Source: Selaginella moellendorffii (Eukaryota; Plantae; Lycopodiophyta). From it: a stretch of DNA of 64,000 nt. Location of the stretch: positions 539,476 to 603,475 of the forward strand of contig NW_003314302.1 in the NCBI RefSeq assembly GCF_000143415.4, in the 5' to 3' direction. The translations under genes were made by a program, and so were the position numbers. Shown here one piece after another: positions 1-64,000 of the stretch (its first letter is position 1; each line of letters starts with the position of its first letter). Below the pieces are notes generated by a model. That model was not told the origin of the DNA. It saw nothing but the letters and a program-made list of their open reading frames with translations, and did no database searches.

Positions 1-635
1 AGACGGAACTGCGATATGGCACTCCTAGTACTAAGGGTGACTAAGGATGAAATCTTAAAGCTTGCATTCCTCTAGGGAGGGGCTGTAGGGGGTTTCCAAA
101 TGTATAGTAGGATAGTGGGTAGGTCAGGCATGGCTGACCAACCTAATGCACAATTTAGCTTCCACTTACATGTTTGTCTTTGTTCTGTATCCGGCTTGGG
201 TCTAAGCTTAAGTTCCACACAATGATAGTTGGTGGAATACCTATATCCTCATATTAGACCACTGGTATGCTAAAATAACATAAAACTTTGTTTAGCTTTT
301 TTTTGCATGTTGGTCTTAGCATTGGGATGTGGGATGCTTTAGGATTGTTCTAAGTCGCTCTATATTCCTGTCCTTTTGCTCCTTGGGCTGAATGGTTAGG
401 AGTCACTCCATGCTCAGATTCTTTCGCTCCTTATCTCCATGTTTAGGAGTTTGGCTCTGTTCCTTCATTCAGTGACCCAAGGCTTTGAAACTCAAGTTCT
501 GCTCCGCTGTTATTAGACACATAGTATGTGGCACGTGGCATATGACACATGTCATATGAAGGGTTTAGGTTCTACTTCATGATTATCCTATGGTAAATCA
601 CCATAGGATAAAGAGTGAAAACCACATGTGCTACA
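1..635 (+). mobile_element. 3' part of a degraded LTR (family A), cut by the window edge
   Basis: Colinear with LTR 13020-14129 from about 13490 onward. Ends in the family terminus ...AAAACCACATGTGCTACA. Confidence 0.85.
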
Positions 636-2050
636 ATATCGAACCTTTTAGGTTTAAGTGATAGAAGCTGAGGGTGATGGTGACCTAGTTCAAATTGGTG
701 ATAGGGTTGATCCTATACTAAAGGAAATATTAGAGTTGTTAGTGTTGAATCAAGATATCTTTCCAAAGGATTTGCCACCAGGGCTACTTCCTAGCTGTGA
801 GGTTGATTATCGGATTGAGATTATTTTAGGTTATAAACCACCTACAAAGGCTCCATATCATTTAAACATCAAGGAGATGGCTGAACTCAAGAAGCAATTC
901 ACAAAGCTTCTTAACAAAGGTCATATTCGACCAAGCAAGTCACTTTGTGGAGCACTGGTCCTTTTTATTATGAAAAAGGATAGTTATTATCAATTATCAA
1001 GCTTTTAACAAGATCATGGTCAAAAACAATTATCCTTTGCCTTGCATTGATGATTTGTTTGACCAACTCTTAAAAGCTAAGTATTTTATATGACTTTATT
1101 TACAATTTGGGTATCATTAAATACAAGTGGTAGATCAGGATGTGGAGAAAACAATCTTTAAGACTTGGTATGAATCCTATTAGTTCCTTGTTATGCCATT
1201 TGGGATATGTAATGTTCTAACAACATTCAGTACAATGATGGATAGAATATTTAGAGATTATTTGGACACATTTGTTGTTTTATATATCAATAATGTTTTA
1301 GTCTTCAATAAAACATTAGAGGATCATTTGAAACACTTGGAGCTGGGGTTTCAAAAGTTATGTGGGCACAAACTATATGCTTAGGAAAATAAATGTGCTT
1401 TTGGACAATTGCACATGAACTTTCTTGGGCATATAATTGGTGGTGGCATAATTGAGGTGGGTCCAAAGAAGGTGGAAATAGTGAAGTCTTGAGAAGTTCC
1501 AACCACTGTATTAGATGTTAATTCCTTTCTCAATTTGGTGGGATACTATCTCAAGTTTGTTCACAATTTTGCAAGTATTATTCTTCCATTGATTGAGTTA
1601 ACAAAGGGTAGTATACTGCTTTATTGGACACTAGCTTATCAATATGCTTTTGTATGGTTAAAGGAGATCTTGACTATAGTTTCTATTCTCAGGATCTTAG
1701 TTCTTGATAAACCCTTCAAAGTGCATTATGGTGCATTTTGCTATGCTATAGGTGTTGTGTTGTAGCAAGATTGTGTAATGTTACACTAAGGTGAGGTGGT
1801 TGTTTCATTATGTTTTATTCCAAAAAATTGGATGAAACCCAACAAAAATGGTCAACACACAAGAAAGAAATGTTTGCTATAGTGTTGGTATTGAAACATT
1901 GGAGACACTGCTTGGATGGACAAACTAAAGTTTATATGGATAGTAACACATTGAGTTGCTTTACTACGTAGCCAAAGTTTACGTCAAAGTAGGCTTGTTG
2001 GCAAAAGAAGTTTGCTAGATTTGATATTGAAATCATTTATAAACTTTAAA
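636..2050 (+). pseudogene. Degraded Ty3/gypsy pol (RT-RNaseH)
   Basis: Motifs FPKDLPPGL, PSKS, MPFG, VVLYINNVL (decayed YxDD), FYSKKL and LKHWRHCL, broken by many stops and frameshifts. Confidence 0.9.
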
Positions 2051-2645
2051 TGTATATTAGGGATAATGGGTAGGTCTGGCATGGTCAATCAATCAACTTG
2101 AGGCATAGTTTAGCTCTCACTTGTGTGCTTGTCCTTGTTTTGCATCCAACTTGGGTCTAAGCCTATGTTCCACACCATATTAATTAGTGGAGTACCCATA
2201 TCTTTGTATTAGGATATCAATATGCTAGAATAGCATTAGACTCCATTTAGCTTTATTTTGCATGTTGGTCCTGGCATTGGGATATTGAAAGCTCTAAGAT
2301 TGTTTTAATATCGCTCTGCATTAGATCACCAGTATATTGAAATAACGCCAGACTCTGTTTGGCTCTATTTGTGTGTTAGTCCTGGCATTGGGATGTTAAA
2401 AGTTCTAGGATTGTTCCAATATCACTCCATCTTCCTGTCCCTTCACTCCTTAGGCTGAACACTTAGGAGTTGTTTTGTGCTCTAGCTCCTTTGCTTTTTG
2501 GTTATAAACTTAGGAGTTTGGCTTTGTTCCTTCATTCAATGGCCTAATGCCGAAACTCTGGTTCCACTCCGCTATCATGAGACACGTAATATGTGGCATA
2601 TGGCATATGACATATGGCATATAGAGGGTTTAGGTTCTATTTCGT
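2050..2645 (+). mobile_element. Family A LTR fragment with an internal ~110-bp tandem duplication
   Basis: Matches LTR 13600-14075. Segment ~2205-2320 is repeated at ~2320-2430. Confidence 0.75.
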
Positions 2646-2905
2646 TTGGAACTCATGCTACTAAAAAAAGGTGATAACTTGAAAATGTTGCCATTATAGG
2701 AGGATGGAATGTTGCTCATGGGCATATACAAAAACAAATGCACATCGACTAAAAGGTAGGAAAATTTGAAAGCATTACTATTACTGAAAATACAACTAGT
2801 GAATTTGGGGTTGACACTAGCATGACTTCTCAACTTAAAGTAGAAGAGGAGGAGAGGATGATAACTAACTTTTGCTTCACATTCACATTGGCCAGAGTGC
2901 ATCTT

Positions 2906-4044
2906 TGTAGTGCACGTGGTTTTTACCTTTTATTCTATGGTGATTTACCATAGAATACCACGAAGCAGAACCTAAACCCTTTATGTGCCATGTGTCATAT
3001 GCCACATGCCATATGCTACGTGTCTAAAGGACAGTGGTGTGAAACCCGAGTTTCAAGGCCTTTAGCCATTGAATGAAGATACAAAGCCAAACTCATAAAC
3101 ATGGAACCAAAGAGCAATAGAACTGAACCACGGAGCAACTTCTAAACATATAGCCCAAAAAGCAAAGGGACAGGAGTATGGAGCGACTTAGAATAATCCT
3201 AAAGCATCTAACATCCTAATGCCAGGACTAACATGCAAAACAGAGCCAAATAGAGTTTGGCGTTATTTTGGCATACCGGTAGCCTAACACTAGGATATGA
3301 GTATTTCACCAACTAGCATGGTATAGAATTTGGGCTTAGACCAAGCCGGATGCAGAACAAAGAGAGGCACGCAAGCAAGAGCTAGACTATGCTTCAAGTT
3401 GGTCAGCCATGTCTAACGTACCCACTATCTCTACTATATATTTGGACCCCCTATAGCCCCGCCCCCCCTAAGGAACACATGCTTTGAGCTTTCACCCCAA
3501 GCTTCCCTTAGTACCAAAAGTTAGTCTTTGGGACAAGCTTGAAACTTATTAAATATAGAATATCCCTAGATTGTGAATTTCACCACGGGACAAACACCAT
3601 TGTGTTTAGGTCAATCTCTACATTCCATAGATATACCAAATGAGCAAATCTAGACACTTTCCATAATTAGCATTTGGGACCGAAATAAGACTCACACAAA
3701 GGGTATGATAGCAAGGGTGTTTGGCAAACATGATAAGCTATCATCCAGCGATATTAAGGGATTAGTCTCAATACACAAAGATTCTTGTCATTAGCTAGTG
3801 CAAGATACAACAAGACGGGAACTCCTTACCGAGCTAAGTATGCTTAGATAATAGCATGTAAGAATTCCGTCCTTATGCTCGTCCAGTCTAAGTACACTCG
3901 AAATGCCTAATTAACTCCATTAGCACAAAAGGGACTAATAAAGGGTCTAGCAATACTAGCCTCTTGCCATCGTGGCAGTAAAGAAAAAATATCCAAAAGG
4001 ACTAACCGACAGATAACTTTTGATACTCGAAGGCATTCGGGACA
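2906..4044 (-). repeat. 3' LTR of the 2906-16533 element
   Basis: Reverse complement of the family A LTR, next to the PPT. Confidence 0.9.
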
Positions 4045-7000
4045 CTCTCCCCCCCTTAGGGAAGATCGACATCCTCGTCGATGCATACTCCAGTCTAGAC
4101 CACCAATAAGGAAACAACTCTAGAAAAAGTTCACAGTGATCATACTATATGATAAATACACCAACTTAAATGAGTTAAGGTAACCTTTTTGTTTAACGTG
4201 GATGCGCTACCAACTCAAACACCTTTTGGCCATCGCCGACAAAGAAATGACCAACGAAATTAGCCACCCCTGCTGCTTTAGTTGTCACCTAGCTTACAAA
4301 AGTGTGATACACCCCTACTCACAAGTGGTATAGAGAGAGAAGCCAGAGGCCCCAACCCTCTTAAGTAAAGAAACTAAACCTGTTAGTAAGGTTTAGATAG
4401 ACTACTATAAACAAGTAGTTGGAGTTGTTTACATAGTCACGCCCTTTTAAAGAAATAAAGAACATTGACAGAGAGACGGGTGATATGATCAGTTGATAGT
4501 AGCTACCCTATGACTAAATATTTCACCATGCACACGAAGTGCCAAAACCAATCTGTGCCTATATTGGCCCAAACTCAAAGATCAATAAATGGACAATATC
4601 AAAGTCATAGACAATGATAGCTTAAAGACTTAATTATTAATGAATAAATCTTTGATTAGAACACAAAAGTATTCTAAGTAAGTTATCATCCGATAAACCA
4701 ATATTATAGTATAGGAACCACCAAGATCAACATGATTGGAAAATATAGAATTAACCATCCAATAATATTCAATAGTTAGTGTGTTATCAAGAAAACTTAA
4801 TGATAAAACTTAACTATCAAATATTGCAAATAGCATGCTAAACAATTTACATAAGACAACTAAAAGAACACAAAGTATCATCAACTTGGCAAGCAAAATG
4901 CTCGCGAATGTATTGCTAAAAGAAATAACATCCAATCTATCAAAAACAATTGTAATAATAATCAATAAAATAGAATGAATGTTCCAAAGAAAACAAACAT
5001 TCATTCATACCAACCATCGCACTAACCAATTTCAATAGATCCCAGTCAACAACACCAAGAAATTAGAGTTGCTCAAGTAGGTGCCAGCAATATTCTACTG
5101 ATGTTTCAAACCCAATAGACCAATCTAGAGTAAACCATAAAGAATATGTGGTAATGCGAAAAGTTAAAAGCCATCAAAGAGAATAACTAACTATCATGAA
5201 AGATTATTAATCTTCCTATCAATGATGAGATGCATAATCATCGTTGAAGAAAGAATCAACCATTCCAAAGAACGGCAAATCGTTCTATATCAACAACAAT
5301 TAAGAAAAACTTTTGACAAGGATAATCAACTATCCTTGATGATAATCAATCATCACCAATGAGTGCCAGATACAATTACTAACTTCATCATCGAAGTTAA
5401 TGAGCTAAAAATGCCTTCCTCAACAACTCTTGCAAATGGAACAATAAGCATCAAAAACTCAAGATACCAAAACCTTGAAGAAATTTATAACCAAATTGTG
5501 CCTAACAATGTTTATGAGTCTTGCATGAACTAACTTCAATATTAAAAAAGAAATCATGGTATAACCCACAATATCCTCCTCAACATATCTATAAGCCAAA
5601 TTTTATAATGCCAAAGCTAATGAAGAGCATGTCTACATCAACTCAAAAGCCAAGCTCAACAAAACTATGCTCAACAAGTGATCATCAATGATCCTTCATA
5701 AATTCATTTATAGCAAAACATAACTCACTTCATAATAATATAAGAAAAATCATTAATGATCAATATCCCCAACTCAAATCCAACAAAGAACTAACATTCA
5801 ATATCAATCATTAACTCTTCCTCTCATAAAGTTAGTATAGTTCACGACTAAATCACTTTTTAAGGAAAAACTCAAAACTCAACCCTGACTAAGCAATTTC
5901 ATCTAGAACACAACTAACTCAACTTGCCACTCAGTTCATTTGAACATCAATACAGTTGTTAACTAACAGATGCATAGATGCCAATAACACAAAGCTATAG
6001 CCAAATTATCAACATTATCTATATCAAGATTAATGAAACTCAATATCAATCCTATGGAGAGACATCTCATTTCATTCAAATCTCAACAACAACAATGTCA
6101 ACAACAAAGCATCACTTCAATGACATCAACATCATAATAAAGCTAAAAGAAAGCAAAAGTGAATCACCATTCAAAACTCTTTAGCAACCAAGCTAAGTAT
6201 CTGAGACTAATCCTTCAACAATACTTAGCTATAGATAACACATCATCAAGAAGTGATTTACCACGTCTAAGACTCAATGAAATCCAACACCATAAACTAA
6301 ACACAACCAAATGATATCGATAGAGCTATAATTGATATACCAATATGGAAAACCATATAAGCTTATGATATAATCCTCTATAACACCATCCAGTAAAGCA
6401 AGCCCATCACTAATAAATCATCATCGAAAGAAGCAAGTGTTAATAGTCCTCGACAAAGTTTATAAATAATCACTAGTCACAAAGTAATTAATAATCACTC
6501 TTCAACTTGCTTTCACAAGACCCAAACACTAAACTCATGTCATCGAGTTATATACTTGTTCAACAAGAAGGTAACACCCCAAGTACATAGACAAGCACGA
6601 ACTAATGACCACTCAAATCCAACTCAACCACAATAAACTCATCAATACGTATAGCCAATAGCTCTAATCATCCCTTGAAGAGACTAGCAATGCATGATCA
6701 ACACTTAGCTGAAATTGAAGTGAAAACCATGAGATGGACTTATATTGGTACACAATCTCCTCCTAGACAAAGTTATAATATGGGTACTAACATCTCAATT
6801 TCAAACAACTAAGTTAGACATCACCATCCTCAACCAAGGTGCAAGGCTACCAAGACCTTGGTTAAGATCAGTGAGAGCTCACTACTTTCATACAGTTTAA
6901 TGAAATGCAAAATACAACTTGCCTCTTAGCATAACACTATAAAAGAAAAGCACAAGTGTTATCCTTCTTTGAAAAGCACAATAGCCACTTTTCTATACCA

Positions 7001-7671
7001 ACTCCAAACTCTATTCAATTCAATTGCTTTAACCCCAAAAGTTAGCATCCCTTTTGAGCCATATCATACAAACTACCTATTAAGATCTAAGCCAACCGAA
7101 GTCAACTCTAACCCCTTCATTAGTTTATATTAACATACAAAAATGGAATGGTCTATAGGCAAAATGATCAATAGATTAACCATTGGAAAAGTTTAAGAAA
7201 ATTTGTGGAAAATGTTCCATCCTAAAGGAAGAATGACTCTCAATCCAGAAATGCAAACTTTCAAAACTCAACCAACTTCCTTCTACCAACAACTTCACAT
7301 ATGTTAACCTCAACACAAGTTCTCATGACCATAATATGTTTAAGCATCAAACATCTTTGCCCATATTTCCGACATCTAACACTAATATCTACAAAATGTA
7401 AAAATGAACATTTAAGGCTTGATCATAAAGACCACATTTTCGAATATCCACATTGCACTAACACTTTTTTTCAATCACCTTCAAGATCCAATATAAAACC
7501 AAAACACTAACAAGAAAAATGACATGGAAAATCAAGGTTTAAAGAGAATTTTTCATCACTCAAAATAACAATGCCACTTCCACTAACACAAGTGCTAATA
7601 ATGTCAATGCTTTAACTTCATACCTTCTCCATCCAACAATCTATTCCAAGTGTGTCGCGAATGTGACCTCG

Positions 7672-10410
7672 NNNNNNNNNNNNNNNNNNNNNNNNNNNNN
7701 NNNNNNNNNNNNNNNNNNNNNNNNNNNNNNNNNNNNNNNNNNNNNNNNNNNNNNNNNNNNNNNNNNNNNNNCTTTTCTTCGATTGAACTGAAGGCAGTGC
7801 GAAAACAAGCTTGAGGTTTGGTCAAAGATGAGACCGAAAAGAGAGTCATCGGGGACGGAGGATCAAATACGTAAATCATTTTCTCTTTTTGGAGAGATGA
7901 TTTGCAACGAGGTGTTAACTCATTGCTTGTGTTCACATCATGCAATCAAGAGTCCCTATCTTGATGCATGTTGGAGATGGTGGCCTTACAATGGTGAGTT
8001 GTGGGATGGATAGCGGTGAAGTGCTATACCATTTTGTCTAGGCTTGCTATTGGAAGACTTGGGTTGCAATGCTCAATTCTTTTCCGGGGAACCTTGCTAT
8101 TGCTCCTTGTGTAGCTTGGTGTTGGATTAGTTTTGAGATTGGTCAGAAAGAGAGTGGCATGAGCTTGTCCATGTTGTGAACAAAAGTTAGTGGTGTTGGG
8201 TGTTGTAAATCTTTATCGGTGAAGTGTGACACTTGTGTTGCATTTTGTCGAATCGAGTTGGCACTTGATACTTACATAAACCTTGTAGTATTAACATGGG
8301 CATTGCTTGTAGTGTTGCTCAATTGATGATCAAGTCATTGTGATTTTATATCATATCCATGTGATAGTGAGCAATGTGTTTACGAAGTTGCTTGGGTAAA
8401 TGATGATCAACCCCAAAGTGGTTGATGGTGAAGCTAGTCTACTTGCATGAAGTAGCATTATAGTAGCTTTGACTAAATTTTTTATGATGGTCCATTATGC
8501 TAAGCTTAAGTTGGCACCTTGTTTCCTTGAGTTTGCCCATTAGGTGTTGGAAAAGGGGTTATAGCATTCACTTGCTATGGCTTGTCGGTTGATCCGTTAA
8601 CACTTGGAGTAAATTGTTAGATGGAGAAGGTGTGTAGTTGAGGCATTAACATCACTAGCACTAGTGTTGGTGGAAGTGGCATTGTTANNNNNNNNNNNNN
8701 NNNNNNNNNNNNNNNNNNNNNNNNNNNNNNNNNNNNNNNNNNNNNNNNNNNNNNNNNNNNNNNNNNNNNNNNNNNNNNNNNNNNNNNCTGCCGCGATGGT
8801 AGGAGGTCGGTATTGCTGGACCCGTTATCAGTTCCTTCTTGAGCACTTAGATTGGATAAACATAAGGTAGAAACCCTATGTGTTTCTTGCTGAGCATACT
8901 CGGCCTGGTTTGAGAAACTTGAGTCATTGGCTTGCACTTGCTAGTATCAAGAATCCCCGCGATATTGAGATTGGTCCCTCAACATTGCTAGATGATAGCT
9001 TACCGTGTCTACCAAACACCCTCGCTATCATGCCCTTTGTGTTAGTCTCAATTCGTCCCAGATGCTATTTATAGAAAGTGTCCAGATTTGCTCATTTGGC
9101 ATATCTACGGAATGTAGAGATCGTCCTGAACACAATGGTGTTCGTCCCGTGTCCAATTTCACAATCTAGGGACATTCCATATTTAGTAAGTTTTGAGCTT
9201 GTCCCAAAGACTAACTCCTAATACTAAGGGAGGCTTGGGGTGAAAGCCCAAAGCGTGTGTTCCTCAAGGGGGGGGCGCTATGGGGGGTTCCAAATGTATA
9301 GTAGGGATAGTGGGTAGGTCGGGCATGGTCGACCAACCTGAGGCATAGTCTAGCTCCCGCTTGCGTGCCTGTCTTTGTTCTGCGTCCGGCTTGGGTCTAA
9401 GCCGAAGTTCCATTCCATGCTAGCTGGTGGAGTACCCATGTCCTCATGTTAGGCCACCGGTATGCCGAAATAGCGCCAGACTCCATTGGGCTCCGTTTTG
9501 CATGCTGGTCCTGGCATTGGGATTCTGGTTGCTCTAGGACTGTTCCAAGTCACTCCGGGCTCCTGTCCCTTCGCTCCTTGGGCTATATGCTCGGGAGTTG
9601 CTCCATGGTTCGGTTCCATCACTTCTTAGCTCCATGCTTGGGAGTTTGGCACCGTTCCTTCGTTCAGTGGCCCAAAGCCCTGAACCTTGGGTTCCACACC
9701 ACGTTCCTTTGGACACGTGGCATGTGACACGTGGCATCTGTCACGTGGCACAAAGAGGGTTTAGGTTTCGCTTCGTGGTGTTATCCTATGGTAAATCACC
9801 ATAGGATAAAAGGTAAAAACCACGTGCACTACATTTGGTATCAGAGGAAGAGTCTCGGCGAGAACTATCCAATGAGATTGGGCAACTAGTCTCATTGCAT
9901 ACACAGAGATGAAAACGATGATCCGAGTGGGTACACGTTTTGGGCANNNNNNNNNNNNNNNNNNNNNNNNNNNNNNNNNNNNNNNNNNNNNNNNNNNNNN
10001 NNNNNNNNNNNNNNNNNNNNNNNNNNNNNNNNNNNNNNNNNNNNNNNNNNNNNNNNNNNNNNNNNNNNNNNNNNNNNNNNNNNNNNNNNNNNNNNNNNNN
10101 NNNNNNNNNNNNNNNNNNNNNNNNNNNNNNNNNNNNNNNNNNNNNNNNNNNNNNNNNNNNNNNNNNNNNNNNNNNNNNNNNNNNNNNNNNNNNNNNNNNN
10201 NNNNNNNNNNNNNNNNNNNNNNNNNNNNNNNNNNNNNNNNNNNNNNNNNNNNNNNNNNNNNNNNNNNNNNNNNNNNNNNNNNNNNNNNNNNNNNNNNNNN
10301 NNNNNNNNNNNNNNNNNNNNNNNNNNNNNNNNNNNNNNNNNNNNNNNNNNNNNNNNNNNNNNNNNNNNNNNNNNNNNNNNNNNNNNNNNNNNNNNNNNNN
10401 NNNNNNNNNN
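7672..10410. other. Assembly gaps (N runs 7672-7771, 8688-8787, 9947-10410)
   Basis: Seen directly in the sequence. Confidence 1.
9836..9846 (+). promoter_or_regulatory. Primer-binding site (initiator tRNA-Met)
   Basis: TGGTATCAGAG, 2 nt after the LTR terminal CA. Confidence 0.9.
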
Positions 10411-13019
10411 CGAGTGGTCATTTAGTTTGTGCTTGTCTATGAACTTTTATCTCGTACTTGGGGTATTGTGTTCATGTTGGACAAGTATATAACTCGATGA
10501 CATGAGTTAGTGTTCGGGTCTTGTGAAGGCAAGTTGAAGGGTGATTGTTAGTTGCTTTGCGACTAGTGATTACTTGTAGACTATGTCAAAGGACTGTTGA
10601 TACTTGCTTTGCTCGATGATGATTTAGCAATGATGGGCTTGCTTTACCGGATGGTGTTGCGGAGGATCATGTCGTTAGACTTACATGAGTTTTTCATGTT
10701 GGCTTGTCGACTCTACCTTTGTTGATATCATTTGGTTACATTTAGTCCGTAGTGTTAGATTTCATTGAGTCTTGGACGTGGTGAATCACTCCTTAATGAA
10801 GTGTTATCTGTAACTGAGTTTTGTTGGAGGATTGGTCTTGGATACTGACTAAAGTATCTTCGACTTTGGTTAGCTTGGTTGCTGGAGAGTTTTGAGTGGT
10901 GATTCACTCGTGCTTTCTTTTAGCTTTGTTTTGGTGTTGATGGCATTGAAGTGATGCTTTGTTATTGACATTGTTGATATTGAGATCTGAGTGAAATGAG
11001 ATATCCTTCCAAGGATTGATATTGAGTTTCATTAGTCTTGATGAATATAGTGTTGATAATTTGGCTATAATTTTGTGTTGTTGGCATTTGTGCATTTGCT
11101 AGTTAGCAACTGTGTTGACGTTCAAACGAACTGAGTGGCAAGTTGAGTTAGTTGTGTTCTAGATAAGATTATTTAGTAGAGGGTTGAGCTTTAGTTTTTC
11201 CTTGAAAAGTGATTTAGTCGTGGACTATGCTAACTCTACGAGAGGAAGAGTTAGTGATCGATATTAGAATGTTGAGTCCTTGCTGGATTTGAGTTCGGGA
11301 TATAGCGATCATTAATAGTTCTTTTTGGGCTTGTTATGAAGTGAGTTATGTCTTGCTATAGATGGATTCATGGAGGATCGTTTGATGATCACTTGTTAAG
11401 CATAGCTTCGTTATACTTAGCTTTTGGATTGATGCAAATATGCTCTTCATTAGCTTTGGCATTATGAAGTTTGGCTTATGGATGTGTTAAGGAAGATATT
11501 GTAAGTTGCATCACAATTTCTTCTTTCACATTGAAGTTAGCTTTTATGAGACTTGTGATCATTATTAGGCAAGACTTGGCTATAAGCTTCTTTGAGCTTT
11601 GGTTCTTTGAGTTTTGTGCTCATTGTTCCATTTGTTAGAAGTTGTTGGGGAAGGCATTTTGGCTCATTAGCTTCGATGTTGAAGTTGGCTTTTGCATCTA
11701 GCAATCATTGGTGATGATTGACTATCATCTAAGAAAGTTGATTATCCTTGTCGAAGGTTTTGCTTGATTATCGTTGATTTAGAATGATTTGCCATTCTTC
11801 GGGATGGTGGATTCTTTCTTCAATGACGATTATGCATCTCTTTATTGATGGGATGATTGATGATCTTTCATGATGGTTAGTTGTTCTTTTTGATGGCTTA
11901 TGGCTTTTCGCAATACCACATGTTCTTTGTGGTTTGCTCTAGATTGGTCTCTTGGGTTTGAGACATCAGTAGGATGTTGCTAACACTTGCTTGAGCAACT
12001 CTGGTTCCATGGTATTGTTGACTGAGATCTATTTAGATTTGCTAGTGCAATAGTTGATATGAACAAGTGTTTGTTTGCTTTGCAACATTCATTTTGTTCT
12101 GTTGATTATTGCTCGAGTTAGTTCTCATAGATTCGGATGTTATGGCCTTCGGGTGAAACATTTGCGAGCATTGTGCTTGTTACTCAATAATACTTTGTGT
12201 TCTTTGAGTTATGTTTTGTGAGTTGTTTGGCATGCTATCTGCCATTTTCGATAGTTAAGTTTCATTATTGAGGTTCCTTGATGATCTACTTGCTATTGAA
12301 TTTTGTTGGATGGTGATTCCTATGTTTATCAATTATAGTGAGTTGGTGGTTCCTGTACTGTAATATTAGTTTATCAGATGATAACTTCCTTGGAATACTT
12401 TTGTGTTCTAAACTAAGATATATTCACTGATAATTAAATCTCTCAGATATTGTTGTCTATAACTTTGATATAGTCCTTATATTGATCTTTGAGTTTGGGC
12501 CAGTATAGGCAGACTGGCTTCGGCACTTCGTGTGCATGGTGAAATCTCTAGTCATGGGGTAGCTGCTGTCGACTGGTCACATAACCTACCTCTCTGTCGA
12601 TGTTCCTTATTCCGTGAAAGGGCGTGACCGTGTAAACAACTCTACACTGCTTGTTGACAACAGTCTATCTAAACCTTACCTACGGGTTTGGTTTCTTTGC
12701 TCAAGAGGGTTGGGGCCTCTGGCTTTTCTCTCTATGTCCTTGCGGGCAGGGGCATATCACACTTTTGTAGCTGGGTGACACCCAGAGCAGCAAGGGTGGC
12801 TGACTCCGTTGGTCATTTCCTTGTCGGTGACGGCCGGAAGGTGTCTGAGCTAGTAGCGCATCCGCGTTAGACAAAGAGGTTACCCCCTAACTCATTTAAG
12901 TTGGTGCATTTCTCACATAGTGTGAGTACCGTGAACTTTTTATGAAGTTGTTTCCTTGGCGGTATTCTAGACTAGAGTATGCATCGATGAGGACGTCGAT
13001 CTTCCCAAGGGGGGGAGAG

Positions 13020-14129
13020 TGTCGCGAATGTGACCTCGGGTATCAAAAGTTACCTGTTGATCAGTCCTTACGGACACTCTTACCTTACTGCCGCGATGGC
13101 AGGAGGTCGGTATTGCTGGACCCGTTATCAGTTCCCACTTGAGCACTTAGATTGGATAAATATAAGGTAGGAACCCTATGTGTTTTTTGCTGAGCATACT
13201 CGGCCTGGTTTGAGAAACTTGAGTCATTGGCTTGCACTTGCTAGTATCAAGAACCCCCGCGATATTGAGATTGGTCCCTCAACATCGCTAGATGATAGCT
13301 TACCGTGTCTGCCAAACACCCTCGCTATCATGCCCTTTGTGTTAGTCTCAATTCGTCCCAGATGCTATTTATGGAAAGTGTCTAGATTTGCTCATTTGGC
13401 ATATCTACGGAATGTAGAGTCGTCCTGAACACAATGGTGTTCGTCCCGTGTCCAATTTCACAATCTAGGGACATTCCATATTTAGTAAGTTTTGAGCTTG
13501 TCCCAGAGACTAACTCCTGATACTAAGGGAGGCTTGGGGTGAAAGCCCAAAGCGTGTGTTCCTCAAGGGGGGGGGGGGGGGGGGCTATGGGGGATTCCAA
13601 ATGTATAGTAGGGATAATGGGTAGGTCGGGCATGGCCGACCAACCTGAGGCATAGTCTAGCTCCCGCTTGCATGCCTGTCCTTGTTCTGCGTCCGACTTG
13701 GGTCTAAGCCCAAGTTCCATTCCATGCTAGCTGGTGGAGTACCCATGTCCTCACGTTAGGCCACCAGTATGCCGAAATAGCGCCAGACTCCATTTGGCTC
13801 CGTTTTGCATGCTGGTCCTGGCATTGGGATTCTTGTTGCTCTAGGACTGTTCCAAGTCGCTCCGGGCTCCTGTCCCTTCGCTCCTTGGGCTATATGCTCG
13901 GGAGTTGCTCCATGGTTCGGTTCCATCACTTCTTAGCTCCACGCTTGGGAGTTTGGCACCGTTCCTTTGTTCAGTGGCCCAAAGCCCTGAACCTTGGGTT
14001 CCACACCACGTTCCTTTGGACACGTGGCATGTGACACATGGCATCTGTCACATGGCACAAAGAGGGTTTAGGTTCCTTATCCTATGGTAAATCACCATAG
14101 GATAAAGGGTAAAAACCACGTGCGCTACA
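13020..14129 (+). repeat. 3' LTR of the nested family A element
   Basis: TG..CA ends, preceded by AAGGGGGGGAGAG, nearly identical to 8788-9833. Confidence 0.95.
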
Positions 14130-15459
14130 AAGTGTTAATCGATAAACCAACAAACTATAGCAAATGAATGCTATAACCCTTTCTAACACTAAGCAAATTT
14201 CAAGGAACCAAAGAACCAATTTAAGCTTAGTATAAGAGATCACAATTGAAAATTTAGTCAAAGCTACTTCAATGTTACTTCTTGCAAGTAGACTAGCTTC
14301 TCTATTAACCACTTTGGGGTTGATCATCATTTAATCAAGCAACTTTATAAACACATTGCTCATTATTACATGGATATGATATAAAATCATAATGACTTGA
14401 TTATTAATTGAGCAACACAATGAGCAAGCCTATATTATAACTTCAAAAGTTTACACGAGTATCAAGTGCTAACTTGATTAGACAAAATGTAACATAAATG
14501 CCATACCCCACCAATAGAGATTTACAACACCAAATACTACCAACTTTGTTCACAACATAGACAAGTTCATGCCACTCTCTTTCCGACCAAACTCAAAACT
14601 AATCCAACATCAATCTATTTAATGAGCAATAATAAAGTTCCCCGGAAAAGAGTTGAGCATTGTAACCCAAATCTTTAATAACAAGCCTAGACAAAATGGT
14701 ATAATACTTCATCACTATCCATCCCATGACTCATCACTGGTAAGACTATTATACCTAACATGCATCAAGATAGGGACTCTTAATTGCATGATGTGAACAC
14801 GAGCAATGAGTCACACCTCATTGCAAATTATCTCTCTAAGAAGAAAAGATGATTTATATGTTTAATTCTTTGTCCTTGACAACTCTCTTTTCGGTCTCAT
14901 CTTTAACCAAACCTCAAGCTTGCTTTTGCATTGCCTTTAGTCCAATCCAAGAAAAGTTTATAAGAGAGCACAACAATGACTATTGGAACCAATAAACTAA
15001 TCCCTATAGTCTTGATTGATTCACTTATAATCATGCATAGGAAGGATCTACTAGTGTTGTGCTAAACGGCTACGAACTAGTTTATTTGCCACTCATAACA
15101 AACCCAAGGGAGGTTTACTTTTTCCTACGGTATATGGAAAAACTCATGGAACCACCGATAACCTAATATTAATCTTGCCACTTCAAAGTGTAACCTTGAG
15201 TTGCTAATGTGCCTCACTCACAAGCCCAAGTGTAAACTCGTATAAACAGAACACCTCAATCCATCTTATGAGCCCAAGAGCAAGCTCATATAATCTAGTA
15301 TGAAAAGGTAACCAAAATCCATACCCAATGAATGATTGCGAAGTCTTTGCACCCAATATGTACCACTCGGATCATCATTTTCATCTCTACATATGTAATA
15401 AGATTAGTTGCCTAATCTTATTGGATAATACTTGTTAAGATGTATCCTCTAACACCAAA

Positions 15460-16533
15460 TGTAATGCACGTGGTTTTTACCCTTTATCCTATGATGATTT
15501 ACTATAGAATACCACAAAGTGGAACTTAAACGCTCTATGTGCCACATGTTATATGCCATGTGCCACATGCCATGTGTCCAAAGGACAGTGGTGTGAAACC
15601 CAAATTTCAAGGCCTTGGGCCATTGAACGAAGGTACGAAGCTAAACCTCTAAGCATGGAGCCAAGGAGTAATGAAATTGAACCATGGAGCAACTCCTGAG
15701 CATATAGCTCAAAGAGTGAAAGGATAGGAGTATGGAGCGACTCAGAACAATCCTAGAGCATTTAGCATTTTAATGCCAAGACTAGCACGCAAAATAGAGC
15801 CAAACGGAGTCTAGTGCTATTTCAGCATACTAGTGGCCTAACGCAAGGATATATGTACTCCACCAACTAGCTTGGTATGGAACTTAATCTTGGACCCAAG
15901 CCACACGTAGAACAAGGACAAGCACGCAAGCAAGAACTAAACTATGCCTCAAGTTGGTCAACCATGCCTAACATACCCACTATCCCTACTATATATTTGG
16001 ACCCCCTATAACCCTGCCCCCCCCCCCCCCTAAGGAACACATGCTTTGGGCTTTCACCCCAAGCCTCCCTTAGTACTAGGAGTTAGTCTTTGGGACAAGC
16101 TCGAAACTTACTAAATATAGAATATCCCTAGATTGAGAATTTGGACATGGGACGAACACCATTGTGTTTATGTCAATCTCTACATTCCGTAAATATGCCA
16201 AATGAGCAAATCTAGACACTTTCCATAATTAGCATTTGGGACCGAAATGAGACTAACATAAAGGGCATGATAGTGAGGGTGTTTGGCAAACACAATAAGT
16301 TATCATTTAGCAATATTAAGGGACTAGTCTCAATACATAAGGGTTTTTGTTACTAGCCAATACAAGATACAATGAGACGGGAACTCCCTACCGGGCTAAA
16401 TATGCTTAGCTAATAGCATGTAAGAATTTCATCCTAGCAATACTGACCTCCTGATGTTGTGGCAGTAAGGAAAGAATATCCAAAAGGACTAGCTAACAAA
16501 TAACTTTCAATACCCAAAGTCACATTCGTGACA
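15460..16533 (-). repeat. 5' LTR of the 2906-16533 element
   Basis: Direct repeat of 2906-4044, flanked by the PBS and TSD. Confidence 0.9.
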
Positions 16534-17639
16534 ATCTTGGCACTTTGATTAAAAATCCAAAAACTCAAATCTCCTTGGACTTGGAATTCTATAAATTCCA
16601 TTGTTGTTTGCCCTTGCACGAATTGGAAAGAAGAAACTTTGAGCATGCAATGATACTAGTGTTATTGCAGATTATAACCTCCAACGAAATAGAGCCAAAA
16701 TGAAGATAAAATTGCCAATATAAAAAAGATTCAAAAACAATACTCTAAGAGAATAAAAGTGGTGGGTGATCTTAAAAAATGTAAAAGAAACCTTTCTATC
16801 CTTCTCAATAGGTTTTGGAGTTCTTAATCTCTCTTTATGAAACATAGGAAAGAAAATCACAGTGAAACATAAATTGAAATTTAGAGAGAGCAATAAGAAG
16901 AATATCAACAATATACAAAATGAATTTAAATCTTACAACATATAAAATATGTGCAAGTGTGACAATTTTAATGTTTAATGTATGCATACACATAGATCTA
17001 AAGATTTCAGCACCTAAAGTTTGATAGTCCATAATGATGTTAGTAATGACATTTTGCTATGGCATGTAGATGCAAGATATCTGATTCGATTGTTAGTACA
17101 TGTGAAGTGTTAGATTGTCAAATCTTAATTACTAAGTGATGATAAATCTTGTCAAATCTTAAGTGCTAAGTAATGATAATTCTTCAATGACAAACTCGAT
17201 TCTCAGTACAAGTCAAGTTTTATCCATAATTGTCAATGATATTTAAAGCAGGTACCTATAGTTTAAGTTCTAATACAACACGAAATAAATTTATAGATGA
17301 GAATTCATCCATTCATAGATTAATATAGTACAACATATTTAATATGGTAATGCAACATGCCTTATTTAAAATCTTTAAAGTTCTTATAACAAATCCAAAA
17401 AATATACAAAATATTGATGAGAATACATCCTTTCCATATAATTAGTAAAAGATAATATCATATCTCTAATAACTTAAGAATTTTCAATGCTATTTATATT
17501 GTTATTAAAATATACAAAATAGAGAACCATAAATTCACATATAATAATAATGATAAGATAAAATAAGATCAATGATATAGTGATGGTGATAATTAAACAA
17601 ACAACTAAGATTTAAGTTATTTGGAATGAACTGCTAGGA

Positions 17640-17910
17640 TGAGAGATTGGTTAGGGTTAGGGTAGCCATCAAGATTAGGGTTAGGGTAGCTACCTAAGTT
17701 GACTGCATGAGTTGAGATTAAGAGTGTGAGAGATGGAGAGATCAAGGGTGTGAGAGATCGAGAGCACAAGAGATAGAGAGATCGAGAGCATGAGAGATAA
17801 AGAGATCGAGAGCACAAGAGATTGAGAGATCGAGAGTGTAAGAGATTGAGTATTAGAGATCGAGTGTGAGAGTTGAGATTGAGAAATTGAGTGTGGGAGA
17901 GAAGAAGAGA
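17640..17910. repeat. GA-rich degenerate tandem repeat with two TTAGGGTTAGGGTAGC units
   Basis: Repeated GAGATCGAGAGCACAA-like units. Confidence 0.8.
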
Positions 17911-17999
17911 TTAACAGCAATAAAGATTTAGTACACAAGTGGGAAGCTGAGTAACAATACCATTGTAAGCAATAAAAAAAAACAACTCAAGAAATAATC

Positions 18000-20220
18000 C
18001 ATAGGGGTTCAAATATAAAGGGAAAGAGTCCATAAATAAAAGTGCATTTCTTTTTCCAATCAGTTAAGGGTCTTGGGATACTTGGGGTTAAAAAACCTTA
18101 GGTTTGAATAGTACTAAATTAAGTGATCTCATGGAAAGTTTAAGCTCAAGAGTTTATATTTAGTATTAAAGGGGTCTTGGGTCCAACTTTATTGATTGGC
18201 TAAAAGAATCATATCACATATTCAGATTCACATCTTGCAAATTTAATTTGCCTCCAATTGGGCTCAACATAATGAGTAAGGTGTTAAAAGAGTTATGGCT
18301 CTTACTTCCATTCACAAGGGTGTGAATTTTCAAGAAAGCATGATAGATTGTAAACAACTAAAAAAATTAACTCTATAAAGGTTCAAATATAAGAGAAAGA
18401 GTTTATAAACAAGAGTGCACCTTTTTTTCAATCAATAACCTCCCAAAATGTCTAAACTTAATAATTTACTACCACCAAGGGTGAGTTTCTTCCATTTAAT
18501 TGCTTCTATATTATGTTTCTTCCATGTTCTTCTAGGCTTTTTTTTCTTGCTCCTCCTTATTCTTTAGCAACTACCATGCATTTTCACCAATAACCATAAT
18601 TGGCCACCTTAGGCATTTTTTCTAGCCACCTAAGGCACTTTGCAACACAAGGGACCAATGTTATTTAAATAACCTCAACCTTCCAGGCTTAGAAAATGCT
18701 TGAGGTCAAGCTCAAGCTAGCCACCTAGAGGGTGGGAAGGTTATTTAAATAACCTCAAATCCCTAAGTTGCAAAAGTGCTCAAAGTTGAGCTCAAGCTAG
18801 CCAACTTGTGCACTTTTTGTGCCTGGGGGGCCAAAATTATTTAAATACCCTTAACCATCCCGGCTATGAAAGTGTCTGATGTTGAGCTTAGGCCAGCCAT
18901 CTTAGGCACTTTTTATTGTTATGTGGAGGTGAAGGTGAAATATTGGTAGAACTTGGGGATGGAGGTGGAGATTGATATGAAATATTAGGGGTCTAAATAT
19001 AAATAGTAATGACTTTCCCTCTAGCCATTTTATAAAAAAAAAATTTAAAGAGCTAAAGGACACCATAAAAACTACAACAACTGTAACTTTTCTATATACT
19101 AATTTTTAGTCTTGGGAATGAGGTTTATTTAATATGCACTGACAATATTCAGATTCTTGAAATGTCAGTCTCAAAAATAGGGCTTCATAATCATAGCTTG
19201 CTTGTAAACATAAGAGCTTCTAGAATTTTATATTATCATATATATATATATGCTCTATCATTCTAATGAAAACGTACTCTACTATATATATATATATATA
19301 TAGATAGATAGATATTTATGTATGTATGTATGTATGTATGTATATTCTTACATTTCTTTGCACTATAACTTTTACTTATAGATCTTTTGTTTCTATGCTT
19401 CCTATTTTCTCAAGAACTTTAGAAAAATCTTTCAAATGAAAGAATAATATATAAATATATATTGTCTTGGCCAATATAAACTAATAATGTTTAGTTGTTA
19501 AAATGTTTTTAAAACTAAGAAAACCAAAATGTGGCAATTGTAAAAGTAGTTCATAGTAAAATAATATAGCTATAAAAAAGATAGATTCTCATAAACTTTA
19601 ATTTTTCTAAAGGACTCAATCTTATAGAAATATTTCACCCATGTACTTGCATGTTTTAATATTTTAAAGTTCATCAAAACTTTCATTTCTTCAATTTATA
19701 TTTCTTTTTAAAATTTCTAGTTGACTGCGTTGACTTGAGTTTACTTGTGTTGAGTTAAACTCAACTCAAGTTTGGACCACCTTTGCCCTTTCCCTCTATA
19801 TTAAAACCTTAATTCATTCTAATTGTGGAGATGACCTCAAACTAAACTATCATATGTCAATCTCAACATGCCTCAACCTGAAATTAAACCCTAAATATCT
19901 TAAGACCCTTAACCAATTGGAAAAATGGAGCCTTTTCCATTTATATTAAAACTCTAATGGATCAAAGTAAACTAGACCATTAGATATTAATTTCAATATG
20001 ATTTCTTTAGCTAACTTTAATATATAGTGTGATTCCTTTAGTTAACTCTAAATTTCAACATATGGTATGGCCTCTTATGATACTAAATATAAACCTTTGA
20101 ATCTAGATTAGTTATCCAACCCAACACTATTCAAACTAAAACTAAAAAATATCTAACCTCAAATATCCCAAAACTCTTACCTAATGGGTTTTATAAGCTT
20201 TATATTGAAACGTTAATGGA
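18000..20220. repeat. AT-rich dispersed repeat in both orientations (possible DNA-transposon remnant)
   Basis: 18000-18170 matches the reverse complement of ~19880-19960 and ~20095-20190, and matches 51780-51945 directly. There are ~85-bp degenerate units at 18600-18910. Confidence 0.55.
19238..19345. repeat. Compound microsatellite (TA)n, (TAGA)n, (TATG)n
   Basis: Seen directly. Confidence 0.95.
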
Positions 20221-20939
20221 TTGTCTCTCTTTGGTTATTTACACCTTAATTTTAACTAGTTTTACTTCATAGAAATATCTATTCTAGAATGATACCATGT
20301 TATTGTTTGTTTTATTATACTATAAAATATATTCTCAAAATCTTTAACTCCAAAATTGCATTCAATCTAGATTGAAGCTTTCCATCTCACCCTTTTCACA
20401 TCCAATTCTTTATTCTGCCCAAAAAAAGAGTGTTATTAGTGATAAAGTAGAGTTAAGTATTAATTTTATACCTATATTTTAAATTTGTCATGGGTTTTAT
20501 ATTTCAAAGGAGGTCTTTCAAGCTGTTCTCTGTGAACTCTTTTTTGTTATCAGATTGTAGCAACATATCCACCACATAGTCCTTTAGTATAGACTGTTGA
20601 ATAGACTTTGGAGTTGTAACACTTTTCTTCCTAGCCCCTGTAGTAACAACAACTTTCAAATTGCGAAAAGAATCACGATAGATTCCTTTCTCTATTGCGT
20701 GTTGGTGATATCCAACATGCACTACTGCTCTACCTAAACATCCATCCCGTGAAAATAATACATTTTCACATCGCAATATGCTTAATACACAGGTGTTGCC
20801 CCGCATTTGCGACATCTAAACCGTATAGCAACCTCACCATGCCTAGGGGGATTGATCGTTGAGCCTTTAAAGAAACATATATTCTTACCATGATCAGAAA
20901 TGCATTTCTCAGTGATACATTGAAGCTATCCACCACAAT

Positions 20940-21331
20940 TGTTAGGATCTTATCCCTTACACCCTAAGCCAACTGGCTAAAGGGGTGATCACTTGATTGT
21001 AGGGCCCTTTCTTTATCCTATTATCTTGACTTGGTGCCTAACAATCCTCCCCTTGTCAGGGAATGATCGTCCATAATCATACTTAGGCTACCCTCTAGTC
21101 ACCATGGTTTTTCTCTTAGGGTCTACCAAACCTTGGTTCTCCCTCTAGATCCACCATATTGAATATTCCTTCAGAATATTCTTGCCCCACTTGTCAGCCA
21201 CGAGAAACGAATTGGGCTCTGATACCAATGTTAAGATAATAGGATAAAGAAAGGGCCTTGCAATCAAGTGATCACCCCTTTAGCCAGTTGGCTTAGGGTG
21301 CATGGGATAGGATCCTAACATTGGTATCAGA
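20940..21331. mobile_element. TRIM-like miniature LTR element, rearranged
   Basis: 104-bp TG..CA repeat at 20940-21043, then reverse PPT, a ~170-bp internal part and reverse PBS GCTCTGATACCA at 21216-21227. The second LTR copy (21229-21320) is inverted and followed by TGGTATCAGA. Confidence 0.8.
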
Positions 21332-22250
21332 AAACTCGTCAAGTACATCCCGTATTGCTACTTCTCCCCCACATGTGCCTTGGTCCCCCAAGTCACGAAC
21401 AAACAGCAAATAACTCGAAAGTGCTTTTCCATTTCGACAAGCCCACTTCAAAAATGTAGTAGAGAGCATAACAACTGGTGGTTGAATGCCCTCGCCAAAC
21501 CATACATTTTTAACGCCACTATACTCTAGCGAGATATGCTTAATACTCCACTTTATCGCTGGATCCACCTTCACCAACCATGACATCCCAAGAATGAGAT
21601 CTACACGATGGATATCCGCGAAATAAAAAGTCTCCACAAGTGTGGTTTTGCCAACCAACACTTCCAGCCCCTCAACACAAGCATCGAAATGCTGAGTAGA
21701 GGTAACTGCACCTTCCATTGTGTATGGAAGAACTCCGTGTGTGACCAGGCCATGCTCCGCAACAAACTTTGCCGAAACAAAGTTGTCATCACTCCCACTA
21801 TCTAGTAAAATCCACATTGGATCACCACAGTACACGTCCTCCAGCATTCAAGCTGATTCACCCATATCTTCGAGCTCCATCTTGTTCCACACACAGTTGA
21901 GTTGACGAGCAACGATTGAAAGTCTCTTCCTCCAACCGGAATGGTCGTTTTCATCATCCTCATGCTGCAAAGTTTGCAACTTTTTAGTATCTAGCTTACT
22001 GTGAGTAGAAGATTGGCCATTCTTCTTGTCTTGCTGCTTTTTCTTCAACTACGGATAATCAGCCTTATAGTGTTCAAGTTGGCCACAATAATGACAACCC
22101 TGTTTATAATTCTTCACAAAGAACTTCTGCTTCTTGGACCCCTTTGCATCCAAAGTAATCACCACCGACTTCAACTTGTGATATTTGTTCCCATCCTTGT
22201 GTCCACGGCGATTATCACGATGATTCTCGACAGAAAGACTCCATGAACAC
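21325..22250 (-). pseudogene. Ty3/gypsy gag-protease relic
   Basis: LLDSGSDDNFVS aspartic protease site, DLILGMSWL, DVLDEFSD. Confidence 0.85.
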
Positions 22251-22279
22251 TTGTGAGACTTTGAAGAGTGAGGTAGGTA

Positions 22280-22760
22280 GAATATACCTGTATACTCTAG
22301 GATATTCTACCATTGAATAGTTGTTATTCATTTCTTGTATTTATAATTTATAAACATGTTTATAATTTATAAACTTACCTAAACACTTCCTAGAATTTTC
22401 TAAATTATTGATATGTAATAAGATTAATCTTGTGTTTATAAATTATAAATATTTTTATAATTATAAAGTTCCAATTAATTGATTGGATTAATAATAATAA
22501 ACACTACTATTAAGCACACCTAACAAATCATTACTTCAGCAAGTTTTTAGAGATGGTAGTGGATATACCTAGAATATCTTTGGATATTTAGGGACATTTT
22601 AACATCTAACAGTTGATTTACAATTTATAAATATGTTTATTTTTTTAGCACTTCCTAGTATATTCTAGTTGTGTTAATAATTGATCAATTGGATTAATAT
22701 ATAATACTAACACTACTATTAAGCAAACCAAACAATGAAATGAACAGAATTTTTTTATTA
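22280..22760. repeat. AT-rich interspersed repeat, with an inverted second copy at ~45890-46330
   Basis: Shared units TTTATAATTTATAAACATG and CTAGAATAT in opposite orientation. Confidence 0.6.
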
Positions 22761-22769
22761 TATAATCAA

Positions 22770-25085
22770 ATACTTCAAGTCGCCTACTCTCCTGAAGTCT
22801 TGTCATCCATGCACTAGAAATCTCAAAACCAAAAATCAATGAAGACAACACTTTAATACCACAATGCGCCTATGCACCAATGCTCCAACTTGGCACTCTC
22901 CTATCACAAGAGCGACTGTGTCAGTGCTCGTTGCATAGGTACATTCCTTAAGGTCTTGTTCAGTAGCCTCAAGCAAGTTGCTTCCTCCATGGAGGTATGA
23001 GCAATACATCAAGCTCTCCAAAGCCTTTGGATCTGCAGTTCCAAGACTACCAAAGTCATGGTGTCTTTGCCAAGTGTATAGGGTTCGAAGCACTGGTTCC
23101 GTCACATCCTTGCACAGTACTATTGTTGCCTTTGCCAAGTGATGCTCCACATAGTGTCTCATAGCGCCTACATGACCAGTTTACCAGGAAGGTTTAAGAG
23201 AGAACTTCCAAATTATGGGACTTGATCGACCTGGAAAATCAGCACTATAGTAATCTGGCACCATGTAGTCGTAGCTGTCCTCCCAAAAGTTTTCAACGTT
23301 GCTCCAGATGTCACTACACTTCCAGGATCGCAACTCCTGCAACATAAGGTTAAGAGGACATCGAAGAAAAAAAGAGAATGTATTGCACAACCTCCACAAA
23401 ATGTCTAACCACATGACTTGCGCCGCCATCCTCGCTAGATTCATCCTCGCCAAGGAGTGGCCTCAAAAGGTGGTATCTTCCTGCAGCTGCATGGCAGCGC
23501 ATTTGCTCCAGGATCTCCATGTTTATATAGCTCGAGTTACTGCAGTCTATGTCTTCCATGCTCACCACAGCCACAAAGTTGCAAAGCTCTTGTCTCACTT
23601 GAGATTTCGGAGGCGCTCGGGGACACTCCGCATCCATATCTTGTATCGGTCCCGAGCTTGTTCGAGCGCTAAAAACCCATGGCTGCTCATGATCAAAGTT
23701 GATCGCACCTCCTGCAGGAGCGACAGGTTCTTGCATGGCGGCCATCCCATCAGGGTGTAGTCCTTGCTGATCTGATCGACCATGAGCTTGTGCTTGAACT
23801 GGCCGCCGCAGCAGCGCAGCCACGAGTGGAAGAGCCGAGCCATGATCACCGTTGTTTCACTGCACTCGAGCTCCAAAACCGACGAGTGGACCTCCATTTT
23901 GGTGACGAGCTCATTGAAGCCTCTGCTCGCGATCGTCACTAAGGGACGGCCAACTTGAAAATCACCATCTGCAGCCTTTACGTCTTGCATCCAAACGAGC
24001 TCTATTTTGTTAGTGAAAGCTGAAAGAAACAATGGAGCTAGCAATAACTTGAATGAGCTTCTGGATGAGTGATGCTGGCAGGCTTGGTATATCCTGAATG
24101 GCAGCGCTTGATGTATCGTCCCCATCCGAAACCAAAGCCAGCTCTCCAGCTGCTCCAGACCGGCCGAGGAGAGTGGCTTCATGACATTCTGCTTGTTCGA
24201 GTTGAGAGCAAACACTATTGCCAGGTCCACTGGCAGCTCCTCCGCAAGCTGTGGCGGCATGGGCAGCTTCATCGGCCCCTGTCGATCCGCATCGCTGATG
24301 CTGGTATGACGGAGGATGTACTTGAGCACCTCCACGGCTTGATTGAAAGCGCTCAGGCTTCGCCAAGAGCCACGTATAGAAAAGCTGGCAGAGAGGCTCC
24401 GTCACTCGAACACATCGTCGCGAGAGACCTCGACGAGCTCGTGTTGCGAGCTCACAGGATCGTGAAGCTTCAACTGGCGATGCATCTCACAAAGTCCTGG
24501 ATCACGTTCAAGCGTCGAGAAATGGAGAGAGCTGGCACTAGAACTTACGTAAATCGATTGCCTCTCGGTCGACGACGATAGTCCCGCTCTCATTCTGCCT
24601 CTTGAGGCCCTACAATCTGGTTTAGATCGAAGAAAGAAAGAGATCTTCCAGCTTACATATCGGAATTCGCCCAGCCAGCTATCGAGCATTGGCCTGTTCC
24701 AAAGGAAAGAATCCAGTTGATCCCACCCGACTGCCATAGGAGCATCCTCGACCTCGGAGTAGCGGCAAAGATCCAGCGCCAGAGCAACGAAAGAAGCGCC
24801 GAAGAACTCAAAGTGCTCGGTGGACACTGATTCCCAAACATCGTAACGCGCCTTGTCGAGAGTGATGCGAGCCCCGGCCGATGATGTGGAGAGCGCGAAG
24901 TGGCGGAGCTCGTCCAAGAGGCTTGGATACAGCGGCGCGATCCAGAGAGCATGGACATCCTCCTGGAATATCTTGCCGCCATAGCCGCGCAACCACGAGA
25001 AGAAGAGGCGAATGAGATTGACTTCGATCCAGAAGAGCTTGCGCCTCTCGCGCTCGCGCATCAGCACCAATCCCCCGTCCTCCAT
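22770..25085 (-). pseudogene. Uncharacterised protein with an internally duplicated domain, broken reading frame
   Basis: Consecutive GC-rich minus-strand ORFs (24402-25085, 23595-24335, 23181-23453, 22836-23162). Two related blocks RLF.SWLR..GG...SLL.E.R...RY..W. Confidence 0.55.
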
Positions 25086-25119
25086 CGTCCGCGCTAGAGC
25101 GAGAGAGAAATTCGTCCTA

Positions 25120-25290
25120 ATAACGCCGTTCGATGGTATCGAACGGTGGAGGTAGCACAAGCACAAACCGTTGGATTCCATCGGACGGTAGAAAGTGGTG
25201 TTTCAAATGGAGCCGTTGGATGGTATCCGACGGTGGGCAGCGGATGTCAAACACAAACCGTTGGATTCCATCCGACGGTGCTCCTTGCTC
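25120..25290. promoter_or_regulatory. Repeated CCGTTGGAT/AACGG motifs between divergent gene-like regions
   Basis: ACAAACCGTTGGATTCCATC occurs twice, with several CCGTT/GACGG cores. Confidence 0.35.
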
Positions 25291-25339
25291 AAAGAATCCG
25301 CGGGAGAAATATTCATCGCACAAGACCTAGCTTGGCAGC

Positions 25340-26174
25340 GATGGAGCAATGCCTGTGATGGCGATAAACTCTTCCGCGGTGAGCGAGCAAGATTTCTATC
25401 TCTCTTGCGCGAAATCTTTTCTTTCTTGCTTTTTCTATTGTTTTCGATCGAGATCGTTCCAAGCGGAGACGACGAATTACGCGATCGCGATGCCGGCGCC
25501 TGTATCTCCAGTCGAGCCGCTCGTTCGCTCCTTAATCCACTCGGCGTTCGTGATGCAGTCCATCGCATGCTCCGCCATAGCCGCTGGCAGATTGCGCAAC
25601 CGGACAAGATCCTCTTCAAACCCTCGCTCATGGAAATATTTCGGAGCACCCACGCGCCTATGGCCGATTCGTAGCGCATTGCCAGTCGGAATCCATCGCG
25701 AGATCAGTGCTCACGCGGAGAGGTATGGTATGCTTCTGGAATTCTTTGATCCTTCTCCCTCAATTCTTTTTCTCTAGCACAGCCACCGTGGATAACATAC
25801 TGCCGGACAGGCAAGATGGGCCATTCACGTATCTCTTCCTTGGATCAAACAGGGATGAGAGCATGCGTTACATCAGGGATGGGATCGATCGCAAGGCCTT
25901 GCTCGCCAGCTTCTTCAGCACTGATCCAGAGCAATGCAAGTCCAGTGCTGGATGTGGGCTGGAGAAAAGAAAGTACGAGGTCGACTTGGTTCTTACCACT
26001 GCATGGCTTGTTAAGGTGAACAAATTTCCATTTGTTTGCTTTGTCGATCGATCGATCGATACCTTCTTCCAGGAGTTGCGACCGTCCACTTTAAGTCTCC
26101 TCTTCCGGACTTGTGATAGAGCACGACAATCTCGACACTTTTGCAAGAACTGCTGGAAAGGAAGAGCTCCATAG
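25340..26174 (+). pseudogene. Uncharacterised spliced gene fragment
   Basis: GC-rich blocks separated by short T-rich GT..AG segments (about 25379, 25723-25778, 26016). In-frame stop at 25672-25674. Confidence 0.35.
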
Positions 26175-26211
26175 CGGTCCTGACCAAATGGCTTGCTTGA
26201 GCATCGTCTTC

Positions 26212-26572
26212 TTACCTTCTCTCGTATAAGCTTGCCATCATCTGGTAAGCTGTGTCGCCGGCTTTGTCCATTTTCAACAACGCATCGAATGCCAGCCTTC
26301 CCAGAGCAACGTTTCCAGACTTGGAGCAGGCACTTAAAACTCCCATCCATGCTACAGCACTCACTTCTCCTTCACGAGGCATGGACTCGGCCATGGCCAC
26401 AGCGTCGTCCAGTTCATCAGCTCTGCAAAGTATATCGACCATGCAAATGCAATGATCGCGACCAGGATTCACACCATACCTTATGCGCATCTCGCCGAAA
26501 TACTTTTTGCTTCGCTCGACCAGCCCGGCATGGCTGCATGCCGTGAGGAGAGCCACAAAGGTGGCCTCGTCC
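26212..26572 (-). pseudogene. C-terminal fragment of a PLS-class PPR protein (last repeats plus E domain)
   Basis: DEATFVALLTACSHAGLV, HCICMVDILCRADELDDA, AWMGVLSAC, AYQMMASLY. Confidence 0.9.
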
Positions 26573-26575
26573 GCT

Positions 26576-28574
26576 CAAAGTCGGGGCTCTGGCAGGAACT
26601 GTAGACGACGAGACAGTTGTCCTCGTCCGGAACGACCAACGCAGTCTGTGGTTCCATGTAGAAATAGTACTGCGACCCTGTGCGCACCTGGAAGTTCCAC
26701 TCGTGATCAAAACGTGCTTGCAAAAGAAAAATTGCTCCGTTTTACCTCAGCGTTTTCGATCTTAAGACTGGCCTTGGCCATCTCTTCGGCAACATTACCG
26801 TGTTTGTCCTTCATCACATCCTTGCAAAACTGTGGGATCTCGTGGAGTTCCCCTCTGGCAACCGCTTCTTCCATGGTTAGCACGGGAGAGCCGACAGACT
26901 CCGTGTCGTAATCAATCACAACTTTGCCGGCGGCGGCCTTGGCGTTTCTCAGCGTGTCCGCAATCTGGACGAGAACAGGTTTAAAATCAATGGATTCGTC
27001 CGTAGCTTACCATAAGTCCGACGGCATGGCCCACGCACTCGACTTTGTCCTCGGCGAAGAGCTTTTCTTGAGAGAGATCGGAGACGAGGCTCATATTCTG
27101 TCCGCCAGAAGGAATGTCATCAACTCCAACGAAGGACACCGCGCCAGGCGAAGCCAGTGCATTCTCCAGCCGGATTCCGTTTACCTTGGCCAATGCTTTC
27201 GTACTGTAAACATAGACTGCGTGCACGCAGTCCCTCGGAGCTGGAATATCATCCACGTAAATAGCTTCACCGGAAGAGAAGTTTTAAGAACGAAAACTAA
27301 AACCAAAACAGAACAGCTTACCTGAAGCTTGAAGCTCTCCCATAACCTTGGACATTGGCTGTCCGACAGCTCCCTGGAGATGTTCTTGCAATGTCTGTCT
27401 CCCAGACATGATCTTTCTTGACGACCTCGGGATGCTTCCATTCTGGGCCTGTGTAATATACGGGAGCTCAGGTACAATGCTGCTGCTTGGAGCGGCTAGA
27501 GAGCTTAAGAACTTGAAGAGGAAGCTCGCAACAAGCGAAGACCTGTAGTCGGCCTTCGAGGTCCCCTTCTTCGGCACTGCACTGGAACTCCAGCTGGGGG
27601 TGTGGAGCCGGGCACTCGAGGTCTGACCTCGGCTGCCCATGGTGTTTTAGTGGCCGCGTCAACACGGATGTTAGGCGTTGTGGACGTTGATGACGAGTTC
27701 TCAAATAGAAACCTTCGCGAGCTGGATGGCCTCCAACATAACTCCACTGTCCACCACCTTCCCTTCGAGAAACCTCTCAACTTCAGTAGCACGCTGACAA
27801 GTAGGCTCTCCTCCAAAAGCACCGAACGCGAGCCTCGACTCGCAAACTCGTCCGTCACCCGAGAGATTGACGAGAAACGCCGCATTCACGTAAGCCACGG
27901 CGTTTCCGAGAGGCCGAGGTGATGCCCTGTATGAGTCAAACCTGACGTTGTCCTGCTTGCTGTAGGATGGGATGCAGATCGACTTTAAAATGCTTTTCCC
28001 GTCCCATGTAGCTGCCACAAAGTCCTCCACAGACTGCCGTGATTCTCCAAACTTCTGCGTCACCACCTTGACCGAAGCGCCGGCTCCAACCAGCAAAGTC
28101 GCAATGTCGGAGTCGAAGCCGAGCTTTTGTGCCAGGATCAGATTTCCTCCCACACTCCCCGCGTTTCTTACGTGCAAAGTTGCCACTTTTCTCATGTGCT
28201 CGGCCAACTTGAGATAAACTCCGCTCGAATCACTGCGGCCAAATGCTTCGAGGAGAGCTATAAGCTTGGATATCTTCACGGCAGCACCGACTTCAATCCC
28301 ATCCTTGGTAGCTTTCTCCTCCAGGACCTCTGGAACGGCACCGATCTCTATGAAAACTTCCGGACTGGACTGGAGATCGTCCTTGTAAATCCCTGTGCTG
28401 GTGTTTCCAGCTACGAGCCTGGCCGTGTCTTGATACCTCTCGAGCATCGTGAAAACTTCCTCCAAACCACCCGGTCGAATCCATTTCTTCGTAGAACCCA
28501 GAGCAACGAGAGAGTGATCCTGATGATCCAGAAAGTCGGGGAACCGAGAACCTTCCAGTCCTGGATTGTAGCCC
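26576..28574 (-). pseudogene. Partial duplicate of the aldehyde oxidase gene (FAD domain and start of the Moco domain)
   Basis: Near-identical to 42670-44543 including introns. It lacks the 2Fe-2S region and the 3' half, and has a 126-bp insertion at 27579-27704. Confidence 0.95.
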
Positions 28575-28577
28575 AGC

Positions 28578-29097
28578 GAACAGAGAGCTGGCCTATTTCT
28601 TCTTTCCTGTCCACGCGTCCGGTGGGTCACGTCATAAGAGCTTGTGTTAAATCAAACCACGTCGTCGTCGTGGAATGGTGGTTTTTTAAAACGCATCTCC
28701 CACCCACTTATAGGATCATCAGAGGAAAGGCAAGCAAGCACAACCCCAGCAATGATGCCTCAGGGCATCTGCAGCTTATTGATACCTTGTGTTCCACCAC
28801 CTTTTCTATGCTAAACGAATCTGCTTTACAAATGCACGGAAAACTGTTTCATGTTGTTTACGACCTTCCACATTCTACATACTCAATTCCCCCAGATCCC
28901 CTGGAATCTGTGTCCCCACCCTTCTGAAATTTATAGACAATTGTTAAATAAACAGTGTTATTAATTGAAACAAACCAGTAGTATTATGATGTTGCACATG
29001 GAAAGAGTGGCTTTGTAGAATTAAATTCCTTGTTACTCTTAGTGATGAGCATATGCTAGACATCCAAAGTGCAAATGCAAAACCTTCAACTATGTAT
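28578..29097 (-). repeat. Duplicated upstream region of the aldehyde oxidase gene
   Basis: Colinear with ~45249-45880, with indels. Confidence 0.9.
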
Positions 29098-32000
29098 AAA
29101 AATAAACTAGTAAAAAGTAAAAAGATTTAAGATTATAAACATTTAAATGTTTATAAACATTATAAAATGAATTAACCCAAAACTTAATATGCTAAGAATA
29201 TTTAAAACTCTCAACAAGGCAAACCAAAAAATAATATTAATACTTATTAGATTCTTTGCATTGTGAGTGTATGGAATATGGAAAAGGAATATAGAAAATG
29301 TGCATATCAGTTAGCCCAAAAACCCTAGTTTATATATAAGAGCAAGTGGTCTAGATTGAAATTAATCTAATGGCTACCAAAATCCTATTACACTAATATT
29401 AGCATATGGCATTATAGCTGTGGAATATTAAGAGGAGGCATTAGCAGATCTATAGGTGGCATTAATTATTCTTGATCCTTTTGTATGAAGCATTTCAATT
29501 ACTGCACATGCACAATCGTTGTTGGATGTCATGCCAAACTTTATAAACTTGTGGTTCAACTTGCCACAACACCTAATACGGTCCTTTCCACTGAGGAAGG
29601 AGCCCCTTAGATAAACTACAAACCATAAGATGGGGAAATCAGACTAACACAAAGTCATCCACTTTGTACTCTGTAGGTGGATGATGTTGGGAGTTGTAAC
29701 ACTGTTGTTTTCTTGCTTGTACGTGGTCTAGATGTTTGGCAAACTCTACTTGGACAAGTGGAACAATGCTCCTCAAATACTAATCCCACGACCTACCATC
29801 GGTAGCTCATGGCAATCATGAAAGTAAACTTAGCTTTATTGGTAATATTGGATTATGACCTACAAGAGTTTATATAGTGAAGCACCAATAGAACTTTGCA
29901 CCTTTGTGATATATGCATACCAAAGAGATGGCAAATAACTATCTTAATTCGAATGCTAAAAGTTCACATACTTTGTGATTATCCCTTTGAATGTCCGAAC
30001 AAGCTGTTCCACCAAACTGTCTAACTGTGGATGATAAGCACTGGTGAAAGTGTGGCATATCCTCAACTGAGATATCAAAACATAAAATGCCTCAACCATA
30101 AATGTGGGACCATTATCCGAAAGAATCCACTCCAGACAAGAATGCTAGAACACCACTTGATTATGGAGGAAGTATCCAATAGCAGTTGCAAAGGCATTAG
30201 CAACTTCCACCTAACGAATCAAGTAGTCAGAAGTAATAATAATATACTCATTGCCAATAGTTGATCATGGAAAAGGTCCCATAAGATTAGATGCTACCAA
30301 CTCAAATGAAAAAGAAATTATAATTGACTCCAACCATCCTTCTGCAGCATAAAGGAGAGTATTATAAGCTTGGCACCAAAAACAATTATGCACATATCAA
30401 ATAACTTCAGCCAATATAAAGACTTTTGTAGCTTTTCAGTCACACGATGATGTCCCATATGCTTGCTTAGAACAAGAGAATCATGGTAAGCATGAAGAAC
30501 CCATGGAATAAAGATTGAAGGCACCACCATGTAAGCCACAAATTTTTCCTTTCCAATTTGCCAGCTTACCTCGTCTATCTGACCAACACTGCCTTGGCTT
30601 ATGCTAAGTTCCCTCGCCAAGGTTATCGCATATTGTACCAGCTCCTACTTGGTCCTACTTGGTTTCAGCTACTCACTGCACGAGCAACGGAGAGTTAGCC
30701 TTCCATCCACGGATTCCCAAATCTCTCCCAATCCCCCTCCCCGGGTTAGACTGGACTTAAGGTTCGGCTACACTCCCCGCAGGCACAAGCAGCCAAGCAC
30801 ACCAAGCCTCCAGGTTCCTAACACCCCTTGGTACCACAAGACTTGATCATGGGACCTTCTAAATCCCAAGCCTTGGGTGCAACACTTGCTTCGGGACATC
30901 AGGGCGAAACACCGTGGCCTAACGGCCTAGTATGGGTACCTCTACCCCCCCCACTTCCATCCTGAAGGGAAGGCCCAAGCTCCTAGGAAGGGCGAGGACC
31001 AATGAGCCACAAGGTACTCAAGTGGGGCACCACTTCACATGAGCCGGGAGCACCGCAGTCGGTTTCCCTTTCGGGAGCGGGAGCTGCTCTTGAGCACTTC
31101 CCTGGGTGGCCCCTCCGGCACCACCCAAGCCCATACTCACTCCCACCCAAGGTCCCTCGGCCCTAGTCTCAACCTCAAGTCAGTTTAGAAGCACCACTGG
31201 AGAGTTCCTTCAAGACTGGTTCCTAGACCTCACTATCCCTACTATACTTTTGGAACCCCCTACAGCCCTCCCCCCCCCCCCTGGGAGACGCACGCTTTGG
31301 GCTTTCACCCCTTGACCCGTATTAGTATTTGGACTTAGTCTCAAATTCGATCTCGGACTTGATCTCGGACCTGACTTCAGATTCGGTCTCGGAATCGATC
31401 TCGAACTCGATCTCGGACTCGATCTCGGACTCGACTTCGGACTCGACCTCGGACTTGGTCTCGGACCCGATTTGGATCTCGGACTCCATCTCGAACTCGG
31501 TCTCGAACTCGGTCTCGATCTCGATCTCCGATTCGGCCTCGGCTCGATCCCAGACTCTATCTCAAACTCGGTCTCAGAGTCGGTCTTGGACTTGATCTTC
31601 GACTCGGTCTCATCTGATGAACTCTTTGTCGTTTCGGTCATGCTTTTGGGGATCCTTTAGCCTACGACATCTCGGGGAGTCGGTTCCTTACAACTCCACC
31701 ACCCATAGAAGAAGTTCAATGCCCACATCGAACGTCTCCTTTTATCCTACAACTTGTTGACCATGTCTCCGGGGGCATCCCCCCACTTAGCAGTGTGCCT
31801 AAGTTAGCCTCCCCGGCCAAGAGCCCATGACAACGGAATATAGGTGTCTCTATACCCCTCACCTCACCACGCCCTAATATGGGGTCGGGACTTGAACTTA
31901 GCCTTGCTTTACTAGGGGGTTGGGACTCAAACCCAACCTTTGTAGAATACGTCTACGGATTCGACATCCCCACGGGGAGTCAGGCGTAGTGCCCTACACC

Positions 32001-32476
32001 TGGTCGACCTAGCAAACCCATGCTAATTAGCTTACCTTCGGCACGCCTTTGGGTCCCAACATATGCCACTTGCTCAACTTTGCAAATTGATATTTTAATT
32101 GAACTTTGCATAAGTACATAGAGTTCTGCCTTGCAGAAATTCCTCCATTAGATCTCGCACGTTCGCTAGGTTCTCCTTTGGTTCCCATGTTGCCTCGCAG
32201 TGTGGAAATCCTTTCCACTTCACATAGAACTCTCTCACCTCGCGTCCTTGTCGCTTGCTCTTGCGCGCATTGAGGATGTCTTCAACTTCGTATTCCTCTT
32301 CCCCTTGGATAACCTCAGGTAAAGGTCTCACTTGGTCCTTGCGAAGCGGATCCTCAAAGTACGGCTTGAGTAAGTTCACGTGGAACACCGGGTGCATCTT
32401 CCCCATCTCTCAAGGAAGTCGGAGACGGTAAGCCACTTTACCGATTCGTGCCTCAATCTCGTAAGGCCCCGCAAAC

Positions 32477-32528
32477 CTGCTTAAGGAACTCAAGATCACT
32501 TCATTTATAGGAATACATGCATTTTTAC
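32477..32528 (-). other. Putative 52-nt GT-AG intron in the integrase GPY/F module
   Basis: CAAAG|GTAAAA...TTAAGCAG|GTTTGC. Removal gives KLTQRFAGPYEI. Confidence 0.75.
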
Positions 32529-32946
32529 CTTTGGGTCAACTTTCGGCTGATCCCACTTGGTAGCCTGAGGTTCTTGGTGTTCAGCCACACCTTCTCCCCA
32601 GCTTGGAACTCTACATCCCGACGCTTCTGGTTCGCGTACTTGGTTTGCCTTTGTTGAGCTCGTTCCAAGGAATCCCTCACTAGATTCCAGATGTTGAGTC
32701 TTTCCACCGTGAATGCCTCCACTGCGGGTAACTCTCCATGATACTCGGCCTCGCCGAGTTCCACAGGACCTTCAATAGCTTGCCCATTGATGACTTCCCA
32801 TGGACTCACCCCGATACTCGAATGTCGTGAGTTGTTATAACACATTTCCGCGAGTCCCAAATGACTTACCCAATCGGTCTGGTCTCCCAAGACATAGCAT
32901 CGCAAATAATCCTCCAGCTGCCTATTCACCCTTTCTGTTTGTCCGT

Positions 32947-32993
32947 CTGTCAAGAAGTGTTAGTGCCATCCAGCTTGACTTAATACCCCATAC
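32947..32993 (-). other. Putative 47-nt GT-AG intron in the integrase core
   Basis: GACAG|GTATGG...CACTAAC..TTCTTGACAG|ACGGAC. Removal gives STTYHPQTDGQTERVN. Confidence 0.8.
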
Positions 32994-35900
32994 CTGTCTG
33001 TGGGTGGTAGGTTGTGCTGAATTTCAACTTGGTGCGATATTATTCTAGGAGAGTTCTCCAGAACCTACTAGTGAAGATCTTATCTCGATCTGAGATAATC
33101 TCTTCTGGCCTTCCCTGTACTCGAACCACTTGTTTGAAGAACAGCTTTGCCACACCTTCCGCATCCACTTCCGTTGTGGTGGGTATGAAATGTGCCATCT
33201 TCGAAAATCGGTCCACCACCACGAATATCGCATCAAACCCCTCGCTTGGGGGAAGTCCCATGATGAAGTCCTTCGTAAGACATTTCCACGGACAATCTAG
33301 AATTGGGATGCTTTGCAACAAGCCCTCACTAGCCTTAGTCACGGCTTTGACCTGCTGACATGTTGGACATGTCTTTACATAGTCTTGGACGTCCTTAGCC
33401 ATATCTGACCAGTGATACTTCCTCTTGAGTAAGCCCATTGTTTTGGGCACTCTGCCGTGTCCCGCAAGAGGTCCATCATGACACTCTTCTAAGGCTACCT
33501 TCTTTAGTTCCCCTTCTAGGACATACACCCTCGTTTGCTTGTAATAGATGAGTCCGTTGCGTTCCGCATAGCCCGTTTTCTCTTCCGTTGGCAGCTCACT
33601 TCTCTGGTGAGCTTCCCGTGCCTCTAGATTCCTTAGCAACACTTCTTGTGCTAGACCATCGTTCTCATATGCTGTCCGCACATCGTCCCAAAAGGTTGCT
33701 GTCGCACTGGATATCGCCAACTTCAAGCTCACTTTTCAACTTAGCGCATCTGCCATGATGTTGCTCTTCCCAGGCTTGTACAGGATTTTGCAATCAAACT
33801 CGGCCAAGGCATTGGCCCACCAACCCTGTTTCCCTCTCAGGTCAGGCTGTGACAAGAAGTGTTTCGTTGCCACATTGTCCGTGTAAACCTTGAAGTGTCT
33901 CCCAAGGTATGTCGCCACTCCTTGAGCACCTTGACCACCGCAAACAGTTCCTTCTCGTGGGCAGGCCACTTCCTTTGAGCCTTGTCCAACTTCTTTGAGA
34001 AGAACGCTATTGGATGGTTGTCTTGCTTCAAAACTGCACCCAACGCAAAGTGCGAAGCATCTGTTTCTACCTCAAAGTCCTTACCAAAGTCTGGTAATGC
34101 CAACACGGGAGCCTTCCTCAACTTTCTTTTGAGGTGGACGAATGCCGCCTCGCATTCCGCTGTCCATACCATCTTCCCTTTTCCTGTTTGGTCCGTTAAG
34201 GGCAGGGCTACTCTCGAATAGTGTCTGATAAACTTTCGGTAGTAGTTGCATAGCCCCAAGAATGCCCTCAAATCATGTACATTCGATGGTCGCTCCCATT
34301 CCTGGATCGTTTGGACCTTCTCTGAGTCCACCTTGAGCCCGTCCTGGCCCACCATATGCCCGAGAAACTTTACCTTTTGTTGAGCAAAGTCACATTTGCT
34401 CTCTTTAGCATACAGTTTGTGTTCCCTTAGTTTCTCAAACACCTTCGCCAAGTGTTCAGCATGCTCCTCTAGTGTCTCGCTATAGATCAGGATGTCGTCG
34501 ATATAGACGACCACAAAGTGATCTAGATAGGGTACAAAGATGTGGTTCATCAGCGCCGAAAATGTTGCCAGCGCATTACATAGCCCGAAGGGCATCACTA
34601 GAAACTCAAAGCTCCCATACCTCGTGTTGTCTTCTCGACATCTTCCTCGGCTACCCTGATCTGGTAGTATCCTGACCTTAGGTCAATCCTCGAGAAGTAT
34701 TTTGCCTTTCCTAACCTATCGAATAGGTCCTCAATCCTTGGCAAAGGGTACTTGTTCTTCTTTGTATACTTGTTGAGCAACCGGTAGTCTATGCACATGC
34801 GCATAGATCCATCTTTCTTTTTCACAAATAACACCGGCACCCCATACGGTGACTTGCTCAACCTAACATACCCTTTGTCCACCAACTCCTCTAGTTGGCA
34901 CTTGAGCTCCTTGAGTTTTTTTTCATTCAAACGATAGGGGGGACGAACCACTGCCTCAGCACCCTCGACCAGCTCAATCTTATGTTCTATCGGTCGTGCG
35001 GGGGGCAACCCCGCCGGTAGCTCCTCCGGCATGGTATCTTGGAATTGGTCCAACACCCGCTGAATCACTAAAGGTACTTCTTCTGTTCCTGTCTTTTTGT
35101 CACTCTTCACCGAGAGTAAGCACAAAAATGCTGCCTTAGTTCCTTTAGTGAGTTGTCCTGTCGTGGACACCAGGTTTAAGCAGGAATCTTTGGCCTTTCT
35201 TTGCCCTACCTTTAGATCCTGGGCCTCCACCCTAGATCTTCTTCCTTGGGCATTTGCCAGTACCACAAGGTTTTTAGCTTGTCCATGCAGGGCTACCACG
35301 AACCGATTGAACCAATCCATTCCGAAGATCACGTCAAATCCCACCATGTCCAACACGGTGAAATCTATGTCCACCTTCCAAGTCCCCACTTCGACTCTTG
35401 CTTGTCGAAGTACCTCATCGGTGCTTTGGCTACATTGAACAAACTCTATAGTCCTTGGTTCGCCTAGCCGCTGCACTGTTAGTCCAGCTTGCCGAACTAT
35501 GTCTGCAGCCACAAAATTATCCGAAGCACCCGTATCAATAAGGATCTTAACAAAGCTACCTCCGAGCTTCCCTCGGAGGGCTAGTAGATGTCACGAATGA
35601 CTCTCTACCAAAGTTGCTTGTGTAATGAGTAACTTTGAGTTAGGGATTGGATCACATACCTCAGTTTGGACTTCACCCGACTTGATGGCCATATTGGCTC
35701 TGGCCTTCTTCGGGTAGGGACATTCCCTCGAAAAGTGTCCCGCTTCACCACAGTTGTAGCATACGTTGTTTCCCACACTGCTATACGACTTGACCTTCTT
35801 ATCTGTGGGTTTGTCTCTTTTTGCTTGACTCCCCCACATACTCGCTCGCTGGCCACCGGATTTGCCTTTCCGAAACCCCGAGAACTCATTCTTAGAGAAA

Positions 35901-38900
35901 CTCTTCTTGAATTTCCCTTGGCTATACGTTCCCCTTGGTTTGGCCCCTTTGCTAAACATAGACCCCGACCCCATTGTGTTTCCCTTTCGCAGGTTATCGT
36001 TGAAATGCACCTTGATGGCCGCATCCAATGCTTCCTTGTAGTTGGTCGGGTTCCACCGCATCACCTCACCGCGAGCCCAGGTTTGCAAACCTGATATGAA
36101 GGCATGGAACGCGTCCATATCCCCCATATCCGTGACAAGTATCCTCTTTGCCATAAACCCATTCATATACTCCTGAATGGTCCCAGTCTACTTCAGCCTA
36201 CTCAGCTTGTCTCTTAGATGCAGAGTAGCATTCGGAGGAATGTAAGTCGCGCGGATCCTCGCCTTCATCATTTCCCAAGTGGCCATTGGTCCTTCGTTAG
36301 CCTCTGTCGTTCTCCACCAAGACTTGGCATTATCTGCCAAGTATGGTTTTGCATATGGGACCTTTTCCGAGCTTGGTAACCGCAACGCTCGGAAGTAGTC
36401 CTCCATATCATAAAACCAATCTTCCACCACCTTATAGTCATTCACTCCCTTGAAGACTAGTGGGGGCTTTGGTTTGTACTTGGGAACTACCTGAGAGACT
36501 GATTTCACTTCGGTCTGTTCGACCTTGTTTGGTTCTGCCTCAGTCCCTACCGAAGGGTCCGCACCCTCTGCGCTGCCAACATCCGCAGTCTTTCGCTTTT
36601 TCTTCCGCTTCTCATCACGCTTTAACTTGCGTACGAGAGTCTCTAGCAGGGCATTGGTTTATGCCAATTGTTCTTCTAGAACGTCCAATCGAGCCTTGGA
36701 TGACCGAACCTCCCCACCGGACTCCTGTTTGGAAGTTGCCTCACTGGAGTCCTCCTCATGCAAGGATTCCTCATCCATAGCCTCTTGTTCGACCGGAGGC
36801 TCTAGCTTTGGAGGAGGTTCTGTCTCCGCCTTGGTTTGTTTCCGCTCTACCTTTCCCATCTCCCAGCAATCCGCCTCTATCCTTCGCTAGAACTGAGGAA
36901 AAGGCTCCGATACCAAATTGTAAGCCACAAATTTTTCCTTTCCAATTTGCCAGCTTACCTCGTCTATCCGACCAACACTGCCTTGGCTTGTGCTAAGTTC
37001 CCTCGCCAAGGTTCTCGCCTATTGTACCAGCTCCTACTTGGTCCTACTTGGTTTCAGCTACTCACTGCACGAGCAACGGAGAGTTAGCCTTCCATCCACG
37101 GATTCCCAAATCTCTCCCAATTCCCCCCCCCCCGGGTTAGACTGGACTTAAGGTTCGGCTACACTCCCCGCAGGCACAAGCAGCCAAGCACACCAAGCCT
37201 CCAGGTTCCTAACACCCCTTGGTACCACAAGACTTGATCATGGGACCCTCTAAATCCCAAGCCTTGGATGCAACACTTGCTTCGGGACATTGAGGCAAAA
37301 CACCGTGGCCTAACGGCCCGGTATGGGTACCTTTACCCCCCCACTTCCATCCCGAAGGGAAGGCCCAAGCCCCTAGGAAGGGCAAGGACCAATGAGCCAT
37401 AAGGTACTCAAGTGGGGCACCACTTCACATGAGCCGGGAGCACCGCAGTCAGTTTCCCTTTCGGGAGCGGGAGCTGCTCTTGAGCACTTCCCTGGGTGGC
37501 CCCTCCGGCACCACCCAAGCCCATGCTCACTCCCACCCAAGGCCCCTCGGCCCCAGTCTCAACCTCAAGTCAGTTTGGAAGCACCACTAGAGAGTTCCTT
37601 CAAGACTGGTTCTTGAACCTCACTATCCCTACTATACTTTTGGAAATCCCTGCAGCCTCCCCCCCCCCCCCTGGGAGATGCATGCTTTGGGCTTTCACCC
37701 CTTGACTCGTATTAGTATTTGGACTTAGTCTCAGATTTGATCTCGGACTCGATCTCGGACCCGACTTCGGATTCGGTCTCGGACTCGATCTCGGACTCAA
37801 TCTCAGACCCGATCTCATACTCAACTTCAGACTCGACCTCGGACTCGGTCTCGAACCCGATTTGGACCTCGGACTTCGTCTCGAACTCGGTCTCAAACTC
37901 GGTCTCCGATTCGGCCTCGGCTCGATCCCGGACTCTATCTCGAACTCGGTCTCAGAGTCGGTCTTGGACTCGATCTTCGACTCGGTCCCATCCGATGAAC
38001 TCTTTGTCATTTCGGTCACGCTTTCGGGGATCCTTTAGCCTACGACATTTCGGGGAATCGGTTCCTTACACACCAGCCATAAATGATCATTAGGATTCAT
38101 CCCCACAAAATAAAGAAGGTCATCTTCAAGAAGATATGGAGAATGTAAATGTTAGAATGGCAAGTCATTAGCAAGTGATGCAGGATTCTCAAACTTTTCT
38201 TAAAGCCTTTAAATCCATTGCTCAATCTTTTGGGCCTCTTGAACCTCATCAAGAGAAGGTAGATCTTGCACTACACCTTGTGGACATTGAACGTCAAGTA
38301 CAACAACCACTAACAGCACATAAATTTCATCTAGAAAATCCACAGATGTAGAATAATAGGCTCGTCTGAAGCATGAGAAGCGAGCAAAAAAGGAAAAAGA
38401 GCTTAAGAAAGGGCATTAGTATTAGTCATAAAACTCCCTGGGCGATGAACAATATCAAAATCATATATCTAAAGCTTCAAAACTCACTAAGCAGTATGAC
38501 CAACTAAATTCTTCTGCTTCAATAATGAAGTAATAGCAGTATAATCACCTTTTAAAAACGTTCAAGAATCATGTATAAAGTTTTTTGAAACCCCAGACTA
38601 TTACTAAACACTCCTTCTCTGTCGTGGAGTAATTCACCTTTGCTAGTTGTAATGTACAACCGATTTATGTAATGGGATGACATTGATCAGGCACACTCGG
38701 GCTCTCTTGCATCAGCATACTACCAAAACTAAATTTAAAACCATCCACACGCAAAATAAAAAGTTGAGTATAATCAAGATATACCAAAACCAAAGGAGTC
38801 ATCAATAACATTTTGAGATCCCCTACTACTTAAGCCTGCCATGTGAATTCTAGTGAAGACTCATTTTTTTGTTGACACAGAAACTGCACAAAGACTTGCC

Positions 38901-39014
38901 ACCAACAACACTGTATGCATTTGGCACGAGCGAGTATACAGCTTCATATCCACGTCCAACTTTGATGGCCCAAAAGAGACAAACATCCTGTTTTTATACA
39001 CAAAGGGTAAAGCG

Positions 39015-40571
39015 ATGGACCAGGTCTCGCAAACAATGGTGAAGGGCATCAAGGTTTACACGCCTGGCGGCCCAGAGGTAAGCAAGCGCCATCGTTTCTT
39101 CCAGCTAGGGTTTCGCGATACCGCGAATTTCTTGCGAAATTCAGCAAGATCGTGCGCTGTTCTCGCGTAATTTCTCGGTTTTCGTCCGGATTTCTCGTGT
39201 TTGGCTGGAATTTCTTGCTTGGTTGACAGTGTTTGCTTGGTTGAGCAAACTGTGATACTTGAGAAGGATTTGTTCATGTTCTATGTGATTCTTCTATTGC
39301 ATATTGCGTGAAGAAGAACCCTTTCTTCGTTTTTGTCCTCTTGTTCTTTCCCCTATGCTGTGATCTTACAGGTACTAAAATATGAAGAACTGGACGTGGG
39401 AGAGCCTGGCGAGGGCCAAGTTAAGATCCGAATTAAAGCTGTTGGTCTCAACTTCATCGATGTTTACTTTCGAAAGGGGGCCTACGGCGCCAAAATGCCA
39501 TATGTTCCTGGTAAGCCCAGCCAGAGTATATCAATTCCTCTCATCGTTTTTTCATTCTTTTCTTCTTTGTTTTCGTATTGATCTTCTTTTCTTCTTTGTT
39601 TCGTTCTTCGTTTCAACAGGCTTCGAGTCCGCAGGCGAGGTCATTGCAATCGGTCCAGGCGTGACAGACGCCAAAGTGGGAGACAAAGTTGGATGCATGG
39701 GAGCTTTCGGTGCCTACGCTGAAGAACAGATTGTTCCAGCGCGTGCGTTAGTTCCTATTCCTGAAAGTGTGGACTTCATCAAAGCGGGAGCGATACTGCT
39801 CAAAGGAATGACCGCACAAATGCTGCTTCGAAAAACCTTCAAGGTTTTCTTATATTTTATCGGTTCTAGTTTCTTAGTTCTTCTGTTTTTTGTTTTCTCA
39901 GGTAGGACCCGAGCACACGATTCTAGTTCACGCCGCTGCCGGTGGTGTTGGCTCGCTGCTCTGCCAGTGGGCTCGGTCGCTGGGTGCTCAAGTCATTGGC
40001 TGCGTCTCAAACGAAGAAAAAGCTCGCCAGGCCACTGAGGATGGATGCCACCACGTAATCATTTACTCCAAGGAAGACTTTGGCAAGCGAGTCATGGCCA
40101 TCACAAACAATAGCGGCGTTCACGTTGTCTACGACTCGGTTGGCAGGGACACGTTCCAGGTACCTCTTTCTTTGCAAAGTTCACGCAAAGTTCTTTGCAA
40201 ACTTCTTCGCAAAGTTCTTTCACAAGTTCTTTAGTTAGAGTTTTCAAACTTCTCTTTTCTTCCAGGGATCTCTCGATTGCTTGGCTACTCGCGGTTACAT
40301 GATAAGTTATGGACAATCCTCCGGCGCTCCAGATCCTTTCACAATGTCCATACTCGCTCCAAAGTCGCTCTTCCTCACCAGGCCATCGCTGATCCAGTAT
40401 ACCACCAACAGGGACGAGCTACTGGAGATTGCCAATGATCTCTTCCACAACGTCGAGGCCGGAGTTCTCAAAGTCCGCGTGAACCAGACTTACCCTCTCT
40501 CGGACGCAGCAAAGGCTCACGATGATATCGAGAATCGAAGAACAACTGGCTCTACTGTCCTTATACCATAG
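39015..40571 (+). CDS. NADPH:quinone oxidoreductase (zeta-crystallin/Qor type, MDR family), 5 exons
   Basis: Exons 39015 (or 39036)-39077, 39372-39510, 39620-39843, 39902-40159 and 40266-40571, all with GT-AG borders. Motifs GLNFIDVYFRKG, VHAAAGGVGS, YDSVG, YGQSSG, RRTTGSTVLIP. Confidence 0.93.
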
Positions 40572-40606
40572 ATAGTTTACAGCTCGAGAAAAGCTTGCGA
40601 TACCTC

Positions 40607-43600
40607 TTAAGCTTTGAGATAAAGCTCTATGTTTTCGACGCCGCAGAGCATTCGCACCTTGTCTATCGTGGCTGGGGCGTCCAGCTGGAAATAAGGCTCC
40701 GGATCGCGGAGGTTCTTACGAGCAGCAGCTATGGCGTGCCTGAGAGCACCGTGCACTGACGATGCCAGGAGCAAAGGTGGCTCTCCAGAAGCTACACAAT
40801 TCAAGGAGCTCGATCAAGACGATCGCTAAGGAACAGCATAGGAAAGAAAGGAGTGGAGGCTTGCCTTTGGATGACAGTATCCTGTGCTCGTGAACTTTGC
40901 TGTTGAGGAGCTCCACATTGAGACGGCGAGGTAAGTTGTCCAGCGTTGGAGGCTTGTACGTCCATGTTCCATCGTTTATAAGCTTTCCTTGCTCGTCGTG
41001 GCGATGCTCCTCGGATGTAAAGAATCCCACGCCTTGAGCAAACGCACCCTCGATCTGGAAATGAAGAATCTCTCTAAGAGCTTGCAATAGTTTCTGGAAA
41101 TATGTTACCTGTCCAATGTCCACGGCCGGATTTATGCTCTTCCCACAGTCGTAGACAATGTCGGTTTGGAGAATTTCGTACTCGCCAGTGAGAACATCGA
41201 TCTCAACCTTGACAAGAGAAAATCCAAGCCATGGATGAAACCAAAACAAAACAAAAAATAAGAAAATGAAAGAACAAGAGATGGATAAAACGATCTTACC
41301 TCACTAGCAGCAGCACCATAGTTTATGTACGTCAGGGCCTCAGGCGACGAAACGAAGGCAGTTTGCGCGGCCATCTCGACCCGAGCATTCTTTGCCTGCA
41401 AAACATTAAAGGATAGAAACGAAAGCAAAAATCAAAACAATCACAAACTTACAGCAAGAACGAGCGATTCCCACGACGACACCGTCTCTCCATCCCGGCA
41501 CTCAGCCATTCTCTTCTCATGAATCGGCTTAAAGCGGTTGACGAGCACCCGGCAAGCCTGCCGCACGGCCTCGCAGCTCGCCTCGGACGTGGTACTACCG
41601 CCAGTCCATCCACCGTGCGGCATGCTAATGGTATCCGCCTGGACCACCCGGACTCTCCCTACGTCCACGCAAATTCCACCGCCGAGCCCCTCACCCAGCG
41701 CGCTCGCCGCCGCCTGCCTCACTTTGGTCCACAGCCCCTGTCCAATCTCCACGCCGCCAGTCTCCACCACCACGGATCCATCCGCCATGATCGACACTCT
41801 CCCTGGCTGGTACCTCTGCTGCACAGTGTACGTGCTCTGCGACACCGCCACCCCGCGCTTCTTCCAAGCATTGGCTGCGTTGTATCTCTCCACTTCACGT
41901 AGCCGCTCGTCAACGTTTGCTCGATCTTTCAGCCGCGACCAGACCGCCGGGAGAGTGTATCCTTCCTCGCCCCCAACCGCGGCCGCGCCGTAGGCCGCCC
42001 CGGCGCTCTCGACCGAGTGGAGGTTGCGCTCCATGACGAGCTCCGAGCTCAAGTTTGTGAGAGCTGCGACGTGCTCGACCACTGCGTCGGCGAAGAAGCA
42101 GCCTTGGACGTCGCCCGGGGCGCGCATAACCGTCCTGCTCGGGATGTTGGTCCGGCACAGCACGAACTCGAAGGAGAAAGCTCCCCAGTTGAGCTTCTTA
42201 AGGGCGGAGAGCACCCCCATTGGCATGACAGGGGTGAATTCTGGCGACCAGCCTCCTTGGATGAAGATCTTGGCGTGGAGGGCGTTGATCTTGCCGTCGG
42301 GCTCGAAGCCTACGTCGTAAACGGCCTTCATTGGGTGCCTTCCACCCATCATGATCATGTCTGTGTTGCGGTCGAGAGTGAGGCGGACGGGGCGGCGGAG
42401 TTTGTACGCGGCGAGTGCGCAGGCAGAGGCAACCTGCACGATTCATGCTTAGAACCAAGGGTGTAAAAGGGAATGCGAGAAAACGAAGATGAGAAAAAGG
42501 AAGTGCTCGCAACAAAAACCATAGTTTTGATGCAAGAAGATGCAAAACTGTAGACTACTTACCAGGCAGGCTTTGGTGCCTTTGCCTCCAAATCCTCCGC
42601 CAACTCGTCGGGTGATGACTCTCACGTTGTGCATGGGCAAGCCGAGGCAGGCTGACACGCTGTGTTGCACAAAGTCGGGGCTCTGGCAGGAACTGTAGAC
42701 GACGAGACAGTTGTCCTCGTCCGGAACGACCAACGCAGTCTGTGGTTCCATGTAGAAATAGTACTGCGACCCTGTGCGCACCTGGAAGTTCCACTCGTGA
42801 TCAAAACGTGCTTGCAAAAGAAAAATTGCTCCGTTTTACCTCAGCGTTTTCGATCTTAAGACTGGCCTTGGCCATCTCTTCGGCAACATTACCGTGTTTG
42901 TCCTTCATCACATCCTTGCAAAACTGTGGGATTTCGTGGAGTTCCCCTCTGGCAACCGCTTCTTCCATGGTTAGCACGGGAGAGCCGACAGACTCCGTGT
43001 CGTAATCAATCACAACTTTGCCGGCGGCGGCCTTGGCGTTTCTCAGCGTGTCCGCAATCTGGACGAGGACAGGTTTAAAAATCAATGGATTCGTCCGTAG
43101 CTTACCATAAGTCCGACGGCATGGCCCACGCACTCAACTTTATTCTCGGCGAAGAGCTTTTCTTGAGAGAGATCGGAGACGAGGCCCATATTCTGTCCGC
43201 CAGAAGGAATGTCATCAACTCCAACGAAGGACACCGCGCCAGGCGAAGCCAGTGCATTCTCAAGCCGGATTCCGTTTATCTTTGCCAATGCTTTCGTACT
43301 GTAAACATAGACTGCGTGCACGCAGTCCCTCGGAGCTGGAATATCATCCACGTAAATAGCTTCACCTGAAGAGAAGTTTTAAGAACGAAAACTAAAACCA
43401 AAACAGAACAGCTTACCTGAAGCTTGAAGCTCTCCCATAACCTTGGACATTGGCTGTCCGACAGCTCCCTGGAGATGTTCTTGCAATGTCTGTCTCCCAG
43501 ACATGATCTTTCTTGACGACCTCGGGGTGCTTCCATTCTGGGTCTGTGTAACATACGGCAGCTCAGGTACAATGCTGCTGCTTGGAGCGGCTAGAGAGCT

Positions 43601-45203
43601 TAAGAACTTGAAGAGGAAGCTCGCAACAAGCGAAGACCTGTAGTCGGCCTTCGAGGTTCCCTTCTTTGGCACTATACAAATCTTCGCAAGCTGGATGGCC
43701 TCCAACATAACTCCACTGTCCACCACCTTCCCTTCGAGAAACCTCTCAACTTCAGTAGCACGCTGACAAGTAGGCTCTCCTCCAAAAGCACCGAACGCGA
43801 GCCTCGACTCGCAAACTCGTCCGTCACCCGAGAGATTGACGAGAAACGCCGCATTCACGTAAGCCACGGCGTTTCCGAGAGGCCGAGGTGATGCCCTGTA
43901 TGAGTCAAACCTGACGTTGTCCTGCTTGCTGTAGGATGGGATGCAGATCGACTTTAAAATGCTTTTCCCGTCCCATGTAGCTGCCACAAAGTCCTCCACA
44001 GACTGCCGTGATTCTCCAAACTTCTGCGTCACCACCTTGACCGAAGCGCCGGCTCCAACCAGTAAAGTCGCAATGTCGGAGTCGAAGCCGAGCTTCTGTG
44101 CCAGGATCAGATTTCCTCCCACGCTCCCCGCGTTTCTTACGTGCAAAGTTGCCACTTTTCTCATGTGCTCGGCCAACTTGAGATAAACTCCGCTCGAATC
44201 ACTGCGGCCAGAAGCCTTGAGGAGAGCTATAAGCTTGGATATCTTCACGGCAGCACCGACTTCAATCCCATCCTCGATAACTTTCTCCTCCAGGAGCTCT
44301 GGAACGGCACCAATCTCTATGAAAACTTCCGGACTGGACTGGAGATCGTCCTTGTAAATCCCTGTGCTGGTGTTTCCAGCTACGAGCCTGGCCGTGTCTT
44401 GATACCTCTCGAGCATCGTGAAAACTTCCTCCAAACCACCCGGTCGAATCCATTTCTTCGTAGAACCCAGAGCAACGAGAGAGTGATCCTGACGATCCAG
44501 AAAGTCGGGGAACCGAGAACCTTCCAGTCCTGGATTGTAGCCCGGCAGGAGATTTCTATCCGGCGTATCTCCCAGCTTCCAGTAGGAATTTATCCCGAGG
44601 TCCTCAAGATCCACATCGCTGGAGAAGCTCTTGCAAATATCGGAGATCGGCCTATAGCCCGTGCAGCGGCACAGATTCGCAGCGATGGATTTCTCCAAAT
44701 CCACCGTCTGCGTAGGCCTGGGCTGCGATCGCAGCGCGCCGTAGAGCGACATGCACATACCCGGCGTGCAAAATCCACACTGCGAGCCATGGAACCCCGC
44801 AAATCTCTTCTGGATCGAGTGGAGCCCGTCGCGGGAGTTTCCCAGGCCTTCAATCGTCGTGACGGCACAGCCGTGGAGCGAGCAGAGAGGCGCCAGGCAC
44901 GAATTCACGGTGAAATCCTCGCTCTCGCCGCGGGAGGCGCTGTGCTTGGACACAAGAACCACGCATGCTCCACATCCTCCTGCTCGAAATATGGGGATTC
45001 CAGAGCTCAGAGCGATCAATCGATGAATTCTTACCCTCGCCGCAGCCGAGCTTGGTGCCCGTGAGCGCCGCCTCGTTGCGGAGGAATGCGAGCAGCGTCA
45101 TGGAGGGATCGACATGGTGGAGCTCCACGCGATTTCCATTCAACGCGAAGACGAGAGATCCTTGCGGCGGCTCCAAGCAATCTGGAGATGGAGAGCTTCC
45201 CAT
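40607..45203 (-). CDS. Plant aldehyde oxidase (xanthine oxidase family molybdo-flavoenzyme, AAO-like), multi-exon
   Basis: 2Fe-2S motifs GCGEGGCGAC, QCGFCTPG and NLCRCTGY. FAD domain LVAGNT and GSVGGN. Moco motifs YFYMEPQTA, GGGFGGK, MRAPG, GGSTTSE, GQIEGAFAQG and KASGEPPL. Introns are short (for example 44980-45034). Confidence 0.95.
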
Positions 45204-45559
45204 CGATCGATCGATCGAGAGAGAGAGAGAGAGATAGATAGATGGAGAGAACAGAGAGCTGACCCTATTTCTTCTTTCCTGTCCACGCGTCCGGGTGGAT
45301 CACGTCATAAGAGCTTGTGCCAAATCAAACCACGTCGTCGTCGTGGAATGGTGGTTTTTTAAAACGCATCTCCATTTTAAAACGCATCTCCATTGTAGCC
45401 CTTATAGGATCATCAGAGGAAAGGCAAGCAAGCACAACCCTAGCAATGATAGCCTCCGGGCATCTGCAGCTTATTGGGTTTTCTTTGACGAAAGAAAGAG
45501 AATCAAGACGATACCTTGTGTTCCACCACCTTTTCTATGATAAACGAATCTGCTTTATC

Positions 45560-45720
45560 CAGGAAGGTCTTTGCCATTTGAGGCACCCTAAACTGAAAAT
45601 GGGAAGACAAGAGTGGCCAAGAACTGCCCAGCATCTCCGCATTTGTGACTTATGTGAAGTAGAAGATGTGTTTCATGTTGTTTACGACCTTCCACATTCT
45701 ACACACTCAATTCCCACAGA
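45560..45720 (+). mobile_element. 3' fragment of a non-LTR retrotransposon (C-terminal zinc-finger region)
   Basis: HPKLKMGRQEWPRTAQHLRICDLCEVEDVFHVVYDLP resembles the H.L.IE.GR..R.C..C..VED..H....CP motif of LINE ORF2 tails. Confidence 0.55.
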
Positions 45721-46871
45721 TCCCCTGGAATCTGAATCCCCAAATTGTTAAATAAACAGTGTTACTAATTAGTATTAGCATATGGAAAGAATGGCTTTGT
45801 ATAATTAAATTCCTTGTTACTCTTAGTGATGAGCATATTCCAGACATCAAAAGTGCAAATGCAAAACCTTCAACTATGTACAATAATTTGCTACATGTTG
45901 CATGTAGCAATGCTTAGTTTGTTTAATAGTTACTTATTAATCCAATTGATCAAAGAAAAGTTTATAATTTATAAACATAAGATTAATCTTATTGCATATC
46001 AACAATTAGATGGTAGAATAAATAATTTGCTACGTGTTGCATGTAGCAATGCTTGGTTTTCTTAATAGTAGTATTATTTCTACTTATTAATCCAATTGAT
46101 CAAATAAAAATTTAGAATTATAAACATGTTTATAATTTATAAATACAAGATTAATTTTATTGGTAGAGTATACTAGAAAGTGTTTAAGAAATTTTATAAA
46201 TTATAAACATGTTTATCAATTATAAATACAAGATTAATCTAGATAAATAACAACCGTTGGATAGTAGAATATCCTAGAATATCCTAGAATATCCAAGAAT
46301 ATTCTAGATATATGCTCATCCCTTACAGGTTTGCTTAAGCAAACCAAAAATACAAATTTAATCGAAATAATATCGTAAACAAAACAGTTGTACATAAATG
46401 TAAGTAAAATTGTTTGCCATATACTGACACAAATCCAAGCTGAAATTAAGTGTGAGAAAAGAAACGAATGACAATCATTGAGTGATATCTGGCTCGGCAG
46501 CCAGCTAGAACATGCCGAACCTGTCGTATGCCACCTCCGCACCACCAAATCTTATGATCAAAATAAGATTGGGCCATCGGCCTGGCTCAGGTTTCACACT
46601 CGGTCAATTGGGCCATGTCGATCAAGCTGATATATATTAACACTATTGCCGGCTACCAAAGAGCAAATTTTAACAAAGAAAAATGGACTTTTAATAAAAT
46701 ACGGGATCGTGTCCATTTATGTGAACAAGTCGCCGTCTAAACAAGTTGTGACCTGTAAAGCAAGGTTAGACACGCTTCTCTGGGCAGGCCATGCAATTAT
46801 AAATGAGTCCCTCCTTGACCGCCTAAGTTTTGGAAGTCTTGCTGGGAGCAAAGCTAGAGCCGCCCACACCT

Positions 46872-46879
46872 TATAAATA
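46872..46879 (+). promoter_or_regulatory. TATA box
   Basis: TATAAATA about 40 bp upstream of ATG 46913. Confidence 0.6.
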
Positions 46880-46912
46880 AAGGGCTCAAGATCTATCAGT
46901 CACTTAGTAACC

Positions 46913-47283
46913 ATGAAGTCGATGAACATGGCGCTAGCTCTCAATGTCTTACTTGTGAATCTCATGATCATCATGTTGTTGCGGGGCTCTCATGCTCAGG
47001 ACTCCTACTCGCGCGCTGGCTCTACACTGTGCAGGGACCTCGCACAGAGCGACTGTGATGCTGCTCGCCGCCAGATTCAGCCTAGCCCGGCGGCAGCAAA
47101 GGCTCCAGCGGCGTCTGCTCCGGCCACTGTGGCCTCTTTGTCTCTGGCTCCAACTGCGACCTCAATGGCTCCGAGATGATCACTGCCTTTGACGAACCCC
47201 GTGCTCGCAACTGCGCCAAGTGTGGTATCAAGACTTACAATGACGGCTGCCAGTTCAAGGCGGATTATGTCACAGGTTGCTAA
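46913..47283 (+). pseudogene. KP4 killer-toxin-like secreted cysteine-rich protein, frameshifted at ~47087
   Basis: Signal peptide plus QDSYSRAGSTLCRDLAQSDCDAA in frame 1. GVCSGHCGLFVSGSNCDLNGSEMITAFDEPRARNCAKCGIKTYNDGCQFKADYVTGC* in a second frame (47089-47283). Confidence 0.7.
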
Positions 47284-47689
47284 GCGCACTTTAAATCTTC
47301 TCAAGAAAACTAAAAATATATATACGACGGTATGTCTGAGCTTGGCATAAAAACGATTCTTCGGTCGTTTCTTTGCTATCCGAGGTTCTAGATTCCCGTG
47401 GGTGTATCAGGAAATAAAAACAGCAACAATTTGATGAGAACCAAAGTGGAAAGACAAGCAATCAAGTAAGCGCTGGGAATCTTGCGCTCTTAGTTTACAG
47501 TTTCTTTGCTCTGTCAGTGAGGCTCCCAACCAGGTCGAGCCTACAATAAGATGAACAAACGAGGAATGCAGCTCCATATAGGATGCGCAAGCTCGCAGAT
47601 CTGGACAGCAAGAACAGCAACGGTATAAACACAACTCACAGAGTAAAAGTTCCAGCTTATCACAACAAACATCTAAGATCCAATCAAAA

Positions 47690-48500
47690 CTTAGAATGAT
47701 GAGGACGATGAAAGTGATAAGGGAGTGCATGCGCTGCCATCAGCCCATGTATAAACACAGCAGGTGTCCATGAAGCTACATGTGTCACCTGTTGGCGTTC
47801 AGGGCAGTGGTATCTGGCGAGGACGACATCTTCTTCGCGATCGCCTTCTAATCCACATCACAGTCCGAGTCGCTATCCGCTAGAATGACGTGGCAGCGTC
47901 AACACGAATACAGATTTGTGCCCCAAAAGTCGATGAGGAAGAATTGTTCATGGGCATCTTCCTGCGACTCGATGTTGATGCGAGTGGTGGCGCTGCTCCT
48001 GGTACTGCATTTCTTTCAGGAAGCAGTATGTTCTCTGGGACCGTTCGAGCCCACTTCTCTGCCTCTCGCCCGCCTGTCTACACAGTTTGGAAGATGCTCT
48101 GTTGAGGAGGTTGATAGCATTGAGACGATATGTGGATCCTGAGACAGGGATTTATCGGATTGCAGTGCTCAACACCAAGACAGTGAGTGTTTAGGGAGTT
48201 TGTTGTCCACCCTTTCCAGTACAATTCTGGCTCCGGAAGCTGGGGGAATCCATGACTTGTCCAATCCTGACTGAGGGAGAGGATCGCTTCTATGACCTGC
48301 TACAATGGAGTCTGGCAAGCGGTGAGCCAGGATCCATTCGGCTACTGGCAGATATTGTGTGAGGATTTTGCTGGTACAAGCGTGCTAGCTAGAGAAGGAT
48401 GAGGATGGCTCACACTCAGCCATGGTCGCATCTGGGAAATATTACTGGCCACTTCGTGATATCAACATGGGAGGTGAAGAATGGATGGGGATGATGTGAT
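47690..48500 (+). pseudogene. GC-richer gene-like remnant, product unknown
   Basis: Coding-like composition with short broken ORFs and no recognisable motif. Confidence 0.25.
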
Positions 48501-49179
48501 TGTTGTTGCCAACTGTATGGGATAATTTTGTGTTCTTATCTGTATTGTGGTCATTTGGAAAAAGAGTTTGCATATTTTTTTACCCGTGACCTATACATTT
48601 GCACCAATCTCAAAATTGGAGAATTAGATTTACAAACTTTATATTTATGCTATAAGTGTACAATTATAATATTGTATATTAATATTAGTGTAATGGGATT
48701 TTAATAATTGAGATTGTCAAAATCTTGTGCATGCATTTTCAGCCACTTTTGATTATGCCTTTTGTTTAGCACAATGTTATGAAATGTCATTTCTTCCACT
48801 TTTTACTACATATCCTTAAACTTTACTTCCTGTGGGAGATGGTTATATTCCAATAGAAGTTAATATTGCTGTTACTTGAGTTTCAATTAAGACAACCACT
48901 TCAAGTTTCTGACCTCATTTTTGGTATGGATTGATTGTGGTGCAATAATGCCAAATGTGACTTTAAGGTTTCTTCTCTTTATCTCGTACTTCTTTATATT
49001 TTTTCCATTCCTCTCACTTTTATACCTCTTCATTCTTTTATTTTTACCTTTGCTTCCATCACTTTTATTTCCCCTTTACATCCTTTTATGTTTCTATTTT
49101 CTTCCTCTCTTCCCTTTTCCAATCCTTTCGATAATCTTTATATTATAGTAGTTTACCAGCTCATAAAGGAGTATGCCAA

Positions 49180-51570
49180 TCTCTTTAAATTTGACTTGTC
49201 ATTTGAGGCCAAGATTGCTATACGTCATTTTATTCCAATTGCAAATGCTCATCTAATAAAAGTTCTAGTTTGTTGTTGATTATGCAAAGAGATCAAAATT
49301 TTATGTGCAAACATCAAAAAGATGTTAGACAAGGGTGTTATTCAAAAGTTGTAGAGTCCTTGGGCGTGTGAACCTCATCTTGTGACAAAGTCTAATAAAA
49401 GTATTCATTTTTGCATCGAATTAAATGAAGTGATAATTTCGGATGTGTACCTTCTTCCTCACACTGTTGATCTCTTGGATCATTTAGGGAGAAGTCATTG
49501 GTTAACTAAGTTAGATTTTGTTTCTGGGTACTGGCAAGTACCGATGGCTGAAACAGATCTTTCTAAAAGTTTTTTTCATACACCATTTGGTTTGTACTAG
49601 TTTTTAGTGATGCCATTTGGTTTGAACAATGTTTTAACAACTTTCCAGCAGATGATGAACGAAGTTCTTTGTGATATGCCAGAGTGTAAGCCATAAAATT
49701 ATCTGAAACACCCATAATCTTAATAAAGCTACCTCCAACCTTCCCTTGGAGGGTTAGTAGATATCATGAATAACTCTCTACCAAAGTTGCTTGTGTAATG
49801 AGTAACTTTGAGCTAGGGATTAGATCATGTACCTTAGTTTTGTTTTCACCTGACTTAATGGCTATATTGACTCTGGCCTTCTTTGGGTATGGATATTCTC
49901 TCAAAAAATGTCCTACTTCACTACAGTTGAAGCATATGTTGTTTCCCACAATATTACCCAACTTGACTTTTTTATCCATAGGTTTGTCCCTTTCCACTTA
50001 ACTCCCCCATGCAAGGATTCTTTATCCATAGCTTCTTATTCGACCAGAGGCTCTAGCTTTGGAAGAGGTTCCATCTCCACCTTAGTTCTTTTATGCCCTC
50101 CCTTTACCATCTCCCAGCAATCTATATCTATCCTTCATTAGAACTAAGGAGAAGGCTCCGATACCAAATTGTAAGCCATAAATTTTTTCTTTTCAATTTG
50201 CTAACTTACCTCGTCTATCCAACCATCACAACCTTGGCTTTATTTAAATTCCCTCACCAAGGTTCCTACATATTGTACTAACTTTTACTTAGTCCTACTT
50301 GGTTTCAACAACTCACTACACAAGCAATGAAGCATTACCCATCCATCCATGGATTCCCAAATTCTCTCATAATCCCTCCCCCCTAGGTTAGACTAAACTT
50401 AGGGTTCGAGGACACTCCCCGCAAGCACAAGTAGTCAAGCACACCAAGCCTCTAGGTTCCTAACATCCCTTTATACAATAAAGCTTGATCATGGGACCTT
50501 CTAAATCCCAAACTTTGGGTGTAATACTTGCTCCGAGACATTGGGGGGAAACATCGTGGCCTAATGGCTTGGTATGGGTACCCTTACTCCCCCAATTCCA
50601 TTTCAAAGGGAAGGCCCAAGCCCTTAGAAAGGGTGATGACCAATGAGCTGCAAGGTACTCAAGTGGGGCACCACTCCACATAAGCTAGGAGCACCGCAAT
50701 TGATTTCCCTTCCAAGAGTGGAAGCTACTCTTGAGCACTTCCTTGGGTGGCCCCTTCAACACTACTCACTACCACCCAAGGCCCCTCAACTTAAGTCTCA
50801 ACCTCAAGTCAATTTAAAAGCACCACTAGAGAGTTATTTCAAACCCTAAACCCTGAACCTCACTATCCCTACTATACTTTTGGAACCCCCTACAATGCCC
50901 CCCCTTTGGGAGACACATGCTTTGGGCTTTCACCCCACAACTTGTATTAGTATTCGGACACGATCTTAGACTTGATCTCGGACTCAATCTCGGACTCGGT
51001 CTTGGACTTGGTCTCGGACTCGGTCTCGGACTCGGTCTTAGACTCAATCTCAGACCTGACCTCAGACTTTGTCTTGGACTCGGTCTCAGACCCAATCTCA
51101 AATCTCGAACTCAGTCTCGATCTTGGTCTCGACCTTGGTCTCGAACACGGTCTCGGAGTTGGTCTTAGACTCAATCTCGGACTCGGTCTTGAACTCGATC
51201 TCTGAGTCGGTCTTGGACTCGATCTCATACTTGGTCTCATCCGATGAACTCTTTAACATTTTGGTTGTGCTTTTAGGGATCCTTTAGCCTTTGACACCTC
51301 AGGGAGTTAGTTCCTCACACAGAAGTGATTGCTAACTTTATCAATGATATCTTGATCCACTCAGAAAAGACATGGAAGGAACATATCTGTGATGTTTGTA
51401 AGGTGTTGGATCAACTACAGGAAGTTAGTTTAAAGCTGAAGTGGTCGAAGTGCATGTTTGGGTCCAAAGATACAACTTATTTTGGATATTATATTTCTTG
51501 TGAGGGTTTGCAAGTTAATCCTAACAAACTTATGGCTATTTTAAAAAATTTCTACTCTAAATGTGCAACA
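49180..51570 (+). pseudogene. Degraded Ty3/gypsy RT, split by the 49685-51319 insertion
   Basis: TKLDFVSGYWQVPM, FHTPFGLY, MPFGLNN. Resumes after the insertion as IANFINDILIHS...LKWSKCMFG. Confidence 0.85.
49685..51319 (-). mobile_element. Internally deleted, older family B element (5' LTR, PBS, gag fragments, 3' LTR tip)
   Basis: LTR at 50170-51319, reverse PBS before it, gag pieces homologous to 35510-35830 and 36760-36900. Near-TSD CAGAG/CAGAA. Confidence 0.85.
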
Positions 51571-51959
51571 CTTCCTAGGAAAGGTGTAGTATCTAGGTCA
51601 TTTTGTTGATCATCTTTCTGATTGCACTACACCATTGTGAACATTGTTAAAGTCATCAATGTCATCTTTTATATGGTCTATAAACTGTGAGCGGGTGTTT
51701 ATAGATTTCAAAGAGCTATTGATAACTCCTTTAGTTTTGGCATATCTATAAGCAACCAAAGAAAATAACTTAAGAAACAATTCATAAGAGTTTAAATATA
51801 CAGGGAAAAAGGCCAATGAACAAGAGTGCATCCCCTTTTCTAATCGGTTAAAGGTCTTGTGATATTTAGGGTTAAGTATCATTGGGTTTGAATAGTATTG
51901 GGTTGGGTGACTTTCTGAAAAGTCCAAACTCAAGAGTTTCGAGCCCAACAGCCTAAGTG

Positions 51960-53730
51960 TGCATGATCAGCAGAAGCAAGAGAGCTTGAGTGTGCCTGAT
52001 TAGTGCCATCCTATTGTATATATCAACTGTACATTACAACCTGTAAAGGTGAATTACTCCATAATAGAGAATGAGTGTTTAGTAGTAGTTTAGAGTTTCG
52101 AGAAACTTTATGTATATCTACATAGTTTTCGGATGTTATTAAAAGGTGATTATGCTGCAGTTACTTCATTATTGAAGTGGAAAAATTTGGTTGGTTGTAC
52201 TACTTGATAGGCTTTAAAGTTTCAAATATATAATTTTAATGTTATTCATCACCCGGGGAGTCCTATAGCTGATGCTGATGCCTTTTCTCAAGCTCCTTTT
52301 CCTTCTTCACTCTCTTCTTATGTTTCTGACGAGCTTGTTATTCTAACATTTGTGGATTTTTTGAATGAGGATTCCATGCCATTAGCGGTTGTCATACTTG
52401 ACATTCAGTGTCAACAAGGTGCAAGGCAATATTTACCTTCTCTTGATAAGGTTCATGAAGCTCAACAAATTGAGCTATAGATTTGAAGGCTTTGTGATGG
52501 GTTTGAGAATCTTCCATTATTTGCTGATGACTTGCCATTTTGGCATTTACATTCTTAATATTGCCTTGTAAACGGTCTTCTTTATTTTGTGAGGATAGAT
52601 CCTGATGATCATTTATGGCTGGTGGTGCTTTTGATTTTTATTCGACACTTTTTTCATATCTACCATGATTCTTCTATTCTAAGTAAGCATATGAAACATC
52701 GTTGTGTGACCAAGAAGCTATGCAAGTCTTTCTATTGGCAAGAGATGGGATGTAATGTTATCTAGTATATATGTAGCTGCATTTAATGCCAAACTCGTAA
52801 TACTTCTTTATGCTGTGAAAGGATGGTTAGAGTCAATTGTAGTTTCTTGTCCATTTAAGTTGGTGGTGTTTGATTTGATGGGACCTTTTCCATAATCGAC
52901 TGTTGGTAATAAGTATATTATTATTGTTTTTGACTACTTGACTTATTGGGTGGAAGTTGGTGCTCTTGCTAGTGTGTCTATAATTGTTGTTGGATACTTT
53001 CTCCTCAATCAAGTAATATTCTAGCATTTCTGTCTGGAGCGGATTCTTTTTGATAATGGTCCTACATTTATAGTTGAGGTATTTCATGTTTTGATGTCTC
53101 AATTAGGGATATGCCACACTTTCACGACTGTTTATCATCCACAGTCAGATGGTTTGGTGGAACAGCTCATTCGGACCTTCAAAGGGATGATCATGAAGTA
53201 CGTGAACTTTCAGTATTCATATTGGGATGGTTATTTGTTGTCTCTTCGGTATGCATATGTCACAGGGGTGTAGAGTTTTATTGGTGTTTGACCATATAAA
53301 CTCTTATATGGTCATGATCTAATACTGCCAACAAAGTTGGGTTTATCTTCATAATTACCACAAGCTGCCGATGTGATGTTATGGGATTAGTATTTGATAA
53401 GCATTCTTCCACTCGTCTGAGTAGAGTCTACCGAACACTTGAGTTACATACAAGTGAGATAACAATACCACTATAACTCCTATCATCATCCACTTATAGA
53501 GTACAAAGTGGATGACTTGGTGTTAATTTGGTTTCCCTATTTTATGGTATGTGGTTTATCTAAGAGGCTCCTTGCTCAGTGGAAAGAACTATATCAAATG
53601 TTACAGTAAGTTGGACTGCAAGTTTATGAGGTTCAATATGATGTTTAGCAAGCTGATCCTTAAAAAATTATGCATATGCAACAATTGAAACACTTTGTAC
53701 AAAGGGATTAGGAATAATTGACACCACCTA
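51960..53730 (+). mobile_element. Old degraded Ty3/gypsy integrase-region relic
   Basis: FTTVYHPQSDGLVEQ and WDGYLLSLRYAY. Homologous to the 29370-38720 relic. Confidence 0.85.
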
Positions 53731-55227
53731 TGTAAGTGACTAAATTTTCCATTTTACTTTAGTCACTTAACCACACCTTTGACTACTTGGAGGAGTCTCA
53801 CTCACAACCTTCGTAAGTCCTATTTTGGACTTAAGGACTTGCTAGCCCCAAGAATGGCATCTATGCCACTCAACCATTGCACTTGGTCCAAATGCTCCAC
53901 GTGTTCAATCCCATGACCGACACCCCAAGGTACCACTAACATACTAGCCTGTTACACTAAGGCTATACCCATTCACCTTGATCACACCGGTGGTCCAACA
54001 CCACCTACATCACAGTCTCGTCTCTCAAAGACTGTGCCATCCATCCATGAGTGACCATTCTAGGTCCACTCTTTAGCATCCTTAAGATGCCTGCAGACAT
54101 GGGGAATAGTCTTCCCCAATATCCTTTTTACAATCCCCACCAAGTCTCTTTTTTATCCATTGCCAACACTGCTACTGGGACAAGGCCCATAGGCCCGACT
54201 ACTAAGTCCCACTGTCGTCTGGGACTTCCTCACCATATGACTGTATCATTGGTCATTACACCAGAGGACCACTCTTCTTCCTTTCTATAGTCTGGGACTT
54301 TGGGATAACATTTCGAAACATCGTGGCCCTACGTGAACCTCATGGGTACTCTCCCCACCTTCCGCTTTTGGGTACTCTAGCCATGGGCTTAGAGCGAGGT
54401 TCCGTTGAGCCACACCATGTATCCAAATAGGTAGTGCCACCCACACTTGGACTGGGAGCATTGGCCATTCGATCTCCTAGGGGAACTAGAGTTGGCTTTT
54501 GAACACTTCACCAAGCTACCTTGCTTGTCAATTCGTATTCACTCTAACCTTGAACTTCCCAATGGTTATCCCATCACCTAACACCTGGGTACGGCCTTCC
54601 TGGGCCAAACTAGCTCCACTGAAGTCCTTCCCCTACTATACTTTTGGAGCTCACCAGACCCCCTAGGGTCTGGGAGACGAACGCTTTGGGCTTTCACCCT
54701 CGGACTCGAACTCAGGCTCAGATTTGGACTCGGACTTGGACTTTGTCAGGAATCCCCCAATTCTTGCCACATTCCTGACTCTCGCCGAATTCCTGACCTG
54801 CAAACCACATTCCTGACTCTCGAGACACTTCCCTATTCCTGACTCTCGAGACACTTTCCTATTCCTGACTCTCGAGACACTTCCCGATTCCTAAGTCTCG
54901 AGCCACATTCCTTATGATGATATGGTGCCTCCTCGACCTCAGCTATATTTAGGCCGTCCTCGATCCAAGAGTGGTGGAGCTTCATCAACCTATAGTATAT
55001 ATAGGTTAGCCTTGTTCCATTTCTCCACAATCTGAATCAACACCAGTCTAAGGCCTCTTCTTTGTTTTCACTAGCTTTTTCTCTTTGTCTTTAGCATTTT
55101 CCAGTTTTGATCTTGTTGGAGGCCTTGACAGTTTGATTCAGAATGTGGTTTTTGCTTTTCTTTTAGCTCGCTTTGATTATTTGATTACCTTTGTCTTTTT
55201 CCCCCTTTCTTTTCTTTCTTCTTGCCA

Positions 55228-56199
55228 ATGGAGTCTCCAAGCCATCCTGATTTCTTTGCTGAAGTCCTTGCAAAAATCCAGTCTGAGAATACCGAGCTGA
55301 AGGCGACCCTTCTTCGCATGCAGCAGGAGCTTGCTTCACTTTCGGCTCAAGGATCCAGCAAAGTTCCTGAACCGAAGGTGAGATTCCCGGCGAAATTTTC
55401 AGGCAAGCGTTCGGAGCTTCGCGGATTCCTGAACCAGATGGAGTTGATCTTCGCACTTCAACATCGGCAGTACCCTACTCCCGAGTCTCAAATCGGCGCG
55501 ATTGGGACGTTGCTCGAAGGTGCAGCTTTGTCATGGTTTTCTCCTCTTCTGGAGAAGAGCATGAAAGGGGTCGTGGTTCCAGAGCTAATGGATCTTCAAT
55601 TGTTCAAAGAGAAGCTCGAAGCATGTTTTGGCGAGACGGATCGGGTTCGGGCTGCTACCACAAAGATGAGACGTCTCTCTCAGGGGTCTCGTCCTGCCTT
55701 GATTTACGCTGCAGAGTTCCAACTCCTTGCTTTGGACACTCAGTGGGATGAGCGGGCCCTGATTGACCAATTTCGTTTCGGCCTCAACAACGGTGTCAAG
55801 GATTTGTTGCTCACCATGGAGGATCCCAAGAACCTGTCGGATGCCATCAACAAAGCTGTTCGATGTGACAATCGTCTCTTTGAACATCGTCAGGAAAGTC
55901 GCTGCGCCACTATTTTTCCGTCCTAGACTCAGGAATCCCAGCTTGAGTCTTCGGGGCATACTCTTGAACCTACTGCTCTGGTTCCAATGGATATTTCTGG
56001 TACTCCCCGACTCATTAGAGGGAAGTTGAGTCCTGCTGAGAAGCAACGTCGAATATCTTATAATCTTTGCCTCTATTGTGCTGATCCTAATCACAAAGCA
56101 GCTGTATGTCCCAAGAAGCCTCCTCGACTGCTCGAGTTCACTCTGCCTCAAAGTCCACCTCTATTGCAGTCGGGAAACGACCCTGTCCAAACAGAGTAG
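55228..56199 (+). pseudogene. gag (PEG10/sushi-like capsid plus zinc knuckle), one internal stop at 55924
   Basis: PAKFSGKRSELRGFL, LEGAALSW, FRFGL, PMDI, CLYCADPNHKAAVCP. Confidence 0.92.
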
Positions 56200-59100
56200 G
56201 AGCTGTCTGTTTGGACTCCCCGAATAAAAATCACTTTCCTTCTTTATCAAGCTCCTCACCACCTTTCATCAAAGCCACCACCAATTCCTGCAACTTCCAC
56301 GTCCCATGTCTCCTTTCTTTCACCGGACAATCAGGACTCAAAGCTCTGGCATTACTGGACTCGGGTGCAACTTCCTGCTTCATGGACACGGACTTTGCTG
56401 CCCGACATCATGTTCCTCTTTTTCTTACCATACGGGATTTGAGGGTTGAAGGCATCGGCGGGCATTTTGTGTCTCCATCTTCTGGACTTAGGGAAACGTT
56501 GCCCGTTCGAGTACACATTGGGTCCACCGTCACCGATATCGCCTTCAACATCATCAACAGCAAGTCCTCCTCTGTGGTGCTCGGTCTTCCTTGGTTCCAA
56601 CTACATCAGCCTTAGATCTGTTGGAAGGAATTACAGCTCATCTCTCCCACGGCTTCCCCTGCTATTCATCGAGTCCGAATCAGGAAAAGTTCCCTAAACT
56701 CAAATCGGGGTTCTGTTCCTGACTCTATAAAGTTTTCACCCGCTTCTTTTTCCTCTCTTCCATCTTACACTGGAACGTATTCTCATCTCATCATTCCATT
56801 TAGTCGTACGCCTCCTCCTATCTATACAATCACTATGAAAGAACTCCTTCATGAAGAACCTCTTTTTCTTTTTGCTTTGCATGTTTCTCCTATCAGTCTT
56901 CCTGAGAAGTATCATGATTTTGGGGATGTGTTTGACAAGAAAAAAGCTAGTGTACTGCCTGTTCATCGGCCTTATGATTGTCCCATTGATTTACAGGAAG
57001 GAGCGTCACCTCTGTGGGGGCCTATCTATGGGTTAGCCCCGTCCGAGCTTAAGGCCCTCAAAGAGTACGTGGATGAGAACCTTGCCTCGGGCTACATTCA
57101 GCATTCGCAGTCCCCGGCTGGAGCACCTGTCTTCTTTTTCAAGAAGAAGGATGGGAGCTTGCGGCTAGTCATCGACTACCGAGGTTTGAACAAGGTGACT
57201 ATTCGGAACCGTTATCTGCTGCCCCTGATCTCGGACCTGTTGGAACACCTCGGCGGTGCCCGCTTCTTCACCAAGATCGACCTCCGTGGAGCATACAACC
57301 TGATCCGGATCCGGCCTGGTGATGAATGGAAGACTGCGTTCCGAACCCGCTATGGCCACTTCGAGTACACTGTCATGCCATTTGGCTTGACAAATGCTCC
57401 AGCAGTTTTCCAACACATGGCAAACGACGTCTTTCGGGGGTTTCTTGATCAGATGGTGATCGTCTATCTCGATGACATCCTCATCTACTCAAAAACTCAG
57501 GAGGAGCATGACGAACATGTTCGCAAGGTGCTAGCGAAGCTGCGAGAACATGGCCTATACGCGAAGCTTGAGAAATGTTCCTTTGATCAGTAGTCTGTGG
57601 AGTTCCTTGGGTACATTGTCACTCCTGAGGGTATCACGATGGATCCTGCCAAAGTTAAGACTATTCTCGAATGGGAGCCTCCACAATCAATGTCGGACGT
57701 TCAGGTTTTCCTTGGCTTCGCCAACTTCTACCGCAAATTCATTGATCACTACTCTGACATTGTCCTTCCTCTCACACATCTCACTCGCAAGGATGTTCCC
57801 TTCTCTTGGTTTACTGTTGCCCAGCAGGCCTTCGACACACTCAAGGCGGCCTTCAGTTCTGCTCCTGTCTTGATCCATGCTGATTCCTCACAACCTTTCT
57901 TCATCGAGGCTGATGCCTCCGACTTTGCCATTGGTGCTGTGCTGTCTCAACTCGGAGCGGATCACGAACTTCATCTGGTCGCTTTCCATTCTCGGAAATT
58001 CCAGCCTGTGGAGATCAATTACGAAATCCACGACAAGGAGCTCCTTGCCATCGTGGATTCCTTTGGAGAGTGGCGCCGTTTCTTGGAGGGGGCGAGCCAT
58101 CAAACAACAGTCTGGACGGATCACAAAAATCTCGAGTACTTTGCCACTTCCCGAGTTTTAAGCCGTCGTCAAGCAAGGTGGGCACAATTCCTGAGTCGGT
58201 TTGACTTTGTTATCAAGTACAGACCTGGAAAGTTTCAAGGCTTTCCTGATGCTCTTTCAAGGCGCTCCTATCTCAGTCTCAGGCCTGGTAATCCTGCCTT
58301 CGATCAACAGGATCAAGTTATCCTCGGTCCTGATCGGCTTCAAGTTATGGCAATTTCCCTGGCCCCTCAGGACTCCTCCTTGATGGATGCAATCAGAAAC
58401 GATCTTCAATCCGATGATCTCGCTAGCGACATTTTCCCCCATCTTCAGGCTGGACACCCAGTGACTCCCGACTGCCGGTGATTTGACGAGTTCGAGTTCT
58501 TAGATGGCTTATTGTACCATGGGGAGCAGCTTTATGTTCCTGAAGGTGATGCTCGAAGGTTGGTCCTGATGGCGTGCCACGATAGCCCGACTGCTGGTCA
58601 CTTCGGCATTGCGAAAACCTATGAGCTAGTTGCACGGGATTTTTGGTGGCCTCACATGGACGACTACATCAAAGCTTTTGTTACCTCCTGTGACACTTGT
58701 GCCCAGAATAAGGTACCTCGCCACCTTCCTTCAGGTTTGCTTCGTTCCCTTCCGGTCCCTTCAGGTCCTTGGGAATCCATCTCCATGGATTTCTTGAGTG
58801 ATCTTCCGAGTTCTGGAGGCTTCAACAACATTTTAGTCGTGGTGGATCACTTCACAAAGATGGCGCACTTCTTGCCATGTACCAAGGAGTTTTCGGGCGA
58901 GGACATGGCAAAACTGGTATTCAGGGAAATTTTCCGACTTCATGGGATTCCTACAGATGTGGTTTCGGATCGGGGGCCTCAATTCATCTCTCATTTCTGG
59001 CAACAGTTTTTGCAGCTGCTTGGAGTGAAGGCCAACCTCTCTTCGGCATATCATCCTCAAACTGATGGGCAGTCCGAGCGAACGATTCAGACGTTGGAAC

Positions 59101-59850
59101 AATTCTTGAGGTGCTTCATCAACTATCATCAGGATAACTGGTTTGATATCCTTCCCCTTGCTGAGTTCTCCTATAACAACTCTGTTCACTCCTCTCTTCG
59201 AGTTTCCCCCTTCTTTGCGAACTCTGGCCGAAATCCCCGATTCAATCTCTCACTTCCTTCTCCATCTGAATCCTCTCGTTCAAATCCCCGCTCTGAGGCA
59301 TTTATCTCTAACCTCCAAGAAATCCACAACTCCATCTCCTTCCACCTCCATCGTGCTCAGGAATTTCATAAAACATTTGCCAATGTCCATCGTCAGGATT
59401 GTCCCCCTTACAATATCGGGGATAAAGTCTGGCTCCTTAGGCGAAATATCTCCACCACCAGGCCCTGTCCAAAACTCGATTTCAAATGCCTTGGTCCTTT
59501 CCCTATCACTGCCATCATTAATCCTGTCACTTATCGCCTTGCACTTCCCTCCTCATATCAAATTCACCCCGTTTTTCACTCCTCTCTCCTTGAGCCTTAT
59601 ATTCCCAGTCCTATTCCAAATCGGGTCATTCCTCCGCCTCCACCAGTGCAGCTCGAGGATGGGTCTGAGTACGAGGTTCAGGACATCCTTGATTCCAAGA
59701 TTTCACGGTCTAAACTCTACTATCTGGTGGACTGGAAGGGTTACGGACCTGAGGAACACACTTGGGAACCTGCAGACAACCTGCTTCATTCTCCTGACCT
59801 TGTTTAGGACTTCCACCGCCGCTATCCTTCTCGTCCCAGTCCTCATTCTT
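56172..59850 (+). pseudogene. pol (PR-RT-RH-IN-chromodomain) with a few stops
   Basis: LLDSGATS, YLDD, EADASD, HHCC, VSDRG, YEVQDIL..YLVDWKGYGPEEHTWEP. Confidence 0.95.
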
Positions 59851-60369
59851 TTTCTCCATCTCCCATCCCTCGCCGCTCATCTCATCCTCCTCTTCGTTCT
59901 CGTTCACATCCTAGTTCCACTCGTTCTTGAGGAGGGGGTGCTGTCAGGAATCCCCCAATTCTTGCCACATTCCTGACTCTCGCCGGATTCCTGACCTGCA
60001 GACCACATTCCTGACTCTCGAGACACTTTCCTATTCCTGACTCTCGAGACACTTCCCGATTCCTGAGTCTCGAGCCACATTCCTGATGATGATATAGCGC
60101 CTCCTCGACCTCAGCTATATTTAGGCCGTCCTCGATCCAAGAGTGGTGGAGCTTCATCAACCTATAGTATATATAGGTTAGCCTTGTTCCATTTCTCCAC
60201 AATCTGAATCAACACCAGTCTAAGGCTTCTTCTTTGTTTTCACTAGCTTTTTCTCTTTGTCTTTAGCATTTTCCAGTCTTGATCTTGTTGGGGGTCTTGA
60301 CAGACTTGGCCTCGGCCTTGGCTTTGGCCTCGATCTCGGTCTTGGTCCTGGTCTTGGTCTCGGTCTCGA

Positions 60370-60820
60370 CCTTAGATTCCACCTTAGGTCCTTCTCGGAC
60401 TCCATCTCAAATTCCATCTCAAGTCCATCTTGAACTCCATCTTAGGTCCATCTCAGACTCCATCTCAGGTCCATCTCGGACTCCATCTCATATCCATCTC
60501 GAGCTCCATCTTAGACTCCATCTCGGTCCATCTCGGACTCCATCTCGGGTCCATCTCAGACTCCATCTCGGGTCTATCTCGGACTTCATCTCGGACTCCA
60601 TCTCAAGTCCATCTCAGACTCCATCTCAGGTCCATCTTAGACTCCATCTCAAGTCCATCTCGGACTCCATCTCGAACTTCATCTTGGACTCCATCTTGGG
60701 TCCATCTTGGATTCCATCTCAGACTTTATCTCAGACTCCATCTCAGACTCTATCTCAGACTTCATCTTGAATCCACCTCAGACTCCATCTCAGACTCTAT
60801 CTCAGACTCCATCTTGGACC
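60370..60820. repeat. 12-bp degenerate tandem array (CTCCATCTCGGA) within the family C LTR
   Basis: Seen directly. Related arrays lie at 31330-31610, 37720-37990 and 50960-51240. Confidence 0.9.
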
Positions 60821-61357
60821 TTCCATGTGTCATATATTGGTCCTCCTATGTCCCTTTTCTAGAGACTCACTTATTGCTTGCTTCGTGCTTGTTCCTTGAG
60901 CACTTCGTTCAATGGCAAAAGTTCCACTTTGCCAAGTCTAGAGGGTGCTCACCCCTAATAGATCTTTTTAGCATTTTCTACTATGGGCTTCATACACGAC
61001 CCAACTTTGTGACCCTTCTATGGGTCTCTCCTAAAGATTACTTTCTTTGGACTCACTATGCCATCACATTGACATATCTCATTTCCCTTAAGTGTTATTC
61101 CCACTTGGTCACCTTGACCAAGCCACACTATTATCATTAGTTCAAATTAATACTTTGAACTAGAAACCTTATTCCTTATCCAAACAAGGATTTTATCCTT
61201 ATTTAGCCATAACATCGCCTAGTGATTTCATCTTGGCACCTTAATAGGTTTGCCAATAGGTACTATGTCTTCCAGACCTTTAAGTTGTTGACCATGACTT
61301 CGGGGGCATCCCCCACACTTGGCGGTGTGCCCAAGCTAGCCCTTTTGGCCAAGAGTC

Positions 61358-64000
61358 TGTTGCAAATGTGACTTTGGATATCGAAAGATACTTGTCAACT
61401 AGTCCTTACAGGCACTCTTTCCTTACTGCCATGACGGCAGGAGGTCGGTACTGCTGGTTCCCTTTATTGGCCCCTCTTGTCCAAGTGTTAGTAAACTAGA
61501 CTTAGCAGCTGTACTTGGCCGAATGAGCATAAGGACGGAATTCCTAAGTGTCTATTTGGCCAAGCATACTTGGCCCGGCTTTTTAGTTCTCTTTTGCTCT
61601 GTCTTGCACTGGCTTGGCAAGAACCCTCGCGTATTAAGACTAGTCCCTCAATATCACCGGATGATAGCTTACCGTGTCTGCCAAACACCCTCACTATCAC
61701 GCCCTTTGTGTTAGTCTCATTTCGGTCCCAAGTGCTATTTATGGAAAGTGTCTAGATTCACTCATTTGGCATGTCTACGGAATGTAAAGGTCGGCCTGAA
61801 CACAATGGTGTTCGTCCTGTGTCCAAATTTGCAATCTAAGGCCATTCCATATTTAGTAAGTTTCATACTTGTCCTAGAGACTAACTCCTGGTACTAAGGG
61901 TGGCTTAGGGTGAAAGCCCAAAGCGTGTGTTCCTCAAGGGGGGGGGGGGGGGGGGGGCTATGGGGGGTTCCAAATGTATAGTAGGGATAGTGGTTGGAAT
62001 GCATGTCCGACCACTTGAGACATTAGTTTGGCTCCCGCTGGGCTGTGTTGCTCCTTGTTCTGCATCCAGCTTGGGTCTAAGCCCAAGCTCCACGCTGCTC
62101 TAGTCGGTGGAGTACCCTCCTTCTTGCATTAGGCCACCGGTATGCCAAAATTGTGCCAGACTCCATCTGACACCATTTTGCGTGCAGGTGCTGGATACGG
62201 GGAGCTGGTGCTCATGGGATTATACCAGACCCTCGTTCGTAGTGCAACGGGCTTGGAGTTCGGCTCCAAATTCAAGTGCGCTACATTTGGTATCAAAGGA
62301 ATTGTCTTAGCGATTTCTATCCAACTTTTGTCGGATTTTCTGACTCAAGTTGCATACGCAGAGACTTTTCTAGTAGATCCAAAGCGACCTGTGTAGGATT
62401 AGTTGGATAGCACCATTCTGTAAGAACGTTGTATGCATGTTCAGTTACTGATAGAGGCATGCATGCAGCTAGCAGGATGGTGAAGAGGAACCGTGTTGAT
62501 GACGCTGAAACCTCTAGACGGGCGAATCGAGAGGAAGAAACTCCTGCTAGAGATGCTGTGGAAGAGGCAAAGGCTGAGTCAGAAGAGGAAGAGCCAAACG
62601 CTGCGGCACTGCAGCATACGGCTCAGGAAGTCGAGATCGAGAATTTGCAAAGGGAGATTTGCAAATTGAAGAAGGAGAACAAGAAGAGGAAGAAAGAAGA
62701 TGAGGCAGTTAAACCAGCTAAGCCTAAGCAACCGGACTCCTCCTCAAGTTCTGAGGACGATGAAGTTCTGCAGCCACCCCCAGTTGCATGAGTTTCAAAG
62801 TTCAAGCCTCCGAAACCACCCAATTTTAGAGGCATGCGAGACTATTAGGTTTTGGAAGACTGGGTCTACGATATAGAGAACTACTTCATAGCGGCAGACG
62901 TAGATGATCGTACAAAAGTTGCATGCACACAATCCTTTCTCACCGATCATGCCAAAACTTGGTGGCGCCAGGTGTGTGTTGAAAAAGGGCAGACTAGAAG
63001 TTGAACCAAGATGCAGTCTCGTATCCGTAAGGAATACTTGCCGGATGATCTTGGTCTGAGACTTCGCGCGGAGCTGCGGCGGTTAAAGCAGCGAGGGGAT
63101 CTTATGCATTACGTTAATGCGTTTGCTTAGAAACGCATTATGATTGCAAATATGAGTGATGAAGATGCTCGGAGTTATTTTCTGGAGGGTTTAAGTTCAC
63201 TTTCTCATAATGAGATTTTGAAGTTTAAGCCGAAGTTGTACCTAGAGTGCAAGGAGGCAGTGCAGCAAGTTGCCTTCAGTCACTCGCTCATGGAACAATA
63301 TCAGCAATCATATGTTGCTAACTCGGATAAGAATAAAAATTCTGGGAATAAGCAAGGTGATTGGAAACAAAGGGTACTGCCCTGGGGGCTCACAAGCTAC
63401 GGTTAACAAAGGTGGTGGTGGTTGGAGACCACCAGCAGCTTCTTCTGGTCCTAGGCCCTCTATTCCTCCTCCTGGTGGGTACAAGTAGCAACAATTTGCA
63501 AAACCTGCTCCTAGCGGAATGGGTAGTGTGGGTCATTGCTTCCATTGTGGAGAGTTGGGACATAGGTCCTCGAAATGTCCCAACAAGCATAAGACAAGGT
63601 CTCGGGTTAATGTCATGAGGGAAGACGGTGGTGGTGAAGCTGAAGGGATTGACGAGTTGGTCAATGCAGACTATGAGGAAGAAGAGGTGAGTAACTTTCG
63701 TTGCTTTCCTCAAGTTTTTCTTGCAGTCAATGCAAACACTGATCTGTTGATGTATCTGGTAGGCTTTGTCTGTGGACACTGAATCCGAGTGATGATTGAC
63801 ACGGGAGCTACGCACAGTGTGATATCCGAAGACTTAGTTAAGTTGTTAGGATTGAATGCTGAGCAAATGTCGCCTATGCACTTCCGGTTTGCGGAAGGTG
63901 GGCAAGTAGCCAGAAATTTTGTGAGTGATGTTCCAATAAAGATATCCAAGTGGAAAGAAAGAGTGGACTTGGTAGTGTTGAAGATACCAGATTTTCAGAT
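61358..64000 (+). mobile_element. 5' part of a Ty3/gypsy element (family D): LTR 61358-62285, PBS, gag and protease, cut by the window end
   Basis: TG..CA LTR related to family A, PBS TGGTATCAAAG at 62288, gag KPPKPPNFRG..EDW..AKTWW, CFHCGELGHRSSKCP, IDTGATHS. Several stops. Confidence 0.92.

Follow-up and report, generated by a model that had tools for sequence, protein, structure and literature searches.

KP4, the killer toxin of the Ustilago maydis virus P4 (1KPT), is a small secreted protein rich in disulfides. According to a structural survey of its superfamily, UmV-KP4 blocks the uptake of calcium by Ustilago as well as mammalian L-type channels, and moss KP4 alters calcium gradients (PMC12382754). 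Within the KP4 structural superfamily the same survey separates a PF15474 cluster from the PF09044 'group 1', which holds UmV-KP4, the KP4L proteins of Fusarium and three KP4 proteins of Physcomitrium patens (PMC12382754). The moss KP4 genes that were described as fungal acquisitions are PF09044 proteins, and the plant DUF26/ginkbilobin-2 proteins are grouped with KP4-like structures as well (PMC12382754).

The present study deals with a disrupted gene at positions 46913 to 47283 of a 64,000-nucleotide stretch of DNA from Selaginella moellendorffii, which is referred to as the window. Its family is MU117 (PF15474), in Pfam the 'meiotically up-regulated gene family'. Public databases already list plant members, which are labelled as hypothetical proteins and assigned to PF15474, and the searched literature contained no paper that links PF15474 to plants. 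The window copy is very probably a pseudogene that originated as a recent dispersed duplicate of a MU117 gene, which encodes a presumably secreted ten-cysteine protein with the KP4 fold.

Reading frames and features of the disrupted copy

Translation of the stretch from 46913 to 47285 in three frames shows that the coding signal is split between frame 1 and frame 3 (Table 1). Frame 1 begins at 46913 with the leader, continues with ..GSTLC..SDCD.. and ends in an Ala/Pro-rich tail, which is a by-product of the frame shift. In the protein alignment the leader (MKSMNMALAL..) is common to the paralogs SELMODRAFT_429946 (P0056) and SELMODRAFT_431177 (P0057), and the conserved domain begins directly after it in all relatives. 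Frame 3 encodes, from about 47086 onwards, 65 residues with seven cysteines and reads ..GVCSGHCGLFVSGSNC...NCAKCG...DGC...DYVTGC. A frame change at about 47087 had been proposed in the first-pass annotation, and the two parts (46913-47086 in frame 1, 47087-47280 in frame 3) indeed match the MU117 profile in order. The TATA box named there lies in a promoter stretch that, according to the DNA alignment, is kept in two paralogs (L004 geneB and L005) and replaced in a third one (L004 geneA). The gene was also correctly described as intronless, because the ORFs of the paralogs are uninterrupted. Searches with tblastn and blastn retrieved no second MU117 copy inside the 64-kb window.

Table 1. Features of the MU117 copy and of its closest DNA relative (positions refer to the window unless a locus is named)
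Feature	Position	Strand	Remarks
TATA box TATAAATA	46872-46879	+	About 40 bases 5' of the ATG; in conserved core-promoter stretch; read directly
Segment shared with geneA (GL377687.1)	46898-48573	+	Matches L004 4656-2776 in opposite orientation; blastn
ATG and hydrophobic leader of about 28 codons	46913-46996	+	Translation; probable signal peptide
N-terminal part of the MU117/KP4-fold domain, in frame 1	46997-47086	+	MU117 profile positions 2-25
Arg codon at the first conserved Cys of the domain	47012-47014	+	Protein and DNA alignments
Break, 13 bases missing, frame 1 to frame 3	between 47086 and 47087	+	DNA alignment, blastn gap count 13, protein alignment
Remainder of the domain, frame 3 only	47087-47280	+	First whole homologous codon at 47089; MU117 profile positions 42-105
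Out-of-frame Ala/Pro-rich tail of the 88-codon frame-1 ORF	47087-47179	+	Stop at 47177-47179
Pro codon in place of a conserved Leu, long helix	47197-47199	+	Alignments; P0057 model
Original stop codon	47281-47283	+	Directly after ..VTGC, same place as in relatives
geneA	L004 4258-4641	minus	GL377687.1 of GCA_000143415.2; closest DNA; second MU117 gene

The intact TATA stretch, start codon and leader, which match the ancestral promoter type, and the recent duplication (synonymous distance of 0.025 to geneA) would be compatible with a copy that is still transcribed and whose 88-residue product has adopted a new role, or whose transcript acts as a regulatory RNA on the paralogs. We regard this as very improbable, because no RNA run was found to contain the stretch, the tail of the ORF is a plain out-of-frame translation, there is no sign of conservation in the shifted frame, and an exact look-up of the 88-residue frame-1 ORF in the protein collection retrieved no called gene on record.

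Assignment to the MU117 family

The two parts of the translation were compared with Pfam at the gathering cut-offs of 30.4 bits for MU117 (PF15474) and 27.8 bits for Kp4 (PF09044). Residues 33-56 of the frame-1 piece (piece 1) match the MU117 profile with an E of 0.063 and 14.5 bits, and residues 7-65 of the frame-3 piece (piece 2) match it above the cut-off with an E of 1e-9 and 39.5 bits (profile positions in Table 1); neither piece matches Pfam Kp4 at E up to 10. The full-length relatives reach 54-69 bits over the whole MU117 profile and stay below the Kp4 cut-off with 13-19 bits (13-15 bits for the intact plant relatives). The only one of the tested fungal relatives that passes Kp4 is P0018 from Fusarium with 34.1 bits, and it passes MU117 too. 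These scores document that the two Pfam families are neighbours and that the window gene is a MU117 gene. Some Atlas clusters mix PF15474 and PF09044.

MU117 is characterized by a ten-cysteine scheme, in which C.GS..C stands close to the beginning and C..CG ... GC ... V..C at the end. The window copy retains nine of the ten family cysteines, and its reading frame through the domain is interrupted by the 13-base gap. Its ancestry is nevertheless not in doubt, and the missing first cysteine fits a pseudogene. The N-terminal piece is 81-84% identical to the Selaginella paralogs. SELMODRAFT_431177 and SELMODRAFT_429946 resemble the window copy in the leader, the ten-cysteine scheme (nine of which remain in the window copy), the intronless structure and the promoter stretch; the window copy differs from both of them by the frameshifting gap, the loss of the first cysteine, the proline in the helix and its location at a different locus.

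The first-pass annotation had connected the gene with the KP4 relatives of mosses. Since the published moss KP4 proteins belong to PF09044, the family of the window gene is a different plant family.

Structural similarity to the KP4 fold

AlphaFold2 was used to model the intact paralog P0057, not the broken copy, on the basis of a 48-sequence alignment. The model has a mean pLDDT of 87, with values above 90 through the domain. A Foldseek comparison with the PDB placed 1kpt_A first (E 6.8e-4, TM 0.69 by target, all 105 residues), followed by 8ACX, and 1kpt_A was likewise the top match in VIA-align (Z 12.3, rmsd 2.2 Å, 94 of the 105 residues). The first match outside the KP4 group appeared at Z 6.7, and unrelated entries had Z 5-7. 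The search of PDB sequences with a sequence profile retrieved 1KPT with an E of 0.087, and insect chemosensory proteins, which share the C..C spacing, were similarly weak matches. It is hence the comparison of the modelled fold that establishes the link to KP4, which sequence alone does not prove.

The KP4 toxin and the modelled MU117 protein appear to share the same fold and to be small, secreted, disulfide-rich alpha/beta proteins, but their sequence identity is only about 20% and the MU117 relatives fall below the Kp4 cut-off. The weak signals over the full sequence length, 13-19 bits on Kp4 and an E of 0.087 for 1KPT, are in accordance with the shared fold. The second-best structural match, the effector Zt-KP4 (Zt-NIP1) of Zymoseptoria tritici (8ACX; Z 10.0, rmsd 2.4 Å over 92 residues), differs more strongly: it is a fungal effector with 6% identity that is assigned to Pfam Hce2, i.e. 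to the Hce2/Ecp2 branch of the KP4 superfamily. The cysteine-rich secreted DUF26/ginkbilobin-2 proteins of plants (3A2E, 6GRF) have a distantly similar alpha/beta arrangement, but their Z of 5.2-5.7 is far lower and lies within the common range; they show no sequence relation and do not represent the family of the window gene. Judged from the model, the designation 'KP4-like' is right for the MU117 gene at the level of fold and superfamily, in line with the position of the PF15474 cluster in the structural survey (PMC12382754). Of the KP4 identity proposed beforehand, the fold has thus stood up to comparison, whereas the Pfam family is MU117 and not Kp4.

Lesions of the window copy

The alignment with the DNA of three intact paralogs, all found in S. 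moellendorffii, shows that 13 bases present in each of them are absent after position 47086 of the window copy. Translation is thereby moved from frame 1 to frame 3, and a conserved stretch of five residues is lost. The frameshift postulated by the first-pass annotation is therefore real and located right after 47086, but it is a 13-base deletion instead of a one-base slip. The two amino acid changes suspected there were recovered as well. At the position of the Arg codon, all 15 aligned relatives and the DNA of all three paralogs have a cysteine. The Pro codon replaces a leucine that is found in 14 of the 15 aligned relatives (isoleucine in the remaining one) and is encoded by CTC in the three paralogs; in the P0057 model this site is part of the long helix formed by residues 91-103. 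In the DNA each of the two missense lesions is a change from T to C. C-to-U RNA editing could reverse them, but we think that it is irrelevant here, given that the gene is nuclear and that editing cannot restore 13 bases.

An error of assembly or sequencing, with a gene that is intact in the plant, was weighed against these lesions. The copy has retained its promoter stretch as well as its start and stop codons, and two sets of reads (X3 and X4, 2024 DNA runs with the same organism label) yielded, for X3 as judged from the bin depths, no contig over 47087-47140, although such a hole proves nothing. The loss of 13 bases would be unusual for a base-calling error, however, and two further missense changes at conserved columns fit real decay. 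Moreover, read contig X1 (477 bases, 46955-47431, depth 2), which may stem from the assembly's own sample, carries the 13-base loss and is identical to the window letter for letter across the break. An artefact is therefore very improbable. The X3 and X4 reads gave many short contigs with 90-99% likeness, which appear to be paralogs. One of their loose ends, at 46898, corresponds to the sequence upstream of geneA, and another, at 47086, continues like the intact paralogs. The only X3 contig in the region around 46701 (46625-46788) has a 17-base insertion behind 46701; either this upstream region differs between samples, or the contig belongs to a paralog.

Splicing of a 47-base GT..AG interval (47055-47101) would restore the frame, as 47 equals 2 modulo 3, and rebuild a cysteine codon, but a functional gene of this kind is exceedingly improbable: all paralogs and plant relatives read through the interval as conserved coding sequence, splicing would remove some 20 conserved residues and with them one helix of the fold, the interval is G+C-rich and coding-like, and the 13-base gap fully explains the shift.

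The lesions relative to the paralogs, in combination with the predicted KP4 fold of an intact paralog, thus agree with the earlier description of the locus as a disabled copy of a secreted cysteine-rich KP4-type protein.

Duplication origin and genomic setting

Scaffolds of GCA_000143415.2 match the window copy with 77-94% DNA identity. Its closest relative is geneA, with 93.5% identity over the first 1054 bases and 85-90% beyond, extending over about 1.7 kb in all (blastn). The two MU117 genes of L004 are located between genes for RPE65, RRM/WW and PigN, and P0057 adjoins a purple acid phosphatase gene. The window copy, in turn, is flanked at a distance of about 1.9 kb by a divergent gene of the XDH/aldehyde-oxidase type (41.4-45.0 kb). 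The short match and the differing neighbours therefore identify the window copy as a dispersed recent duplicate and not as the other haplotype of the loci compared; an allelic relationship was rejected for these loci on the basis of the 93.5% identity to geneA, the end of the match after about 1.7 kb and the different neighbours.

In the maximum-likelihood tree the window copy and geneA are sisters (support 99/85) within the Selaginella group, which belongs to the plant clade. The two copies differ by nine non-synonymous and two synonymous substitutions, resulting in a dN/dS of 1.27, and the corresponding value for the intact pair geneB and L005 is 0.32. This contrast, which with 11 differences is not statistically strong, points to relaxed constraint. 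The open frame of geneA comprises 127 codons; in it a nearly invariant cysteine is changed to tyrosine, two new cysteines have arisen and two conserved glycines are changed. From 15 bases 5' of its ATG, the promoter/TATA stretch has been exchanged for other sequence. GeneA is probably another decaying copy, although it is annotated as a normal gene, and the whole sub-lineage of the window copy and geneA looks as if it were decaying.

The window harbors two genes of the XDH/aldehyde-oxidase type on the minus strand (41441-45019 and 24000-28630), which are about 15 kb apart, contain Fer2_2, FAD_binding_5, CO_deh_flav_C and MoCoBD domains and have a Ty3-type retroelement (32-36 kb) between them. 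Pieces of Ty3/chromovirus polyproteins (RVT_1, rve, Integrase_H2C2, Chromo) were located at 55200-60000 on the plus strand and at 32400-36200 on the minus strand. The dead MU117 copy accordingly sits in repeat-rich DNA.

Distribution of the family in plants and fungi

A word-index search with piece 2 that covers proteins of 36-114 residues had no match, which is explained by the length of the relatives (118 residues or more). An exhaustive search with piece 2 of 1.84 billion representatives (E up to 1e-3) retrieved 46 proteins. The best one is P0001 with 127 residues and 88% identity, followed by a protein of Riccia sorocarpa (82%) and by fungal proteins (41-60%) from Microsporum, Neofusicoccum, Favolaschia, Auricularia, Aspergillus, Mycena, Fusarium and others. 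With P0001 as query 29 proteins were found, all of which carry PF15474; they include SELMODRAFT_429946 and SELMODRAFT_431177 of S. moellendorffii and representatives from Marchantia, Riccia, Sphagnum, Ceratodon, Adiantum, Artemisia, Orobanche, Apium, Ranunculus and Cuscuta. Many of the plant genes reside on chromosome-scale contigs (liverworts, mosses, fern, Selaginella and several angiosperms), and the plant proteins are mutually 56-88% identical across liverworts, mosses, fern, lycophyte and angiosperms.

The angiosperm members show a scattered distribution (Artemisia, Apium, Ranunculus and the parasitic Orobanche and Cuscuta). The angiosperm proteins (P0055, P0061, P0063, P0065, P0066, P0068, P0069 and P0071) are 68-84% identical to P0001 and form one clade. 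The scatter reflects either many gene losses or movement between plants.

Three contigs of 1-1.7 kb (L001, L002 and L003) encode intact 127-residue members (P0001, P0047). Their proteins are 88% identical to that of the window gene and their DNA 74-75%, which is indicative of strong purifying selection in another plant.

Phylogeny and possible horizontal transfer

The tree was calculated from 56 sequences and is unrooted; the broken copy was included with an X at the break. The sampling relevant for the origin of the family comprises 46 representatives and 29 word matches. The plant proteins form one starred clade together with nine further proteins (97/96), within which the angiosperm subclade is starred too. 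P0003 and P0080 stand next to the plant proteins, followed by ascomycete and basidiomycete proteins, and all named non-plant matches are fungal. P0003 (L006:636-1094), the nearest non-plant protein, is 70% identical to piece 2. It has a fungal-type leader, a pro-region that ends in Lys-Arg, and the motif P-E-x-I-L-L-D-N-G, which it shares with a Neofusicoccum protein; it seems to originate from an ascomycete. The pro-region of P0003 and the fungal relatives is absent from the plant proteins. P0003 and P0080 could point to the fungal lineage that is closest to the plant clade.

Although fungi account for most of the family, the proposal that the window copy is a recent fungal insertion or a fungal contamination has a next to negligible probability: the copy nests among the Selaginella sequences in a clade of plants only, it is flanked by an XDH/aldehyde-oxidase gene of plant type and by Ty3 retroelements of plants, and it is devoid of the pro-region of its fungal relatives. 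The horizontal acquisition inferred in the first-pass annotation cannot be particular to this gene or to Selaginella, because the family ranges from liverworts to angiosperms within one plant clade; any transfer from fungi must therefore have been ancient and family-wide. A recent or Selaginella-specific acquisition and contamination are both excluded. What is observed fits a single ancient transfer that linked fungi with the land-plant ancestor and after which the family was inherited vertically and lost in places; we infer both this transfer and its direction.

Evolution and possible function

The most plausible history of the window copy would start with the recent duplication of a MU117 gene of S. 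moellendorffii to a dispersed site. After the duplication 13 bases would have been lost in the middle of the domain, thereby shifting the frame and removing a conserved loop, and in addition one of the ten disulfide cysteines would have disappeared and a proline would have entered the main helix. A folded protein could then no longer be made, and the product would at most be an 88-residue polypeptide in which the leader and one third of the domain are followed by a nonsense tail. The copy has thus presumably lost its function.

For the family as a whole we envisage a more far-reaching scenario, whose chances we consider to be about even. MU117 would represent a second plant family of secreted KP4-fold proteins beside PF09044, acquired once from fungi before the split of bryophytes and vascular plants and strongly constrained since then; it would have expanded into arrays with ongoing birth and death in Selaginella, where the window copy is a dead member. 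By analogy with the KP4 proteins, the intact MU117 proteins most likely function extracellularly, as secreted ligands locked by disulfides, and their role may be an extracellular action on the calcium uptake or signalling of fungal cells or of the plant's own cells.

Taken by itself, the stretch is an ordinary pseudogene, of interest mainly because it marks recent turnover in a family of many copies. Such copies escape gene callers, as exemplified by the uncalled frame-1 ORF and a true reading that requires two frames. The family behind it comprises a putatively secreted protein that is conserved from liverworts to angiosperms and has, according to the model, the fold of a killer toxin that blocks calcium channels. 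If its intact members act on fungi or on plant calcium signalling, MU117 would constitute a new class of secreted plant effectors or peptides of probable fungal origin.
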